Positions 1-64,000 of a DNA stretch of 64,000 bases are shown piece by piece (position 1 is the stretch's first letter; every line of letters starts with the position of its first letter). The position numbers and the translations under genes were made by a program. Source of the DNA: Cyanidioschyzon merolae. Its lineage: Eukaryota. A model generated the notes under the pieces. The model was not told the origin of the DNA. It worked only from the letters and a program-made list of their open reading frames with translations, and searched no databases. Location of the stretch: the NCBI GenBank assembly GCA_000091205.1, contig AP006488.2; one strand, written 5' to 3'.

Positions 1-804
1 TTCTATACCTCGCGATCCATTTCCATCAAAACCGGTAAACCTCGTCAAAACTGGATCTTCGCCCGACATATTGATGAGACTGAGACAACCACCTCATTAA
101 CATATGGTCTCTGATGAAGTCGTCGTCCGTACGGGTGTCAAAACAACGTGTCCAGTAACGAGTCTCAACGATGCTCGGCTAAACGTGTACATTTCGAAAA
201 CCTGCTGCGTGCCTCGATCGCCACACAGCGACATCCTCTGAGCAAACAGTTTTGTCTATATCTATACCATAATTTCCTTTTCTTTCATTCCACGGCGCGA
301 TCGCTCCAAGCCGCAGAGGCTGCGCTCGCGGCGGTCCGCAGTGACGCGCCCTGCGATCTGTGCGTCGCCCTCTGTAGCATGCCTTGTGCCGACGGTGCAG
401 AGCGTATCGAAGCTTGCGTCAAAACGACAACTCCGTCAGCATAACACGTTGTCGAAGGACGTATTTCGGAAACCTGGAGGGAGACTGTGTTCCGTGACCA
501 AGCATCCTCGTGCGAGGTCGGCCGATTCCACTTTTAAGACGTTCAGCGGCGGCGTACGAGTGGAGAGAGATCACGCAACGCGGCAAGGTGTGGTGCGGCT
601 GTTGCCAGGTTTCGTGCCTGAAGAGAGGCCGCGCTTGCCGTTAACTTCTGACCTTTGGCGACTGAAAAGCCATTCTAAATCACCAGAACGGGACTATTGG
701 GGTTTGCAATCTTCCAGCAGAGCCCTCTGGGCACACATTTGACGTCCAGAGAACGGTGAAGCTCGGACAACAGCACCCGCCGGCAGCATTATTGCTCGCG
801 TACT

Positions 805-3183
805 GTGCGCTCCATGCAAGCCCCCAAAACTGGTATATGGGAGGGCCATGCAGAGCGTGAACCTACCCCGACGCAACAAGGGATGGATAGCGAGCGCTCT
901 CGTGCGGAGTCCGCGGTGCGTTCCGCTCCGGTGGCGATACCCCGTCGAGGTGCTCAGAGCACTGGGGGTCGTAGCGCGAGCACTAGTTCCGGTGGCTCTG
1001 GCTCCACCGGATCGCGAAACTTTGAAGACGTTATGCCTGAGGACTTGCGACCATCAAGTCCGAAAACAGCGCATGACTGGCCGCGCGCGATGTCACCTCG
1101 GGGACCCGCTTTCCTGGCGTTTCGAAACACCGCGGGGAACGATTCTCGAGAAGTGCCTCAAGCGGAATCCAATGGTGCTCGCGATACCACGGAAGCGGCC
1201 GTTTTGGAAATCGATGAACAGATCGACTCCCGACCGACTGCTCCGTCGTCGCCTCCGCCGCCGGCGTCCACGCTCCATGTGCAGCAACGGATGCCGCCGG
1301 ATGCTTCGGTGCATCCGGCCGTGGCGGCTGCCGCGGCTGCAGCGGCATCCTCGTCCAACTCACCGCGAACGCAGCCGACCAATGCAGGGAGCATCGGTTT
1401 ATCAGGTTCGCTGAACACTGACTTGCTGACATCAGCCCGATCAGGTACGCCGGGCAGCTGGGACGCGCGTCGCTCTCCGTCGCCGACGCCGGAACCCACC
1501 TCAGTGTTTTACGGGTTACCGGCGCTGAGCGAGGTGCAGAATCCACGAGCTCGTCGTGAGCTCTTGTGCCGAAAATTGCATCTGTGTTGCGAGATCTACG
1601 ATTTCATGGACCCGACGAAGGACATCGTGGATAAGGAAGGCAAACGGATTGCGCTGATCGAAATCGCAGATGCGCTGTCGAACATGAAAGGCATCTTAAC
1701 GGATGAGGTCTGCGCCGCTCTGGTTGAAATGATCACGAAAAATCTGTTTAGAACGCTTCATATGTCGCCGCCGACTGCACCGGAGGCGATTCTGGCGGGC
1801 GAGCTCGAAGAAGACGAACCCACTCTGGAACCAGCTTGGCCACATCTACATGTTGTCTATGAAATACTGCTACGATTCGTGACGTCCCCAGACCTCGATC
1901 CCCGCACGGCGCGGCGGTATATCGATCAGAAGTTTCTGTTGGGACTTTTGGACCTATTTGACTCAGAAGATCCCCGGGAACGCGATTATCTGAAGATGAT
2001 CCTACACCGGATTTATGGAAAGTTCATGCCGCTGCGGCCTTTTATTCGACGATCGATCGCCAATGTATTCTTTTATTTTGTATTCGAGTCAGAGCGGCAT
2101 AATGGCATCGCGGAGTTGCTGGAAATCCTGGGATCAATCATTAATGGCTTCGCGTTGCCACTCAAGGAGGAACACAAGAATTTTCTACGCAAGGCACTCA
2201 TTCCATTACATATTCCGCGCACAGTTGCGCTGTACCACCAGCAGCTGGTGTACTGCATGACTCAGTTCGTGGAAAAGTATCCGCCACTTGCCGTGGATAT
2301 CTTGAGAGGTTTACTGCGATACTGGCCGCTCACAAACTCCCAGAAAGAAGTGCTCTTTCTTGCCGAGCTCGAGGAGATCATCGAGCAGACGCATCCACGC
2401 GAATTCAGTATCGTTCTGGAGGATCTTTTCCGGCGCATCGCCAAGTGCATGCAGTCGCCACACTTTCAGGTGGCTGAGCGCACCCTGTTTCTTTGGAATA
2501 ACGAATACCTGGTATCTCTAATTTTGCAATATCGCGAAAGGGTCTTTCCTATTGTATTTGGGGCGCTCGTACATAACGAGCGGAATCACTGGAATCCCAC
2601 TGTAACCAATTTGACTTGCAACGTGCGAAAGCTAATGATCGAGATGGACCTTCCGCTCTTCGAACGATGTGCACGTTTGCACGAGCGGCTACATGCGCAA
2701 AAGGCGGATGCTGAGCGTGACGACGACGGCAAACGACACCCGGACGGGGACAACATGCCGCATATGTCCGTCGTGAACGCGCCGATGGCTGTCCCAGGTA
2801 GCAGAGGAGCCTCGAAACTGCCGCTCACGGAGCCGATTCCTATTCAGAGCACAGGCAATGCGGCGGGCGCGAGGCGGCGAACTCCGCGGACACTGGGGGC
2901 TCCAGATGCACCAGAGACGTTGCGAGCCTCGTGCGTCGACCCTGGAGAACACCTGAGTTCATCAGCAACGGGGACCGGCGCGCATCAGGAAGAGTCTTGG
3001 AGCACGAACGGCGCCTCGGAGGATCCGAGTGATGAGACGCTTTACGCGCGCTCGTCATCGACTCGAGAGCGCATGCTTGTGAAACCCCGGGAAACGACGA
3101 CCTTTGAGTCGTACAGAGGACAGGCAGGTCAAGATTTTGTGGCGAAAATGCATGCGATGGACCTGGGCCATGAGAAGCACTGA
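805..3183 (+). CDS. Protein phosphatase 2A regulatory subunit B56 (B-prime) family, with long low-complexity N- and C-terminal extensions
   Basis: 792-aa ORF. The core (about 1500-2700) carries B56 signatures: 'ELLCRKLHLCCEIYDFMDPTKDIVDKEGKRIALIEIADALS', 'EPAWPHLHVVYEILLRFV', 'DPRERDYLKMILHRIYGKFMPLRPFIRRSIANVFFYFVFESERHNGIAELLEILGSIINGFALPLKEEHKNFL', 'YHQQLVYCMTQFVEKYP'. The true start Met is uncertain (805 or a downstream Met). Confidence 0.85.
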   Translation: MRSMQAPKTGIWEGHAEREPTPTQQGMDSERSRAESAVRSAPVAIPRRGAQSTGGRSASTSSGGSGSTGSRNFEDVMPEDLRPSSPKTAHDWPRAMSPRGPAFLAFRNTAGNDSREVPQAESNGARDTTEAAVLEIDEQIDSRPTAPSSPPPPASTLHVQQRMPPDASVHPAVAAAAAAAASSSNSPRTQPTNAGSIGLSGSLNTDLLTSARSGTPGSWDARRSPSPTPEPTSVFYGLPALSEVQNPRARRELLCRKLHLCCEIYDFMDPTKDIVDKEGKRIALIEIADALSNMKGILTDEVCAALVEMITKNLFRTLHMSPPTAPEAILAGELEEDEPTLEPAWPHLHVVYEILLRFVTSPDLDPRTARRYIDQKFLLGLLDLFDSEDPRERDYLKMILHRIYGKFMPLRPFIRRSIANVFFYFVFESERHNGIAELLEILGSIINGFALPLKEEHKNFLRKALIPLHIPRTVALYHQQLVYCMTQFVEKYPPLAVDILRGLLRYWPLTNSQKEVLFLAELEEIIEQTHPREFSIVLEDLFRRIAKCMQSPHFQVAERTLFLWNNEYLVSLILQYRERVFPIVFGALVHNERNHWNPTVTNLTCNVRKLMIEMDLPLFERCARLHERLHAQKADAERDDDGKRHPDGDNMPHMSVVNAPMAVPGSRGASKLPLTEPIPIQSTGNAAGARRRTPRTLGAPDAPETLRASCVDPGEHLSSSATGTGAHQEESWSTNGASEDPSDETLYARSSSTRERMLVKPRETTTFESYRGQAGQDFVAKMHAMDLGHEKH

Positions 3184-6100
3184 GCCCAAGTTCGACGAAA
3201 ATCCATAGCAGGCGCGTGGGCTGTGCGTTGCGACCAGCGAAAGCACGCGCTTCTGTGTTCGAGTTTGTTTGTTTGTTTGTGTGTCGCATGCAGCGGTATA
3301 CAAGGCATCAGATGCCTCGATACTCGTGATGGCACTGAGATCGGCCTGGACGGCGACTCTGGAGCGGATCTGGTGCTTCCGCGGGGCCGCGTCGCTTCCC
3401 GGGGATCTGACCAAGGATGCGGCGCTTCGCAAATGCTTCATCGGATGCACTAGTTCGATGCCACGGTCGCGCAGCTTACGCATGCGTGTGCCCAGATACC
3501 AAAGCGCGTCTTCAGAACGAGCTTGCGACGCGTTTCATGCAAACGCAAGGCGCTCTTGTTGTGAGCGCGCTCGTGTCATGGACTGCATAATCGAGACTAA
3601 CAGATGTGATGGCTTGAAGCGCTTGGTTGGACGTCGTCGGTCGTGCGCCCTGGCGGTGATACCCGAGCCCCTCCTGTTTATCCAGCATGAACGCGCGCCA
3701 CTTTTCCATGCGTACCTGCCCCGCGCGCTTGCTTGGGTAGTTGCGCCAAACCGCGCGTCGACCTGTCATAGTCACCAGGAGCGTCGTGAACGAGCTTGCC
3801 CTGGGCGCAACGCTTCCGGGCGTGCAGCGGCATCCCACGAGGTTACCCTGGAGACGATCTCGCGACGACCGGTTGCCTTTGGTAAGCACCGGGTACTTTT
3901 CTCGATAGCGAACCACTGAGGACCGGACTCATGTTGTACAATAATGTCTTCTAAAGCGAAAGAATCTTAATCCGATGCCAAAATCGCACGCAACTCACAG
4001 ATGCAGCTATGTGTGGTGCATCCTTGCAGTTCCACCGCGATCGCCAGCATCGACACTGGAACACCCGGGCGAGCTCCGTAGCGATCAGTTTTCAGGTTCC
4101 AGGGCAGCAGGGACGAGCTCGTGACGTCTCGGGCAAGCCTTCCGTTGCTGGCGGTACACTAGCGGTTACCGGATTGCGTCAAGACTCGAAGGTGATGCGA
4201 TGAACGCACACCCTGTGTTGGGCCCGTGGGATTGAGTCCACTGGGAGCTGGAAGGCTTTGAATGGGAGCCTCAAGGTTCCCGGGGTATTGGAAGCCCGCC
4301 AGCGAACTACCCTGCGGGTGCACCGGTGCCCATGGGCGGCTCCAAGCTTCCCTGGATGCAGGGACACGGCAGCGTGCATTGCTGTTGTTGAGCCTGGCTC
4401 GAGAGACTCGGGCGGGTATGCACGCTTGAACGTAGCCAAGGCGACATTGGGATTTTCGTACCTTCGAGCTGCGGCAACTCTTTGAAGATTTACGTTATGT
4501 AAACTGCACTAATGCCAGAATAAACTGGAACTGGTGGTCTCATTCAGGAGTACACCCTAGCGTACGAGTCGCTTTCCGTTGTTAAGAAAACTAGTCTCTA
4601 CGGGCTTTGAAGGCGACTGCTTCATGCTCCTCCTACTTATCTCCGGCCTGAAATACGCCAGTTTATGCTGTCCGTCCATCGATGTTGATGGCATCGTTAA
4701 AGTCACGATTTTGCTTCCTCTAGACACTGTTCACGCATATCATGGACAGGTGGAAGTTGCGATCGACGATTCGCTTACCGTGCTCATCAGCTTCGTTTGC
4801 AATCTCGCTGCGCGCTTCGCAGCGTTGACACTGAACGGGGTTTTGAGGTTCCCATTAGTCTATGGCATGTTCTGGCCCGAGTGGCGCCCTGTGGCACGTA
4901 GACTAATGGGAACCGTCTTGGACACACGCTGTCCTAGTACAGCAGGCTACCCGCCATGAACTCCTCGGTTCGCGCGCCCGTTGCCGAACCCTACGATCAC
5001 GGCGTCTTCTGGGCGGTCTTCTCAGCGAGTACTCTGTCTGCTGCGCGAGGACGCAAATGCTGTCGTGCTCTTCGATAGGGGATTTCTGGAACGCGATGTT
5101 CTTTATGGTTGAACAAGAACCGGGAGGAGAATCCAGGTTCAGAACAATTCGAGAAATTACAATCTGTCTGCGCTTCCGTTGTGCAAAGCAGTGACGTATT
5201 TTCGATTCCACACGGTCGCTGCGATGACACGAGTCCGACTCCAAAACCCTTTGCGATGGGAGCGGTAGAGACGGCACCCGCTGGTAGCACATCCGGTGTG
5301 CAGGAACGTGCTGGTGACGAATCCCGCGTAGTCGATGTTCACTGAGAGGGAGGGTTTTGTGTTTCGGACAGATTTGACTATTATTCGGCGTGAAATGTTC
5401 AGTGTACAAGTCTGCTCGAGCAAGTGCGTCGAGATTCTTTTATCTTCAATGCAAGGACGCCAATCGATGCGCCTATGAGGTGCCTTGAAACAGAACTAGT
5501 GAAAACTCGTAGAATGCGTGATTTGAGCGTGCTATAAGTTCGGAATGGCAGGATTCAGAGGCTCGAACGCGTGAACCGGATAATGAAAGTGGCTATTTTA
5601 GGAACCGTTATTGGAGAACGTTGCGAATTATCTTGATTTCGGTGATGTAACACATGCCAGCTACAAAGCGGCGACGTAGCCACTCCAAAGAAACGACTGA
5701 GAATCCTCATGCAATACGTGAATCGATTCGCTTTTCCGCTTGCACTGCAAATGTTTGGCGTGTGTGCAGTTCGCAAAGCTCTGAACTATCGATATACTGC
5801 AGCTGGGCGAGCAGTCCAGTGTTCTATTTTAATTTGGCTGAATCTGAACGGCAACAAAGTGTCGGCATGGAGGTTGCCCCAGCTCTCTGCGACGCCTATT
5901 CGGATGTTGGAACAACGTCCTAGATTCGTGATTCGCCCCAAGGGTCGCTTGATTGCGTTTACACTTCACGGACGAACTCGGAAACAGCGATAGAGATCGT
6001 CAACGACCTGCTACCCGGAAGCCTTCTGGCGAGTTCACTGCCTTGACTATACCTGCAACAACTGGCAGCGAGCGCTACACAGTTCGATACTCGGATCCTG

Positions 6101-6659
6101 TACTGTACAAGGGCTTCATTTTGTTGGGTGCACGCATGCACTGCAGCCAACACTCAGAGGCTGTTGGTATGGATCAAGTCACACGTTTCGGGCACCAGTG
6201 CGCTGTGCTGGTGGTGCGTTCGACGCGGGTTTCGTCGAAGCCCCCGAAACCCCACGGAGCTGACCGCTGGCTTCGTGTCCTCTCCTGGTCTGTGGACGCT
6301 TCGACATTGCAACAGCGCAGAAAACGGTTGCCGAATGCGGTTCTTTGGCGCTTATCCCGTCTTTGGAAAGAGACAACGAGCGTACCGACTTGAGCCCGGA
6401 AAGCACGCGTGTCTCGACTTGTGCATGAGTATCCAGATCTTACGCAAAAAGACCTATTCTGTTCTGGTTTACAATTTTGGGATTAGGCGTTGTCGTAGAC
6501 GAGCGCTCACTCTGAGACGTAACCGGGTTTCGTTCAGTTGAAGAAGCGACCCGGGTGGGTCAGGAGCGCACCTGGTTCCGTCTGCCGCTGCGTACGAGGG
6601 TGCAAAACGCTTTTTTACAAGCATTCGTGTGAGAGCTGCTATTCTAGCCGCTGATCATC

Positions 6660-7226
6660 TTGAGTATGAACGACGCCAGCGCAGAGGAAAGTTGCACGCG
6701 GCTATCGCCGATCCACTTGGAAGCCTGGATCAAGAAGAACAGAGACCTGTTGCGACCGCCGGTGGGCAACGTCGTCCTGGCAGATGGTGGATTTCTCGTA
6801 ATGCTCGTCGGTGGTCCCAACGTCCGAACCGACTACCATATTGAGAACTATGAAGAAATCTTTTACCAGATTGAGGGCGATATTTCATTAAAAATCGTTG
6901 ACGAACACCAGAGTCCTCCCGCGTTCAAGGAGGTGCGTATCAGAGAGGGCGAGCTCTTTGTACTTCCAGCAAGGGTCCCGCATTCTCCGCAGCGACCAGC
7001 TGGGACTGTCGGCCTGGTCATCGAGCGAAAGCGAGCCGCCGACGACCTCGATATCCTGCGATGGTACTGCCAGTCCTGTAGTGCGGTTCTCCACTCGAGC
7101 GAGTTTCACTGCAAGGATATCGGAAAGGATCTCGTCCCCATTATTCGAGAATATTTCGCTGATCGTTGTCTACGCACCTGCCGTCATTGTGGTTGGATCG
7201 AGCCTGCGCCCACAGAGCAGCGATAG
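6660..7226 (+). CDS. HAAO: 3-hydroxyanthranilate 3,4-dioxygenase (cupin; kynurenine pathway, quinolinate/NAD synthesis)
   Basis: 188-aa ORF with 'LLRPPVGNVVLADGGFLVMLVGGPNVRTDYHIENYEEIFYQIEGDISLKIVDEH...ELFVLPARVPHSPQRPAGTVGLVIERKR...LRWYC..C', typical of the HAAO/BNA1 family, including the C-terminal Cys-rich rubredoxin-like tail. Confidence 0.8.
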   Translation: MSMNDASAEESCTRLSPIHLEAWIKKNRDLLRPPVGNVVLADGGFLVMLVGGPNVRTDYHIENYEEIFYQIEGDISLKIVDEHQSPPAFKEVRIREGELFVLPARVPHSPQRPAGTVGLVIERKRAADDLDILRWYCQSCSAVLHSSEFHCKDIGKDLVPIIREYFADRCLRTCRHCGWIEPAPTEQR

Positions 7227-8719
7227 AAGCTGCGTATCCCGTGACGGTGATCGGTATTCGCTACCTTGAAGAGTCGAGACCTCTCAGAAGACATGAAGCA
7301 GCGTTACGTTTCGATGGAATCAGCGGTGCCTGCTGCATTTTCTGACGGATGGCGCTCATCGGCTCATACCTGCGAATCCGCCTCGAGTTTTCGTGGGCTT
7401 GTGTATACGTTTGTGCACGCTGCATATCAGATAGCGACTTGAGGGCTTCCAGAGGCTGAAGTAGCGTAGCCGAGTAGAGGCTCATGGCTAGGATAGAACG
7501 TGTACGTCGTCAAAAAATATTCCACTGGGGCTGCCCTGTCCAGTGTGTGTACCCGCTTTTCACGGCGGACTGTGAGCGTACCGGGGCCAGCGCAACGACG
7601 TTCATAGCACCCGAGCTTTGCCATATTTCAGCACCAACAGTTTCATACTCGTTTCGCGAGGATACCCGAAATATGCGGGCTTTGATCAGGCTTCTCTGTC
7701 GCCGGCAACCTGGATGAAATGATTACGTTTTGCGACCTGTGCAGCCGAACGACATCCTTGCTGGGAACATTGGCAGCGAGTACCGTTCAGGGGCAAAGCG
7801 CTATACTCCGGAAACTGCATTGACATTTCCATACTTTCTAAATGAGAGCATACTCGGTATCCGTGATGAGAATGTGCGGCTACCACATGCGGCGGCCTGC
7901 ACCGATGCGTGCGTCGGATCGAACATTGTTTTTGGCGCTTTGAAAAGCGACTTGAGGTTGCACCACGGCTTGTGTCTCTTTCGGAACTCATGAGAAGCAT
8001 ATGTACTCCACGTGAATATCTGCATTCATTCACGTCGCGACGGCGCGTATTTTCACTGACGTTAGAAACGGATCGCCATGGTCGAGACGATCATTGTGTG
8101 TATACGTTCTGTTGGCGCTCACGGGTTCTCCATTTGCCACGCTGCTTCACCAGGGACGACGCAGACCAAACTTATGTACAAGCAGCGTGCTCCACTGTGG
8201 TTCCGTTGTTGCACAAGCCGTTCCAGTGACTTTTTGGCCGTCTTTCGAGCAAATGATCTGTTACTTTCATCGTTGAAGCGCCGAAGCCGATGAGCACGGT
8301 GGGGTCCACGCAGACAGCGCAGCCGCTGTGGAGTGCGAGAACGCAAGATGCGGCGAATAAGAGGTTCCACTTCAAGCCATAAATTGACCCCTATTTGCAA
8401 GTTTTCTGAGTCTTGGCAAATATCGGGAAAAGCCGCACCATGCATGCGGCTTTCTACCGGTGCGCAGCAGGCGCGAAGAAACTGTTGTATGGCCCAGACG
8501 ACCCCGATTGCTACATGAGTAGCTTTTTGGCGTGAGCTGACTTCAAGACGAAACGTCATCATTGGGGTGCTGCAGAAACGTGCAGTATGCGACGTGCATC
8601 GACGACACGCCCTGGTGCCGGAAAACACACCATGCCGCTACCGAGTTGAGAGATGCAGGGCAGCCTCAGACGAAGTTGGCAGGTGCGGGACCCGAATACC
8701 TGTAGCTGCTAATCTCTGC

Positions 8720-10167
8720 ACCAGTGTAAGCACAATATGGGAGAGACCCTTTTCTGCTGGCGTACACGCTAACGTTTGGGTCGCGTCCCACGCTGATCGA
8801 CACCAGCCTTTGTTCGCGTTTTCTACCACCGCCTCCTTTTGCTCGCTTTTAGCTCCAGCGTGAACTACGACGGTCTCAACTGTCCCGCCAGCTCCACTTT
8901 CAGGAGTCGAAGCATGTCGATGGCAGCGTTCAGGTCGCGGTTGCGCTGCCTCCGGCTGGTGTCAAGGCTCCGCCAGCACCGGCAAAAAAGGTCGCGATCG
9001 ACGCCTCGCTTGCCACCTTCGTGTTCTTTGAATGGAGCCACGAAGCGGCCCGGCACAGCGGTGACACTTGGCACTGGTCAGAGGCTCGAGCGTATTCACC
9101 ACACCCTGTGAGCCGCGGACGACCCTGTAGCGCGTCAGGGCTCGCTTCATCGCTCGGTAAACGCTCTACCTGGAACAGAAGCGTCCTATCAATACGATTC
9201 TCGGTCTCAACGACTGGTGCACTGTCCTAGAAGCACGGGATTCTCGCCGACGATACCCTGGGCGGGGGCTTTGCCCGCTGCACACACACACACACACACA
9301 TACGTACATCCATCCATCCATACATACATACATACGCACACACAGCATCGTGTGCAGTTCCATTCCATTGAGGGCTGTGGAGCGCGAGTTCTGCATAAGA
9401 TGGAACAATTGCCTTGACGAACTTGCTGGCTCTAGATCGAGTAGAGATACTGCGATCTGTCGAGGCTTCCTGCGACCAAGGCGGTGACACTTGTGGTACC
9501 ACAGGCGATCGCCGCGGTAATCGAGTCCCAAGTCGAGCATTCTTTTCCAAACAAACAGAAGAGACAGTGCTTCTCGGGGCTTGGTAACGAAGCGGTAGCA
9601 TACTGCTGCCGAATGCCGCCTCGATCCTGGTCACAGAGACCCGAGGATTCGTCTCCCGCACGGAATGGATTCCATGACGCCAGGAGTCCAGTGAACTCTC
9701 TGTGTGTGAGCTTGCGAACAGGTCGTCCGAGCACGACATACACTTCTCTCCATCTCCATCGGCCTGCCGGGCGCATATTGCTGCACCCAAGCGTTGCCTC
9801 AATATAGAACGATCGAAAACTTGAGGTATGCACGGCGTGAGCGTGCTGCTCACTCGCAAACGAGAGGACTGGCGGCTTGTACGCGTGCAACGGATGCTCA
9901 TTGCAATGTTTCCGTATGAACCGCTGTACGAGTGTATCGCGAAGCATCCTGACTCTGGTAGCGTGACGAATTCGGGCGGGACAGCGTCGAGGAAGCCGCA
10001 CCAAAACGTCGACCGATGATCCTGAAACGACGCATGAATCCATCATACGTTGTTGGTGCACCTCGAATGTCGAGCGTGTTCGTGTACCAAGAAAACGCTG
10101 GAGACAATATCCAGCGGCATCGACAGAACAAACAGTTCAGCGTTCCAGTTTGAGATCCGGAACGGAT
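8720..10167. repeat. Direct repeat, copy 1 (1448 bp); >98% identical to copy 2 at 17751-19202
   Basis: Both copies begin with 'ccagtgtaagcaca' and end with 'gttccagtttgagatccggaacggatg'. The six-frame ORFs inside are duplicated nearly residue-for-residue (8865-9074 = 17896-18105; 8839-9111 vs 17870-18142 differ by 1 aa). No recognisable protein domain. Confidence 0.85.
9281..9344. repeat. Compound microsatellite (CA)n followed by (CATC/CATA)n inside repeat copy 1
   Basis: 'cacacacacacacacacaca tacgtacatccatccatccatacatacatacatacgcacacaca' read directly. Confidence 0.9.
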
Positions 10168-10461
10168 GTAGACCGTGGCTCCCCATGTAACCAAATCGAA
10201 CGTCTTGAACGTCGTGAATTTCGCAAGAACGACTAGTGGAGCTCCCCGAGCTATCCGTTCAGGATCAGTTGCGGAAACTGGGGACGCTCCTAGCTGAGTG
10301 CATTCTGACGGTCTTCAGGAGCGGGGGGTCGCACACGAGCAAACCACCCACGTAGCAGGTCGTCGGAGTTTCACGCCCCGTTCCAAGGCCAGCAGTTAGA
10401 ACCTGGTTGCCGTAAACTGGGCCAGTCGGTTTGGGGCCTGGGGGTCGTTGCAGGCTTTCGC

Positions 10462-13400
10462 TTGCGAAGACGTTGCGGCCTCGTCATGGACAAGGTCGCA
10501 ATTTCGAGGACGAACACAGCCTCGGCGACCCCGGAGGCTGGCAAATCCCACAAGCCGGTACATTTGCCAGCGGGGTCTCTTCAGGAAACCGTGGAAACAC
10601 CCGACGGCAGGGCGGCTTCAGACCCTCTAGAGCGCTACTTTGTGAATACGGAGCAACTATGGACGACACTGGAACAGGAGTTTCGGCAGTCGGACTACGA
10701 GTTTGGCGTTTCTGCGGCTGCCTTGCTTGCGCAGATACCCGAAGCGTACCGGGTGTCTGCGAAGAACTTTGAGCTTACAAGCACCCCTGAGTTTCAATAC
10801 TTGTCCCGAAAACTTGGTGCGTCCCACGACTTGGTGGAAACAGAAGCCGAACTCACGCGCTCACTCGAACGATATATAAGGTTCAGCAACCGATGCTTCG
10901 AAATGCAGGTTGCAGCCGAAGACCCATCGGCACCAACGCTGCGTAGATGCACGAGCTTGGGTGCTGTGGCTGAGACGGAGTCCTCGCTTCGGGACTTGGT
11001 GAGTGAGTTGTCATCAGAATGGCCGCGACAACTGAAAACGCTCTCCGGAGCGTTAGGCGCCCTTAACCTCAGTCGACAACGGCTCGAGCGAGAGCGACAG
11101 CGACTCGGGTCCCTCATCGCCGTACTGGAACAGCTCAAAAGCGTTCGCGATATTTCGCGAGCCGCAGAGCTCTACGAAGAGCACCAGGATCTATTGAAAG
11201 CTGCATATACTTACCAGCGTCTGGATGCGTGTGCACACGAGGTTTTTCGAAAGTGGGATGCGGTACCGCACGCGAGTGACGTCCGCAGCGCAGGGCCAGC
11301 TGAACGCTCGGCGTCAGCAGACCGCCAGTTTGACATTGCTGATGTTCGTCTCGTCGAGGACTTTTCCCGACACCACAGGGCCTTGAGACGGCGACTGGGG
11401 ACGGCGCTCGAGCACCAAATCGTTGCACAATTTCAGATTACACTGAGTTTCGTTTGGAGTGCAGCCGCCGAACCCGCTCCACCAATACCGACGTCGACGT
11501 CGATGTCGACACGAACGCCCGAACGACTCACTTCTGAGCAGACTCCAGGGTCGTCTCTGGCGCTGCTTTGCACACTGCGCGAGGAGATCACACCTTTTGT
11601 GGCGGCGCTTTATCAGATTGGCATGGCAAGCGGTGCCCTGTACCGCGTAACCACAGGCCTGCTTCATGAGCTGAACAATATTGTATCTGCTGAACAGGAT
11701 GCGTGGGCATGCGATTCCGCGCAGGCATTCACCACATTCTTGTCAAAGTGTCGCACTTTTGTTCCAGGAGCCGTTGCAGTCATCGACACGTTTTTCGAGG
11801 TGGCGAGTCAGCTGGAGAGCCTCGAGGCCTCCGGTCATGTGCCGCACAGGTCACACGTCGAGCGTGCAGATGTCCTCAGCGCTTTCCGCGATGGCTTTGG
11901 AGCGCGATTTCGAGATGCTGTCGATAGTGTTGTACAGGCCTGTCGACCGGCCGACTTTGAACAGGTGAGGTTTCTCCTGAAAATTCATGTGGAAACGCGC
12001 GATTTTCTCAAGTTTTTGGATCGCATACTCGAGGTGCGGAATGATCGCCCCGCCGCCTCGTCCTCAGTAGTACTGGTTGATCTGCGGGACCGCATTCGAA
12101 ATACGATGCAAGCTGCGTTTGAGAAAAAGCTGGAGTCCATGCAGGTTAGCCTGAACGCAGAGCGTTGGGTTCCAGCGACAAGCACTGCAGCATTGCAGTC
12201 TCTTTTGGATCGCCTTGTTCGAGATACGTCTGCTCCTTTGTATGCAGAATCGATGACCATGGAAGATGGCAAGGTCCGTGAGCATTCCGAAGGCCAGCCA
12301 GCGACAGTCGTGCTCATGGGAGAGCGATTTGTGCTTGTTGACGCCTCGCAGGACCTTTTTGAACTGTTGGATGCGTGCGCGCTCTGCTTCCGAGACGCAT
12401 TACATTGCGAAGAAGTTGCATTGGCGCACGCGTTGAGTATGCGCGTTCTCGAGGCTTTGCGGACGTTCAACCAACGGTCGCTGCAGTTAGTTCTCGGAGC
12501 AGGCGCGATGAAGACGGCGCACCTCAAGGCCATTACCGCAAAGCATTTGGCCGTCTGTGCGCGCACCGTGGACCTGTTGCTCCGTCTTTTGCATCCACAA
12601 GAGAGTGATCGATACCAGGGCCTCCAGAGGTGGTTCTGCCCGACGCTTCGCCAGGCGGATGTCGGCATGGACCCGGATGCAAAACCCGCTTTGGAAAGGA
12701 ATAGCCCTCGTGCTGAAGACGCGGCGCGCCAGCATGCAATAGAATTGTCGGATGCCACTGCTGGGAAGCTTCATGTGGTCCCCGGTGTGCCACAGGAGCC
12801 ATCATCATCACCGCAGACGGAAGGCGGTGCTGCGACAGTGCACGCCGTTCCCGAGTTGGCGACGCCAAGGGAGCCATCCGCGCAGTCTGTCGTTCGTGAC
12901 GCGGATCTCGAACGGGCTTTTGAGCGTACGATCGCGGATCTGCAGGTACATCGGGCGCAGCTGCTCAACAAGATCGTAATTATCATGCAGACTCGCTTAC
13001 GAAATCGCATAGCGGAGCTTCGACGACTACCCTTGGAACAGTACGCAGTGGTCTCTGAGACAGGGTGCGCTGCACCCAGCACTTGGGCATCTGCTTTGAT
13101 TCGAGATATCACCACGCTGGAGCGCATCCTGAGTTCTGTGCTGCCGACCGTTGCGCTTCGATCCCTGTTTGAACAGATTATTGCCGCGTATTCCCAGAAT
13201 CTTCGGGCGGAATTCGTCCGGCTAACTGAAGAGTATCTCGGTGGGAATCGCGGGCCGTCAACGAATGTGGAAGCAGGGGCGGTTCCACCCCTGGGCACCA
13301 TGCTGAACCAGGTCGCCGCGGATGCCACGGCCCTGGCGGAGGCTGTTCGGAACCTTGTGAGCTCCCTGAATGCGAATATAAGTGAGAGCTACGTTGCCGA

Positions 13401-13566
13401 TTTCGATGCAATCGCACATACGTACCATAATCTTGCTGAAAAGCACGCATCTGCTTCGTCGCCCGTTGACCCAGCTGAAGCGCCTTGTGCGGCTACCACT
13501 GGAGGCAGTGCGTGCGAAAACGAGGTCACGCCGTCCACGGATCCCATTGAAGGCGACGCGCGCTGA
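10462..13566 (+). CDS. Large hypothetical protein (1034 aa), helical/coiled-coil rich; possibly a vesicle-tethering or scaffold protein, family not recognised
   Basis: Long uninterrupted ORF in a GC-rich context with normal amino-acid composition. Leu/Glu/Arg-rich heptad-like stretches ('LSRQRLERERQRLGSLIAVLEQLKSVRDISRAAELYEEHQDLLKAAY'). No diagnostic motif recognised by eye. Confidence 0.5.
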   Translation: MRRRCGLVMDKVAISRTNTASATPEAGKSHKPVHLPAGSLQETVETPDGRAASDPLERYFVNTEQLWTTLEQEFRQSDYEFGVSAAALLAQIPEAYRVSAKNFELTSTPEFQYLSRKLGASHDLVETEAELTRSLERYIRFSNRCFEMQVAAEDPSAPTLRRCTSLGAVAETESSLRDLVSELSSEWPRQLKTLSGALGALNLSRQRLERERQRLGSLIAVLEQLKSVRDISRAAELYEEHQDLLKAAYTYQRLDACAHEVFRKWDAVPHASDVRSAGPAERSASADRQFDIADVRLVEDFSRHHRALRRRLGTALEHQIVAQFQITLSFVWSAAAEPAPPIPTSTSMSTRTPERLTSEQTPGSSLALLCTLREEITPFVAALYQIGMASGALYRVTTGLLHELNNIVSAEQDAWACDSAQAFTTFLSKCRTFVPGAVAVIDTFFEVASQLESLEASGHVPHRSHVERADVLSAFRDGFGARFRDAVDSVVQACRPADFEQVRFLLKIHVETRDFLKFLDRILEVRNDRPAASSSVVLVDLRDRIRNTMQAAFEKKLESMQVSLNAERWVPATSTAALQSLLDRLVRDTSAPLYAESMTMEDGKVREHSEGQPATVVLMGERFVLVDASQDLFELLDACALCFRDALHCEEVALAHALSMRVLEALRTFNQRSLQLVLGAGAMKTAHLKAITAKHLAVCARTVDLLLRLLHPQESDRYQGLQRWFCPTLRQADVGMDPDAKPALERNSPRAEDAARQHAIELSDATAGKLHVVPGVPQEPSSSPQTEGGAATVHAVPELATPREPSAQSVVRDADLERAFERTIADLQVHRAQLLNKIVIIMQTRLRNRIAELRRLPLEQYAVVSETGCAAPSTWASALIRDITTLERILSSVLPTVALRSLFEQIIAAYSQNLRAEFVRLTEEYLGGNRGPSTNVEAGAVPPLGTMLNQVAADATALAEAVRNLVSSLNANISESYVADFDAIAHTYHNLAEKHASASSPVDPAEAPCAATTGGSACENEVTPSTDPIEGDAR

Positions 13567-15418
13567 TACTTGCGTTCAGATTACCATGTCCGAGAACTTG
13601 CGGAAACAAAGCATGCACATGAGCAATGTCTGCTGAGGCGCAGGCGCCGGCTGACAGCCGGTCCATGTCCGCTGTGTTAGAAGCGGGCCGTCATTCTGCC
13701 CCAGCCGAGCACGCATTTCGTTGTAGTGGTACCAGTGGGCATGCCGCATACGCAAGGTAGGCACCTGGGTTTCGTTTCAATGCCGCTGGCGCAGACAAAT
13801 GATGGCGTACAAGCGCCTGTGCCCGAGAACGCCAGGCCCGCGCAAACCCGAACGCCGCACCAGCGTAAAGCGACAGCGCGCTGGCGTGTTCCAGGCCGCG
13901 GGACCTGCGCACCTCTGGGGGTCGCGGGATTCACATTGTGGATGAAGGCAAACGGCATCGCTCTGTAAAAGAGACTTGTCGAAATATCACGCTTCATCGT
14001 TCCATTGCCCCGCATGGAAACAGCATGCGAATGGATTCACATCATAACGCACTGGTGCTGCGTCCACAGAGCGCACAGTTCGCACCCGAGACCCTAGTCA
14101 CGATATCCGCACCATTCATGATCGCGCTGTTCAAACGGTGCCTTCATGCTTGGGTATTGGCAAGCACGCAGAGCACCTGCAACGTGAACGTTTCAGGGTC
14201 TCGCTGGCGATTTGCATATCGCCTTGAACCGCCATAATCATGCACAATCCATCATATCTTCAACAAGTTGTCCCTGGAGGCCAGCTTCGCCTATCTCAAT
14301 CATATATACCAATGCTGAGTCGAACAACTTGAAGTGAGATTCGCGAGATGACGCACACGAATTGTTCGTAGATGCGTGTCCGCACGCATGTTGCTGTATG
14401 CATGCGTGCGCAGCTTTTTTTTTCTTTTTTTTCTTCATTGACAAAACGTTTCCATAGGCCAGCGTTCTCCGATGATGCGCATTTTTCTTTTCTTTTCCGG
14501 TTTTATTCAGTACGCGGTGAGTTATCCATCAAACCCCCTACTCCCAAGTTATATGACCTATGCTTCTTCTCGGATATTCAGGTCGTTTCGCACGTCCTAT
14601 CGTGTGTGCCTAGTGCCTGCCGAAAGCGACAGCAATAGCGCCTATAGCGCCGGTGCGGTCGCTGCACCGAGACAGAATGGCGTTGCCGTACCACAAAGGG
14701 CGTCGGCTCGAGGCTGCGACCGATAATACCGGCAGCAGCGCCCGCTGCAATCGATGCATCGATCGTACGCAAAAGAAATGGAATGCCTTGACGGATGTAC
14801 CTGGTTCGGTGAATCGATCTTACATGATAAAACTAGTATGCTTTGAAGGATATTCGGGGCCTACGTGGACGCTGCCGGCCAGTCAGCAGCAAGTTGCGCA
14901 AATCATCCGTTTCTTTCCGAGAAGCAGCCATCGATCCACACAAACACCTGCTGCTGCGCCAGCGCTGCCAGTCACGACCTAGCAGACACAATTCGCGCGC
15001 GCTCTACACACGCCTCTGCATTCCGTGAGCTCCAGCCCAGTGATCCCATCCAGAAGAGCTGTTGGTGTCGATCCAGATACCTGGTTGGTGCCGAGCACCG
15101 TCTGGGCGCTTGCTGCGGCATCAGCGATACCGCAACGAACGTTGCGAGGGCGCATCCCACGTGCACCACGCGCACTGCCGTACAGGGAACGCCTGCAGCA
15201 GAGCAGGGCACCTGTGCGAGCGATTCATCGATGGATCCATCGATTCATCCATCGATCCATCCATCGATTCATCCATCGCAGCGCCGCCGCCGCCGCCGCT
15301 GGTGCCGCTGCCATCCGCCGACGCATCGTACTCGGGGATGCCGCGGCTGCGGGGCACAGCGTTACGGTGCACGTCGCGCTAACGACCTGGGTTACCGCAG
15401 GCGTTCCCTTTTCCTGGT

Positions 15419-15743
15419 ATGCGTAGAGGTCGTGGTGAGCCTTGTGAAACCGGGGCTCGACGGGAGCTGGCGTGTACGTTGAGCTTCGTTCCGCCTGGGT
15501 CGGCTGGCGGGTGGACTCGTGGTAAGCCGCCACCACCACCACCAACACCAACACCACGTGCACCATTATCACCACGATCACCGCCAGGTTCGTGTCAACA
15601 AGTTTCAAGGACGATACCAGCGTCGGCACGAGCCAACAATTGCGAGCGGGTACGCATTCACGCAGTCGATTCGTGTGTTTCTCTAGTCGCGTTGCGGCGA
15701 CGAGACTCGAGCGGGATCGGCGTTCTAGGTCGTGACCGCGCCC

Positions 15744-15775
<32 letters not shown>

Positions 15776-17608
15776 TTCTGGTTGGCGAACACGCCAACTC
15801 GGCGCTGGTGCACCGGCCTCGAGGCGCGCGGTACGGGCTTTTTCGTGCCGCGCTCTTCAGAGCACCTACTTTACAATTGGGGTTCCCGAAGGCACGTAGT
15901 GCAGCGAGGCACTTGCCAACGGGCTAGCGCTGGAGCTCTGATGCTCTCGCTGACCAGCCACCGTCGCCAAGAGACGCCATGCTCATCGCGGACAAACGCC
16001 GGCGATACATTCACGTCGGATGAATTGGCCACTGTGGAGCAGCTGTTAGAGGTCGCGCCGCAAGAGCGTGCGGAACTCGACCGGGGAGGCACTCTGTCTG
16101 AATCAGACGGTAATGGGCGCGGTGAAGCCGAGGGTGTAGCTGCGACAGCTCCGGCTGCGACAGAAGGCATGGACCGTCAACGTGCGCGCCTCATCCAGGA
16201 CGCTCGGTCGTCGACCCGTGCTGTGCACGGCGGTGAACGTGCCAAGGGCGGAAAGAAGGCCAAAGCGACGGCGGACTCGTTGACAACACCCATCGTGCAG
16301 TCTTCAACGTTCACGTTCCGCAATACGCGGGAATGTATCCAATATAACTTAGGTAAGTACTCCTCGTTCGAATACGGAAGGTACGGAAACCCAACGACAC
16401 GGGCTGCGGAGGAGAAACTAATCGACCTCGAGTGCGGGAATCTGGCACAGCAGGATGCTCATCCGGACTCCGCCGTCTATGATGCGCTCTTGTCGGCCTC
16501 CGGTATGAATGCCGTCACCACCATGTTGTTTGCATTGTTCGCCTTGGACAATGCAGATGTACGGGGCGCGGGGCTCGGTACCACGGTCTCAGAGGAGGGC
16601 ACTGGTGGTTGCCTCATCACGACGACAGACTGCTATCGCCGAACGCGCCAGTTTATTGAAGAAATGATGCCCCGACTCAACGTGCGCGTCGTGATCATGG
16701 ATCCAAGCGACCTTGCGCTGCTGGAAAGTACGTTGCGGGAAATACGAGAGTCCACCGACGGCGCCATCACCCAGCAGAGAGTCGTGTTCTTCAGTGAGTC
16801 GCCGACGAACCCCCTTCTGCGTCTAGTGGATGTGCCGCGCATTGTTGCACTGGCGCGTCAATACGATATGATGGTCTGCATTGATAGCACGTTCGCCACA
16901 CCAATCAACCATCGACCGCTAGAGCTTGGGGCGGATCTCGTGCTCCACAGTGCGACCAAGTACCTGGGTGGCCACAACGACATTCTTGCCGGCGCTCTGA
17001 TCGGCCGTGCTGAACTCATCGCAAAGGTTCGTCGCGCGCACGGCATCCTTGGTGGCGTCATTGATCCCCACACGAGTTATCTGCTCCTGCGTGGACTCAA
17101 GACCCTCAAGATCCGTGTGGACGCCCATAATCAGAATGCTGCCGCTCTCGCACATCGACTGGCCAATGATGAGCGCATCGCCTGTGTCCATTGGCCGGGT
17201 TTACCTGAACACCCCGATTATCACCTCGGTCGCCGCCTTCATGAAGCGTATGCTCAGTTTAGGGCAGCGGATGGTGGTTGCGGCTTTGGTGGTGTGCTCT
17301 CCTTCGAGTTGCGTGGTCACTTGCGCGGTGGCGCCGACGATCCCTACGGTGCGGAGACGTTTCGCCGTACGGGAAAGTTCATCGACGCACTCCGCATACC
17401 GTACATCGGCCCGAGCCTGGGCGGCACGGAAACTCTCGTCGAACAAGTCTGCATCATGGGCTATTTTGATCAACCGCTTTGGCGACGACGCCGTCTCGGA
17501 ATCACTTGCGGTCTCGTGCGTTTCTCCTGTGGAATCGAGGACGCTGAGGATATCGTTCAAGACGTGATGCATGCACTAGACGTGGCGTTCGAGGATACGT
17601 ACGTGTGA
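15419..17608 (+). CDS. Cys/Met-metabolism PLP-dependent enzyme, cystathionine gamma-synthase-like, with ~300-aa low-complexity N-terminal extension
   Basis: The C-terminal ~430 aa match the CGS/CBL/MGL fold: '[11 protein letters not shown]', '[18 protein letters not shown]', '[41 protein letters not shown]' (PLP-Lys in S-A-T-K), '[11 protein letters not shown]'. The N-terminus is Pro/Ser/Ala-rich, with poly-Pro and a poly-Ser run encoded by (AGC)n at 15744-15774. Confidence 0.8.
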
Positions 17609-17750
17609 GGTTCAGCAGGGTAGGCTCGCTACCAGAGCGACTTGAGCTCACCAGAGCAGCGCATAATAGCATCTCCGTCGGATGCTCGACATGCTATAAA
17701 CAGAGGCAGGATCATTTACGATACCGCTTGTTCGTAAACCGGAATGGATG

Positions 17751-19202
17751 CCCAGTGTAAGCACAAAACGGGAGAGACCCTTTTCGGCTGGTGTACACGC
17801 TAACGTTTGGGTCGCGTCCCACGCTGATCGACACCAGCCTTTGTTCGCGTTTTCTACCACCGCCTCCTTTTGCTCGCTCTTAGCTCCAGCGTGAACTACG
17901 ACGGTCTCAACTGTCCCGCCAGCTCCACTTTCAGGAGTCGAAGCATGTCGATGGCAGCGTTCAGGTCGCGGTTGCGCTGCCTCCGGCTGGTGTCAAGGCT
18001 CCGCCAGCACCGGCAAAAAAGGTCGCGATCGACGCCTCGCTTGCCACCTTCGTGTTCTTTGAATGGAGCCACGAAGCGGCCCGGCACAGCGGTGACACTT
18101 GGCACTGGTCAGAGGCTCGAGCGTATTCACCACACCCTGTGAGCCGCGGACGACCCTGTAGCGCGTCAGGGCTCGCTTCATCGCTCGGTAAACGCTCTGC
18201 CTGGAACAGAAGCGTCCTATCAATACGATTCTCGGTGTCAACGACTGGTGCACTATCCTAGAAGCACGGGATTCTCGCCGACGATACCCTGGGCGGGGGC
18301 TTTGCCCGCTGCACACACACACACACACACTCATACGTACATCCATCCATCCATACATACATACATACGCACACACAGCATCGCGTGCAGTTCCATTCCA
18401 TTGAGGGCTGTGGAGCGCGAGTTCTGCATAAGATGGAACAATTGCCTTGACGAACTTGCTGGCTCTAGATCGAGTAGAGATACTGCGATCTGTCGAGGCT
18501 TCCTGCGACCAAGGCGGTGACACTTGTTGTACCACAGGCGATCGCCGCGGTAATCGAGTCCCAAGTCGAGCATTCTCTTCCAAACAAACAGAAGAGACAG
18601 TGCTTCTCGGGGCTTGGTAACGAAGCGGTAGCATACTGCTGCCGAATGCCGCCTCGATCCTGGTCACAGAGACCCGAGGATTCGTCTCCCGCACGGAATG
18701 GATTCCATGACGCCAGGAGTCCAGTGAACTCTCTGTGTGTGAGCTTGCGAACAGGTCGTCCGAGCACGACATACACCTCTCTCCATCTCCATCGGCCTGC
18801 CGGGCGCATATTGCTGCACCCCAAGCGTTGCCTCAATATAGAACGATCGAAAACTTGAGGTATGCACGGTGTGAGCGTGCTGCTCACTCGCAAACGAGAG
18901 GACTGGCGGCTTGTACGCGTGCAACGGATGCTCATTGCAATGTTTCCGTATGAACCGCTGTACGAGTGTATCGCGAAGCATCCTGACTCTGGTAGCGTGA
19001 CGAATTCGGGCGGGACAGCGTCGAGGAAGCCGCACCAAAACGTCGACCGATGATCCTAAAACGACGCATGAATCCATCATACGTTGTTGGTGCACCTCGA
19101 ATGTCGAGCGTGTTCGTGTACCAAGAAAACGCTGGAGACAATATCCAGCGGCATCGACAGAACAAACAGTTCAGCGTTCCAGTTTGAGATCCGGAACGGA
19201 TG
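17751..19202. repeat. Direct repeat, copy 2 (1452 bp); partner of 8720-10167, with the same compound (CA)n/(CATC)n microsatellite at 18312-18378
   Basis: Same start and end motifs and duplicated ORF peptides as copy 1. The offset between copies is 9,031 bp. Confidence 0.85.
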
Positions 19203-19335
19203 AAGATGCTCTCCGATGGAGCTCTTGTCAAATGTAACCTGCCTTTCCACGCGAATGACTGAGCGTCGGGGCCTCTCAACGATGATTCTTTCACAAAATC
19301 TGCCACTCCTAGTAAACCTTACCCGAATTTACAGG

Positions 19336-21621
19336 CTACCGTTGGTGTTGGTGAAAGCTTTGCAACGCCCGCGGCATCAACTTTGCGAGATGTGCGCGGT
19401 TTGTGTGCCTCTCGCTGCGCAGTGTCGCTTGAGTGGCATCCTTGGATGAGCGCTGCCCAGTTTCATGATCATGAACACGAGGATGGCCTCGTTGACGACG
19501 ACGACGACGATGCTGAAGCATTTGCACTAGACGGGTTCGGAGCGCTTCGGCCTTCGTGTCGATCACATTTTGTTGACGCCTTCGTAGTCGATTGGCGAGA
19601 GCATTCCTCCCACGGCTCTTTCGGAGTGAGGGGTGCTTCACCCGACGCCGCCACGGCGGTACCGAAGCCGACAAACCCCCGTTCTCATCGGTCTGTGCAT
19701 CCTCGGGTGCCGAGCTCTGGTCTTCTCGAGGTGCTGCCTCGTTGGGTGCAGTTTCTGCTGGTGGTCGGTAGCGAAGCTGCGAGACTCGCCTTCCTGTGCG
19801 CTGGACTCTGCGGTGATCTCGTTCTACCCGTCCAATAAAGTTCGGGTCGAGCGCGATGGTTTCTGGTGGGAGCTTCTCCAGCAGCAGCTGCACTTGCGCT
19901 GCGCGGCGCTGTGCTTTCTGCCAGTAGGGGTTAGGCTCAAGCGCATCAAACTCGGGCTCTCCGGATCCAGGGACGAGGCACGACTCGAACCCAGTAGAGT
20001 AGCCAACACCGAGCACATCTTCGAAAGGCGCAAAAGCAACAGCGCTGATCCGCGTCCCGCCGGCTCCAACACCGACCCGTGTCTGCAGGTAGGGCTCGTA
20101 CGCCTTGGCCTCGTACAGTGCCCAGTCCTTCCAGATGATCACTCGACCTCCAGCGCTGTGCCCGATCGCCAAGAGCCCAGTTTGACTGACGTCCATTGAG
20201 GTAATCAAACCACCGCTTTTCGATTCGTAGGAATGAATCGGTCGGAACAGTTTCCGCATGTCCCATACGGCAAAGTGTCGACTCGCTGCCCCGGCGGTTA
20301 CCAGGTAACGACCGCCGTGATCGGTGGCGACGGCAGCAACGCCACCGTAACCCGGATGCGCAAGAACCTTTGCCAACGGCTCGTTTGGCATAGCCGGAGA
20401 CCACAGCTGCACCGTTCCGTTGGCATGTCCGGTGAACGCGACGCCATGGTAGGGGCTCGTCGTGAGCGCAGCGCTCGGTCTGCCCAGATGCGTCGGGAAC
20501 TGGGCCACCGTCATTCCATTCGAGACGTCGGTGTAGTGGAGTTCGCCCGTCTCGCTCATACTCAATAACAAAAGATGATATCGCAGAAAATCGAGACTAT
20601 GTGGGCGCGAGTGTTGACGCAGGCAGTGGATCTGGGCACCACTGACGGCGTCGTGGATAGCGACAGCACGTTCCACGGCCGCTGCAAACAACCCGTCTGT
20701 ATGCAACATCACAACATCGCGGAGGTGTTCTCCAAGGTGCAATTCTGGTGCCATGGTGCGCTTGCGGCGCCAGTCCAGAACGACGACATGGCCGTTGTGG
20801 AGTCCTCCCAGCAGCAAGACACGCGAGCTTGCAGAATAACGAGCTCGGTAGCCCATGGTGGGATGTTCGACACCGTTCGAGCTAGCGGCTCGTTCTTGCT
20901 TGCGGAGTACCTGCGAGGCGCGAGTTCGCGAGTAGTCCTCAAAGTCGAGGCGAAAACGCCCTCGTTGTGCATAGAGGCTGCTTGCTTCCTGTAGCGCTTG
21001 CTGAGAAACGTGGCTCGTATGGCGTTCGAGTTCAGACTCGGGCTCGATGAAACCACGCCGGCCTTCCCGATCGAGCAGCAAGTCAAGTTCAGCAGACCGT
21101 TCGGCTGCCTCTCGAGACTGGTGCACCACTTGTTCGATCTTATGCCGAAGGGAACGCTGCGAGACCCGCACCATCGTGTGATCGCTCAGCAGTGCAGTGG
21201 CGGCCGGGGGCAGTCGCTGGTACCGCTTGTAACCGGGTGTCGCCTCGAGCGTCGTCACGCGTTCCTCCACCATACTGAATTTGAATAGAACCCGAGATGC
21301 AATATCTAACGTAGTTTGACGCCAGAGAGCAAGTCGCGGAATCCGTGGAAGCGACCCGCGATTCGTCGACGACTCAGGCGCCGTGTGGCACACGCGGCAC
21401 CGCCAAGCCGTGTTTGCACCGGCGACGTTTGCGTTCCCGAGCTCGAACGCCTGCGTGCAGCTGTCGCGCAGGTTGATGAGCTTTAGGTTTAGATCCGATG
21501 GTGTCAGGTTGCTTTGATCAACGAAGGTCAAACGGACAACAAACGGGTCGTCATAAGATGTTGGCGAGTCCGCGTGGCATACGCAGGCCAAGTCTGCAAA
21601 CCGGATATGGATGTAGGTCAA
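19336..21621 (-). CDS. UTP7: U3 snoRNP / SSU processome WD40 protein UTP7 (WDR46/BING4 family)
   Basis: WD40 repeats with family-typical strings: 'LLLGGLHNGHVVVLDW', 'GTVQLWSPAMPNEPLAKVLAH', 'HFAVWDMRKLFRPIHSY', 'GGRVIIWKDW'. A BING4 C-terminal-like segment follows: 'EPNPYWQKAQRRAAQVQLLLEKLPPETIALDPNFIGRV'. The first ~116 codons have odd composition; the real start may be the Met at about 21273 ('MVEERVTT'). Confidence 0.8.
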   Translation of the reverse strand: MTYIHIRFADLACVCHADSPTSYDDPFVVRLTFVDQSNLTPSDLNLKLINLRDSCTQAFELGNANVAGANTAWRCRVCHTAPESSTNRGSLPRIPRLALWRQTTLDIASRVLFKFSMVEERVTTLEATPGYKRYQRLPPAATALLSDHTMVRVSQRSLRHKIEQVVHQSREAAERSAELDLLLDREGRRGFIEPESELERHTSHVSQQALQEASSLYAQRGRFRLDFEDYSRTRASQVLRKQERAASSNGVEHPTMGYRARYSASSRVLLLGGLHNGHVVVLDWRRKRTMAPELHLGEHLRDVVMLHTDGLFAAAVERAVAIHDAVSGAQIHCLRQHSRPHSLDFLRYHLLLLSMSETGELHYTDVSNGMTVAQFPTHLGRPSAALTTSPYHGVAFTGHANGTVQLWSPAMPNEPLAKVLAHPGYGGVAAVATDHGGRYLVTAGAASRHFAVWDMRKLFRPIHSYESKSGGLITSMDVSQTGLLAIGHSAGGRVIIWKDWALYEAKAYEPYLQTRVGVGAGGTRISAVAFAPFEDVLGVGYSTGFESCLVPGSGEPEFDALEPNPYWQKAQRRAAQVQLLLEKLPPETIALDPNFIGRVERDHRRVQRTGRRVSQLRYRPPAETAPNEAAPREDQSSAPEDAQTDENGGLSASVPPWRRRVKHPSLRKSRGRNALANRLRRRQQNVIDTKAEALRTRLVQMLQHRRRRRQRGHPRVHDHETGQRSSKDATQATLRSERHTNRAHLAKLMPRALQSFHQHQR

Positions 21622-21630
21622 TACTTGAAT

Positions 21631-22303
21631 GTTTTGTACAAAAGTATAACAAAGATCCCTTAGCGGCGATGCGACTTTCTCATGGCGGGTATCGACGTCG
21701 TACCATATTAACCATTATTGGTCTAAAAAGTACAACAAAGGTCCCTTAGCGGCGATGCGACTTTCTCATGGCGGGTATCGACGTCGTACCATATTAACCA
21801 TTATTGGTCTAAAAAGTACAACAAAGATCCCTTAGCGGCGATGCGACTTTCTCATGGCGGGTATCGACGTCGTACCATATTAACCATTATTGGTCTAAAA
21901 AGTACAACAAAGGTCCCTTAGCGGCGATGCGACTTTCTCATGGCGGGTATCGACGTCGTACCATATTAACCATTATTGGTCTAAAAAGTACAACAAAGGT
22001 CCCTTAGCGGCGATGCGACTTTCTCATGGCGGGTATCGACGTCGTACCATATTAGCCATTATTGGTCTAAAAAGTACAACAAAGGTCCCTTAGCGGCGAT
22101 GCGACTTTCTCATGGCGGGTATCGACGTCGTACCATATTAGCCATTATTGGTCTAAAAAGTACAACAAAGATCCCTTAGCGGCGATGCGACTTTCTCATG
22201 GCGGGTATCGACGTCGTACCATATTAACCATTATTGGTCTAAAAAGTACAACAAAGATCCCTTAGCGGCGATGCGACTTTCTCATGGCGGGTATCGACGT
22301 CGT
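21631..22303. repeat. Minisatellite: 86-bp unit x ~7.8 tandem copies
   Basis: Unit 'cccttagcggcgatgcgactttctcatggcgggtatcgacgtcgtaccatattaaccattattggtctaaaaagtacaacaaag(a/g)t'. Unit starts at 21657, 21743, 21829, 21915, 22001, 22087, 22173, 22259, an exact 86-bp period. Variants: aaagatccc vs aaaggtccc, attaacc vs attagcc. Confidence 0.95.
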
Positions 22304-22689
22304 GCTCCATTGCGTTCGATCACTCGGGTTTTTGTTTGATGGTACGTCTACATTGACCTGGGGTTCCAGATTCCAGGTTGGATAATAGCATTCTTGAAAG
22401 TGCCCATCATGGTGCACCATACCTCCATGCGCCATTCCACATACTTGCTCTTGGACGTACCGGCCGCTTGATACGTTCTATTGTTCGCAGAGTGCCTGCG
22501 CTGCGCACCTGCCATAGCGCCTAAACCCCTGGTACAGATGCATCACGGAGACAGAACGACTTTACCATACTAGCAAGGGCATCGGCATGAGGCGCGCTCC
22601 ACTCGACACGGAATCAGGATTCATCATCATCCTGAGCATAGGGAAGCTGCGCAGACGGACCTACTGCATGCCGCAGCGCGAAGCGATGT

Positions 22690-22870
22690 ACTAGGAGTCC
22701 ACTGCGACCGGGGCGACGTCCAGATGCAGCTTACTTGTTCCTTGTCCCAGAATAAACTGCATTGCGGACGCGTTGCTCAGGTCTCGACACAACACCCCGG
22801 TATTGGAAGGAGCACGAGGCACTAGGCTGGCAGACTCGTCCGGCTCGCGTGATTCTCCGCCTGCAAAGTC
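22690..22870 (-). repeat. Short dispersed repeat (~180 bp), copy 1; homologous (~75% identity, opposite orientation) to 42290-42470
   Basis: The reverse complement of 22.7 kb ('gcgagccggacgagtctgccagcct...gacctgagcaacgcgtccgcaatgcagtttattctgggac') aligns to 42.3 kb ('gcgagccgaacgagtctcccaggct...gatctgagcaactcgtctgcaacgcaattcattctgggac'). The six-frame peptides 'DLSNASAMQFILGQG' and 'DLSNSSATQFILGLG' reflect this. Confidence 0.55.
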
Positions 22871-23392
22871 AACTTGAGAAAATACGGAAAACTCTGTTCC
22901 ATATGCAACGCTGAACATGAAGCTTGAATGAAAGTGTTATCCAGGTGCTTGTCAGTTGTCACTTTCTGTACTCTCGAACAGACTTTCTCGCAGGGTATTT
23001 GTGCCCGGAAATTGTTGCTCGTTGCCAATCTTCAGGAAACAGCATCGCCACCGGAGTATTCGGAATGGATCGCTCTTTACAAGTTTGACGTCAACCTCTT
23101 CAAACGCGGATGAGCATAATCGACGCACAACGACAGTCAGGTATCTGGATCATACATAGGCATACTTTCATGGACACACTTGGGAGTAACATGGCGGTCT
23201 CGGAATTCCCGTGGAGGACGTTCCCAGCGCTTGACCTGGCGATGCGTCCGAAAGCGCACCTGTGCAATGCGTTCCGCGAAGCACATGTCCGTAGACGGGC
23301 CGGGGCGCGAGAAAACTTTACTTCTGGCGTCTGCAGTCACTTTAGGGCTTTGCGCTGCGTTCAATATACGCTGACGATCCTGTACTCCGTCA

Positions 23393-23983
23393 TTGGTAGC
23401 GTTCGCTTCCTTCTCGAGCGAACACGGGTACCCGTTGCAACCAGCGCCCGAACGTACGTGCGCCTGGAGCCCGTGCCCCAGCACCAGCACTCTCTCGCTA
23501 CTTGAACGCTGTCCGCGAGACTCGTGCACTTTTCCACCGAACCTTTCGAAAACGTCACCTGGCAGCGGCTTGATGCAAGGCAGACTGTTTCTGCGGGGTT
23601 TACGATTTTTTGGTTATCACGGCGCGGTGGCGGCAGAGCGAACGCTTGGCCAAGTGTTCCAGGTGGACCTCGAGGTTGCCACCAGCGTCCTCGGTCGAGC
23701 AGCGCGAAGCGATTCCCTTCAAGATACCCTCGATTATGTGAAACTGTACGAAATCGTAAAAGAGGTTGTGCAGGGCCCTCCAAGGAACCTCGTTGAAACC
23801 TTAGCCCTCGATATTATTCAGCGAGTTTTCCAGTCGTTTCAAGATGCCGAGGAGGTCTCGTGCGCAGTGCACAAACCCGCGATTTCGATTCCGGGAAAAG
23901 TGGACCAAGGCTCTATCGGTGTTCAGTTTACCAGGACAAGGCAAGCTTCATGCAGCAGCAACAGCGCCGCCACACCGTGTTAG
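23393..23983 (+). CDS. folB: Dihydroneopterin aldolase (folate biosynthesis, FolB family) with N-terminal extension
   Basis: The core from about 23570 reads 'GRLFLRGLRFFGYHGAVAAERTLGQVFQVDLEVATS...SDSLQDTLDYVKLYEIVKEVVQGPPRNLVETLALDIIQRVFQSFQDAEEVSCAVHKP', the classic DHNA tunnel-fold pattern (initial 'FxGYHG', 'DYxxly', final 'KP'). The upstream ~60 codons may be a presequence or not coding. Confidence 0.75.
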   Translation: MVAFASFSSEHGYPLQPAPERTCAWSPCPSTSTLSLLERCPRDSCTFPPNLSKTSPGSGLMQGRLFLRGLRFFGYHGAVAAERTLGQVFQVDLEVATSVLGRAARSDSLQDTLDYVKLYEIVKEVVQGPPRNLVETLALDIIQRVFQSFQDAEEVSCAVHKPAISIPGKVDQGSIGVQFTRTRQASCSSNSAATPC

Positions 23984-24243
23984 AGAACGCCTTGTAGCTA
24001 GTTGCCAGAGCAGTACCCGGTCTGCTTGAAGGGTACATTCACAGGTCTAGCGAGGAACTGCAGTGCTCGCCACTGCGGCTCTAGTGCATGACGAAAAATG
24101 GATATGCATTCAACGCGAACCGATCATCCCGGAATTGTGTATGTCGCAAGCAAGCACGTGCCGCCTGGTATCGCTGACCAGTTCGAACACGGGCGCAGAC
24201 GATGTGCCGTGGCACGCTCAGCGCCCCCGGTCTCTCTCCTGGA

Positions 24244-24264
24244 GTGTGTGTGTGTGTGTGTGTC
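24244..24264. repeat. (GT)n microsatellite
   Basis: 'gtgtgtgtgtgtgtgtgtgtg' read directly; it is followed at 24358-24386 by a (GTC)9 run. Confidence 0.9.
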
Positions 24265-24791
24265 TATCGATACACCTGGTAATCGCGTCTGTCTTTCCTA
24301 TTTCAGCGGGCCGGGAAACGCGCGCCGCTGCGAATGCTCACGGACGGGCTGTCTTCGTGGTCGTCGTCGTCGTCGTCGTCGTCGTCACGATTATCATGAT
24401 CATCATCATACTGTGCAGTTTGGGGCGATTCCCAGTCGCGTTCGTGCCAACACAAGCATCTGGCGTGGCCGCTCGTTCCGCATATCAGCGGAAACGCGCT
24501 TCCGCGGAAAAAGCTCATTGGCGCCGATACTCCAAAGGCCCCGTTGATGCAGCCTCGGACGCACGCCAAGCTCACGACATCAACTCGTGTACGCGATACG
24601 CGTCCGCGAGTCCATTGCCTGATAGTAGCGAAAGACGGTGCCTTGAGCATAGCCCTCCTCTCTCATTGCGTCCATCAACGGGTCGACGCAACTGCTGCAT
24701 CTGGTCTGTAGACGGTGCGAGCCAGCGCTTCCCCCTGGGAGGCACTCCACGCAAGGTCGAACGCTTTCAGACAGCAGCACCAGTGCGATAC

Positions 24792-27428
24792 TCAGGGTGT
24801 AGGACCGCCAACGGTCTCGACGCCTTGCCCGGGATCCGCACCGGATAGCGCTTTGTCCTGCGCCACGGTTGCCGCTTTTCCGGTCGGCGAAGCGCCCTGG
24901 GCGAGTTCGTCAAAAGTCTTGTGCTCTACAAAGGGGCGCTTCCCGAGTAGCGTTTCCATACCCTCCCGCGTAATCATTTCATTCGCCAGTAACTCCTCTG
25001 CAACAAGGCGAACCTGTTCCTTCTTCTCCTCGAGTAAACTTCGAGTTCGCTCGTAGGCACTGCGCACAAGCTGACGAACCTCTTCGTCAATCTTCTGGGC
25101 AGTTTTATCGCTGTACGGCTTGTAGAAGCGCGGTGATGTATCATCATTCCGCCGCTGGAAAGCAAGATTTCCCAGTGCATCGCCCATACCCCATTGGGTC
25201 ACCTGGTTGTACGCCATGGTGGTGATCTTTGAAAAGTCGTCGGCCGCACCAGTACTTATCTGACCAAAGAAAATCTCCTCGGAAACGCGTCCAGCTAGGG
25301 TCATGCACATGAGGTCCAGCAGCTGTTCCCGCGAATACAGTCGCTGGTCCCGCGGCTGGTACTGTGCATAGCCGAGCGCTGCAGAGCCCCGCGGCACGAT
25401 CGAAACTTTCAGCAGTGGACTTGCGTATTCCAGAAACCAGCCCGCAACTGCGTGCCCCGCTTCGTGATACGCCACGGTTCGCTTTTCCTCGGGTGACATG
25501 ACCATGGTTTTCTTCTCAATGCCACCGATTACCCGATCTATCGCTGCTTCAAAGTGAGCGCGCGCGACCCCTTTGGCACCAGCGCGGGCAGCGATCAATG
25601 CAGACTCGTTACAGACATTTGCGATATCCGCGCCCGCAAAACCCGGAGTTCGTGCGGCAAGCTCTTTCGCGATAGCCTCTCGATCGATGGAGGGGTCCAG
25701 TTTCAAGGGGCGCAAGTGCACCAGGAAGATATCTTTGCGGCCTTTGATGTCGGGTGGATCGATGGCGATCTGCCGATCAAAGCGACCTGGACGCAGGAGC
25801 GCTGGATCCAAAACGTCTACCCGATTGGTACCAGCGAGAACGACCACCCCGCTGTTGGGCTGGAAGCCGTCCATCTCCACAAGCAGTTGATTCAAGGTAT
25901 TTTCGCGTTCATCGTTACCTCCAATGAGGCCACCACGGCCTCGTGATCGACCGATGGCGTCGATCTCGTCGATAAAGACGATGCACGGGGCAAGCTGCCG
26001 TGCTTGTGCGAAGAGGTCGCGAACGCGCGAGGGGCCCACTCCAACAAATAGCTCCATAAAGTCGGAACCATTGATCGTCAGGAAAGGGACGCCAGACTCG
26101 CCAGCGGTGGCTTTCGCGAGCAGCGTCTTGCCGGTGCCGGGCGGGCCGTGTAAAAGTGCGCCCTTGGGTATCTTTGCACCGATGCGCTTGTACCGCTCTG
26201 GACTTTTCAGATAGCTCACAAATTCCATGATTTCTTCTTTGGCTTCATCAAGTCCCGCCACATCACTGAACCGAGTGCCGATGCGGCTCTTTGGATCTCG
26301 ATTGAGCACCGTCACGGAAGCGCGTCCGACGTTGAAAATGCCGCCACCGGTGATGCCGCCGGCGCCGCTGCCGCTGCCAGTGCTACCGCTGCTTCCTGGC
26401 GGACGCAGCATGCCACCAAAAGGGAAGCCCGCCCCTGTACCGCCGCGAGCTCCGAAGCCGCCCAGTCCACTCATTCGTCTCACAATGTAGATGTAGGCTC
26501 CGATAAGGAGAATGGTGGGCGCCCAGTTCACCAGGGTCGACAGCGCAGAGGTCTCATTTCGGTATACAATCGGAATGTAATCGATGGGCTCCAGACCCAT
26601 GCGCGACTGAATATCCTCGAGTCGTCGTTCCAGGACATCGACACTGGGCACCACAAAGGTTGCCACGGGTCTCTGCCACGGGCTCTCCCACGGCGACCCG
26701 TTGCCGGGGCGAGCACTTGCACGACCCTGCGCCTCGCGTTTGAGAAAGACACGGGCTTCGCTGCGGTTCACGACCACGATGTGGGATACGAGCCCTCTCT
26801 CCAGATACTCACGACTGAACTCTTGGAACGAGATCTGACGCGGTTTGGGTGTGCTGAACGGGTTGCTCGCACCTGACTCGGATCCGCTCAGCCAGAGCGC
26901 TGCGGCTAGACCGGAGCCAAACACGAGAAGCGCCCACCAGTTGGGTCCGGGTGCGCCTCCGCCGCTTCTGCTGCCTTTCGCTCGGGAGGCGTCGCCGCGC
27001 TCGGGTTGGGTATCACTAGCCAGACCCTCCCGGTCTGCTGGCGAACCGACCCCCGGTTTTAAGGTTGGCTGCTCTTCTGGCGGCTTTCCCTTCTTCCAAC
27101 CACGTGGGTACAAGTCGCGAAACGAGGAGTTCCATCTGTTTGCAGACAAGCAGCGTGCAAGCAGTTCGTCGGGAGCGCGTACCACTCTATGTACCACTTC
27201 ACGTCGCAACAGACCAGCGTTCTGGGAGTCAGCCCCAGAGCAGCGCAGGTGCACAGCAGCTTTTTGCGCACCGCTCAGCGCTGAACCTCTCCACAGGTGT
27301 ACCAATAATCTTCTACTACAGAGCGCTTGCATCGAGAGCCAAAAGCTCGGTGCCTTGGCCTGCACCTCACGAGGCACACTGCCTGTACTGGACGCCAGCT
27401 GGTTGCCCCCGTATTCACCCGCAAGCAA
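24792..27428 (-). CDS. AFG3: Mitochondrial m-AAA protease, AFG3/YTA10-12/paraplegin family (FtsH-type AAA+ metalloprotease)
   Basis: Walker A '[17 protein letters not shown]', Walker B '[11 protein letters not shown]', SRH '[28 protein letters not shown]', Zn-protease '[11 protein letters not shown]'. The eukaryote-typical N-terminal extension carries a TM segment. The start may be the internal Met ('[15 protein letters not shown]', about 27332), which looks like a mitochondrial presequence. Confidence 0.9.
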
Positions 27429-27966
27429 GCAGGTACATGAGCATAGAAGCGCGCATTACCGTTGCCGTTCTGTACCGGGCGACGGTGCCTTGTGCTGGAG
27501 GCGAAGCGGGGGCATAAATGTAGTTATTCATCCTAGTATGGATTTATTCATATAGGCATGTCTCATTCACACTTTGATTGCGCGCATGCACCGATGCCAC
27601 GCAATACGTTGCCTGATCGCTAAGTATGTACATTAATGAACCTTTTAGACTAAAAGAGTACCCATCCACTGGATCATGAAGACACAGCGGAAGCTGACTA
27701 GCCAGCCAGCAGGCCGGCAGGCGCCGCCCCGTGCGCGACCCTGCCGTCGAGCGGTTCGTCGAGAGCGCTCGCGCGCGCATGAGCCATGGGATCTCTGTGT
27801 CGGGCTGCGAGCGTTTAGCGCTTTCACGGCTGGCTGTGTGGGCGGCAGCTTTGCGTGAGCGGACTTAAGAGTATTGAACAGTGCTTGTCCCGGGAACCTG
27901 ACCGAATACTTCTTATTTTGAGTTCATCTTGCGAGATAGTGTTGCACAGACGCTCTCTAGAAACCC

Positions 27967-28227
27967 ATGTCCATGAACCGAACTGGAACGGACTGGCACC
28001 CTTGGCCGGCCGTTGCGCGTTTTCCAAAGTCTGTCCAGCTTCTCGGAGGTGTCGGTTTATCGCTTGTATTTGCGTATACCATGGTGGAGTTCTCGCGACG
28101 CATCGGAAGCCGTCCGCGAACGGTGGTGGAGGACTGGCAGGCGGAAACGGAGAAGCGCGCGCTCCAAAAGGAGCGTGAAGCCGGTGAACCTACCGTGCTG
28201 AACCCCATTTCCCGCTCGTTCAAGTAA
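27967..28227 (+). CDS. Small single-TM protein, possibly NADH:ubiquinone oxidoreductase B12 (NDUFB3)-like
   Basis: 86-aa ORF 'TDWHPWPAVARFPKSVQLLGGVGLSLVFAYTMVEF...': a 'PW..R.P' motif followed by one hydrophobic helix and a charged tail. It is divergently oriented ~540 bp from the AFG3-like start. The similarity is weak and the call is tentative. Confidence 0.3.
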   Translation: MSMNRTGTDWHPWPAVARFPKSVQLLGGVGLSLVFAYTMVEFSRRIGSRPRTVVEDWQAETEKRALQKEREAGEPTVLNPISRSFK

Positions 28228-29886
28228 CGGCTCGCTATCGCTCTGGTTGCGGTAGGGACAGGTGTCGTGCGTGTCGCGGCCTAGTGCTGTGGGGGCAACG
28301 GCTAAGAAGCACACTGCAGCGGTTCAGTGGTGGTATTATTGCGAAGGTGCACGGGGCTCTGGCCAAAAGCTCACTGGCACCAGAAGCTCGGCGAGTGGTC
28401 GCTGGGTGCGCACCAGATGTTCGCGCGATCGGAGAGCAACCGTGTCCGATACGAGAATCAACGTCGTGGATCAGGTTTGGTGGCGTGGAGCCCGCGGGAA
28501 CTTTTGGGTCTGAGGCTGGTCTAGGGAGCGCACCCGTTTTTGGTCTCGTGTGCGTAACGCGGACGCGGCACCGACTGAATGATCGCAGAAGCTGTTTTTG
28601 AACTAGGCATGTGCGGAAGCGCACCGCGACCGTAAACCGAGCATCCGCAACACATGAAGTCTCCGGCTGAGTGCACGCAGTCTCGCACGTTAGGTTTGCG
28701 CAATCGTAGGATACGCCGCACCTCTCCAGCTGGTGCGCTTCTTGCCTCGGTTCGTTGCAGGGAAACGGGGATGCGTCCTAATGGACGTCTGGGGGCATGC
28801 TAGTGCAGCGTTGAAATGTCGATGTTCTGCTTTCCAGAACGTCGTTTTTTTTTGAGGAGACGAGCTACGTCTTCTCCGATTCCGCATGTGGTTGATCAAG
28901 CACCCTGGCGACGGAATGTGAGGTTGCCGACGAAAAATGTACGTCTCGAAGGAGCGGTTTCACTACTGGTACGCTTCGATCTGGACATGCCGCATCATCG
29001 CCGTCTCGTTAGCTCGACCGATGGATTTTGAGCATCGCGCACACGAACCTGTTCCTTTGACATGCAATAACGGTACACTGAAGTGCCTGCGCTGTTCCTG
29101 ACTTGCGACGTTTTTCCGAATTTTTGTTAAATGGACAGCATCGATGTTGGACGTGCAGCAATAAACGATAGAATGCATTCCTTTTCCTATGATTTTCGGT
29201 TGTGTATTCGGAGTGGCTCCTTCGATTCTTTACGCCGGAAATTCTGACGTCACCGGGATCTGGCTGATTTACGAAGCCCGCCAATAGAGCCCAGGAAAAT
29301 GACCGATATGATCCTGCAATGCTTCCATACAAGCCTACATTCTGCTCCTCTTCTTACATGAAGCATACTCGATTATCGCATGCTGCAAGTTTTTGAGGGT
29401 TCTTGTTCACTGTAAGCTGTGGGCGCGGCAACTCGCGCCCCGGGATCGACAAGGAAACGTCTGGAAGACATCGCTTGACGACGTCTTTGCAAGCTCATGC
29501 CGATCGTTCACTGCAGTGGTCATCTCAAAGGATGGATTCCGTTCGAAAGATGAAACCTCGTTTTTTTTCTGGTCATCGAAGAAACTGCTCCAGACAGCAG
29601 CATGATAGCGCTCACGGGATCTGCACCGAGAGGTTCCCGTCCCTGTTGTCTGCGGGGAGAAGGGCCTCAGGCTCGGACGCGAGTCATTGCGGCGATTGCC
29701 TGCCGTGGAGCAAGTCTCATCGTTTTGTGCGAAGGGTGCCTAGACGAATTGCAAGTTCACATGTTTTTTCCAATGTCCATTTTCCAGCGGTAGCTTTTTT
29801 CAGCGTGTACAACATCGCATTCCGCAAATCCTCTATCGAATGAAATAGCTCGCAGGTGCATGTGAACCGGACCCAATGCTCGCCGA

Positions 29887-30236
29887 ATGTTTCTCCAGGG
29901 GGAAGTACGCGATCGTCCGGTGCGGTACCAGGAGCGGTACCGGAGGTCGGCACAGAGAGCGGAGCCTTCTGTACCAGTCAACGGCACGTACCGGGCGACG
30001 AAGAAGATGTTAACGGGGCGCCGGGCAGCGCTCGGCGGTGCTGCGTTGTCGACATATGGGAAGACCTTGTTACATTCAAGTGTTCACGCTGCGAAGATCG
30101 CAACGAAGCTGTAACCAATGAAGAAGGACATAGTAGGCAAAGCGTCGATAGCGCCCTCCGCCCGTACATCGAATGCGTGGACCACTGCTGGAAGCCACGA
30201 GATCGGGACTCGAACGCCGCCATCACTATGCTTTGA
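29887..30236 (+). mobile_element. TnpB/Fanzor-like (OMEGA-type RuvC nuclease) C-terminal remnant, subtype 1; frameshifted pseudogene
   Basis: Two overlapping frames give '...ALSTYGKTLLHSSV' (RuvC-II-like 'yGk.vv') then 'TFKCSRCEDRNE...RPYIECVDHCWKPRDRDSNAAITML'. This is a CxxC...CxxxC zinc finger followed by an 'RDxNAAxN' RuvC-III-like motif, characteristic of TnpB/Cas12/Fanzor. Stops and frameshifts are present. Confidence 0.55.
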
Positions 30237-30559
30237 CTGTGAACATCGTAGCTGGAAAGAAAGGGCACACCAGCTACTTGAAAACTGGAGATGTGGTAGA
30301 GAAACGAATCCGTAGTAGGAACAGCTCGCCGAGGTCGCAGTTGCGAAACACCTGGGAGCAAAGCAAACCGAATCGTGCACATCGGCATGATCAAAGTGTA
30401 CCCGTCCCATTCCAAGCTAACGTGGATAGATACCACTGCCATGATCAAATCGCTTGTAGACTATCAACGTACTTTGGGTTCACCCCTGATACGGTACATA
30501 GCAGGAGATCGAATTCGCGATGCAATGTAATCTATAGATTGGAGACGGATTGCCTGTAG

Positions 30560-31390
30560 AATAGATTCATTTCTGAACAGTACATAGCGGACTGTGTTCC
30601 TCCTTCAGTTCAGTTATACGACAGTACTCAGATGGTTGAGGAAGACTGATAAATACAAGAAGATACGCGCTGTGCCAAAAACTGATATTCTCAAAAGTGC
30701 TTTCGGTCCGTGGCAGAAAACGACCTGTTGATTACCGTACAGGAAGCAAAACCGACGATCGTAACGACCACAAGCGTCTCTGTTTCTCAACAGATTGTAA
30801 GTACCGTCCTGAAAACAATGGGATCTAGTTGCAGATAAAGAGTCCTTGGTCATACACGGCAAACTTCCAGCGAAATCGCAACGAATACAGCGTTCCTGGA
30901 AAGTCATTGTAAGTATGAAACACGGGCACGTCGCTGTGTTTGTTCAGTCAATGAAACTTGCTTCGGAAGAAACGATCGGACCATGCACGGGTATCTTCGA
31001 GGTGCATGGAGCTCTTTTTATGTACGATCAAACTCGAAGCGAACGATAACACCATCTCTTCTATCTGGAGTGTATTCATTTGGCGACCTCAGTTTCGATC
31101 GCAGAGGAGGCTTGTAGATCAGCATCCGCTTTGTCGAATCATTGAAGACTTTCCTCTGACGTCTTGCGCCGTCCTGCTGTTGGACAACATGACATTTCAC
31201 CATTCGGGTTGCAAGCGTGATTCTGTCTATTCTCACTAGGTAAAGCTGGTTTTCGTTCCCCAGTACTTTTCGTTGGTCGACCCCATCGAGGGAGTCTGCT
31301 CTATCGTGAAACGTAGTCATCGCTCCAATGGGCGATTCGCTGAAGCGTTCAGCGCACGGTGACCCACCGGGGCACATGTCGTCTCTCTTC
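30560..31390 (+). mobile_element. Tc1/mariner (IS630-like) DDE transposase remnant, copy A; multiple frameshifts
   Basis: Frames give 'TVLRWLRKTDKYKKIRAVPKTDILKSAFGP' (HTH region), 'VQSMKLASEETIGPCTGIF', 'LLLDNMTFHHSG' (DDE 'DNAxxH' motif) and 'VPQYFSLVDPIEGVCSIVKR' (the 'PPYSPDLNPIENVW' motif). Each segment has a counterpart in copy B at 46640-47730. Confidence 0.65.
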
Positions 31391-31830
31391 CACAAGTCCT
31401 TGTCTCTCGGGGAAGACGCTCACCCAGGGTCGTCAAGAAATGCGTTTATCTTGAAAAAATCAAAGGGAAAGTTATGGACATGCAACTCGAAGATGCTTGA
31501 GAGCGCCGTCACCACCCCGTTCCACAAAAAACGAAAAAGATCCGTTTCTCGCCAAGTACCGAGTGACGAAGAAGACGACGATGAGGGATAGACGAGAAAA
31601 ACAGGATGTTTGCCCTGCGGAACGATAATGAAACTACAGTGGTTCAGAGGGAGCGAATCCGAGGAATCCTCGCAACGCTGAATCCCATCAGATGCAAGAA
31701 ACGCATGGAGTTCGTGAACCGAGACCTTAACGCTGCTATGAATAGCAGACAATGTGCGATACTGAAGAAAATACCCGAGGAAAGAACACAATTGAACTTT
31801 CTGGGGCAGCCTCTTAGACTCTAGAAACGC
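31330..31830 (+). mobile_element. TnpB/Fanzor-like C-terminal remnant, subtype 2; pseudogene
   Basis: 'FILKKSKGKLWTCNSKML...' (RuvC-II/ZnF-like 'kGk...TSqtCs') then 'NPIRCKKRMEFVNRDLNAAMNSRQCAILKK...NFLGQPLRL'. It is homologous to the minus-strand copy at 41440-41890 ('ADCNARREFQNRYVNAAINTRRCAVL...NFVAQPLRL'; 'FSNLWTGASSRLQC'). Confidence 0.55.
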
Positions 31831-31940
31831 ACAAGGAGAAGCTGAAACTCATAGGAGGCCACCGGTCGAAGAACGCCCGAGAAGCGTCTCGACGTTGGTG
31901 TGGATTCACGCGACAGCCGCGGAACTGCGCTTGAGAATTT

Positions 31941-32546
31941 GTGGCAGTCTATCGTGAAACGCTGACCCAGAATGAACTGATGACGATTAATCAAAACGAG
32001 CAGGAAATCATTTATGAGTTTGAAAAGTACACCGGGTTAGCGCAGCAGGAGTACGACGACCAAACTGCACCCGGGAAAGATACAGACATATGCCAGGCGT
32101 GGTTAGAGAACCGCTGCGAACGGGGCGACCTCTGCCAGTACCGCCACTCTAGAAGCAAGTCACTGATTGTCTGCAAACACTGGTTACGTGGACTATGCAA
32201 AAAAGGTATAGAGTGCGAGTTTGTTCACCGTTTTGAGCTTGACAAGATGCCAGAGTGTTTCTTTTTCAGTCGCTACGGCGAGTGCACCAACGACGAGTGC
32301 ATGTACCGCCACGTTGTTGCCGACTCCCGACGTATGGAGTGTCCTTTCTATGCCCGTGGTTTCTGCAAACATGGACCGCGGTGTCGTTACAAGCACGTGC
32401 AGAAAGTAGCGTGTGCGAATTATTTGGGCGGTTTTTGTCCCAAGGGACCAGCGTGTCGCTTTGGACACGCCAAGTTTGAGATCGACCTGCAACAGGTGCT
32501 GCACGAGGCGGAACGATTCGGTGATCGCAGTGTTTCCTGGCGCTAG
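31941..32546 (+). CDS. CPSF4: Cleavage and polyadenylation specificity factor 30-kDa subunit (CPSF4/Yth1), five CCCH zinc fingers
   Basis: Five tandem C-x8-C-x5-C-x3-H fingers: 'CQAWLENRCERGDLCQYRH', 'CKHWLRGLCKKGIECEFVH', 'CFFFSRYGECTNDECMYRH', 'CPFYARGFCKHGPRCRYKH', 'CANYLGGFCPKGPACRFGH'. Spacing and flanks are as in CPSF30. Confidence 0.8.
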   Translation: MAVYRETLTQNELMTINQNEQEIIYEFEKYTGLAQQEYDDQTAPGKDTDICQAWLENRCERGDLCQYRHSRSKSLIVCKHWLRGLCKKGIECEFVHRFELDKMPECFFFSRYGECTNDECMYRHVVADSRRMECPFYARGFCKHGPRCRYKHVQKVACANYLGGFCPKGPACRFGHAKFEIDLQQVLHEAERFGDRSVSWR

Positions 32547-32573
32547 GCAGAAAAGTGCCGGGCGTGTGCGCAC

Positions 32574-35036
32574 TTACCGGTTCGTGTCGTCGGGGAGGTT
32601 TTGGCGGCTCTTGTCGCCAGCACCGCCACCAGCACCAGTGCTGCCGCCTGGTGTCTCTGCAGCAGCGCCCATGCTGGGGCTCAGCGAGGTTGCGTTCATG
32701 CCGCGCGGGGCACTCTTCCGCTCAGAACTGAGACCTGCGGCAGCTGCGGCTCGAGCGTCCGCAACCCCCAGACAAGTGCGCGCTACATTGTCCATCAAAC
32801 GATGGAGTTCCGGAGCAAGCTGGATAAAGTCACTCTGCCAGAAGCCGTACTCGGGATTCCGTACCAGTTCGAGAAAGACCACGAGGAGGCCCCATGGATG
32901 CGGTCTTGCTGCAAACAGGCGCTCAACAAGAACCCTGGCAATCAGTTCACGAATGCGAACGTGTCCGTGGCGAAACAGGTGCAGCAGCGACAGCGCAAAA
33001 AAGCTGGTATGCGCATTGGGGTAGCGAATCTGATTCGCCATCGCGCAAATGAGCAGGAAACGACCCTCGTCATCAAGCTCTTCTGCAAAATGCAGAAAGA
33101 CTGGAATAAAGCTTTCCATTGCCCGGGCCTGCACAGCGTACTGACCCACGTAGAGCACAGCGGCGTTCACAAGCGGCACCACATACCTGCCAAGTGGATC
33201 GTCAGCCCGCAAGCGCGCGGACAAGTTCAACATGAATCCAGTCGGGGCGCCCTGCTGCAGATATTCATCGAGCACCGCACGGAGTTCGCTTCGTCCCAAT
33301 ACTGAAGCTGGATTGGCGCTCAGACGTGGCACCGTATGTATCTTGGTTGCGCTTTCGATGGTCACCTCGGGGGAGAACGGGTCCGGCAGCCGCAACTTGG
33401 ACGGAAACGCACTCAACACCAGGTTTCGTAGCTGCACGCAATGCAGCGGTATGTAATCACAGAGAACCGGCGCCGATTCCACCAAAAGCTCTGGGAAATC
33501 ATGGAGGACTACTAAAAGAAGCCGCAACACACCACGATAAAAGAGGCGCACCGCTGATCTCAATGGCTGACCCTTGGGAACGGCGTTCAGAAAGGGTTGC
33601 AGAAACTCCAGCGCATCCACGAGTAGACGCTGAAAGGCAGGCCAACCGGCCCGTTGCCTACTCAGAAGCATCCTTGGCATTAGCAGCGGACACGAGACCA
33701 GTTCTAGCCACGAAAAAGCGAAGACTGGTGCGACAGCCGGCCGGATGGCGTGCAGCGCAACGCCAAACAAGGACAAAATCTGCGGGCTCGACATGCTCAA
33801 GTCCGGCGTCGAGCTGGCCGGGCCTTCGCTGCCCGCGACTTCGTTGCTAGCAGGGCGGTCATCGTCGGAAGCGTCTTTCGAGTATCGTTCGCGGTCGGTA
33901 TCGTGCAGCGCCCGAGCCAAACTGCGCAAAAACCAGGCAGGAGGTCGTGGGTCCCCAGCATTCCGTAGCAACTGCTGTACTGCCTCCTGCAGCGCAGCCT
34001 GCAGCAGCACCATCCGCTCCGAAAGATCAAGGCCGGGCACTTCGCGAACAAGTGCAACAACGAGAAGCGCTGCCTCATCGACAGCGGATGGTAGCACTTG
34101 ATGTCCGGGTTCCAGCGCGTAAGCAACGACCGCCGGTACCAGCGCATCTAGCTGGAAACGACTCAGTAAAGGAAGCAGCTCACTCAAGGAACTGCCCGAA
34201 TTGCGGATATGCTGCCAGGCGTCCATGAGATGCGCGATTTGTTCCCGTTCGGAGGTATTGCTCACGGCACCTGCGGTGCCGCATTTCTGCATCATCAATG
34301 GGGACGCCTGGAGCGACGTCCCTGGAACAGGCACGCCAGCAAGCGGCGGTGCTGGAGGCAGCATACCAGCCGCACCCGCACCCGCACCCGCCATCTCCAT
34401 AGGCGCAAGCGACGGCGCTGCCGCTGCACTACTACCACCGCCACCAGCACCGCCACCAGCGTTGCTAATGCCTCCAGCATAGGCTGGCCCGGGTGTCTGC
34501 GGAGCTGCTGCATCCAGCAGCCGCGAGTGCAGCACGTCAAAACCGCCCCGCTGCAGTGCGTGCAGGATATCGGGTGTGAGCTCGACGCCAACGCCCAGTG
34601 GATGATCCGCGTCCACGTTCGTGTTGTTGCCCTTCGCGCTCAGGGCTGCACACCAGGAAGCTACATCCGCATGGATTCGTGGCGCCGGATCGCTGAGTAG
34701 TTTGAGCAAAACAACGTGCGTTTCTACAAGGAGACGCACGCGCGCGTCAAGCAGCCACCGAAACACTTTCATCGCCAGCGATACACACAGCCGCTCCATA
34801 TCGCCAAACCGTCGCACCAGCGCAGCGATTTGCTGAAGAACGCGTTTCGTGCCGCCAGCCGCCGAGAGCGTCATCTCCGGATTGGCTTGCAGCTCCGCGT
34901 TCGCCACATTCATCAGCAGCGCGTAGGCCTGCATGAAGCGCTCTTCAGCGCTCACCATGCGCATCAGGGCATCAGGCGATTCCGTGAGGCCCCCCGGAGT
35001 CGACACCGCAGACGCTACTGCTGCTGGCGGTGGTGG

Positions 35037-35075
<39 letters not shown>

Positions 35076-38000
35076 GCCACTGGGGAAGCGCTGCGCAGCT
35101 GCTGGTCCGGCGCCTGTTGCATCTGTCGTCGCAACCGCTATGGGTATCGCCGAAGAGGTCACTGCAGTCGCCACTCCGCCAACACCCATTGGAGCGCTCG
35201 TCGATTGCCCCGCTACAGAGAGCGGCGCTACCGATGGAGGAGCAGAAGCAAACGCCGACGGATACCCAGTGGTCTTCACCACGTGATTCTCCATCGCTCC
35301 ATAATTCCACAGTGCCGTTGCCCGCATAGAGAATGCCTCATAGACGCTAGCCGGTGGTTGCAACAGCGGTATCGGCGGTTGTTGCATCACAGACACGAGT
35401 GACGGAGGCAGCTGCGGCATCCGCCGATGCGAACTCATTGCTGCAACCAGCATGTTGGCATCCAGCTCGCGTGTCGCCCGCTCCGCTGCAGCACGTTCAA
35501 TAATCGCACAAGCGGTATCCAGATTCTCCGCGACAATGCCCTGCACTGCTTGTTCGACGATCGTCTGATCACCACCGATATTAGAAAAAACTGATCTTAA
35601 ATGCCCTATCATGGAAATACGCAAGGGATCCTTGCACGTGATGTGCGCCAGGCCGCTGGCTAACGCCTGTGCCATGCGCTGCCCAGCCATGAGCGCTAGC
35701 TCTCCATCTGCTTGACTAAAGTCCTTGGCGACGAGCTCCCGTGTTGTTACCAGGGCGATGAGTGCGGAACGCTCGGTCACTGGTTGAATAAATTCGCGGA
35801 TTGCTCGATCAATAGCAACTGCTACAATTCTCTTGAGTACAGATGGATTCTGGAACAACTCGGGGTGTTCATTCACACTGATGTACTGGGAGAGGTTGGG
35901 AATCACGGTCACGCCGTCGGCAATCGCTGCGGTTTGTGCTGCAAGCTGGGCAGCTCTTGCAGCCGCCAGCGGAGGCGCCGTGGTCGCCAAGTGCAACGAG
36001 GAGCGCAGTGCGCCCAGATCGAAACTCGAACGATCGTCGGAGCGGTCGGCTCGTGTTGCGCTCGCGAGTGCTCCAGCCGGCGTCGAGGCTAGAGCTGCTG
36101 TTGCTGCACCTGCACCTGCACCTGCACCTGCTGCTGCTGTTGCTGCACCAGGCGGCCGTTCCGTACCGGTTGTCGCCAAGCCCGGTGTTGCCGCTGTCGG
36201 TAACGTCGATGGTGTCGCGCTGTGCGGCGTGAGCATCTCTCGACGTGAACTCGGACTCGCCAAGAGGTCGCTACCCTCTTTGAATGTGAAATCGGGGTTC
36301 TCACGACCCACGGGGCGGCTGCGAGAAGCGAGCAGGTGCGTGGGTTTCACGCTGTGGAGATCGATCTCCACGTTCTTGCACAGCACCTCGACCTCGAACT
36401 TCAAATTCAGTTTCAGATCGGAAAGCTCGTAGATCTCGCGAAGCAGTCCAAAGATGGCGGCGATCCAGGGGTTCGGCAAGCGGAAGATGCGCGACACTCG
36501 ACATGCGTCCAGTATCTTGCAAACAAATGGGATAACGGCAATGAGCAGCCCGGTGGTGTACGCCTGCAAGATAAGCGCTTTGAGGTCCAGATCGCGGCGA
36601 AGAATAGGTCGATTCCGAGCCAGCGTGAGCGAACCGATCCACATCCCGATGTTTTTGAGCACAGAGCGCTCCGCGGTACTGTAGCGGATCTTTTCCGAGT
36701 TCAGCAGAATGCGCACATTATCGTACGATTTGCGGAGAACCAGTGGTATCAGATGGGGTGCATGCTCCAGGAACATGACGTAGGTAGCCTGGAAGTTTGG
36801 CTCGATGGATGCGCGCTTCACCACAATGTACTGTGCAAGATAATCCCAGTACTCCTCGTGAACAATCTCGAAACATTCGCGCACCTTGCTGTCCATGTTC
36901 TCCGGAGAGAGGTTATTGAAAATAAAGTGCACCTTATCCTGAATTGATGTATCAGGAACGCTCATAGGTCGCTGCTCATCGCGCGATGCCCGCAGCAGTA
37001 CCTCTAAGGTGGTCGGTGTCGAGAGACCGAATGCAGCTACGGCACTCGAGGGTGACGCTGATGTCGAAGCACGCTCCGCAGCACCCATAATGTTTTTGTG
37101 CATATCCTGCATTCCTGCGCCGGCTACTGTTTCACCGCGAACTCTTGGGGAAGCACGCTCGGCGCTGGCGCTCGTCGACTTGGCGTCAGCGCCTGTGCTG
37201 AGCTCAACTGCCACTGGTTTCTTCGCGCCGCTGCGGAAAGCATCGGATTCATCTGGTGCCTCTCCGTGGAATGCCTCGTGGCCTTCGGCGCCCTCTACGA
37301 TCGCCAAGACCGATTGGAAAAACTCAGGAGCTGTTTGGCGCAGGTGTGGCATCTGAACGATGTATCTGGCGTATTGGGGCCACTCCGCAAGGCGATGCTG
37401 AAAAGTTCCCAGCGCCATGAGACCAAACTGGAACATCTTATTCGGCGGCGACTTTCGCAGTGATTCCAAAAGATACCGCATGATCAGCGTGAACATCAGG
37501 GAGTGTGGAACCACGATCTCATTTTTGATGAGCGCACCAAAAAGTTCCGCTGTTATGCGGAGCTCTCGATCCGGGTACCGACTGAAAAACCGATACTCAT
37601 CGAGCAGATTGTGAATGATGCAGCGCACCAGCATATCATCCGATTCGGTGTGTGAATTTTGAAGCTCCTGGAGCTCAGTTATCGCTTGCGCTATGGACGT
37701 TTTCTCCGCATAGATGCGTTGGAAAAACTGATTCGCTCGCTCCTCGATCTCTGGTGGAAAAGCATCCTGGCTATCTCCCTCTTTTGCCGAAGTTCGACAA
37801 AGCTGATCGAGCTCTTCGCGCATGCGCTCGTCCACGAGGCCGACGTTCTCTGTCAACACCTTGAGCATCGTAGCCGTAGCCTCAAGCGAAAAGAGCGCAG
37901 CTGCATCTCCCTGTGCCGCCCGCTCGCTCAGATAATTGAGGCATGCCCCAAAAAACTCTGATCCGTGATCATGGAGACGATCGCGTAGCCACTTGCGGAG

Positions 38001-39215
38001 ATTGATGTATTCTCGCCGTGAAGCCAGCAACGCCAGATCGATCGCGAACTCGTAAGGACGCACCACTGCCAATGTTTCAGGTACAGCCTTGAGGTCTTGA
38101 GCGACATCCAGGAGACGAGCAGCGGCTGCCCTGTCTTTCTGCCAACAGTGCATGGCTGCACGTATGAGCGCAGCTCGATCATGTTGCCACACGCGGCGAG
38201 CGACTGCCGCTGAATTTGGGTTCGTGCCTCCCATCAGAAAAGACGGAAGCAGCACGTCCAGTGCATGCTCCCGCAGCGCAGCACCGCCCATTGAGGTTGG
38301 CTTCGGCGTCTCCGCTAGAGCACATGCCAACACCTCGGGCGCCTCCTGAATGCCTTGCTCGAGGGCTGCCTGCGCCTTTGGACGCAGCGCTGTGTCACCG
38401 AAGCTCAGCAGGTATTCGAGGATCTGTACCACACCCCAGCGCCAGTACGCGTCATGCTCCTGAATAAGCTTCACCGTCGACTGATGAAGACCCTCGATCG
38501 GCGCAATTGGACACAGCCGATTCTCCAATGAAGAATCCGGTGTACAGGTGGGAAAGCTCAGCCGTTGTTCGCAGAGACCCCAGCACAAGAGCGATATGTG
38601 CGCTTCGACATTCGCATAGGATCGTTCCACCAAGACACAGGCTGGGATACCCGGTTGACCCGTAACTGTGACGTATACAGCATCAAGCAACTCAAGTTGT
38701 GTGTTCTCGGTTAAGATGATGACTTCATCCTCATCCTCGAGTAAACAGCGCAACACAGAATCAAAGTCTTCACGAATCGAAGCTGGAACCAACGAAGACA
38801 GCTCCGCTAGCGTGAACACAACGCATGCTTGACTGTCCTCCCAGTCAAACTTGCGCTCCGAAGCCGACGGTTCGTCGCCAGCAGCGACCTCCCCGGGACC
38901 TCGTCTTCCGGGAGCGTCGTTGGAGGCGCGCGCCTGTTCCCATAGAAGCGCGCACGCACTCAGCGGTAGTCGAAACCGATCCTCTGCTGTGAAACGGCGT
39001 CCAGAACGACATCCGCTTCGATTCCCGGTGACAATACCCGAAGCCTCGAGCCGCGGCATTCGTCCCGTGTCCTCATCAGAAGGTTCAGCGAGCTGCAAAA
39101 GCACCCGCAGGAACCGAGCAAACCACTTGAGGTCAACATCTGCCAGGAGCGGCCACAGCTCACCTAAACCTATTTGTCGTGTCGTACTCGAGTCCCCAAA
39201 GTTCATACCGTTCAA
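32574..39215 (-). CDS. CNOT1: CCR4-NOT transcription complex subunit 1 (CNOT1/Not1), 2213 aa, with poly-Ala/poly-Gln/poly-Gly insertions
   Basis: Size and architecture fit. Not1 C-terminal superfamily strings: 'LFYRGVLRLLLVVLHDFPELLVESAPVLCDYIPLHCVQLRNLVLSAFPSKLRLPDPFSPEVTIE', 'YPNAHTSFFALSLLHLF'. MIF4G-like and CAF1-binding region strings: 'VHFIFNNLSPENMDSKVRECFEIVHEEYWDYLAQYIVVKRASIEPNFQATYVMFLE'. Homopolymer runs are encoded by (GCT/GCA)n at about 35.03-35.09 kb and (GCACCT)n at about 36.1 kb. Confidence 0.85.
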
Positions 39216-40872
39216 ACTAACCGAACAGCGTTATACTTTCCTGCTTGAAACTTTCATTTCCTTGGAAACTGAGAGAGCGCGGTCATCCACGAAGAGCGGA
39301 TAGCGCGCGATGGGTTCCGCGTCATGCGCATGCGCGCTGCCCCGACGACACGCAGAGCGACCCGCGATGCCATGCCGATCAATCTGCGTCTCGGTGCCAC
39401 GTCTGTCCTGTCCAGCAATGTACAGAAGTGTAACAATATATAATTTCATCCCTTCATAGGTAGAAAAGAATCATCGTAGGATAGTTTCGTGCAAGGTCGA
39501 TGATTGAGCAGAGTCGACCTGCGCGTCGATCGTGGACGCATCGCGATCGATCTGCCCGCGAGGCTCGCAGGCGCTCGGCACACGCAAGACACTTGAATTG
39601 CGAGTGGGTACACCATCAGCGTACGCCAGCTTCTTCAAGCGAGGTTCATCGTGAGCGACCAGGGGCGCGTCTTGTGCATGCGCATGGACAGCATGGTCAC
39701 GAGCTATGCGCCGTTGAGTGAGTTTGCCTGCATCCGCTACCGTCGGTGCACATCGAGCTCACGTGAGACAGCGCGTGCATGACATCTGCAAATGCGATAC
39801 ACACGAACGGAGTACGCTTCTGTGCGGCACGTGCGCTAGAAGTGGACGCGCGGCCTTGTAGCAGCTCGATTCGCTTCGTGGCGAGGACGAGGCTTCTGTG
39901 AGTACAGAGCCATGGTGACTTGACGACGATTGCTGTTAGAGTTTGATTCGAACGGGAGATAAAACCCCATCTATATCTGAGGTTACGAACGGCATTCAGC
40001 TTGTTCGCCAGGGTATCTTATCAAATTCGAAAAATTTCTTTGTATGGTTTCGCCAGAGTATCGTAGTATGCTGAACCGTTCCATCTGTTCATGCCGTTCG
40101 ATTCGTGGTTGAACTCTTGTCGTACATTCATGGAGTCGATATTCGAAGTCGAGCACGAAATGCTCAGTTATGCATACGGAATTTCATGATTCTCGGCTTT
40201 CTTTTCGCCGTGGCTCCTTCGACTCTCTGTCGATGGAATTCTTTGCGCCACCGCAGTCAAAATGATTCTCAAGGCCCGAAAACAATGGTTTATTACATAA
40301 CGAATACCGTTATCCCGTTCCTGGATACGCGTCGCCGTGCTTCTCTCTTCCTTACATGCAACATGCTCAAATCGCGCATTCTTCAGATTTTCGAAACTTC
40401 CATTTCAAGGCAAATGATGGATGCAGCGATTCGCACACCACGATGGATGAAGGAAAGATATCGATCTCGTCGCTTGGCGACCTGTCCGCACGCTCATATC
40501 AAATCTACTGACCTTGTCAGGTCAAAAAATGAATTCATATGGAAGGACAAATTCCAATGTGTTTGTGGCTGTCAACTATACGGCATTCCACACCAGCATC
40601 ATCCATCTCACGGAAAATGCTTGCAGACGCTCCCGTCTTGTCTGTGTGCGTGGAGGAGGGCCACGGCCTCGGATTTGAGTCACCATTGCGATCGTATGAA
40701 ATGGAGAATGTGTCATAGGTTTACCCGAAGCGAGAAACGTCGGGTCGAAGTCGCGCGAACTCTCCTGCAGACTGGATTTTCCTTACTGCACTTGTATCAT
40801 TATAGACAGCATCAGGTTCGAAAAATCCTCCACCGAATGAAACATCGTGCGCTTGCACGCACAGCAGGTGAC

Positions 40873-41229
40873 CTACTGGCCTGGGGGATCGCCCAGAGCA
40901 TGCTGGAAATCGTAGTGAGCTGCCCAGCGCGCGCAAACGGAATAGGGCATAAAAGCGAGCCCCCTGTCTCCGTCAAAGGGATGTACACGGCGATGAGGCA
41001 AGCATTCACGCAGCACAGGGCAGCACCTGGACGATGAATCGTGGTGGACACATACGGGAACACCTGACCACAGCCGTATGGCAGCGTTGGAAATGCAGCA
41101 TCCCGACGTTATGCAAGGAATCTGATAATGGCAAGCGATGTATGGATTACAACTCTCGCATGTGCACATCCGCCGACCACAACAGCCGACAACATCGAAA
41201 TTCGAAGTTTTTAACGCTACGATCACCAT
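40873..41229 (-). mobile_element. TnpB/Fanzor-like C-terminal remnant, subtype 1 (second locus); pseudogene
   Basis: 'CTCESCNPYIACHYQIPCITSGCCISNAAIRLW' parallels 'CSRCEDRNE...RPYIECVDHCWKPRDRDSNAAITML' at 29.9-30.2 kb: Cys-rich zinc-finger remnant plus 'SNAAI' motif. Confidence 0.45.
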
Positions 41230-41439
41230 TCTTTGACTGCTGACAACTCATCCGGGTGCAACGGAGTCACTAGCATATTCGAATCCATAGATAAAAGAGA
41301 AAAATTGAACCAGTTGCCGAAAAACCCGCAAAGACTGGTTCTGATGACAGTAGTACGTGACCCGCAGGTTAGTGTTCATGCGCAAGGTTCAAAGCCTATT
41401 TCCGACATATTCAGAAAAAAGTTTCCCAGAAATCGTTGA

Positions 41440-41890
41440 TCAATCAAAAAATGCCCCATGACTATCGATCGTAAACGTATACCCACTCACAGGTCCCTCC
41501 TGGCCTTTGTCGACGAGCCATCTGCCATTGGCTTCAGCTTTTTCTTGTACACTATGAGTCTGAGAGGCTGCGCTACGAAGTTCGCTTGCCTCATCTCCGC
41601 GGTTGTCGTCGTCAGCACCGCGCATCGTCTGGTATTGATTGCGGCATTGACGTATCGATTCTGGAACTCCCTGCGTGCATTGCAGTCGGCTGGACGCACC
41701 AGTCCAAAGATTACTAAAACTGGTCCACTCAGTGTCGATTTCTTCCCGCCATCGTCCCGTCGGTCGTAAACATTTTTGTCGTCCAATTCCCAGTTTCTTC
41801 TTCTTCCTCGTTACTTGCACTTCTCCATTCTTTGATATGGAAAAAGAGGATTTCTTTCGTGTTTTTCCGGCAGTCGGTGACATCGGCCCT
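41440..41890 (-). mobile_element. TnpB/Fanzor-like C-terminal remnant, subtype 2 (second locus); pseudogene
   Basis: '...KKLGIGRQKC...WTSFSNLWTGASSRLQC' and 'VRPADCNARREFQNRYVNAAINTRRCAVL...NFVAQPLRL'. The 'vNAAiNi.RRc' string is a close match to the TnpB RuvC-III consensus, and the segment is homologous to 31330-31830. Confidence 0.55.
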
Positions 41891-42289
41891 CCGGGAACCT
41901 CGATTCCCTTATCCGCAATGTTCTTTATTTTTTATTTCTGAAAAAGAGCGTAATTTGAACGCGTCTGCTATAAACCGCGAAAACACGTTTCATGACACGC
42001 ACCTGGCGATTGAACCCAACTGAGGTAAAAGACGATGCTTTGCGGTGGCGTCAACGTCGATACCTCTCGTACGTTAGAGCTTCATGCAAATGATAAGAAA
42101 CGTGTTTCCCTTCAACGCCAAGACGCATATCGTGTTTCATGCCTTCCAGATGTGGAGCTGCACGTATCTGTCGCGCTACAGAAAAGGAACAGAAACGACC
42201 CATTAACTAGCATCTGGATAAAATTTCATTTCCCTCGCTATGGTAACCGTTGAACGAGAGAAAATCTTTCCATATTGCCGAGAGTTCAG

Positions 42290-42470
42290 CTTACAGGCAA
42301 AGGGTCCTGCGAGCCGAACGAGTCTCCCAGGCTCGTGGTTCATGTCCCTCTCTCTCAGTGGCAGGTGCTTCAATGCGATCTGAGCAACTCGTCTGCAACG
42401 CAATTCATTCTGGGACTGGGAGCGGGTATGCTCCGTCTAGGTGTCGCCCTGCTTTGCGGGAGTGTCCTAG
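42290..42470 (+). repeat. Short dispersed repeat, copy 2 (partner of 22690-22870)
   Basis: See copy 1; nucleotide alignment done by eye over ~150-180 bp. Confidence 0.55.
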
Positions 42471-43571
42471 CACACCGCTTCGCGCTGTCGCAGGAAGTAG
42501 GTCCGTTAGCGCAGCTTGCAGGCTCCCGGAATTATTATATACGCCATTCCCGTGTTACGCGAACCACGCCTCGAGCCGACGTCCGCTGTCGTATGGCAAC
42601 GCCGTTCTATCTGCGTGCTGCATCAGTACCAGAGGTGGGAGCGCAATGCCGGATGTTCACGGCGTGCATTCGGCGCACAATAGAACGTCTGAAGCGACCA
42701 GTATATATCCGGGAACAGGTCATGGAACTTGGAGGTAGGGTGCAGCATGATACACGCTTTGCTGAAAGCCATTATCCATCTTGCAGTCTGGGATCCATGG
42801 TCCATGGAAACGTTTCGTCATCGAAGAAAACGGCGCCGCCAGCGACGCTTCCGAACGAAGCACCCATAACGTTCCTCAATTTTCCAATAAAGTCCATAAA
42901 AATCCGATATCGTCTATACCCAATCATCCAAAGCGCCACCATCGTGCAGTGCGCGGGAAAGCGAGTCCCAAAGTGCATGTGCCGGCGGGTGCTGGCCTCC
43001 GATCTGTTCGTGTGCGTGCGGTGCGCCTCCGCAGCAGCACACCATGCAAGGCGGTGCCATCGAGTGTCCAATTTCGGCACCGGGCGGTGTCGTGTTCACC
43101 ATTTCGCGCGCCGTGCGTGTCGTGCAGTCGACTTCCGTACGACAGACGCTGCCTGACGAAACATACTGCACACGCACGATTTCGGTGACTGTCTGTCCTC
43201 CACGCGGTATTGCGTGGAATCGATGCCTAGATCTCCAGGGGTGTGCGTCGAGGAGCAGAGGACCGGAACCTACCCGGTGACTTTGAGTGCGTTGGACTGC
43301 GTGCTGCTAGGTGCACATTTCGCTGAAGAGGAGCGTAGACGGGCGCTGCGTTCCGCGGTTGGAGAGCTTGAGACCAGTCTTGCGCCGTGAGGCGAGTTGG
43401 TCTCTATCTGGGTAGAAGAGACTCTGGGGCGTGAGCTTTTAAGGGGAAGCTCTACGAAGGTGGCGCGCACTTGTGCGGAACGAGCGCATGCGCGACTTGA
43501 AGCAGTCTCGCTGAACTGGGTCTCAACGACAACGATAGCTCTTTGTTTATCAGTTGTTGTGATTTGGAAGA

Positions 43572-45500
43572 ATGGCGAGTACTGGACCTGATTATTTGTT
43601 GTTTCTCGATATTCAGCGACTATTTGGGGATCGGGGTGCTTCTGAAGTCTTCCGTCTCGCGTGGCTGGTTGGTGATCGGCGCGCACGCGTTCTCGATGCC
43701 AAGCAGCTGTACGTGCGACCGGTCTCAGCTGCACTACGTCAGCGTCTGCGATCGCTCTTGCAGCCTTCGGATGCCGGGGCGGAGCGTATTGTAGAGGCAC
43801 TCGAGGCGGAGAGTGACAGGCGAGGCGTATATCCTGTACTCATCAGTAACGATATTGCAGTCATGTATAACTTAGTCGATGCAATCGAGGAGCTGGCCGC
43901 TTATTCGCGTCAAGCTTTTGTACAGTATGATCGTCGATTTGGGACCGTGGTCGCTAGCAAGGGAATTCTGATGCAGCTTGTACACGACTTGGAACAGCAG
44001 CTGCTCCAACAGGCGGCAGTAGGACCCGAATCCGAGACGGTCATTCGGAACTCGCTCGATTTGGTATTAGGGGACTACTACATATGTCCAGTGCGCAGCG
44101 CCGTCGGTGCAGATGCGTTTGCAGCCTGCCGAGAAATGCATACACGATTCGCCCAAGACGGAGGCATGTTTATCCCGGAACACTTTTCTTGGAATAGTGG
44201 ACTCATGCGATCGATGCCGCGAAACGGATACGCCTCGGGTACATTGCCATACATTGGAGCGGATATGATGGTGGGTGGCAGCTCATGGCCCGGAGCATTC
44301 ATGCCTGCACAAAGCGTGGCCATGGGCATTCCTGCGCAAATGCCACCCGTGAGGAGCCACCGAGATGCGCTTGGCATCGGAACGCCATTTGCCGGTGGCG
44401 AATTGCTGGGGACAGCAAGTACCGCTCGAGCACCACAGTCAGTGGTTATCCCGTCCTCGACCGCTAGTGCGGCAAGCACTGTAGCACCGGCAACACCGGT
44501 AGGCAGCGTCGTGCGCCTACGAGGCTTGCCATGGTCTGCGACTACGCGTGACGTTGCTGAATGGATTCGACAGCCGCCCGCGAAGGCCACGATGGGTGCA
44601 GACTCGTCCTTATTGGAGGATTTCATTCGCCGCCCGCTGCAGGTTCTCCCCGGAGGCATTGTGTTCGTCTACAATCACCAGGGGCGCAAAACTGGCGAGG
44701 TCTTCGTTCAGTTTGCCTCTCCAGAAGATGCCTCACGATGCCTCCACAAGCACGAGGATCGCATGGGCCATCGCTATATTGAAGTTTTCCTGTCATCACA
44801 CCAGGACATGTGGAATCTACTCAGCCGCTACGAGGCAAAAAGGGCCGCCCTCGGTCTAGGAGCAGCCGGGAGCCCCGCAGCAACCAGTGGGGCACAAGTA
44901 CGAAACGGTAACCGCACGGATCGTGAGCTGGGGTTGAGCCCAGCTAACGTATCCCAGCAAGCGAGCGCGGTAGCGATGGGTGTCCCGCTTCGTCAACCAG
45001 GCGACTGGACGCCAAGTTCGGCGACATTCCGGCCCGAGATGGTGTCGCACACACCACCGGAAGGGCTTGCGCCTGTCGTCCAGGCTGGAACTTCAGCATC
45101 TACTCGTGAAGGCCCCATGGACCTGATGTCGGCGACACAGTCTCCTTGTCTGCGTCTTTCGGGAGTCGATGCCACCGTCACAGAGCGTGACGTGCATCGT
45201 TTCATAGCCCCGTTCCAGCTGGATACCAGCCAAGGTGCAAGCATACTCGCTTGCTTCGCTGATCATGGGGTCAGAGTGCCTCCGGGGACCACAATCCCTC
45301 CGGTCTTCACGGTGCGCAACAGCACCGGTCAACCGAGTGGTGAATTCACCCTCGTTTTTCAAAACGTATCGGAGCGAGATCGAGCCCTTTGCAAGTCGGG
45401 GCAATTGCTGGGATCCCGTCCAGTCAAACTCTCCAGCATTTCTTGTTTCGAACTCGCTGCCGCCTTGGGTATACTTGGAATCACTAGAGCTGGGGTGTAA
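43572..45500 (+). CDS. hnRNP F/H / GRSF1-like RNA-binding protein with quasi-RRM domains
   Basis: Two qRRM-like modules: 'VVRLRGLPWSATTRDVAEWI...GIVFVYNHQGRKTGEVFVQFASPEDASRCLHKHEDRMGHRYIEVFLSS' and 'CLRLSGVDATVTERDVHRFIAPF...FTVRNSTGQPSGEFTLVFQNVSERDRALCKSGQLLGSRPVKLS'. The N-terminal ~280 aa are of unknown function. Confidence 0.65.
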   Translation: MASTGPDYLLFLDIQRLFGDRGASEVFRLAWLVGDRRARVLDAKQLYVRPVSAALRQRLRSLLQPSDAGAERIVEALEAESDRRGVYPVLISNDIAVMYNLVDAIEELAAYSRQAFVQYDRRFGTVVASKGILMQLVHDLEQQLLQQAAVGPESETVIRNSLDLVLGDYYICPVRSAVGADAFAACREMHTRFAQDGGMFIPEHFSWNSGLMRSMPRNGYASGTLPYIGADMMVGGSSWPGAFMPAQSVAMGIPAQMPPVRSHRDALGIGTPFAGGELLGTASTARAPQSVVIPSSTASAASTVAPATPVGSVVRLRGLPWSATTRDVAEWIRQPPAKATMGADSSLLEDFIRRPLQVLPGGIVFVYNHQGRKTGEVFVQFASPEDASRCLHKHEDRMGHRYIEVFLSSHQDMWNLLSRYEAKRAALGLGAAGSPAATSGAQVRNGNRTDRELGLSPANVSQQASAVAMGVPLRQPGDWTPSSATFRPEMVSHTPPEGLAPVVQAGTSASTREGPMDLMSATQSPCLRLSGVDATVTERDVHRFIAPFQLDTSQGASILACFADHGVRVPPGTTIPPVFTVRNSTGQPSGEFTLVFQNVSERDRALCKSGQLLGSRPVKLSSISCFELAAALGILGITRAGV

Positions 45501-46639
45501 ATGACACAACTGCTCGTGAAGACCACCACTAGATAAGCTCATAGTGCAGAGGAGCCCGCGCTTTTCGCTGGCTCGCCCAGCGACTTTATCTTGAGGCAGA
45601 GGTAGTTCACAGTTGAAGGGCTTCCTGGGAACCGAGAGCGGGAGCTCCAGATTCCCATCTTTTCCGGGTTTTGCGCTCTCGTTTGGACTCCATCCAGGGT
45701 AGGCAGTTGCACGTGTCCCGCGGAATCGACTGCGATGTACGGCGGCCTGTCCGCCGTGTTGCTTGACAGCAAAGGTTGAAGAAACGATGTTCATCTGCCT
45801 TCACTCTACACAGAAAACAGCTTCCTTTGAAAGCGGAGACCGGACAATATCTTGGAAATGGACCCTATACAAAACCCCGTAAACAGTGTAGCCAACAATG
45901 GCGACGCATCGACAATGGCACCCTTCCCCAGAAACCAGTTCCCGCAGATGCTGATCTGGCAACCTAGACCCGAGGCTGGTTTGAGGCACTGTTGCAGACG
46001 ATGTTTTTTTTTCTCGTTTGTGCGCATTTGCTACCCTTAGAGTCGGCACTGTTGGCTCACCGGTAACCGGCGAGTTTGATCAACTCGTGTGTCGCACAGA
46101 GCAGAAGCGCGCTTCTGACGTCATGAACGAGTGAAAAACTGTTTCGTATCGATGAAGTAGAATTCAAGTCCCCAAACAGCTTCCTTTTTGATATATGGAT
46201 ATGGGTACGAGCAGGGAAACGGACCCCAGCACCTCTGCAGACGCGCCCGAGTTCCAAGTGCCGTACACCTCTATGAAAGCTCGTCGCACCTGGTTCAGGG
46301 ACGGTGCCGTCGCAAACGCAAAACACACACGAGAGATTATCGAGACATAGCACATTTTCAGGGAGTCGCCAGCTCCTTTAGCTATCCTCGAGTCTTTATG
46401 GCGCAGTGCTTAAGAAGCGAACATGTTTCGCGAGCATAGGGAAAGTGAATATCCATTCAGAGTCACCTACCAGCCTTTTTTGACCGGCTGCCTGCAACCG
46501 GTTTCAGCTTCTTCTTGTACACTTCGAGTATGACTGGCTACCCTAGGAATTTGGATCGCGTCAGCACCTTGGGGCTCTTCCTCAGAACCGCACATCTTCT
46601 GATATTGACAGCGGCGTTCCAGTCTCGGTTCACGACCTC

Positions 46640-47730
46640 CATGCGTTAGGTGCCACTGACGGAACGCACCAGTGCAGGGGGTCGTCGATGTCGCACCCTT
46701 GGTGCCCTTCTCGCTCTGTCAGCGCTCCGTGCTTTTCTATTGCCGGAGCGCTCCACTGACTCTTCCCGACCGCGACTCTCTGAAGTGTACACCCCAGCGC
46801 ATCCTTTGGATTGTGATTTCTTCAAATGAACGCTCTTGTTTATGCCTCTAGGTAAGGTCCGTTTCTGGAGAAGACGGACTTGCGGAAGAAAGACGACATC
46901 CACCCGGGCGTGACACTGTGTGCTGAAAGCTTCAGCGATTCGCCCAGTGGAGCGATCATCAGCTTGCAGGATAGAAAAGGCTCCTTCGATTCTGTTCAGC
47001 CACGGAGCGTACGGAGGAATGGAACGCAGCTCGAATCCGCGGCAGCATCGGCCAAAGCTCGAACGTATGCGACGTGGAGGAATACCACGTTCTCCCATAG
47101 AGGGATGCTACCAGGCGTCAGGGACAAAGGTCTTCAACAATTCGATAAAGTTGTTGCTGTAGTAGGAGCCTTCCCTACGAGCGAAACTGAGCACGCTACT
47201 GGAATCCGCTTCAGTTAGAACAGATGATGATATCCTCGTTCTCTTCGAATTCGATCGTTCATACAACGTGCGCCCTGCGCTGCGGATACCTGTAGATGCT
47301 CCGATCGTTTCGGCCGAAGCAAGTCTCATGGACTGAAACAACAACAAACCAGTACTACTCTGCTTCATACAGATCGCGACGCTCTAGAGACACTGCCGTT
47401 GCGACTTTGGTGCAAGATGGCCATGCATGAAATCGGACGGTTTGGCGACTGAATCGCTGTGTTTTCAGGACCACACAAACGAGATGTTGATAAGCAGCGA
47501 CGCCCATGGTGGCTTCTACCGTCGCTCCAGCTTCCCCTGAAATGATCAATCGGTCGTTTTCTACCATAGATCCGAAGCACGCTTTAAGAATGTCTTTTTT
47601 TAGCGCGGAGCGCATCCACTTGTTTGTCACTGTGTTCCCCAACCATCTGCGTACTGTGGCATGACTGACCAGAAAGAGGAACGCAGTCCTCGTTCTACTG
47701 TTCCGTACTAAATGCGTATCCAACGGGCAA
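46640..47730 (-). mobile_element. Tc1/mariner (IS630-like) DDE transposase remnant, copy B (inverted relative to copy A)
   Basis: Minus-strand frames: 'AFLFLVSHATVRRWLGNTVTNKWMRSALKKDILKACFGSMVENDRL', 'FQSMRLASAETIGASTGI', 'PPYAPWLNRIEGAFSILQ'. The antisense peptide 'RKKDDIHPGVTLCAESFSDSPSGAIISLQDRKGSFDSVQPRSV' mirrors the antisense peptide of copy A, 'WKRDDMCPGGSPCAERFSESPIGAMTTFHDRADSLDGVDQRKV'. Confidence 0.65.
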
Positions 47731-48949
47731 CTCGTCTACGATTGATTCAGTACATGGCATCCGGAATTCGATCTCCTGCTATATACCACATCTGAGGGTG
47801 AATCAAGATTGACTTGGGAGACTATGTTCATCGAACGAGTGCTGCAGAGCGTATCCATCGCTTGAACCGGTATTAGAGTTCGAATTTTTTGGAGATGTTT
47901 GTCTGATTGGATACGGCATCTCGGGTAGTTTCTAAAACCGGTTTATCGCTGCAGGTAATTCCAAAGTTTGGTACCTGTAATGCAGTTTCCTTCTCGTTGC
48001 GCGATGATTCCAGAGCGTAGGGCGCGGTGCATCGACCCCGTGAACCGCACGGTACGCCAACACTGTCCCGTTTCCGGATGACGCTCGATGCAGAATGCTT
48101 TCCTGCCCGGCACACGTACTGATCGAGCCTGCACTGGTCGGCAGAGCATCGGAATGGGGCTCATCGTGAGCCCGCCGAGGAACTACGGTCCATACCTGAA
48201 ACCGATGTGGGGTTTTGCGTAACCGAAGATACTCTGTTCAGACGCATCGGTGCTGCAGCGGAGAGAAACGAGCAACCCGCGGGCTACAGGTTATACCTGT
48301 ACCCCAGCGAGTGAAGCACCGATCCCGGGGAATGCATCGAAGAAATGTGGCATTTATGTGCATTGCAACACTCAAGCACAAAACCCTCAAAGCTCCTTAG
48401 AACGCTACAATGTTGGCTGGCGTGTCGAACACATGTAACGCGGTAGCGCTGCAGCAGCTCGAAGACGCACCGTTGACTCGTGTTCGTTGATTATTCTAGC
48501 AAGCAGCTTACGAGCAGATCGATAAACGATTGTTAATCATCGCCGCTAGCATGACGCTTGCTGTTGAGCGGAACCGCGCGGAATCGACCTGCGCCCCGCA
48601 CGACGGTACTTTTTGTTCTGCCGCCAGTGTGTGTGTGTGTGTGTGCTTCCGTTGCGTACAGCTAGTTCGTGGTGCATCTGCGTTTCCGGGCTCCATCCTG
48701 TATGAGACTTGAGATTCCGAGTTCTCCTGCACGCGTCTGGGAACGACTGTGGGTGCAACACGCGGCGGGCGCCCCTATTTTGTACACTGCTCGTCGGAGC
48801 GAGCAGGGAAACCAGAGCGCAAGCCGGGCAGTATCGCATTCGCAAAAGGAATCCCGTAAACGCGAAACAACGTCAAACACTCGCAGATACCAGCGTATCT
48901 GTCGGTTCTAGTCGCTGCATACAACCAGTGTCCGGACACAAATACACAC

Positions 48950-50236
48950 CTATTCAATACGCCCGGGGTTTGCGTTACGACTCTTGTGCGCATCGCTCGT
49001 CGCCGATAACCGCTCTGGAAGCTGGTCCACATGAAATGGGAACATTTCGCCCTCTGCTATCGCTCGAATGCCTTCACGATAGCTGGGGTACCACAGATCT
49101 GCCGAGCCGCCCAGCAGGACTGCCTTTGCCGTGTGGTTGCGGATGCGCTTCTGGAGGCGGGATTCCGAAGAAATCGCGCTTAACTGACCCGTTCTGGACT
49201 GCGCTGCATAGTCCTCAACCTGAGCACGCGTCGCAGGTTCATTGTCCACCAGGTTGAAGACGCCCTTTGCTCTCTGTGCAACACCGCTGAGCAGGAGACG
49301 CGCAGCGTCGGCAACGTGTATTCGATTCACCAGCGTATCACGCGGTCGCCGCGATCCTTGCCTAGTTTCGCTGTGCTCGTGGTAGGCCAACATCGTGTCC
49401 AGGACACTGCGACGTGTCCATCCACGCTTGCCTCTTAGCGATGGTGGAATCGGACCGTATACGGCCCCAAGTCGGAAGCGGGCGAGTCGCACTTCCAGTC
49501 GATGTGCGAGCTCTCCTGCTCGCTGTTCAGCCTGCCAACATGCCGCTGCTTTCTCTGTGGATAAGTCGAGTGGAGCGCTTTCGTCGATCCAGGACTCTCC
49601 TCCAGGCGCATACAGACTCGTGCTCGACAGGAGACCTATCCACCGTAACGAGGGGAGGAGTCCGTCTCCGACTACGTGCTCCAACCAGGAAATCCATTCG
49701 CCGTGCACAAGTACGTGTGTGATCAATTTCAGGTGATCTGGCTCAACACATTGTGAAAGCGACAGGCAAACTCGATCTTGGAGCAGCAGGCGATAGTCAG
49801 CGACCTCCGAACCCTGACGATAACACGCAACGACGCTTTGTGGCAAGGCTGGAGCCGAGTCTTCCGCGCCTGAATGTGGCTGCGGGCTTGTTTCACAGTG
49901 CTTTCCGTGCACCCAAAGGCAAGCCACTGCAGTGGTAACATAGCCCAGAGGCACAATGAGTAGGCTTGTTGGCGAGGTCTCGCGCTCAGTGACGAGCCTC
50001 CACGAGCTGAGACGGGACGCGAGCCCAGGACGTTGCAATCTACTGAGCGCTCTCAAGGGAAAGCGGTGACCTGGTAAAGTCCTCGTCGGCTGCTGCACGA
50101 AAAGAAGAGCAGGGTATGGTCTACCACGCCTTTGAACAGTGGTTTTCGCGGTTTGCATCAGTACGGCAAACGTCGAGCGTTCTTGGGAACGAGTTGTTGC
50201 TGCGAGCGTATACACCCTTGACAGAATAAAGCGCAA
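48950..50236 (-). CDS. NAD(P)-dependent epimerase/dehydratase-like (SDR39U1/YfcH-like) protein; 5' extent uncertain
   Basis: The C-terminal half reads 'ARFRLGAVYGP...RIHVADAARLLLSGVAQRAKGVFNLVDNEPATRAQVEDYAA', typical of the SDR epimerase family. A degenerate 'VLVHGEW' aligns to the Gly-rich NAD motif. The first ~100 codons of the ORF are probably not coding. Confidence 0.45.
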   Translation of the reverse strand: MRFILSRVYTLAATTRSQERSTFAVLMQTAKTTVQRRGRPYPALLFVQQPTRTLPGHRFPLRALSRLQRPGLASRLSSWRLVTERETSPTSLLIVPLGYVTTAVACLWVHGKHCETSPQPHSGAEDSAPALPQSVVACYRQGSEVADYRLLLQDRVCLSLSQCVEPDHLKLITHVLVHGEWISWLEHVVGDGLLPSLRWIGLLSSTSLYAPGGESWIDESAPLDLSTEKAAACWQAEQRAGELAHRLEVRLARFRLGAVYGPIPPSLRGKRGWTRRSVLDTMLAYHEHSETRQGSRRPRDTLVNRIHVADAARLLLSGVAQRAKGVFNLVDNEPATRAQVEDYAAQSRTGQLSAISSESRLQKRIRNHTAKAVLLGGSADLWYPSYREGIRAIAEGEMFPFHVDQLPERLSATSDAHKSRNANPGRIE

Positions 50237-52179
50237 AAGGACCTCTTAGCCAGCTCTGGTGGACACACCCAAGTGTGGAACTCTTCCAGCTATCATGAAA
50301 ACCAGCCTTTGCGGATTCTTTCTGCGACTGCTTCCCCTGCTACCGCTCATATGTCCGGCCAAGTGACGTCAGTCTCTGCATTCACACCTGCACGGCTTGC
50401 AGCACCCGACGAATATTCGCAGGAGTTTTCAAGTCCAGATTTGACCAGTTCCGACTCTCGTTGACGCATGTCATGAACTTTTGGAATTTGCGATTCATGT
50501 TTCGTCTGCCGTTCACAGCTTGTTTGTTTACAGCAACTGTGCATGATTCGCAGCCATGACATCTGATTGTGGTGAGGTGTTCTCCTATGCCAAGCACAGC
50601 TCCTCCTGTTCCTGTTCCTGTTCCTGTGAGGTCTCCCCTATCGCACGTGAACGCTTGCTCCGTCGCTCAGTGCATGCGAGTGACGGGTACAGAGGGCTCG
50701 TCACGATACTATACTCCCTTTTGCGCGTCTGCTACCGTACGCTGGGATCACGGGTTTCTTCTAGGCGACATCCTCAGGGGTTACGCTGCACGCTGTATGC
50801 CCAGGCATACGCTGGTCTATTTCACAGCGGATCTGTGGAACGCTGTGGTATCCATGACAGGAACAAGTACCGGAAGAATGATACAAGCGAGAGGCCGCTA
50901 AAATGAAAACCTTCTCTCCATGTACACTCCATTCATACAAAGCAGCGACGCACTCCACATTGAAAGCGCTCGTTACGATCACTCGAGTCCGAGCCCAGGA
51001 CCCTCATCCACGTAAACGGAAAAGACGCTCGCGCCCCTGCGAGCATACTCCGAGAAGGGCTTCATGCTGCTGTCTAATGCTGTGCCGTGGATGACGGCAA
51101 CGACAGATCGATTTGTCGCTCGAACTGCAAGGATTCTTTGATGTGACAAGTTTCGTGAGCTTGCGGCATACGCTTGTGAAGAGCCCGTAACGAAACGATA
51201 CCGAGTTATTCGTCCTCGTCAGTCGAGCGGCGCGTATCGCTGTGCCCACGAGTTGCCTTGAAACGTACAGATCAAAAACTTGGAGGATGCGTCATTGGGG
51301 CGTGCTTTTCTTAAAAAAACAGAAGCGTCAAGGCCGATCCCTCCGCCTTGGATACTGGTATCGATTATTTTACGAACCCCTGTTCCGGGGCGTCGCAAGC
51401 GATCGTAGGTCCGGTGACGAAGCGCACCCCGACGACAACACGTCGAAGGAGCCGCTTCCAAAACTACGACCGAGAATCCGAAACCTATGCATCCATCGGC
51501 AAGTGCATATGCCTGCGCTTTGTGTTTCTCGATGTTGCCCATTCGAAACCAGATTAGAGAAAACGAAAAGCCATGAAAAGCGCTAGCAATGCAGTGTTCC
51601 AGGTTCACCTAACACTGGTATAGAGGATGCCTGCACAACAGCGCTGATGCAAAGTTCGTACGGTATCCCAATTTTCCTCGCCATTGCCTGATGTATAAAA
51701 CGTGTTACCTGGATTAGAGTGAATGAGTGACACTTACCAGACGTCTTGCATTTCCAGGAAAAATGGCTTCTGGGAACGCACAACGCACCCTTCTGAGTGC
51801 CTGCAGCGTTCACGTTGATGCGTTCACATAACAAGTTGCAGGTTTCGCCTCAGCCGGTGACAGAATAGGGCGCAAACTCTTTTCCGTGCGGCGAAAGATG
51901 GGCACGCGTGCATCACCTGGGCACGAAGCATCCGAAACTGATGCATTCCACCAAAAAAAGTGTCACTGCAAAACTGTGCCGGTTTCACTGCGTCTCTGTG
52001 GCACAGTCGCTGTCCAGTTCGCAGGCTCGGGGGCGACGAGACCCGTGTTCTCTCGGAGGATACCCTGGACCGGCGCTGGCAGTCGAGACAACCCGGTAGG
52101 GGCTCTCTCGCCCAGAGACGCCTCGTAGATGCGGCGAGTTGCATCCAGTTGCAACAAGCGACTGTGGATCGCCGTCCGT

Positions 52180-54504
52180 CTAGGGAGCAACATTCAGCAG
52201 GAGACGCCACAGCGCATAGTTCGGCAGACCAATGAGCCCGGTCTCGCGGCGAATGCATTCAAGCATCTCGTAAAGCCGCTCTCGCGGGGCCTCCCGATCC
52301 GTAGAAACCGCTCGTTGTGAAAGCACGGCAAGAACAGTGGCCAGCACACGATAGCTTCCAGCGCTTGTGAAATAGACAGCGCTTCCTCGCTGCAGCACCG
52401 CTTCTGCTGTCGCCACAGCTTTCAAAAGCGCACCTTGATCTGTACCCGTTTCTGCGGCAAGTGACCCGTCATCGGGCCATTCTGCTGTCATCAAGAGGCG
52501 ATTGCTGGGCAATGGCACCAGAAGCAGACGAATGCCCAGGCGCGTCGCACTTACTTGGAGCTGTTCCCGCTCCGCTGGGTTTGTACAGTGGACACGTTCG
52601 TGTGGTAGAAAAACGATCACGAGTCCGAGTGACCGGTCGGTAGACGCGGCTACGAGTGAAACGAGCGTCGTTTGGAGCTGTGTCGCAGAGAGGAAGGGGC
52701 CCACAAGCACTGCAGGATTCACCGATAAGCTGATCAAGGTTGGCGTTGTTGCCGTACTCGGCGGCGAAACGATATCCTCGCATACCATCGTGTGATTCAG
52801 ACAAGTGGTTTCATCGCACAAACGTCGAAATCGTGTCGGTCGATGTTCGTACTGAATAGCGTCTTCTGCTTCCGATTCTATTGCGTAGATATATTCCACG
52901 TCATCCCACGGCGGTCGGACAATGCTGAGTTCCCAGGTATCGGGCTCCGAGGCCGCACGCTGTAAGGCCACAAGACCTGGTTGCGTCCATAGCCCCAGTT
53001 GATACACGTCGCCGGTGGCGTAGACTTTCTTGATCAAATGCTCGGGTTGAGCAGGAGCCACTGGCCTTTCGATATGCACGCGCAACTTGATCAACGTAAA
53101 AGCATCTTGCACTGCTTCAATGTAGTCGTGAACTCGAACCGGTTTGGAAGCACTCGAACGCGAGACCGAGCGAACTCGAGGACGAAAAGCATCCAACCAT
53201 GCGTTATCCGTTGAGGAGTGTCGCAGTATCGATTCAGCTGTGGTGATAGAGGCTGCGCCTGTGCGTTGCACGCTGTATGCAGGCACTTCAAATATTACTC
53301 GTGTTGCGCGTCGATCACCTAAACGGTCGTCGAGAAAGAAATATACGTAGCGAATGGATTCGCTGGTGAGTGCGCCCGTCGAAAACAGCGCTACAGTCAG
53401 GTAAAATGTGCGTCGCTGAACAGAGAATTCCAGCTTACGAGCGACGTTCAGATTCCAGCTTCCCAACTCCATCATGTTGCCTGTCATGCAAAGACTCAAG
53501 TGATTCGCAGCGGCTTCCATTTGTTGTAGCACGCTGTCGTCACACTGAACGGCAAAATGAATGCATACATGTCCGGGTGATGAGGTTCTCTCGGCAACAG
53601 CGGTATCCGTTTGTTGCGCTAGCACGCTGCTCGCCGGCATGTGTGCGGCTTTCTCTAGGAAAGGTGCTGCTGAGTGGTGTGCACCACCAGCACGCAACAC
53701 GGAAGCGCTGCTGGTGCTCTCTAGGAAAGGTGATGCTGAGTCGTGTACACCACCAGCATGCAACACGGAAGCGCTGCTGCTGCTGCTGTTGTTGTTGTTG
53801 TTGTCCGTCGCAGCAACGCGAGTATCGCATTCCGTTCGTGTGAGGGAAGGCAGCGGTTCCGCCTCCGCCTTTGGCGATGGGGTGACTCGACTCGCTGGCG
53901 GCGTCCGTAGCCTTACGTCCAAGCGAGGGTGCACGGTGTGCGCACTCATAGAGCACTGCTTCGACGCCAGCGCTGCCTCGATATGCTCTTTCTGTGACCG
54001 GGTTTGCAAGCGAGGACGCAGTGCAGAAGCGCCTGGCAAGACGTCCAGCTGGAGCACCAGCGCTGGCGCGAAGTATGTGCTTCTCTTGGGCAAAAACTGG
54101 CTAGAGACGGACTGCCATATCGACGCATAGCGGTTCTCAAGCGCAGCCAACCGAGCAAGCTTCCAGTTCGAGGCGGTTCCTTGGAAACAGTTTGGAACCT
54201 CAAGCGCTGTGAGTCGAAGCGTGCTCACTGCTTCAGGGTCCCTGGCAAGGAATCCAACACTCGGTACTCTCGCTTGTATAAGCCGCTCAAGTTCCAATGA
54301 ACCAGACGGCACTTGCCCTTCGTCCGGGCGTTTCAAGCTCTCTGACGCCGGTGTCAGGTTCCAGACTGCGTCGCGAGGCGATAGCCTCCGCTCGGAGACA
54401 CGGCAGGAAAGCCGTTGTTCCCATTCCAGTTTATGTGCTGAGAGGTCCGTACAGTCCAAGAAGACTCTCGTCCCGTAGTGGAACGGAGGTGCTGCAGTAG
54501 CCAT
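52180..54504 (-). CDS. Tandem CBM20-like (starch/glucan-binding) domain protein with a C-terminal HCx5R phosphatase-like motif; possible laforin-like glucan phosphatase
   Basis: Two CBM20-like segments: 'HFAVQCDDSVLQQMEAAANHLSLCMTGNMMELGSWNLNVARKL...FYLTVALFS...IRYVYFF' and 'VYATGDVYQLGLWTQPGLVALQRAASEPDTWELSIVRPPWDDVEYIYAIE'. Downstream is 'VHCTNPAER' (CX5R). An internal ~30-aa duplication ('SSASVLHAGGVHDSASPFLE' / 'SSASVLRAGGAHHSAAPFLE') sits between the N-terminal region and the CBM20 pair. The domain order, CBM then phosphatase motif, is as in laforin. Confidence 0.5.
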   Translation of the reverse strand: MATAAPPFHYGTRVFLDCTDLSAHKLEWEQRLSCRVSERRLSPRDAVWNLTPASESLKRPDEGQVPSGSLELERLIQARVPSVGFLARDPEAVSTLRLTALEVPNCFQGTASNWKLARLAALENRYASIWQSVSSQFLPKRSTYFAPALVLQLDVLPGASALRPRLQTRSQKEHIEAALASKQCSMSAHTVHPRLDVRLRTPPASRVTPSPKAEAEPLPSLTRTECDTRVAATDNNNNNSSSSSASVLHAGGVHDSASPFLESTSSASVLRAGGAHHSAAPFLEKAAHMPASSVLAQQTDTAVAERTSSPGHVCIHFAVQCDDSVLQQMEAAANHLSLCMTGNMMELGSWNLNVARKLEFSVQRRTFYLTVALFSTGALTSESIRYVYFFLDDRLGDRRATRVIFEVPAYSVQRTGAASITTAESILRHSSTDNAWLDAFRPRVRSVSRSSASKPVRVHDYIEAVQDAFTLIKLRVHIERPVAPAQPEHLIKKVYATGDVYQLGLWTQPGLVALQRAASEPDTWELSIVRPPWDDVEYIYAIESEAEDAIQYEHRPTRFRRLCDETTCLNHTMVCEDIVSPPSTATTPTLISLSVNPAVLVGPFLSATQLQTTLVSLVAASTDRSLGLVIVFLPHERVHCTNPAEREQLQVSATRLGIRLLLVPLPSNRLLMTAEWPDDGSLAAETGTDQGALLKAVATAEAVLQRGSAVYFTSAGSYRVLATVLAVLSQRAVSTDREAPRERLYEMLECIRRETGLIGLPNYALWRLLLNVAP

Positions 54505-54526
54505 GCACTTTCAAAGGCGAGCACAC

Positions 54527-54834
54527 GCCCTTCTCGAGCGCAGTACACTGCGACCTTTTCTGAACCGCTGTTGTTACCAGCTTCAACAGCCTTAGCCTCT
54601 AAGGTTTGGCTTTGGCGACCCAGTGCAGTGCCCTTCTCGAGCGCAGTACACTGCGACCTTTTCTGAACCGCTGTTGTTACCAGCTTCAACAGCCTTAGCC
54701 TCTAAGGTTTGGCTTTGGCGACCCAGTGCAGTGCCCTTCTCGAGCGCAGTACACTGCGACCTTTTCTGAACCGCTGTTGTTACCAGCTTCAACAGCCGTA
54801 GCCTCTAAGGTTTGGCTTTGGCGATCCAGTGCAG
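54527..54834. repeat. Tandem repeat, 103-bp unit x ~3, filling the divergent intergenic region between the 52180-54504 (-) and 54953-57694 (+) genes
   Basis: 'ttctcgagcgcagtacactg' recurs at 54531, 54634 and 54737, an exact 103-bp period. The unit is 'cccttctcgagcgcagtacactgcgaccttttctgaaccgctgttgttaccagcttcaacagccttagcctctaaggtttggctttggcgacccagtgcagtg'. It produces the repeated pseudo-ORFs 54354-54982. Confidence 0.9.
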
Positions 54835-54952
54835 CGTTTGCGGCGACGCCATAGCACCACAGCACCAGTTGTCTACGGAAGCCGTCTGGGGCTTGACGCG
54901 TTCCTGAAGCGTACTTTTCAGACTTTAGCGCTTCTATCAGTTTGCTTTTGGA

Positions 54953-57694
54953 TTGTGGGACCTCTCTAATATGGAGACACATATAATTAGCGACGAGGAT
55001 GAAAGACTCGCTAGACAGCGAAAAATGCTCTTCGAAAAGTTCGGGATAGAAGCGGACACTCTGGGGGACGCGGCACCGTCGGCGGTACCTCCGAACAAAA
55101 GCGCTGAATACACGGAAGCGGACCGCGTTGGTGTACTAGGCAAGACGTCTTGCGGACAGGCGCAAGGTCAGAGGGCGATTTCACCCCCCAGCACTCCCAG
55201 TGTGGTTCAAATTGCAGAGGAAAGTCAGGATGCAGACCTTCATAACGCAACGCCCGACCCCCAGCGAGACTACGGACTGCGTCTGCTTGGAAGCAGGTTT
55301 CATTATCGCGCAAGCTTGCACGAACAGGCTCGAGCATCACGGGAACTGTTCGCGGTTACACCAGTGACGGCGTACGCGTCGCCGCTGGTGGAGAGCTCAG
55401 CGCACCGCATTGCTGTGCACGACCACTGGATCGCTTATGCGGTGAAAAACCATATCCGGTTGCTCGATAGGCTCCAAATCCAGCGCGCCCTCCTGAAAGG
55501 CCACGAGGGCCCTGTCGAGGAGCTCTCCCACGCACCGCAGTGCCCACAGCTCCTGCTCTCTAGTGCAGCCGATGGTAGTGTAATCTTCTGGCGGCTCGAG
55601 GGTTGGGATGGAACGTCGCGATCGCCGAGCGAGCACCTACAGTGGCGCTTTCAGCTCTCGAACCGACGGAGTTCCCGTATTGCGCTCTCCCCAGATGGAC
55701 GCTGGATAGCCTTCACAGAGGACGCTCGGGTACACGTGCTTCCCGTCACCGCTGATGGCGATGTGGAAAGCAGGCAGCACACAGTGATTCCAACAACGCA
55801 TGAGGTTCGTGATATTGCTTTCGTTGCCAAGGCAGCTGCAGCTGGTTGGTTGCTTGTTTTAGCTAGTGCTCATGGAATGGTACATATCGCTGAACCGGAG
55901 CACGGCACGATCGTGGGGGAGTTCTGCGCTCACAGTGGGGCGCCAGTGGAACGTGTCCTCAGCCTCGCGCCGCAGGTGCTCGTCACTGCAACATCGTGTT
56001 GTACAGAGCTGTGGTATTGGCGACTCGTTGGGCTCTGGGCTCCGCCGCAGAGCGGCAGCGTACAGCTCCTCGCGCGCTGCTCTTTTCATGAATATGCGAG
56101 CTTGGGGCCGCTAGCGACCGATCCCGAGGGAGAATTCCTCTTTCTCGCGAATCACGAGACCAGGCAACTTTTTGTTCTGCACCATGCGAGTGGAACCTTT
56201 ATCCCGGATTATTTGGTGCAGGTGCCTCTGCGGTATTCGATTGCCAGCTTCTGTGCGACTCGTTCTGTTCGTCGAGAACGTGACCTGGATGAGAAGTCTG
56301 GACTACCACAGTTGCGTGAAAACGTCTTTCTTGACCTGTGGTGCATGCATGAAAAGTGTATTCAGGGGTATCATGTACGTCGCGAACACTTGGCGCCAGC
56401 AGGAGAAGCACCCCCGGCCGAGTTGTCGCTCGAGAGCTCCAATCATGACGAGAACTATAATGATCTTGATGACCCTGTTCATGATGATGATGATGATCGT
56501 CATCGTGCTGTTGGTGCTGCTGGTGACGATGATGATCATGGTGATGCTGCCGGAAACCGGGTGCACGGGCGACCTGTGCTGGACGTTTCAGCTTCGCAGC
56601 CACTCGAGGGGTTGATGTCGACGTCGCCGCCGGTGCTGGTGACCCACACCCATACCCTGTACGAGGCTTTTCGGAAGATCGCTCCGCAACTGAAGCAGCG
56701 AAGCTCAAGCTCCAGAAAGCACTCGGCCATTGGCGTGGGCAGCGCTGCCTCAAGCTCTCCGAGTCCAAATGCTGGCGACGCTGCCTCAAGTTTGCCAGTC
56801 GATGTTCGAACACTTGCTCCAGAGAGCAATGGTGAAGCTGGCGCTGCTACGCCAAAGCGCGGAGACTTTCCAGATCAGGCGACGAGCGCTGGAATGCCTT
56901 TGTTCACGGAGAAGCGCATTCTGGAACTTGAAGCGCGACTGACGCGTATAGAGCAGCTCCTGCATGAACTCATGGGCACGGTGAACCACACCAGGTCGGA
57001 GACAGCCTCGACGATGCACGGTCTTCTCCAACAGATTGCCAAAGAGCACCTCGTGCCGGCTCTGATGCGCACCAGTGCCGAGACGGCAACATCGCTCTCT
57101 CGAGCGCTCGACGAGGCCATACGGGTTCGCTTCAAGCCGGTTACCGAACAGCTGGAACAAGCGTTACAGCGGACACTGCAATGGCCCACGTCAGGACCTG
57201 TGTCTTCTGCTGGAATGACGGCGACGACACTGGTGCCCACCGGGTACACGGCACCGACACCGACACCACGAGAGCAGATCCTGCGATGGCTGCATCAACA
57301 ACCGATGCCGGACGAGGATCGAGCGTTTCACGCAGCGCTCAATCTAAGTGATCTGGAGACGTTGGTCTGGCTCTGCAAGCAGTGCTCTCCGGAGCTTGTC
57401 TGCGAGAAGCTCTCCCAGCCTGTGCTCCTCTCTCTGGTCCAGCAGTTAGGTTTCGATTTGCGGACCCATCTCGAATGCAAGTTATCGTATTTAGAGGAAG
57501 CGGTGCCGCTGATTCAACCGAAAGATCCGATTATCGCTCGGCATATGGAACCAACCATGCGTCAGCTTGTGCATAATCTAGATGAACAGGTTTTACATGC
57601 TGGTGAAGAGGTTGCACCTGCGCTTCGGACGCGGGCTCGTTTGCTGCGCAAGGTCGCCACGCTGTTGCTCCTTTCACCATCGCCAGCGAGTTAA
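54953..57694 (+). CDS. EDC4: Enhancer of mRNA decapping 4 (EDC4/Ge-1/Varicose)-like WD40 protein
   Basis: N-terminal WD40 region: 'RIAVHDHWIAYAVKNHIRLLDRLQIQRALLKGHEGPVEEL', 'DGSVIFWRLEG'. Ser/Asp-rich linker. The C-terminal helical domain 'LVWLCKQCSPELVCEKLSQPVLLSLVQQLGFDLRTHLECKLSYLEEAVPLIQPKDPIIARHMEPTMRQLVHNL' recalls the EDC4 C-terminus ('LLSLIQQL...LKLSYLEEA...DP'). Recalled from memory, not searched. Confidence 0.6.
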   Translation: MWDLSNMETHIISDEDERLARQRKMLFEKFGIEADTLGDAAPSAVPPNKSAEYTEADRVGVLGKTSCGQAQGQRAISPPSTPSVVQIAEESQDADLHNATPDPQRDYGLRLLGSRFHYRASLHEQARASRELFAVTPVTAYASPLVESSAHRIAVHDHWIAYAVKNHIRLLDRLQIQRALLKGHEGPVEELSHAPQCPQLLLSSAADGSVIFWRLEGWDGTSRSPSEHLQWRFQLSNRRSSRIALSPDGRWIAFTEDARVHVLPVTADGDVESRQHTVIPTTHEVRDIAFVAKAAAAGWLLVLASAHGMVHIAEPEHGTIVGEFCAHSGAPVERVLSLAPQVLVTATSCCTELWYWRLVGLWAPPQSGSVQLLARCSFHEYASLGPLATDPEGEFLFLANHETRQLFVLHHASGTFIPDYLVQVPLRYSIASFCATRSVRRERDLDEKSGLPQLRENVFLDLWCMHEKCIQGYHVRREHLAPAGEAPPAELSLESSNHDENYNDLDDPVHDDDDDRHRAVGAAGDDDDHGDAAGNRVHGRPVLDVSASQPLEGLMSTSPPVLVTHTHTLYEAFRKIAPQLKQRSSSSRKHSAIGVGSAASSSPSPNAGDAASSLPVDVRTLAPESNGEAGAATPKRGDFPDQATSAGMPLFTEKRILELEARLTRIEQLLHELMGTVNHTRSETASTMHGLLQQIAKEHLVPALMRTSAETATSLSRALDEAIRVRFKPVTEQLEQALQRTLQWPTSGPVSSAGMTATTLVPTGYTAPTPTPREQILRWLHQQPMPDEDRAFHAALNLSDLETLVWLCKQCSPELVCEKLSQPVLLSLVQQLGFDLRTHLECKLSYLEEAVPLIQPKDPIIARHMEPTMRQLVHNLDEQVLHAGEEVAPALRTRARLLRKVATLLLLSPSPAS

Positions 57695-60600
57695 AGGACT
57701 TGAGTGGAAGTACGCTTTAGGTCCGATCGTAAATTTCCTATTGCGCCTTGTTCTAATGTAAGTGACACAAAGGACTTGAGAAGAGGTACGGTTTAGGTCT
57801 GATCGGAGATATCCCGTGGCAGACTTGCCTTCGACAATATCCTGGAACGCATCGTGCGACGAGCGCCATACCGCGCACTACGATGTTCGCAGAGCAGTGG
57901 ACCCTGGAACGCATGTACCAGTACTTCTTGATTCGGCTTTCTGTCTCGCTGGTATACGAGAAAAGGGAGTGTCATTCGCAGATCGAAGAAAGGTCGCGGA
58001 AAGACTTGATGGTACAACTGCGGCCTTGCGAAAGAAACACAGGCAAACTTCAAGTTACCAATTCAACGTTCAGCAGGTAGATAAGCAATGCTTATCGTAG
58101 CAGCTATTCGGCAAGAAAAGCAACCAAACGGGAATGCCCCGAACATTATCCGCATGACTGTTTCCTCGTCGATCCATGGTTGGCGGCACATTCCCTGCGA
58201 AAAACTGCACGAGAGGCAATAGGATATGGAGTTTCCGTATCTTAGATACGAACAAATATGAAGACGCACGGAGGGTAAAGGAAATAACGTGCGTCCAGAT
58301 TGGTTTCATACTAACTTGCAAACGCTCAGAAAAAGAGCGATGCTTGTTCATCTCACTCGTTGAGCCTGCATTCGAAGGAAATGCTAGACATGTCCATGGG
58401 AACTCAAGTAGCGGCAAACATGTGTTTCTAAATAAAAGACAAGCGACAGTGAAGACTGCATCAGTCCTAGCGTCAATGGGATCATATGGTTGCCTCTATA
58501 TCGCCACACGGATCGGAATGTTCAACAAATTATGCTTCTTCATCGGAGCATTTCTTGGCTTCTTCTTTGCACAGCTTTCTCACCTGATCTCTGATAAGAT
58601 GGTGTTTTATCGCGCCAAAGCAGTCGTGGAGCATGCAGCTGCTACTGATATTGAGCTGCTCTTCATGCCAGCCTATTCTATCCAGTTCAGTCGAGTCAAA
58701 AGCGTGTTCTCTGTTGTCGAACGCCATCATTTCGCGCAGAGATCAATGGACTGGTCGTTTGAATCCGTGACACCTTTATTCGACATGTCGACCTCTGTTG
58801 TCATTAACCCTTAAATGCTCCGTTGTGTCTTTGCTCATGCACCAAAGAGAGTGCGATGCAACCGTGCTGCCCGTGGGCGTACTCGCGGCCGAGAAGGCAA
58901 TGGGAATGTACTTGAGGCATCATTGGTACGTTCTAGAAATGACGAGTTTGTTTTCGAGTTTCCTCCCGGAGCTTCTTCATCCCGAAGGAGGCACCGAATA
59001 TGGACTATACCGTGCACAACAATGCAATGCAGCTATGAAAATAAGAAGACGAAGAAAAGCATGAAATTTCAGAGGAAATGACGAACAGGAATCGGAACGA
59101 ATACCTATCGCAATGGAAAGAACCGTTTGAATCCGTGTTCACGGCCACGGCACAATGACATATCGACGACAAGAATCTTTCAGACTGAGAGCTATGCGAC
59201 ACCATCCAGGTTTGCGCAGCTTCCCTCGCCTTGATGCACGTCATCGAGCAACTTTTCACAAGAGATTACGACGCGTGACTGCCACCTGTCCACATTCTAC
59301 CGGAATTCTAGGATCGTACTTTCGTACGAGTACGCAAACGATGCTCGGGGCAGAAGCTGTAGTACAGCCTGACCGTAGGATCAGGGATTCGTAGACACGC
59401 TTCCCAGAGTACGAGTTCTTGCCGCCGCGCCACGTCAGTTAATCTCGCTTCTACAGCTCGGTGCCAAAAAGTAGCAAACGAACCTAAAAAACCACGGGCT
59501 GGTCAATTTCGAGCGCCTCATGAGTCGCACCCCGTGCGCATTCGAGTTTCATCTTACCTACCCAGAAAAGTCGACGTTGATGGAAGAAATTCATGGGGCG
59601 AAGATCATGGCGATTGATCAGCGAAATGGTCCAAGAGCAGAGGATGGTACATAGCTCTGGTGAGGTGTCCCAACGAGAGCAAGAGTCGCTTCAGAGCGTC
59701 CAGGCTAACCCTGTTGCGCTTCGTCTTGGGCCGTCGGGCGTTGTATCCTGTAAATAAGTGAAACGTAACGCATGTCTTGCTTGCATCAAGCGCTGCGACG
59801 TCATTCTGAACAGATCCCACCGGAGCACGGCAGACATACTACCCGAATCCGAGTACGCTCGCCTCCTCAAGGTTCTGTCCGAACATGTCCCAGCAGGTGA
59901 GACTGAGACCCATCGCATTGCAGCAGATATGTCTATCGTATACGATATGGTCTTGTCGTGATCTTCGGCGCGTATCTGCATGCAGATATGAAGCAGTGAA
60001 CCAGCACTGCGAAGGGCATTGGCGAAGCTCATGCAACGACTCGCGTTTACAGGCAGAAATTGGAAAGAGGCTGACATTGCAATGGAACCCCACCGAGTAT
60101 CCATCCGCATGCACTTTGCCAAACCGAGGCCTGAGTCGAGCATCGAGATTCGTTGTCAGCCGTAAAAGGTAGATGAAGAGAAAGGCTTCACGGCGGACGT
60201 GGATCTCGGGTTGAAGGCCATCATGGTCGTCGCCGTACCTCTGGATCAAGAGGACAGCACCGATGGCCGCAGCGGTAAGCAGAGGAAGCTGCTCAAAATC
60301 ATCCAGGGCTCTATTGGATCCAGTGTCGGGCACAGTGGACGCCAGCAGGCGAGCCACCAGGTGAAATGGTGGTGTCAGGACGCCTCGCGACGCTCTGACT
60401 ACGCGATCGATCCCAGCTGGATATGTTGTGTGCTTCCAACTCAGAGCGTACATGAGCGTCCAAATAACGAGCGCCGATGATCTTCAGCGGATGTCCATGA
60501 GATCGTCCAGCGTTCGCCAACGGTTTCTATTGTCAAGCGGCATACATCTGCCATCTTGTTCCGTTCGCTGGAAAAATGGCATGTGGGACATGTCGTGTAG

Positions 60601-61449
60601 TATCACGGGAATCTGTTTCGTTGGATGAGCTGTTGCACACAAAGGCTGCATTGCCGCTCCTTCGACGAGTGCGTACGCTAACTGCATGAATCGATTCTCT
60701 CGCAGGCCCATCGATGTGTGCGGGACGCCATACCCACATATAATGGGTACGAGAATGCCCGTTGAAACTTTTAGAGACTATGTGCATAAAACCGAGTCGA
60801 GTGCACGAGATCATGGTCTATGGACAGCGTACCATACGTCAGATGGCAAGGCAATGGAAAGCGAGAAGCGCGCTATCGTATGATTCCATCACCGGCAAGA
60901 ATACGCGCAAGCACACACTGCACCGAGTCCCGGAAAAAACGTCGATCAACATCCGGACACTTTGCCTAGTTCAGGAGCATCCAGCGCTTACGTGTCGAGA
61001 AATGCGTCTCGAAAGAATCGTTCAGAAGTTTGTATAGGCATTTTACTGAAACGCTGGTGACTTGCGGTGGTATTCAAATCAGTTGCCCCGACAAAGCGGA
61101 CTGGATTCCAACCCAGAACTGGGAGCTGAAACGGCACCGTTCAACTGCCCAGTGAGAGAATGAGAGCAGAGCGCCGCATACTCACATCGAGAACGATTCT
61201 CGCAGGCAACCGATAGACGATCATGGGGTTCCACCATTCGATATTCCTGCGTATGTCACGGACTCGTCATTCCGAGGCTGGTTCGTGCCCCAGCTCTGCC
61301 GTTCGGTACCTGGATACCTGGGTCAGGCAGCACGACCCAAACATTGCTGGGTACCGACCACGAAACGTTGCTTTACGCCAGGAGAGTCGCAGTCGCGATG
61401 TTCCTCGCGAAAACGCCCCGCCATACACACACAAACTGCGGATCGTGGC

Positions 61450-63777
61450 TCAAGTCGTCGCTACAGTGGCGCGGCGTAGATGCTCAAGGAATATTTCCAT
61501 GGAAACATCATCGGTATAGATGAACTCGGCAGCGGCACTGCCGCTAAGTACATCGACATTACCGCTTGTGTGGGTAGCACTGGGGTTCAGTTTCGCGAGC
61601 AGAAAACGCGCTTGGGATCCGTACTGGTCCGACTCTACCCAGCGCGGATACGGGAAACGCGCTGCAATGCACGCTGCCGCATCTCGCCGCGGTATTTCCA
61701 GCAGCTCCGCCAAGTTTCGATAATTTGGCTGCAAATGATAGCCTGCTTTGCGCCACTGGGCAACGGTGTCACCATAAAAGATAACGATGTAGAAGAAGGC
61801 ATCGAGAAAGAGGACAACGTCGGGCCGAACGCTGGCCACATCGAGCAGCACCGGTGTAGGCGCGCTCTCCAACGAGTACTGAATCAGGCTGGGTTGAATC
61901 ATGAGCATACCATCCGCGGTACTCACCCGACACAAATGCGAACGAAAGAACGCAGACTCATCGGGTGAGGTATTGAACGTTTGCAGTAACGCGCTCCGTC
62001 GCAAATGATACATGAACTGAGGATAGAATGACATGCTGGGGCCAAGTCGGAACGTCTCGGGCCGTTCCTTTTGGTAGTCGCCAAAGCGCGCACATAATCG
62101 AATCAAAAGCCGATCCAGCCATCGGAGGATATCGAAGGCCTCTTCGTTTTCCGTACGGAAAGCAGCGAGACGCGCCATGGTGACGGCGGCTGCCTCTTGA
62201 TCGAAACCCGCTGCGAGGGTCACGAGGTCGTTGCCGTCGCACCAGCGCCCAGCATGCGTCGCTACCCGCATTCGGAACTCGCCCGAGCTGTGTTGGTAAG
62301 TTGTTCGAAACTGTATGTACCGATAGTGATTCTCGGGAATCCCATTCGACTGCTGGTTCACAACGTCGAAGAAAACGCTGAGGCTCGTGTCCGGCGAGAT
62401 GCTCCCAATTCGCCATGCACAGGTACCCCCAATACCAATTTCCGTGTCCGTGGAGACGCTGGGTCCTTTCTTCTCCAGGGAAGCCGAGGGTCCGATCACG
62501 CCGGCAATCTTGAACTCCCGAGAGCAGTCGACCTCGAGTGTTGCCAAGAAATGGCGCTTAAGATGTCCATTTTCATCGCATTCAAAGAACTTCTCGAACG
62601 AACGCTTGAACATGTCGTGCTCAAAGGATTCAGCCATTACGAAAACGCCTCCGGTGCGATCCACGCACGCTTTCATCTCATAGAAACCGACCTGATCCAG
62701 GGAACATCCGAATACGGAGAGCGCGTGCCCGGCGTTCACCAGGCGCGTGGCTACCTCATCGTAGTGCTTGAGCGCCTTTTTCAAATGCGGTGCATTGTCT
62801 TTCTCAATATCGATATGAGAGCGCAGCTCTTCATCTAGCTTTGGACCAACGATGGTGCCGGGACCCTCGGTGCAAGGCCCGCCTTGCAACAGGCAAATAT
62901 GTGCTCCGTAGCCCCTGTAGGTGCATTCCAGGAGAGCCGCAGCCGCTGCGAGTGCGGCACCCGTACAGCGCTTTGGCCGTTCGTCGGCCGGCACTGGCCA
63001 GGCGTCACGCTGAAGGCCCTCCAGAAGCGTTGCCATCATATACTCGCATTCTTGTATGGGTTGGAGAAAGCGGTCTGGAGGTGCCAGTTTTGAATGAGCG
63101 CCCGCTGCTGTCGCATCAGCACGCTGTTTGGCGGCAGCGCTAGCTCCAGCGCCAGCAGCTGCAGAGGCGCCGCCCAGTCCAAGCAACGGCTGCAGTGACG
63201 CTGCATCATAGGATTTGTTCCCTCGAAGGATGTACGATCGAAAGCCTTCAGTGAACCCAATCTCATGAACCTGCAGGTGCTGCCCGTACGTAATCAGGCC
63301 CACTGTTGTTCCTGGCGGTAGCAGCGAAAGCGCCTTGAGGAGGTACTCCTTCACCACCGTGAACTGTTTCTCGGGCACTGTCGTGTCCAGTACAAAGAGA
63401 AATGCCGGCGGTGGGGCCGGTGGCCTATTCAAACGATACTCTACAACTGTGTATTCCGGAATGAGCTCAGATGGCAGCTGGTTATCCGGGATGCTCGCAT
63501 ACTGTGGAGGGAGCTGGTTGCGCTGAAACGTAAACGGACAAACCCACATCCGCGCGTTGATGTCCACGCTACAGTACGGGTTGAGCACCGTACCCTCCCG
63601 CGACGTCACCGGCGGGTACGGCAGCGGAGGGGGCATGTTTGGTAACGGTCGCAACGGTGTAAAAAGACACGCAAACGGAAGCACGCACTGGCTAGCTGCG
63701 GCCTTGGTCGTTGGCCAGAACAGCCACGTCCAGCGCGTGCCGTCCACTTCCTCCAGTTGCGCGAAGTCTATAGACAT
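61450..63777 (-). CDS. SEC23: COPII coat protein Sec23
   Basis: 775-aa ORF with the Sec23 hallmark N-terminus 'FAQLEEVDGTRWTWLFWPTTKAAASQCVLPFACLFTPL' and a Zn-finger Cys cluster ('YCSVDINARMWVCPFTFQRNQLP'). Trunk, helical and gelsolin-like region strings: 'SFYPQFMYHLRRSALLQTFNTSPDESAFFR', 'PVLLDVASVRPDVVLFLDAFFYIVIFYGDTVAQWRKAGY'. Confidence 0.9.
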   Translation of the reverse strand: MSIDFAQLEEVDGTRWTWLFWPTTKAAASQCVLPFACLFTPLRPLPNMPPPLPYPPVTSREGTVLNPYCSVDINARMWVCPFTFQRNQLPPQYASIPDNQLPSELIPEYTVVEYRLNRPPAPPPAFLFVLDTTVPEKQFTVVKEYLLKALSLLPPGTTVGLITYGQHLQVHEIGFTEGFRSYILRGNKSYDAASLQPLLGLGGASAAAGAGASAAAKQRADATAAGAHSKLAPPDRFLQPIQECEYMMATLLEGLQRDAWPVPADERPKRCTGAALAAAAALLECTYRGYGAHICLLQGGPCTEGPGTIVGPKLDEELRSHIDIEKDNAPHLKKALKHYDEVATRLVNAGHALSVFGCSLDQVGFYEMKACVDRTGGVFVMAESFEHDMFKRSFEKFFECDENGHLKRHFLATLEVDCSREFKIAGVIGPSASLEKKGPSVSTDTEIGIGGTCAWRIGSISPDTSLSVFFDVVNQQSNGIPENHYRYIQFRTTYQHSSGEFRMRVATHAGRWCDGNDLVTLAAGFDQEAAAVTMARLAAFRTENEEAFDILRWLDRLLIRLCARFGDYQKERPETFRLGPSMSFYPQFMYHLRRSALLQTFNTSPDESAFFRSHLCRVSTADGMLMIQPSLIQYSLESAPTPVLLDVASVRPDVVLFLDAFFYIVIFYGDTVAQWRKAGYHLQPNYRNLAELLEIPRRDAAACIAARFPYPRWVESDQYGSQARFLLAKLNPSATHTSGNVDVLSGSAAAEFIYTDDVSMEIFLEHLRRATVATT

Positions 63778-64000
63778 GACCTCCAGAACGTCTCAAACTA
63801 CGCACTGTTTACCAGGTAGGGTCAAACGCCCCCACGATCAGGCCCGAAAGACTCTGCCTAAGCGCTCGTGTTCGGCTCTGCGCTCTCCCGAACGTCGAGC
63901 GAATGACCTGTTGCGTAACTGCTGCCGCGGCGGCGGCAGCAGAGGCGAATGATGAGACCCAGCGCTTACCGAGTGCGCACTATAGGAAAAGGAACAGAAA

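What the first reader, a model, noticed from the sequence alone, without database searches (positions are those of the whole stretch)
29400..31900. Nest of TnpB/Fanzor-like (RNA-guided RuvC nuclease family) pseudogene fragments interleaved with a mariner-type DDE transposase
Between the AFG3-like gene and CPSF30, the plus strand carries two independent C-terminal fragments with a zinc finger followed by an 'RDxNAAxN' RuvC-III-like motif ('FKCSRCEDR...YIECVDHCWKPRDRDSNAAITML' and 'NPIRCKKRMEFVNRDLNAAMNSRQCAIL'). That motif is the signature of prokaryotic TnpB and its eukaryotic descendants, the Fanzors. A frameshifted Tc1/mariner DDE transposase ('LLLDNMTFHHSG', 'VPQYFSLVDPIEGVCSIVKR') lies between them, at 30.56-31.39 kb. 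Fanzor1 genes are known to ride inside Tc1/mariner and other DNA transposons, so this may be a decayed Fanzor-bearing composite element. No bounding element could be delimited. The fragments are clearly pseudogenes, but intact relatives may exist elsewhere in this genome.
Basis: partly seen in the sequence, partly recalled or inferred. Interest (0 to 1): 0.72.

Follow-up and report, generated by a model that had tools for sequence, protein, structure and literature searches.

The report
Dead Fanzor1 transposon copies, red alga

Summary
The window is Cyanidioschyzon merolae 10D, the chromosome that carries CMF167C.

The interval 29.05-31.9 kb is filled by two dead elements, head to tail on the + strand:

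- **Family A copy (29047-30425).** This is a complete copy of a ~1.45 kb non-autonomous element. Its 3' half is the C-terminal third of a Fanzor1 gene and contains 'frag1'. The window holds six copies.
- **Composite copy (about 30490-31900).** This is an internally deleted mariner/IS630-type (DDE_3) plus Fanzor1 element. It has a frameshifted, nearly full-length transposase, then the first ~45 and last ~65 codons of a CMe-1-type Fanzor1 ('frag2').

So the DDE gene and frag2 belong to one element. Frag1 belongs to a separate one.

An intact 3.45 kb relative exists in a metagenome contig (L008). It has 28-nt TIRs, a 300-aa DDE transposase and a 702-aa Fanzor1 with the D/E/D RuvC residues.

Nothing in the window is functional: RuvC-I is missing from every family A copy and from both deleted composites.

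Bao & Jurka (2013) already described Fanzor1 element CMe-1A in C. merolae (~150 copies, unclassified) and mariner-Fanzor1 composites elsewhere. Two details are not in that paper: the DDE_3 link for the CMe-1 lineage, and a second Fanzor1 family (A). Interest is low.

The parts
29047..30425 (+). Family A element copy A4. It is full length relative to the sharp-ended 1.45 kb copies and non-autonomous. Its 3' half is a Fanzor1 C-terminal pseudogene.
   Evidence: DNA alignment with five other copies. The ends were mapped against copy A3. The consensus of the family matches a Fanzor1 profile at 62.7 bits.
29953..30233 (+). It runs in frame +1 over 29953-30057, then shifts to frame +3 over 30045-30233. 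It carries the RuvC-II Glu (IWE), CxxC...CxxC and RDSNAAIT.
   Evidence: tblastn of intact relatives: P0148 aa 354-428, P0117 aa 590-652, P0106 aa 431-493. ORF list.
30490..31900 (+). Element B1: an internally deleted mariner/IS630-type plus Fanzor1 composite. The ends are approximate (about +/-20 bp).
   Evidence: Collinear ~69-72% DNA identity with 46466-47860 (-) and with L003 9057-10365.
30525..31326 (+). DDE_3 transposase pseudogene covering aa 1-268 of 300, with at least two frameshifts and stop codons.
   Evidence: tblastn of the intact L008 transposase. The stitched peptide matches PF13358 at 31.7 bits (cut-off 28.6).
31438..31590 (+). 5' remnant of the Fanzor1 gene: the start-codon region and about 45 N-terminal codons, including a KKRK stretch.
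   Evidence: blastn match to CMe-1A 869-933. The continuation was read by eye against the CMe-1A sequence.
31627..31821 (+). It corresponds to CMe-1 aa 639-704 and carries the RuvC-III motif RDLNAAMN.
   Evidence: tblastn of the CMe-1 protein, E 2e-14. blastn match to CMe-1A 2890-3010 at 76%. L008 Fanzor aa 641-692 also match.
46466..47860 (-). Element B2, a second copy of the same deleted composite. The transposase lies at 46889-47723 and the Fanzor1 3' end at 46460-46802.
41496..42823 (-). Internally deleted CMe-1A copy: consensus positions 1-967 joined to 2897-3077.
   Evidence: blastn of the CMe-1A consensus.
58347..60739 (+). Near full-length but decayed composite: transposase aa 137-278 followed by Fanzor1 aa 97-600.
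   Evidence: tblastn of the L008 proteins. ORF 58176-58814 matches DDE_3 at E 1.8e-6.
17752..19206 (-). Family A copy A3. It is 98.8% identical to A2 (8721-10172) and the shared sequence has sharp ends.
   Evidence: blastn.
8721..10172 (-). Family A copy A2.
   Evidence: blastn.
4480..5800 (-). Family A copy A1.
40100..41450 (+). Family A copy A5.
50230..51520 (-). Family A copy A6.

Best explanation
The interval is transposon debris in an intergenic region of Cyanidioschyzon merolae 10D. Two dead elements lie head to tail on the + strand.

**Element 1 (29047-30425).** This is a copy of a ~1.45 kb non-autonomous family ('A'). It keeps only the last ~250 codons of a Fanzor1 gene: the RuvC-II Glu, a C4 zinc ribbon and the RuvC-III Asp.

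**Element 2 (about 30490-31900).** This is a mariner/IS630-type element that once carried a CMe-1-type Fanzor1 gene downstream of its DDE transposase gene. An internal deletion removed Fanzor1 codons ~50-630. It left the transposase (now frameshifted), the Fanzor1 start region, and its last ~65 codons plus the 3' end.

**How the intact form works (inferred from family knowledge, not shown here).**
- The DDE transposase cuts and pastes the TIR-bounded element into TA sites.
- The Fanzor1 cargo is an omega-RNA-guided RuvC endonuclease whose RNA is transcribed from the transposon end.
- By analogy with TnpB, the nuclease is thought to cut element-free sites so that the element is kept or copied back.

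Nothing in the window can do any of this now. Every copy is a pseudogene.

The repeated survival of Fanzor C-terminal pieces is best explained by deletion derivatives. These must keep the element's 3' end, which overlaps the end of the Fanzor ORF.
For: **Organism**
- Four window ORFs are identical to C. merolae 10D proteins BAM79513, BAM79517, BAM79521 and BAM79524.

**frag2 and CMe-1A**
- 31694-31814 matches CMe-1A 2890-3010 at 76%.
- 31438-31501 matches CMe-1A 869-933.
- tblastn of CMe-1 aa 639-704 gives E 2e-14 (sequences from PMC3627910 supplements).

**Transposase**
- The stitched peptide scores 31.7 bits on DDE_3, above the cut-off.
- The remnant covers aa 1-268 of the intact L008 transposase.

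**One unit**
- The DDE gene plus frag2 are collinear at ~70% identity with 46466-47860 (-) and with L003 9057-10365.

**Intact model, L008**
- 28-nt TIRs.
- A 300-aa transposase with DETSF / LLDNVAFHH / PAYSPWFNPIE.
- A 702-aa Fanzor1 with GNDPG / VDEFRTT / NRDFNAAINI.
- Nine of 14 metagenome loci with a Fanzor ORF of at least 600 aa have the transposase directly upstream on the same strand.

**Family A**
- There are six copies, and the consensus restores a ~190-aa ORF.
- The consensus matches PF07282 at E 3e-5 and a Fanzor1 HMM at 62.7 bits.
- A profile holding the family A consensus with seven published Fanzor1 C-termini hits solved Fanzor1 structures best: 8GKH at E 6e-14, then 9CER and 9CF0.
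- Intact relatives are P0117, P0120, P0148 and P0106.

**Decay**
- Similarity between copies is about equal in all frames and on both strands.
- Stops and frameshifts occur throughout.
Against: - No TIRs or TA duplications could be found around the window copies, so their ends are defined only by where homology between copies stops.
- Pfam matches of single fragments are weak. frag2 scores E 0.14 and frag1 scores nothing. frag1 alone reaches only E 0.011-0.21 against the Fanzor1 profile.
- Whether the deletion derivative moved as a unit or arose more than once is inferred from three copies only.
- The role of Fanzor1 in element maintenance is an analogy with TnpB, not a demonstrated fact.
- The whole C. 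merolae genome could not be searched, so an intact copy in this genome is not excluded.
Confidence: 0.9

Rival explanations
1. All three pieces (frag1, the DDE gene, frag2) are the remains of one nested composite: a mariner element inserted into a single Fanzor gene, or one element carrying two Fanzor genes.
For: The pieces are adjacent, lie on the same strand, and are only about 65 bp apart.
Against: - frag1 and frag2 are both C-termini and belong to different lineages: 23% identity at E 4e-4, with no DNA match.
- The frag1 element is complete at both ends compared with the sharp-ended copies A2 and A3.
- That element occurs five more times in the window without any DDE gene next to it.
- The DDE plus frag2 unit occurs elsewhere without frag1.
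Confidence: 0.04
2. The motif matches are chance, or the fragments belong to an unrelated zinc-finger family.
For: Single-fragment Pfam scores are below threshold. phmmer of the consensus against PDB gave nothing.
Against: - The motif count is far above expectation: 5 hits against 0.005 expected.
- frag2 shows DNA-level homology to a published Fanzor1 element.
- Profile scores are 62.7 bits and E 6e-14 to SpuFz1.
- Intact relatives carry PF07282.
Confidence: 0.01
3. Some of these copies are still functional in a non-protein sense. In this view the retained 3' ends are omega-RNA genes or transposition signals, still used in trans by an intact Fanzor1 or transposase elsewhere in the genome.
For: - Deletion derivatives consistently keep the 3' ~270 bp.
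- In about 58 CMe-1A-type 3' ends, two hairpins are kept in 40 of 46 and 41 of 45 distinct variants, with compensatory forms.
- A2 and A3 are 98.8% identical with sharp ends, which implies recent copying of a non-coding element.
Against: - RNAalifold gave no consensus structure.
- The hairpins are not recognisable in the B1 copy of the finding.
- No intact Fanzor1 or transposase from C. merolae itself was found among named proteins.
- Rfam found nothing.
- Terminal hairpins could equally be transposase signals or terminators.
Confidence: 0.1

Closest known systems
CMe-1A / CMe-1 Fanzor1 element of Cyanidioschyzon merolae (Bao & Jurka 2013, Mob DNA 4:12, PMC3627910)
   Same: It comes from the same genome. 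frag2 and the start-codon remnant match its consensus at 75-76% DNA identity and 52-61% protein identity. Other window pieces match its 5' 967 bp (TE-N2_CMe region) at 77-78%.
   Different: - The published consensus has a non-coding 5' region, no transposase and no TIRs, and its class was left unknown. In the window copy a DDE_3 transposase gene sits where that 5' region would be.
- The window copy lacks Fanzor codons ~50-630.
Mariner-type Fanzor1 carriers PUl-1 (Pythium ultimum) and PGv-1 (Bao & Jurka 2013)
   Same: The architecture matches: a Tc1/mariner-type DDE transposase gene upstream of a Fanzor1 gene on the same strand. The intact relative L008 also has TIRs whose arms begin TATA, which is compatible with TA target duplication.
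   Different: The transposases are only distantly related: tblastn of the PUl-1 transposase gives E 0.025. The window copies have no detectable TIRs or TSDs.
Solved Fanzor1 nucleases: Spizellomyces punctatus Fz1 (PDB 8GKH), Guillardia theta Fz1 (9CER), Parasitella parasitica Fz1 (9CF0)
   Same: They are the best PDB matches of the C-terminal profile, at E 6e-14, 6e-11 and 2e-9. The match covers the RuvC-II, zinc-ribbon and RuvC-III region.
   Different: Those are intact, biochemically active omega-RNA-guided enzymes. The window holds only C-terminal pseudogene pieces without RuvC-I.
Prokaryotic TnpB of IS200/IS605 (e.g. ISDra2, PDB 8H1J, 8BF8, 8EXA)
   Same: They share the RuvC-II / TNB zinc ribbon / RuvC-III core (PF07282). 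They are hit by the profile at E 4e-5.
   Different: The relationship is much more distant than to Fanzor1. The carrier here is a DDE transposon in a eukaryotic chromosome, not a TnpA (Y1) element.

Membership tests
Fanzor1 / TnpB superfamily | RuvC-III motif (N)RD-x-NAA-x-N(I) at the C-terminus | tested here: met
   frag1 has RDSNAAIT and frag2 has RDLNAAMN. The motif is enriched about 1000-fold over expectation.
Fanzor1 / TnpB superfamily | C4 zinc ribbon (TNB domain, PF07282) between RuvC-II and RuvC-III | tested here: inconclusive
   - frag1 has CxxC...CxxC.
- The family A consensus scores 24.5 bits on PF07282 (E 3e-5), just under the 26.3 cut-off.
- The intact relative P0117 carries PF07282.
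- frag2 and its CMe-1 lineage lack the canonical cysteines.
Fanzor1 / TnpB superfamily | RuvC-II Glu followed by [TS][TS] | tested here: met
   - frag1 'VVDIWEDLVTFKC' aligns with 'VVDVWEYNTTQKC' of P0117.
- The family A consensus has 'IREHLTTVKC'.
- The feature is absent from frag2, where it was deleted.
Fanzor1 / TnpB superfamily | RuvC-I Asp | tested here: not met
   The family A consensus covers only the last ~250 aa of intact relatives. In B1 and B2 codons ~50-630 are deleted. The residue is present in intact relatives: GNDPG in P0090, GLDPG in P0120. This failure marks the copies as pseudogenes, not as non-members by descent.
Fanzor1 / TnpB superfamily | Significant profile similarity to Fanzor1 rather than to TnpB or Cas12 | tested here: met
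   A Fanzor1 HMM built without C. merolae sequences scores 62.7 bits, E 3e-18. PDB hits rank Fanzor1 first, then viral TnpB-like, then TnpB/Cas12f.
Fanzor1 / TnpB superfamily | Associated omega-RNA from the transposon 3' end; RNA-guided cleavage | not testable with these tools
   Conserved 3' hairpins are seen in related CMe-1A-type copies, but there is no RNA data. RNAalifold and Rfam gave nothing.
IS630/Tc1/mariner (Pfam DDE_3) | DDE_3 profile match at or above the gathering score | tested here: met
   The stitched B1 peptide scores 31.7 bits against a cut-off of 28.6. B2 scores 28.1 and the third copy 28.3.
IS630/Tc1/mariner (Pfam DDE_3) | Intact D, D, E catalytic triad | tested here: not met
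   In B1 the second Asp (LLLDNMTFHH) and the Glu (VDPIEG) are kept. The first Asp region reads 'VQSMKLASEE', and the frame is broken. The triad is intact in L008.
IS630/Tc1/mariner (Pfam DDE_3) | Terminal inverted repeats and TA target-site duplication | tested here: not met
   No TIRs were found around B1, B2 or the third copy. The intact relative L008 has 28-nt TIRs (79% complementary) whose arms begin TATA.
CMe-1A (Repbase/Bao & Jurka element) | DNA homology to the 3169-bp consensus across the element | tested here: inconclusive
   Only consensus positions 869-~1050 and ~2870-3077 are represented in B1. The consensus 5' 868 bp is replaced by a transposase gene. This points to a related subfamily rather than CMe-1A itself.

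The most novel reading that the evidence does not exclude
C. merolae is regarded as almost free of transposons. In the most novel reading, short non-coding Fanzor-derived elements are still being copied there. The evidence is the A2/A3 pair: 98.8% identical, with sharp ends and no ORF. In this reading the conserved hairpin-bearing 3' ends of deletion derivatives act as dispersed omega-RNA or transposition modules, served in trans by a still-active Fanzor1 or transposase somewhere in the genome.
Probability: 0.1. Interest if true: 0.55.

Novelty: new member of a known kind. Interest (0 to 1): 0.2.

Why it matters
It matters little beyond annotation. The result shows that this intergenic region is transposon debris, not genes.

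Three incremental points go beyond the 2013 description:
- The CMe-1 Fanzor1 lineage, left unclassified then, is tied to an IS630/mariner-type carrier.
- C. merolae holds a second, older Fanzor1 family.
- Intact relatives (P0051, P0090, P0117, P0120) are identified and could be tested as RNA-guided nucleases.

If the near-identical A2/A3 pair reflects recent mobility, it would bear on how Fanzor-derived elements persist in a very compact genome.

Tried and rejected
- **Pfam on single ORFs** gave only sub-threshold hits.
- **BLAST of the region against phage records** found nothing.
- **The search for homologous proteins with frag1 alone** returned no candidate, because too few 5-mers were shared.
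- **phmmer against PDB** with the family A consensus and with the CMe-1 protein found nothing. A profile was needed.
- **TIR search** around the window copies found nothing convincing.
- **The PUl-1 mariner transposase** as a probe gave only E 0.025.
- **RNAalifold on 56-59 3' ends** returned no consensus structure. The hairpins were assessed per sequence instead, which is weaker evidence.
- **Rfam** found nothing in the window.
- **An early reading of 'AFCTSQ' in frag1** as the TnpB 'TSxxC' motif was dropped. That stretch is out of the ancestral frame.
- **A 16-nt match between the B1 5' end and CMe-1A ~1550** (CAGGAGATCGAATTCG) was not pursued. My back-of-envelope estimate is about 0.1 such matches by chance.
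- **Prokaryotic contamination or horizontal TnpB** was rejected. The flanking genes are C. merolae nuclear genes and the best relatives are Fanzor1.
Full report
**1. The observation**

- frag1 lies in ORF 29856-30236 (+).
- frag2 lies in ORF 31606-31824 (+).
- The two DDE-like peptides lie at 31174-31320 (+).

The RuvC-III-like motif is far more frequent than chance allows. In the six-frame translation, RD.NAA.N occurs twice and a relaxed form five times. Two hundred first-order Markov simulations of the window gave 0.005 expected.

Minor corrections:
- frag1 ends RDSNAAIT.
- frag2 has one Cys and no zinc ribbon.
- The part of the frag1 ORF upstream of about 30045 is not in the ancestral reading frame.

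**2. Where the window comes from**

The window is a gene-dense eukaryotic sequence with long uninterrupted ORFs: B56, Vps54, cystathionine gamma-synthase, UTP7, an FtsH/AFG3-type protease, CPSF30, NOT1, EDC4 and Sec23.

Four of these ORFs are identical, residue for residue, to proteins of Cyanidioschyzon merolae strain 10D. These are BAM79513, BAM79517, BAM79521 (CMF167C) and BAM79524, on a 536,163-bp record.

**3. The fragments are members of repeat families**

Protein- and DNA-level self-comparison shows that neither fragment is unique.

*Family A (frag1).* This is a ~1.45 kb repeat with six copies in the window:

| Copy | Coordinates | Strand |
|---|---|---|
| A1 | 4480-5800 | - |
| A2 | 8721-10172 | - |
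| A3 | 17752-19206 | - |
| A4 | 29047-30425 | + |
| A5 | 40100-41450 | + |
| A6 | 50230-51520 | - |

- A2 and A3 are 98.8% identical over 1452-1455 bp with sharp ends. This gives the full length of the element.
- Aligned against them, the copy in the finding is complete at both ends.
- Similarity among the older copies is equally strong in all frames and on both strands. That indicates neutral decay.

*Family B (DDE segment plus frag2).* These two pieces form one unit. Positions 30490-31900 are collinear, at about 69-72% identity, with 46466-47860 (-). They are also collinear with a metagenome contig, L003 9057-10365.

**4. What family A is**

- A majority consensus of five copies (A2 was left out as a near-duplicate of A3) restores about 190 codons in one frame...KKPVIVGYGTRRANGG..EPSVPVKRMYRAMKQAF..VVDIREHLTTVKCQRCEGR..RNFRLCMTCVDNSRKQRNRDLNAAINML.
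- It matches Pfam PF07282 (Cas12f1-like TNB, formerly OrfB_Zn_ribbon) at E 3e-5 and 24.5 bits, just below the 26.3 cut-off.
- I built a profile from published Fanzor1 C-termini of Chlamydomonas, Chlorella and Pythium, using sequences from the supplements of PMC3627910. It contains no C. merolae sequence. The consensus scores 62.7 bits against it, E 3e-18.
- In a six-frame scan of the whole window with the version of that profile that also includes CMe-1, the eight best hits are exactly the predicted fragments. Without CMe-1 the same fragments still head the list.
- A profile including the consensus finds solved Fanzor1 structures first: 8GKH at E 6e-14, 9CER at 6e-11 and 9CF0 at 2e-9. Next come a mimivirus TnpB-like protein, then TnpB and Cas12f.
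- An exhaustive HMMER search with a related fragment (P0001) finds mostly short decayed ORFs, but also intact proteins. These are P0117 (682 aa, carrying PF07282), P0120 (756 aa), P0148 (551 aa) and P0106 (536 aa). They carry GLDPGR (ALDPGR in P0117 and P0106), WEHLTT.KC (WEYNTTQKC, WEFLSTQKC and WEHYTTQKC in the others) and NRDFNAAINI.
- The family A consensus corresponds only to their last ~250 residues. The element is therefore a truncated or deleted derivative that never includes RuvC-I.

**5. What frag2 and the DDE segment are**

Bao & Jurka (2013, PMC3627910) described a Fanzor1 element, CMe-1A, in C. merolae. It has a 3169-bp consensus, about 150 copies at ~80% identity, a 734-aa protein, no TIRs and an unknown class. 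Its 5' 635 bp equals TE-N2_CMe.

Using their consensus, the window matches as follows:

| Window | CMe-1A positions | Note |
|---|---|---|
| 31694-31814 | 2890-3010 | 76% identity |
| 31438-31501 | 869-933 | start-codon region |
| 41855-42823 (-) plus 41496-41676 (-) | 1-967 joined to 2897-3077 | internally deleted copy |
| 14537-14713 and 22344-22972 | 5' part | TE-N2_CMe region |

The DDE segment, stitched across frameshifts, scores 31.7 bits on PF13358 DDE_3 (cut-off 28.6). The second copy scores 28.1 and a third (ORF 58176-58814) 28.3.

**6. The intact model**

- Searching with the CMe-1 protein gave 43 relatives, all from metagenome or read-archive assemblies and none from NCBI.
- One relative, P0090, lies on a 3538-bp contig (L008) that appears to be a whole element:
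  - 28-nt terminal inverted repeats at 3-30 and 3429-3456;
  - a 300-aa DDE_3 transposase ORF with all three catalytic regions;
  - 190 bp downstream on the same strand, a 702-aa Fanzor1 ORF with RuvC-I, II and III residues.
- Mapped back on the window:

| Window element | Transposase residues | Fanzor residues |
|---|---|---|
| B1 | 1-268 at 30525-31326 | 641-692 at 31657-31815 |
| B2 | 11-285 | 649-696 |
| 58347-60739 | 137-278 | 97-600 |

  The third row is a nearly full-length but decayed copy.
- A scan of metagenome contigs returned 80 related loci. Of the 82 loci analysed (these 80 plus L007 and L008), 14 have a Fanzor ORF of at least 600 aa, and nine of them have the transposase directly upstream.
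- Of 39 loci with enough upstream sequence, 31 carry the CMe-1A-type 5' region instead, and these are mostly decayed.
- The mariner-plus-Fanzor1 arrangement itself is a published one (PUl-1, PGv-1).

**7. Mechanism**

*Shown:*
- the anatomy above;
- the pseudogene state of every window copy;
- the existence of intact relatives.

*Inferred from established knowledge:*
- The DDE transposase moves the TIR-bounded element by cut-and-paste.
- Fanzor1 is an omega-RNA-guided RuvC endonuclease whose RNA comes from the transposon end region (PMC10432273). By analogy with TnpB, it is thought to favour retention of the element.

*Inferred from the pattern of deletions:* C-terminal Fanzor pieces recur because non-autonomous derivatives must keep the element's 3' end, which overlaps the end of the ORF.

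In about 58 CMe-1A-type 3' ends from the fetched loci, two hairpins are preserved:
- A hairpin just after the stop codon is kept in 40 of 46 distinct variants.
- A hairpin at the very end is kept in 41 of 45 distinct variants.
- Alternative compensatory forms occur: CGUUCGA/UCGAACG, CGUUCUA/UAGAACG and CGUUUUUC/GAAAGGCG.

This fits an end-recognition or omega-RNA role, but it is weak evidence:
- RNAalifold gave no consensus.
- The hairpins are not recognisable in the copy inside the finding.

**8. Comparison with the known, and verdict**

These are Fanzor1 pseudogene fragments and a mariner-type DDE pseudogene, and the DDE gene plus frag2 are the remains of a Fanzor-bearing composite.

It needs two corrections. 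frag1 is a separate element, and frag2 has no zinc finger.

The family has been in the literature for this very genome since 2013, as has the composite architecture in other organisms.

Two details are not in that paper:
- the DDE_3 carrier for the CMe-1 lineage;
- a second Fanzor1 family in C. merolae. The paper's table lists one.

I could not consult Repbase, so even these may be catalogued. Interest is low (0.2).

The only thread with some promise is the near-identical, non-coding A2/A3 pair. It implies copying in the recent past.

Noticed in passing
window 8721-10172 and 17752-19206 (both -): Two family A copies are 98.8% identical over 1452-1455 bp, with sharp ends and unrelated flanks. 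Neither has an ORF that could encode a Fanzor, and both contain a (TG)n run. This implies recent copying of a non-autonomous element in a genome regarded as nearly transposon-free.
   Followed up: partly
window 17740-17751 versus 19195-19206: In gene orientation, the 12 nt just after the 3' end of copy A3 (CATCCATTCCGG) match the first 12 nt of the element (CATCCGTTCCGG) at 11 of 12 positions. Copy A2 shows nothing similar. This could be a target preference, a partial tandem copy, or chance. The element's 5' end also forms a small hairpin, ATCCG-TTC-CGGAT.
   Followed up: no
window 31900-31980: The 3' end of the deleted composite lies at most about 80 bp upstream of the CPSF30 start codon (31980). 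Transposon remnants fill essentially the whole of 29.05-31.9 kb. The CPSF30 promoter or 5' UTR may therefore be transposon-derived.
   Followed up: no
L091 (JGI 3300035702, Ga0399894_004485): P0148 is an intact family A-like Fanzor1. Its neighbours are genes with RNA_ligase, 2H-SAK and Peptidase_S74 domains, a virus-like context. This fits the published idea that viruses spread Fanzors.
   Followed up: no
loci L012-L089, 3' ends of CMe-1A-type copies: Two hairpins at the element's 3' end are preserved through compensatory variants: one just after the stop codon and one at the very end. The sequence just beyond the published consensus end is often G/T-rich and similar between copies (GTTTGTTG, GTTGTTGGTG, GTTCGGTG). 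So either the element extends further than the consensus, or it has a target preference.
   Followed up: partly
window 21640-22303 and 54527-54834: There are two tandem arrays. The first has an 86-bp unit repeated 7.7 times (98% matches) and lies directly next to a TE-N2_CMe-like copy (22344-22972). The second has a 103-bp unit repeated 3.0 times (99% matches) and lies just upstream of the EDC4-like gene.
   Followed up: no
L002 (Logan SRR29605816_68638), 1-617: This contig carries the identical CPSF30 ORF, but upstream of the start codon it switches to unrelated AT-rich sequence with a 205-aa ORF. It is probably a chimeric assembly.
   Followed up: no
window 30496-30525 versus CMe-1A ~1550-1575: The first conserved bases of the B-type unit contain a 16-nt exact match (CAGGAGATCGAATTCG) to an internal site of the CMe-1A coding region. 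It may be chance or a trace of a rearrangement.
   Followed up: no

Follow-up and report, generated by a model that had tools for sequence, protein, structure and literature searches.

Contents of the intergenic region

We analysed a window of 64,000 nucleotides, which exact protein matches assign to chromosome 6 of Cyanidioschyzon merolae 10D. Locus B, an intergenic region at ~40.1-42.8 kb between the NOT1 gene and the next gene, holds two element copies that lie tail to tail, B1 on the plus strand and B2 on the minus strand, with their 3' ends ~30 bp apart (Table 1). B1 is a copy of a ~1.15-1.25 kb unit, here called subtype 1, and B2 (subtype 2) is an internally deleted copy of CMe-1A, the Fanzor1 element of C. 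merolae with a 3169 bp consensus and a 734 aa Fanzor1 (Bao & Jurka 2013, PMC3627910). The same two families recur at 29-32 kb (locus A, copies A1 and A2), as a sequence-only reading of this DNA had noticed, and the lower GC content that it reported at 39.9-40.6 kb was borne out by the counts (45.1% in 39900-40600, compared to 57-58% in the flanking genes). When the open reading frames of locus B were compared with the annotated C. merolae proteins, none was found to be annotated. All copies are pseudogenes, and the locus is largely ordinary.

Table 1. Positions of the elements and their parts in the 64 kb window
Feature	Position	Strand	Basis or remark
D, solo subtype-1 copy	4554..5760	-	alignment; no CMe-1A sequence nearby
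A1, subtype-1 copy of locus A	29140..30282	+	multi-copy alignment; 3' end ~90 bp shorter than in B1 and D
A2, mariner-type transposase pseudogene (30588-31359) with CMe-1 remnant	30479..31904	+	joined at CMe-1A consensus ~855-869
Low-GC stretch	39900..40600	.	5' third of B1 and ~240 bp upstream
B1, subtype-1 copy, chimeric mariner-transposase / Fanzor1-tail deletion derivative	40140..41375	+	full-length alignment with A1 and D
B1 transposase N-terminus, paired helix-turn-helix DNA-binding region ('AVAPSTLCRW ... LTCNMLKSRILQIFETSISRQ')	40186..40551	+	transposase HMM; per-copy frames
B1 transposase catalytic core remnant, shifted frame	40550..40897	+	frame-stitched protein against transposase HMM
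B1 Fanzor1 C-terminal remnant	40825..41236	+	hhalign to Fanzor1 C-terminal profile; per-copy frames
ORF previously read as subtype 1 (CTCESCNPYIACHYQ...SNAAIRLW)	40873..41229	-	antisense of the B1 Fanzor tail; not homologous to the locus-A ORF
B2, internally deleted CMe-1A	41407..42823	-	blastn with published consensus, junction scan; 3' end estimated from T-rich terminal motif
B2 Fanzor1 C-terminus, CMe-1 amino acids 660-731	41475..41690	-	tblastn E = 3.4e-13
B2 Fanzor1 start remnant, CMe-1 amino acids 2-21	41854..41913	-	tblastn 65% identity, E = 0.003
B2 5' module, TE-N2_CMe equivalent, consensus 1-635	42185..42823	-	blastn with CMe-1A consensus
C, mariner-to-CMe-1 composite as A2	46461..47802	-	other internal deletion: consensus ~905 joined to ~2735

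Copies, extent and strand of subtype 1

We found three subtype-1 copies in the window (A1, B1 and D) and two more on metagenome contigs (L004:2515-3653 and L006:1-1035), with one span common to all five. The A1/B1/D alignment showed a mean column identity of 74%, and the two metagenome copies aligned with B1 at 66-68%. B1 carries at least 4 frameshifts and several stop codons. The ends of the unit, placed where the homology between copies fades, are only approximate. Searches for TIRs at the B1 ends and for TA target-site duplications of subtype 1 found none, a result that is not decisive because the ends are heavily decayed, and the ends of the five-copy consensus gave an inverted-repeat score of 9, against a shuffled mean of 10. 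A word-index search for an intact subtype-1 parent yielded only two decayed fragments, a metagenome scan for the same parent yielded no relatives, and codon-phase conservation across the three window copies gave no informative signal.

The DNA alignment showed that 29100-30300 of locus A is collinear with 40097-41300 of locus B across ~1.15 kb, with both copies on the plus strand. The sequence-only reading was thus right that locus B holds a homolog of the locus-A subtype 1 but had placed it on the wrong strand. The Smith-Waterman score of A1 was 158 against the plus strand of locus B and 16 against its reverse complement, compared to 12-15 for shuffled sequence. The two peptides quoted in that reading do exist as minus-strand ORFs (the first listed in Table 1, the second at 41487-41786), but the first matched the locus-A ORF in blastp only at chance level (E = 0.74, 13.9 bits). 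Because A1 and B1 are homologous plus to plus, the statement that order and orientation are reversed at locus B is wrong: the left-to-right order is the same at both loci, and only subtype 2 is inverted.

B1 joins a probable transposase remnant to a Fanzor1 tail

The 5' two-thirds of subtype 1 is probably an IS630/Tc1-mariner-like transposase, comprising the helix-turn-helix region and the regions of the first and second catalytic Asp. It was assigned with an HMM purpose-built from 30 full-length relatives. The stitched subtype-1 consensus matched this HMM at E = 2.8e-20 (HMM 27-248 of 297) and the frame-stitched B1 protein at E = 4.2e-11; the B1 assignment thus uses partly frame-stitched sequences, and unstitched frames match too, namely the raw B1 open frame at 40075-41034 (E = 1e-5, HMM positions 4-134) and the raw D frame (E = 3.5e-3). 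In B1 the first Asp region reads 'VFVAVNYTAF..RRSRL..VTIAIV' and the second 'IIIDSIRFEKS', while the third catalytic residue and the transposase C-terminus (last ~50 residues) are absent. Pfam DDE_3 matched none of the raw subtype-1 ORFs, three-frame consensus translations or stitched proteins; the metagenome relative P0077 matched the purpose-built HMM at E = 1.9e-5 and DDE_3 only at E = 0.061. Subtype 1 was not detected by phmmer with the single PUl-1 transposase, so that the family HMM was needed, and PDB sequence searches with both subtype-1 halves returned nothing useful. An assignment of the 'FVDIDYTAF' block of subtype 1 to the RuvC-I motif of Fanzor was dropped, since P0077 has the DDE_3 pattern and the transposase HMM confirms it.

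The 3' third of subtype 1 corresponds to the last ~134 codons of a second, divergent Fanzor1. The CMe-1 family HMM did not detect this tail, but profile-profile comparison did, with hhalign aligning it to the Fanzor1 C-terminal profile at a probability of 97.8% (E = 1.1e-12, 122 columns). Pfam gave only weak TNB matches, among them Cas12f1-like_TNB with the subtype-1 consensus (E = 0.008). From its start the B1 tail contains 'ILHRMKHRA..EIVVSC..PVSVKGMY..', a decayed RuvC-II and zinc-finger region, the RuvC-III remnant 'RNSKFNATITIL' and a stop. The catalytic Asp is lost from this remnant; the subtype-1 consensus reads 'RNRDFNAAITIL' at the same place and the CMe-1 equivalent 'NRDFNAAINI'. The zinc finger, decayed in B1, still reads CSRC...CVDHC in A1, and the RuvC-I region is deleted from both B1 and B2.

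Two other accounts of B1 were weighed. It is very unlikely that subtype 1 is no chimera and represents either a mariner pseudogene with an out-of-frame 'RDFNAAI' ending or a Fanzor remnant with an unrelated 5' region. Each half is significant alone: the transposase half matches at E = 2.8e-20, with both its first and its second Asp region aligned, and the Fanzor half reaches 97.8% across 122 columns, in which four motifs follow in order and share one frame. The transposase match ends at HMM 248 of 297, without the catalytic third residue. The weak or absent Pfam matches, the ~70 nt overlap of the two assignments in different frames and the length of ~1.15 kb, near that of a plain mariner, are the points that a non-chimeric origin can claim. 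That the 310 aa ORF of B1 (40105-41037, plus strand) is a live, possibly domesticated gene is scarcely tenable: it is unusually long for a decayed element and the repeat family is transcribed according to Nozaki et al. (2007, PMC1955436), but the middle third of the ORF is out of frame with the transposase homology, catalytic residues are lost, stops fall at differing places in the sister copies, and the ORF is absent from the protein collection and the annotation.

B2 is an internally deleted CMe-1A copy

B2 was compared with the CMe-1A consensus and protein taken from the supplement of Bao & Jurka (2013, PMC3627910). In blastn, consensus 1-967 corresponded to 42823-41855 at 76.5% and consensus 2809-3103 to 41760-41473 at 65-68%, in collinear order. 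B2 joins consensus 1 to ~1050 with ~2815-3103(+), so that an internal deletion of ~1.75 kb spared the 5' ~1 kb, the C-terminal part of Fanzor1 with the RuvC-III region, and the 3' end. Of the nuclease ORF little more than the last ~100 codons is left; RuvC-I, RuvC-II and the zinc finger went with the deleted part. At 41634-41660 the RuvC-III motif has become NRYVNAAIN, a Tyr standing in place of the catalytic Asp, and the CMe-1 family HMM matched the B2 tail in hmmsearch (E = 1.9e-9) only at HMM positions 648-697. A placement of subtype 2 at the Fanzor N-terminus was ruled out, because the CMe-1A consensus places the match at the C-terminus.

B2 resembles CMe-1A in its order and orientation, in its 5' 635 bp, which resemble TE-N2_CMe, described as the 5' 635 bp of CMe-1A (Bao & Jurka 2013, PMC3627910), and in its Fanzor1 C-terminus; the identity typical of the family is ~80%. 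Unlike the full-length element, it has lost ~1.75 kb of the 3.17 kb unit and with it nearly the whole 734 aa ORF, and its homology fades 66-87 nt short of the 3' end of the consensus. CMe-1A is the same family as the 253-copy, 3.2 kb interspersed repeat with a WSV486-like ORF that was reported to be transcribed (Nozaki et al. 2007, PMC1955436).

The sequence-only reading had described this copy correctly as a minus-strand homolog of the locus-A subtype 2: 41533-41684 aligned with 31846-31693 at 71% DNA identity (E = 6e-14), and the CMe-1 protein matched 41690-41475 in tblastn (E = 3e-13). Its description of both subtypes as TnpB/Fanzor-like fragments also agrees with the C-terminal Fanzor sequence that we found in each (hmmsearch for subtype 2, hhalign for subtype 1).

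Sister loci and upstream mariner-type transposases

In the window, six relics of mariner-type transposases each precede a Fanzor1 gene or fragment, and at three loci (A2, C and E) the transposase lies directly upstream of Fanzor1 in the same orientation. The annotated 'hypothetical protein' CMF169C is a transposase remnant. On metagenome contig L003, an intact 395 aa DDE_3 transposase is followed by a 662 aa Fanzor1 of the CMe-1 clade, with TIR-like ends around both; TIRs were demonstrated for no window copy. On metagenome contig L001, an intact CMe-1 copy lacks an upstream mariner gene, so that not every member of the CMe-1 family is linked to mariner.

A2 and B2 lie on one deletion diagonal (1750-1755 bp) and align gap-free across the junction over 87 amino acids. 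Their 5' modules differ, with mariner replacing consensus 1-855 in A2 and a TE-N2_CMe-like kilobase in B2. A common deletion with differing 5' modules is not explained by the simple model of origin set out in the Discussion. Three deletions arose independently (in subtype 1, in A2/B2 and in C), and in all surviving derivatives the 3' end and the final 118-147 Fanzor codons are still present. A search for a guide RNA (omega RNA / fRNA) at the 3' tails gave no Rfam match, and RNAalifold on four CMe-1 tails gave a covariation of ~0 at very low power.

Side-by-side occurrence of the two families

Locus A has the two families in head-to-tail arrangement, locus B has them tail-to-tail, homology halts at each element's own ends, and the spacers of the two loci are unrelated. 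Both families have solo copies as well: subtype 1 stands by itself at 4.55-5.76 kb and on L004, as does the CMe-1 tail at 46.46-47.8 kb. For 2 co-occurrences with 3 copies of each family, the chance probability was ~0.05-0.2, depending on the number of intergenic regions that accept insertions; a uniform model with 17 intergenic regions gave ~0.05, and unequal insertion tolerance raised it to 0.12-0.21. Differing orientation, spacers and neighbours, together with the solo copies of each family, argue strongly against a composite unit.

A non-neutral co-location, in which one element favours the 3' end of the other or its immediate vicinity as insertion site (for instance because the transposase prefers such targets or because Fanzor guides homing to them), is improbable. 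The adjoining 3' ends of B1 and B2, the loss of ~90 bp from the 3' end of A1 with A2 starting ~200 bp further on, and the mild excess of co-occurrence would fit it; these are two cases only, with differing geometry, D and C are solo, no target motif or duplication is definable, and the excess shrinks when unequal tolerance is allowed for.

The sequence-only reading had suggested a composite repeat unit or paired paralogous Fanzor ORFs, inverted at locus B, a proposal that we consider highly improbable. Both families are indeed adjacent at two window loci, with the low chance probability of the uniform model, but only subtype 2 is inverted between the loci, the spacers show no homology, each family has defined ends of its own, copies D, L004 and C are solo, and the neighbouring modules differ, as a mariner lies between the Fanzor tails in A and the TE-N2-like 5' kilobase on the far side in B. 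The remark that no mariner sits between the two subtypes at locus B is literally true there, but overlooks that subtype 1 is itself probably in large part a mariner-type transposase remnant. An origin of locus B by segmental duplication of locus A, with divergence and a local inversion, is extremely unlikely: the left-to-right order of the families is shared, but no homology extends outside the elements, the A-B copy identity of 65-71% equals the general within-family divergence (unrelated contigs included), and A2 alone has the mariner while B2 alone has the TE-N2 module.

Discussion

These results indicate that locus B is very probably a small transposon graveyard, formed by two independent, non-autonomous, mutationally dead DNA-transposon copies that most likely arose from Mariner-Fanzor1-type composites. 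The family of B1, a second family of ~1.15 kb that is older than that of B2, is an apparently undescribed mariner/Fanzor hybrid, and the family of B2 (CMe-1A) has already been described. Judged from sequence, neither B1 nor B2 appears to have a present-day function.

Mariner-Fanzor1 composite transposons are known as PUl-1, PUl-2 and PGv-1, and the C. merolae element was listed as unclassified, without TIRs and not as a Mariner associate (Bao & Jurka 2013, PMC3627910); an association of Fanzor1c with Mariner/Tc1 has also been reported (Jiang et al. 2023, PMC10530073). Loci A2, C and E share with these composites a Tc1/mariner-IS630-type transposase directly upstream and in the same orientation. 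B1 looks like an internal-deletion derivative of such a composite, a likeness read from its gene order: the order is the same in the form of a fused remnant, but the transposase lacks its last ~50 residues and the Fanzor1 its first ~500 or more, and no TIRs or TA duplications are detectable in B1. As in MITE-like elements and Ds-type Ac derivatives, both ends are kept, the interior is lost, and the same deletion occurs at more than one locus (A2 and B2; the five subtype-1 copies). Unlike in those derivatives, the retained 3' part is 350-440 bp with 118-147 Fanzor codons rather than just a TIR, and TIRs are not demonstrable. The elements share with bacterial TnpB of IS200/IS605-IS607 a homologous RuvC-III 'RD.NAA.NI' and zinc-ribbon region (PF07282 E = 0.008-0.14), and differ from it in their eukaryotic host and architecture, in a DDE partner instead of a Y1 or serine transposase, and in being dead fragments.

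We infer that the parents were Mariner-Fanzor1-type composites built of TIR, transposase, Fanzor1 and TIR, for which L003 would be an intact example. Such elements would move by DDE cut-and-paste, and by analogy with TnpB the Fanzor1 guide-RNA nuclease may help to put the element back into the donor site that excision has emptied. Shortened derivatives that kept both ends could then have been produced by internal deletions of the kind that abortive gap repair leaves, and such derivatives would have been copied in trans and left to neutral decay. In this compact genome few intergenic regions tolerate insertions, and their accumulation there, rather than membership of one unit, would have brought the two families together at loci A and B.

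A wider proposal, which we put forward tentatively and regard as rather unlikely, is that the unclassified C. merolae Fanzor1 repeats (~5% of the genome) descend from IS630/Tc1-mariner-Fanzor1 composites and that the retained tail is a cis-required guide-RNA scaffold together with the right end. The retention of the tail in all derivatives would be explained if this segment carries such a cis-required module. If this were true, the small number of Fanzor1 copies that are still intact could draw guide RNAs or homing targets from hundreds of 'dead' tails.

What looked like 'paired Fanzor paralogs' proved to be two dead and unrelated transposon copies; one is of a family known since 2007/2013, and the strand of the other is now corrected. 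C. merolae has been reported to have only eight class II elements, against the six mariner-type relics in one 64 kb window. For at least part of the Fanzor repeats left unclassified by Bao & Jurka (PMC3627910), Mariner-Fanzor1 composites and their deletion derivatives offer a testable classification.

Homology between the two loci

The sequence-only reading had placed two TnpB/Fanzor-like fragments, subtype 1 and subtype 2, on the minus strand of locus B (~40-43 kb), in reversed order relative to locus A (~29-32 kb). Both quoted peptides were found, as minus-strand ORFs at 40873-41229 and 41487-41786. Comparison of the loci, as that reading had suggested, by blastn and tblastx (28.5-32.2 kb against 39.2-42.6 kb) revealed two homology blocks. 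Block 1 (B 40186-41239, A 29189-30239) comprised seven collinear segments, all in +/+ orientation, and block 2 (B 41684-41533, A 31693-31846) was inverted, with 71% identity (E=6e-14). The local alignment score of A1, the locus-A copy of subtype 1, was 158 against its plus-strand locus-B counterpart B1, 16 against the reverse complement and 12-15 against shuffled sequence. The minus-strand subtype-1 peptide was rejected as a homolog of the locus-A ORF (E=0.74): it is read from the antisense strand, and its 'SNAAI' arose by chance. These results indicate that locus B carries both families, that minus-strand placement holds for subtype 2 alone and that the families run in the same left-to-right order as at locus A.

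NOT1 and the next gene enclose the 4.35 kb of intergenic DNA in which the locus-B elements sit. The window genes are intronless with 57-58% GC, and the reported GC drop was confirmed (45.1% at 39900-40600). Sec23, CMF167C and cystathionine gamma-synthase, annotated C. merolae 10D chromosome 6 proteins, were each identical to a long window ORF, and none of the locus-B ORFs corresponds to an annotated protein.

Coordinates of elements, alternative frames and flanking genes
Feature	Position	Strand
D, subtype 1	5760-4554	minus
A1, subtype 1	29140-30282	+
B1, subtype 1	40140-41375	+
Alternative open frame, D	4903-5409	-
Alternative open frame, A1	29403-29843	+
Alternative open frame, B1 (310 aa ORF)	40105-41037	+
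A2, mariner-CMe-1 composite	30479-31904	+
C, third copy of CMe-1 tail, mariner-CMe-1 composite	46461-47802	minus
Locus E	57850-61034	+
NOT1 gene	32574-39215	minus
Next gene beyond locus B	43572-45500	plus

Subtype 1 combines transposase and Fanzor1 sequence

A1, B1 and D aligned end to end over ~1.15 kb (mean column identity 74%), with common boundaries where homology ends, and two further copies of the same span (66-68% identity) were found on metagenome contigs, L004 and L006, where the surrounding sequence was unrelated. Frameshifts and stop codons occurred in every copy. The 3' ~400 nt encode a Fanzor1 C-terminus in a single frame, 'LYRMKQ.A...VIVG.G.G...PVKGMY...VDIWE...CQRCE...C...RNRDFNAAITIL*'. 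The profile of this tail matched a Fanzor1 C-terminal profile (CMe-1, four metagenome relatives, PUl-1 and one Chlamydomonas Fanzor1) with an hhalign probability of 97.8% (E=1.1e-12, 122 columns), and the Pfam TNB domain matched at E=0.008; identity to CMe-1, the CMe-1A protein, was only ~26%.

Reading the 5' part as further Fanzor sequence was dropped, a metagenome relative (P0077) having a DDE_3-like 'IDETAF...PRGSR...LIAAI'. Because Pfam did not recognise the transposase part, we trained an HMM on 30 full-length (~300 aa) proteins related to the window DDE_3 ORF 58176-58814. This HMM matched the stitched subtype-1 consensus (E=2.8e-20, HMM 27-248 of 297), the unstitched B1 frame 40075-41034 (E=1e-5, helix-turn-helix region), an unstitched D frame (E=3.5e-3) and P0077 (E=1.9e-5). 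Alignment was good across both the first and the second Asp block, and the third catalytic residue lies beyond the end of the match. The transposase and Fanzor assignments overlap by ~70 nt, which places the putative B1 junction near 40825-40900. On the HMM and profile matches, subtype 1 is a predicted fused remnant of two-thirds of a mariner/IS630-type transposase and the last ~134 Fanzor1 codons. It is undescribed as far as we checked, ordinary, and belongs to a known kind of element.

An alternative frame is open across the first catalytic Asp region in all three window copies, probably as a by-product of GC-rich out-of-frame sequence. A frameshift immediately ahead of the second Asp block is likewise common to the three copies.

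Subtype 2 is the known repeat CMe-1A

CMe-1A is present in C. merolae as ~150 copies, every one with ~80% identity to a consensus of 3169 bp. It encodes a 734 aa Fanzor1 ORF, lacks TIRs and is unassigned to transposon class; its 5' 635 bp form TE-N2_CMe (Bao & Jurka 2013, PMC3627910). The same element was reported earlier as a 3.2 kb transcribed repeat with 253 copies and a truncated WSV486-like ORF, making up ~5% of the genome (Nozaki et al. 2007, PMC1955436). We mapped the consensus from the supplement of Bao & Jurka 2013 (PMC3627910) onto the window. B2, the locus-B copy, matched consensus 1-967 at 42823-41855 (minus strand, 76.5%) and 2809-3103 at 41760-41473 (65-68%), and tblastn detected CMe-1 amino acids 2-21 and 660-731. 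By these matches, the subtype-2 peptide 'REFQNRYVNAAIN...NFVAQPLRL' is assigned to the Fanzor1 C-terminus of B2; subtype 2 is thus an already known element. The originally proposed coordinates omitted most of B2, which has lost ~1.75 kb internally and carries Tyr for the RuvC-III Asp.

A2 and B2 lie on one deletion diagonal (1750 vs 1755 bp), their junction spanned by a gap-free alignment of 87 amino acids. The deletion in C differs (consensus ~905 to ~2735), with its breakpoint exactly at the Fanzor ATG and ATG microhomology. In A2 and C, a complete-length mariner-type transposase pseudogene replaces consensus 1-855 and joins the CMe-1 part at ~855-869. 31438-31904 (A2) and 41473-41955 (B2) share the ~1.75 kb deletion with unlike 5' modules (mariner vs TE-N2-like), which implies either that elements exchanged sequence, by recombination or template switching, or that the deletion recurred.

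Solo TE-N2_CMe-like sequence without a Fanzor part also occurred at 22344-22972 (+; consensus 11-634 at 78%) and 14537-14713 (+; 177 bp). At its 3' end (3110-3169), which the window copies lack, the published consensus has a GC-rich hairpin, GCCGCCA...TGGCGGC, and then a T run (see also L001:7350-7416 on a metagenome contig); detectable homology of all three window copies ends at ~3082-3103, just short of the hairpin.

Co-occurrence of the two families

At locus A the families are head-to-tail, with the A2 mariner between the two Fanzor tails, whereas at locus B they are tail-to-tail, their 3' ends ~30 bp apart, with a TE-N2-like module on the far side of B2. In a simple placement simulation, at least two co-occurrences had p~0.05 with 17 equally receptive intergenic regions and p=0.12-0.21 with only 7-10. 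Insertion clustering in tolerant intergenic DNA is sufficient to account for the co-occurrence, and a targeting preference is a less likely possibility. The composite unit proposed earlier was rejected, since orientation and neighbouring modules differ, the spacers have nothing in common, and solo copies exist (subtype 1 alone in D and L004; the CMe-1 tail without subtype 1 in C).

Origin of the elements

Mariner-Fanzor1 composites are known from Pythium and a Phaeocystis virus (Bao & Jurka 2013, PMC3627910), and Jiang et al. 2023 (PMC10530073) also found the association. The parents of the window elements were probably such composites, supported by locus E and by metagenome contig L003. In E, ORF 58176-58814, annotated 'hypothetical protein CYME_CMF169C', is the dead remnant of an IS630/Tc1-mariner-like DDE_3 transposase, and a Fanzor1 relic of nearly full length but in a very decayed state (59189-61034) comes directly after it. 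L003 (ENA, 3858 bp, 47% GC) encodes an intact 395 aa DDE_3 transposase and, immediately downstream and overlapping, a 662 aa CMe-1-clade Fanzor1 (33% identical to CMe-1). TIR-like ends 'GGACCAT..TTGGGACACCCyATAGAACCG' at 310-350 and 3758-3798 flank both genes, apparently making it an intact composite element. Internal deletions that kept both ends, then mobilisation in trans and neutral decay, would explain B1, B2, A2 and C. L001 holds an intact CMe-1 copy without an upstream mariner gene, which counts against generalising the composite origin. E also forms a third, older mariner-then-Fanzor1 pair within the window.

Three independent deletions all keep 118-147 Fanzor codons and the 3' end. 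A module needed in cis, for the guide RNA or the right end, is one possible reason for the retained tail, but neither Rfam nor RNAalifold (four sequences) supported it. TIRs and target-site duplications were not found for the window copies.

Within its 64 kb, the window carries six relics of mariner-type transposases (A1, B1, D, A2, C and E), whereas the 2007 genome paper gave a genome-wide count of just eight class II elements, so decayed DNA transposons have probably been much under-counted.

Follow-up and report, generated by a model that had tools for sequence, protein, structure and literature searches.

Does Cyanidioschyzon merolae encode a second active glucan phosphatase besides its laforin, or a protein that only has the shape of one? 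The question is raised by a 774-residue open reading frame in the window, by which we mean the whole 64,000-nucleotide stretch of contig AP006488.2 (assembly GCA_000091205.1) that was analysed. The initial annotation had read this frame as a tandem pair of family 20 carbohydrate-binding modules (CBM20) followed by an HCX5R motif, and hence as a candidate glucan phosphatase or, if the P-loop were dead, as a non-catalytic scaffold targeted to glucan. C. merolae makes floridean starch that is phosphorylated by glucan-water dikinase (GWD), and it has a separate active laforin at the granule surface. This enzyme, Cm-laforin, is encoded by CMT465C, a gene distinct from the one considered here. Reversible glucan phosphorylation, with GWD set against laforin or SEX4, governs starch solubilisation, and its failure leads to Lafora disease in humans. 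It was in C. merolae, a genetically tractable alga, that laforin was shown to have a deep evolutionary origin.

We found that the claimed reading frame is real: it opens with ATG, is intact and, by exact look-up, is identical to CMF167C of C. merolae 10D (Table 1). NCBI names its product "hypothetical protein" and UniProt "CBM20 domain-containing protein". No paper was found in the literature that mentions the gene, and it was not found in the supplements of the C. merolae TOR proteome and phosphoproteome papers; the literature and these supplements together yielded no expression, localisation or interaction data for CMF167C. A CBM20-bearing pseudophosphatase is described in no paper that we found, the only co-mention of both terms being in a general review of the DUSP family. 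Few introns and a GC content of 55% might suggest a kinetoplastid source, but frequent strand switches and a nuclear CpcD gene at the orthologous loci speak against one.

Table 1. Features of the CMF167C locus, with positions given on the window.
Feature	Residues	Window positions	Strand	Basis
Complete CDS CMF167C	774 aa + stop	52180..54504	(-)	ORF list; exact match to BAM79521.1 / XP_005535807.1 / UniProt M1UPX2
N-terminal conserved region	1-180	53965..54504	(-)	23-36% identity to orthologues, 16 invariant positions
Poorly conserved low-complexity linker with poly-N and poly-S runs	181-310	53575..53964	(-)	13-20% identity, 1/130 positions invariant
Tandem repeat of a 66-bp unit, lineage-specific (2 copies of 22 aa: SSASVLHAGGVHDSASPFLE / SSASVLRAGGAHHSAAPFLE)		53652..53784	(-)	TRF
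CBM20-like module 1, divergent	311-410	53275..53574	(-)	Sub-cut-off Pfam match, hhalign, invariant aromatics
CBM20 module 2, canonical	466-562	52819..53109	(-)	Pfam CBM_20
Predicted dual-specificity-phosphatase-fold domain, catalytically degenerate	599-774	52183..52710	(-)	Predicted structures
VHCTNPAER, in loop/helix after strand beta3; chance CX5R, not P-loop	638-646	52567..52593	(-)	
D-loop-equivalent PLPSN	664-668	52501..52515	(-)	Ser667 opposite laforin general-acid Asp
Degenerate P-loop AVYFTSAGSYR	709-719	52348..52380	(-)	Strand-loop-helix in both models, hhalign to laforin P-loop, conservation

When the whole protein was searched against Pfam and NCBIfam, CBM_20 (PF00686) was the sole match (E = 2.3e-10, 40.6 bits, in two stretches); Pfam found neither a CBM48 nor a PDZ domain. 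PDB sequence matches and a fold match to a starch-binding domain lend further support to CBM20. Searched alone, module 2 scored 29.1 bits (E = 8.4e-7), over the gathering cut-off of 23.3 bits, whereas module 1 scored 18.5 bits (E = 0.0018), under that cut-off, and covered only positions 17-54 of the 97 in the profile. Of the tandem pair claimed at the outset, module 2 stands as a canonical CBM20, and module 1 is a putative, divergent one. The latter was aligned by hhalign with module 2 over 82 columns (probability 22.6%) and with the laforin CBM20 core (probability 51.6%), and its aromatic residues W350 (in ELGSWN), F367 and F405 are invariant in five orthologues; the full-length model is of too poor a quality in this region for its fold to be judged.

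An alignment with the glucoamylase starch-binding domain (1ac0) and with the orthologues showed that the Trp of the LG.W motif is present and invariant in both modules (W506 in module 2, W350 in module 1). The site-2 Trp position is held by W524 in module 2 and by F367 in module 1, and the second site-1 Trp position by Tyr552 (Trp in Cyanidium) and Phe405, respectively. The site-1 Lys, which is K578 in glucoamylase and K87 in laforin, is lost, its place being taken by Ile539 in module 2 and by Val in module 1. Because laforin K87 is needed for glucan binding and both modules are without an equivalent Lys, starch binding by CMF167C remains putative.

The initial annotation had placed the phosphatase P-loop at VHCTNPAER. 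If Cys640 of this motif were a CX5R nucleophile, CMF167C would be an active laforin-like glucan phosphatase, and the motif does occur within a DSP-fold domain that adjoins the CBM20 modules: a PTP/DSP-like fold, whose absence around HCTNPAER was to have spoken against this reading, does surround the motif in the predicted structure. Its place within that fold is the wrong one, however. In the models VHCTNPAER comes after the strand at 626-633, in the V-loop region and away from the strand-loop-helix at 709-733, and hhalign likewise sets it against the V-loop region of laforin rather than the P-loop. The loop has no Gly, and at the position proposed for the general acid, about 30 residues upstream of the Cys, the orthologue alignment contains no conserved Asp. 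Moreover, the orthologue P0018 has Gly in place of the motif Cys, and P0020 and P0176, from Cyanidium, have Ala in place of the motif Arg, which largely refutes catalysis by Cys640. Chance alone would yield about 1.06 CX5R motifs in a protein with the composition of CMF167C, and each of 10 large control ORFs from the window, unrelated to it, contained at least one (an HCX5R in 1 of the 10), so that VHCTNPAER alone is not above chance. Given also that an active laforin, CMT465C, is already present in C. merolae, we find a catalytic Cys640 scarcely credible.

The fold around the motif is a separate matter. Two models were built separately, from very shallow alignments (3-5 sequences) and with mean pLDDT values of 65.8 and 36.6, and for both of them DSPs ranked first in a fold search. 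The C-terminal domain is thus predicted to adopt a PTP/DSP fold which, with CBM20 N-terminal to it, corresponds to the architecture of laforin. The combination of CBM20 modules with a phosphatase-type domain, as first suggested, is in this sense borne out, by Pfam and by the predicted fold respectively.

Sequence searches did not recover this relationship. Of the two Pfam families that had been named for searching, CBM_20 was found and DSPc (PF00782) was not, either on the whole protein or on the C-terminal domain, even at E ≤ 10. PDB sequence and profile searches with the C-terminal domain returned no DSP at E ≤ 10 and only a spurious match to symplekin (E about 1), and CMF167C as a sequence or profile query retrieved no DSP-containing protein even at E ≤ 10. 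With human laforin as the query, only vertebrate laforins were among the matches listed, and a metagenome scan with a laforin profile gave only vertebrate-like fragments. An hhalign comparison with a 12-sequence laforin profile was collinear through CBM20 module 2 and the DSP domain over 230 columns, at a probability of only 4-7%. On a reading that dispenses with phosphatases altogether, the predicted fold would be a low-depth AlphaFold artefact of a generic alpha/beta domain, and CMF167C a lineage-specific CBM20 protein. We consider this unlikely, since DSPs came first for both of the separately built models and since the hhalign result, weak but independent, gives the same register, with SAGSYR of CMF167C aligned to NAGVGR of laforin.

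In this register the equivalent of the laforin P-loop is AVYFTSAGSYR, where both models have a strand (709-714), a loop and a helix (718-733). F712 and T713 stand at the His and Cys positions, or else the Cys position is deleted, while A715-G716 and the phosphate-clamping R719 are strictly conserved; the register is read from secondary structure and hhalign, and accommodates either T713 at the Cys position or the loss of one residue there. A Cys in the P-loop position is absent from 5/5 orthologues, in which T713 and S714 are invariant. As for the D-loop, hhalign pairs VPLP of CMF167C with WMPTP of laforin, and the Asp of laforin PTPD, which comes next, is opposite Ser667. The D-loop position is accordingly Ser667/Asn668, with Ser at the general-acid position in the C. 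merolae clade. Gly716 and Arg719 are the only residues that CMF167C retains of DX30CX2GX2R, the catalytic signature that serves as the criterion for laforin (Gentry et al. 2007). With the Cys, the His and the general-acid Asp replaced (by Thr/Ser, Phe and Ser), the protein would be laforin-like in architecture and catalytically dead. Cys-to-Ser laforin, including Cm-laforin, is inactive, and from this we infer by analogy that CMF167C is inactive as well. The analysis thus gives no support for an active glucan phosphatase: the motif first singled out is not the P-loop, the equivalent P-loop is without Cys, and the D-loop has Ser/Asn.

Nowhere in the domain is conservation higher than in the P-loop block, where 9/11 positions are invariant in the five orthologues versus 32/176 for the domain as a whole. 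Its near-invariance despite an overall identity of 28-43% argues for a retained ligand-binding role. A loop so conserved, which keeps Ala-Gly and Arg, would fit catalysis as well as binding, and CMF167C might then be a non-canonical hydrolase or transferase acting through Thr713, Ser714 or another residue of TSAGS(Y/F)R. PTP-superfamily enzymes are, however, routinely inactivated by replacing Cys with Ser, which has this effect on laforin too; the general-acid position is occupied by Ser in the C. merolae clade, and we know of no PTP/DSP-fold enzyme with Ser or Thr as its nucleophile. Such an enzyme seems to us improbable.

Outside Cyanidioschyzon, Cyanidiococcus or Cyanidiococcus-like lineages, and Cyanidium, no member of the family was found. 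So narrow a taxonomic range, together with the loss of catalytic residues and a repeat-prone disordered linker, could hint at a decaying gene, that is, a former laforin paralogue that has lost its function and is drifting towards a pseudogene. Decay is nevertheless very hard to reconcile with the state of the orthologues, which keep an intact, full-length ORF across these lineages at 28-43% identity, and in which conservation follows the domains (34-58% identity in the three domains versus 8-34% in the linkers) and is near-complete in the P-loop block. Synteny is kept too: the order RRM gene, SDR-like gene of about 390 aa, CMF167C orthologue recurs in at least four cyanidiophyte lineages.

The N-terminal conserved region drew no match from Pfam and none from PDB sequences, not even when a profile was used at E ≤ 10, and its pLDDT is low in the full-length model. 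The poorly conserved linker that follows (pLDDT about 22) contains the internal duplication reported in the initial annotation. The duplication exists, but with units of 22 rather than about 30 residues: TRF found a period of 66, 2.0 copies and 92% matches, and the translation confirms it. The orthologues lack it, and the corresponding linker of the Cyanidium orthologue contains a repeat that differs from it.

Altogether, we propose, at a probability of about 0.68, that CMF167C is a laforin-like pseudophosphatase, most likely non-enzymatic, on storage-starch granules. The evidence thus favours the fallback that had been offered at the start, a dead P-loop in a non-catalytic glucan-targeting scaffold. 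The CBM20 pair would anchor the protein to the surface of cytosolic floridean-starch (semi-amylopectin) granules. The dead DSP domain, no longer hydrolysing phosphate, could provide a pocket for the phosphorylated glucan chains made by GWD, or else a docking surface for starch-metabolism proteins, of which the active laforin, CMT465C, may be one. Further partners may be recruited by the first 180 residues, which are conserved. We infer this role as scaffold or phosphoglucan binder purely by analogy. A more specific version, which we offer tentatively and regard as rather doubtful, is a phosphoglucan "reader": the SAGS(Y/F)R pocket would bind GWD-made C6/C3 phosphate esters without hydrolysing them while the CBM20 pair holds the granule, protecting or marking the phosphorylated surface and gating the access of CMT465C and amylases. 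If true, this would add a new regulatory layer to the cycle of starch phosphorylation and dephosphorylation, and CMF167C would be the first pseudophosphatase directed at glucan in which the nucleophile is substituted.

A second, dead, laforin-shaped CBM20 protein in one cell would bring a pseudoenzyme into this pathway, comparable to LSF1, BAM4/BAM9 and ISA2 of plants, and CMF167C would be a simple system for asking what inactive glucan phosphatases do. The models also suggest a fold and a hypothesis for a protein whose C-terminal domain is invisible to Pfam, and CMF167C may show how far a DSP sequence can diverge with the fold and the P-loop shape kept.

Among known systems, laforin (EPM2A in humans; CMT465C) shares with CMF167C the order of CBM20 and predicted DSP fold. 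Laforin forms dimers by way of its DSP domain. The two proteins differ in that CMF167C has Ser for the Asp and Thr or a deletion for the Cys, as well as an additional conserved N-terminal region of 180 aa and a long disordered linker; significant sequence similarity is absent (hhalign probability 4-7%, and neither protein retrieved in searches with the other). The plant enzymes SEX4 and LSF2 are active glucan phosphatases with an intact CX5R, unlike CMF167C; SEX4 has a CBM48 and LSF2 has no CBM. STYX-type pseudophosphatases (STYX, MK-STYX, STYXL1) can be likened to CMF167C in function, with no sequence similarity detected; they bind phosphoproteins, have no carbohydrate-binding modules and carry a Cys-to-Gly/Ser substitution. 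Plant LSF1 is reported to be a non-catalytic glucan-phosphatase homologue that serves as a scaffold for the beta-amylases BAM1 and BAM3 on starch. In function it offers the best analogy for CMF167C as a putative starch-bound inactive DSP; no sequence relationship was detected. Whereas LSF1 is plastidial, combines a CBM48 with a PDZ-like domain and retains the catalytic Cys, CMF167C has CBM20s and no longer has the Cys, and its location is presumably the cytosol, as for floridean starch.

The flagged gene, CMF167C, lies on chromosome 6 of C. merolae 10D, in an intron-poor, eukaryotic window of ~55% GC. NCBI calls its product a "hypothetical protein", and what was already known of it ends at UniProt's "CBM20 domain-containing protein", its phosphatase-like domain being unseen by Pfam. 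The ORFs of the window encode unremarkable housekeeping functions (PP2A-B56, Vps54-like, cystathionine gamma-synthase, a BING4/WD40 protein, FtsH, Not1, an RRM protein, EDC4 and Sec23). The host is a red alga whose storage glucan is cytosolic floridean starch (semi-amylopectin), phosphorylated by a GWD. Its active laforin, encoded by a separate gene, CMT465C, has been characterised experimentally and is found at the granule surface. The literature searched yielded no mention of CMF167C, no expression or localisation data for it and no description of a CBM20-bearing pseudophosphatase.

Features of the window and their coordinates
Feature	Position	Strand	Remarks
CMF167C	52180..54504	-	BAM79521.1, XP_005535807.1, UniProt M1UPX2 (exact sequence match)
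Tandem repeat within CMF167C	53652-53784		66 bp x 2 (22 aa x 2), 92% matches
SDR-like neighbour	48950-50236	-	428 aa
EDC4-like gene	54953-57694	+	listed ORF starts at TTG
Interval between CMF167C and EDC4-like gene	54505-54952		~450 bp
Cystathionine gamma-synthase	15419-17608	+	annotated 729 aa in C. merolae 10D
BING4/WD40 (U3 snoRNP-type) protein	19336-21621	-	perfect HCX5R by chance
Low-GC 2-kb bins	30001-32000, 40001-42000, 58001-60000		48-49% GC vs 55-60% background
AT-skewed bins	30-34 kb, 60-62 kb		strong positive AT skew (0.11-0.12)

The surroundings offered some observations of their own. CMF167C and the EDC4-like gene are divergent and may share a bidirectional promoter in the interval from the CMF167C ATG to the listed EDC4-like start; because that listed ORF starts at TTG, translation of the EDC4-like gene probably begins at an ATG further downstream. 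Most other listed members (metagenome relatives) of the 90%-identity cluster of the cystathionine gamma-synthase are 555 aa, a difference reflecting either start-codon calling or an N-terminal extension or targeting peptide peculiar to the lineage. The low-GC and AT-skewed bins fall mostly outside ORFs of at least 250 aa.

Two CBM20 segments had been proposed in the initial annotation, and the family assignment stood for the protein as a whole, with Pfam CBM_20 matching two stretches at 40.6 bits (E 2.3e-10; cut-off 23.3 bits). When the modules were scanned alone, module 2 (aa ~466-562) remained above the cut-off (29.1 bits, E 8.4e-7) and could be aligned to the solved starch-binding domains of glucoamylase and maltotetraohydrolase, but module 1 (aa ~311-410) reached 18.5 bits (E 0.0018) with partial profile coverage. 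In hhalign, module 1 aligned weakly to module 2 (probability 22.6%, 82 columns) and to the laforin CBM20 core (51.6%). The Trp of 'LG.W' is invariant in both modules (W350 and W506). W524 is also invariant in module 2, its module 1 counterpart being Phe367. The second site-1 aromatic is Tyr/Phe, not Trp. Ile/Val occupies the position at which laforin (K87) and glucoamylase have a Lys required for glucan binding. We regard it as uncertain whether module 1 is a CBM20 and whether either module can bind glucan.

For the last ~176 residues, neither Pfam nor the PDB gave a sequence match at a threshold as loose as E ≤ 10, and the suggested DSPc profile found nothing there. An AlphaFold2 model of aa 576-774 was built from an alignment of 5 orthologues; this model (mean pLDDT 65.8, pTM 0.66, core 77-88) and that of the full-length protein were built on very shallow alignments. 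All 50 of the 50 Foldseek matches listed against the PDB for the shorter model were PTP/DSP-fold phosphatases (best E 9.4e-6), among them the laforin DSP domain and LSF2. The C-terminal domain is thus predicted to have a DSP fold, as had been suspected around 'HCTNPAER'.

The reading of 'VHCTNPAER' (aa 638-646) as the P-loop fared differently. CX5R is expected ~1.06 times by chance in CMF167C and occurs in 10 of 10 unrelated window ORFs, with full HCX5R in one of the ten; given the chance HCX5R in the BING4/WD40 protein, the motif alone is uninformative. Its counterpart in the orthologue P0018 is 'LHGTSPMER', with Cys replaced by Gly, and in both Cyanidium-type proteins it is 'RCTGPGEAE', with Arg replaced by Ala. 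Both structure models put the motif after strand 626-633 and at the start of a helix, a predicted position in the V-loop region of a DSP and not in a strand-loop-helix P-loop. The orthologue alignment contains no conserved upstream Asp that could be the general acid sought there. On these three grounds, we rejected the motif as a P-loop.

The better candidate is the strand-loop-helix at aa 709-733, which reads AVYFTSAGSYR-VLATVLAVL and which hhalign pairs with a laforin stretch using either the human laforin sequence (checked against 4rkk) or a 12-species laforin profile. The same comparison pairs 'LGLVIVF' with laforin 'LGITAVMNF', and 'RLGIRLLLVPLP' with 'EEGLAYIWMPTP', which sets the Asp of laforin 'PTPD' opposite Ser667. 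The full-length alignment is collinear from CBM20-2 through the DSP domain (230 columns). The probabilities of these hhalign comparisons are low (4-7%), and we read them only as consistent with the fold match rather than as separate proof of it. With residues paired in this way, Phe712 would replace the P-loop His, the nucleophilic Cys would be either Thr713 or deleted with Ser714 next, Ser667 would replace the general-acid Asp, and Ala715-Gly716 and Arg719 would be kept. No other stretch of the C-terminal domain is as conserved as AVY.TSAGS.R, in which 9 of 11 positions are invariant across all five orthologues.

When 1.84 billion cluster representatives were searched exhaustively with a HMMER profile, a tiny family of 5 proteins emerged, and word-indexed searching of 5.8 billion proteins, including by profile at E ≤ 10, returned only the same set. 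The family comprises metagenomic variants of Cyanidioschyzon that are nearly identical, two lineages further removed (P0002 and P0018, 41-43% identity), a fragment from Cyanidiococcus yangmingshanensis (F1559_001753), and Cyanidium caldarium CDCA03G0989 with a close relative (28-29%). None of these searches found relatives in Galdieria or any other red alga, and the family is confined to a few genera of cyanidiophytes. Conservation tracks domains: identity to orthologues is 34-58% in the three globular C-terminal modules, 23-36% in the N-terminal 180 residues and 8-34% in the linkers. A duplication of ~30 aa had been reported; it exists, but its unit is 22 aa, and it lies in a low-complexity, non-conserved linker and is absent from the orthologues compared. 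In the same linker, C. caldarium CDCA03G0989 (P0176) has its own, unrelated tandem repeat (~23 aa, 'ATP.AT.PAASAATMHPASPVAP', ~3 copies, aa ~198-265), which argues that repeats have enlarged the linker independently in different lineages.

Orthologous loci share the order RRM gene, ~390-aa SDR-like gene, CMF167C orthologue, Mpv17 and CpcD. The SDR-like neighbour has no Pfam hit, and its C-terminal half matches 3ius, an uncharacterised protein of NAD-epimerase/SDR-like type (E 1e-10). Its orthologue (396-402 aa in loci L001, L004 and L005, 381 aa in L006) adjoins that of CMF167C in every cyanidiophyte locus examined, and, with respect to the RRM gene, this pair lies in the opposite orientation in C. 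merolae from that in the other lineages. One Cyanidium-type gene model, P0021 (eukprot ctg_129.g107), matches the family profile only at positions 138-387 and, from ~aa 530 inside CBM20 module 2 onward, is Arg/Gly/Ala-rich, unlike P0020 and P0176; this has the look of a frameshift in the gene model or a fault of assembly, not of genuine variation.

Taken together, the sequence and model evidence leads us to file CMF167C as a putative laforin-like pseudophosphatase. The CBM20 modules, DSP fold, catalytic-residue loss and loop conservation are the steps shown or predicted here. Beyond these, the CBM20s would bind the granule, the dead, non-catalytic pocket might bind phosphoglucan through the kept Arg and loop backbone or dock a protein, and the conserved N-terminal region could recruit partners. 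What is new is a laforin/glucan-phosphatase architecture apparently converted to a pseudoenzyme, a useful annotation that can be tested in a tractable algal model, if of moderate rather than high surprise.

As in laforin, CBM20 modules precede a DSP domain, and in C. merolae, as in several other red algae, the laforin/SEX4-type phosphatases likewise have more than one CBM20. CMF167C differs in lacking the laforin-defining signature, DX30CX2GX2R. Because of this, because Cys-to-Ser laforin is inactive, and because the active laforin is CMT465C, we rejected glucan phosphatase status for CMF167C. The closest functional precedent is plant LSF1, described as a glucan-phosphatase homologue with a non-catalytic role in scaffolding beta-amylases on starch, and the closest structural precedent is found in the STYX-type pseudophosphatases.
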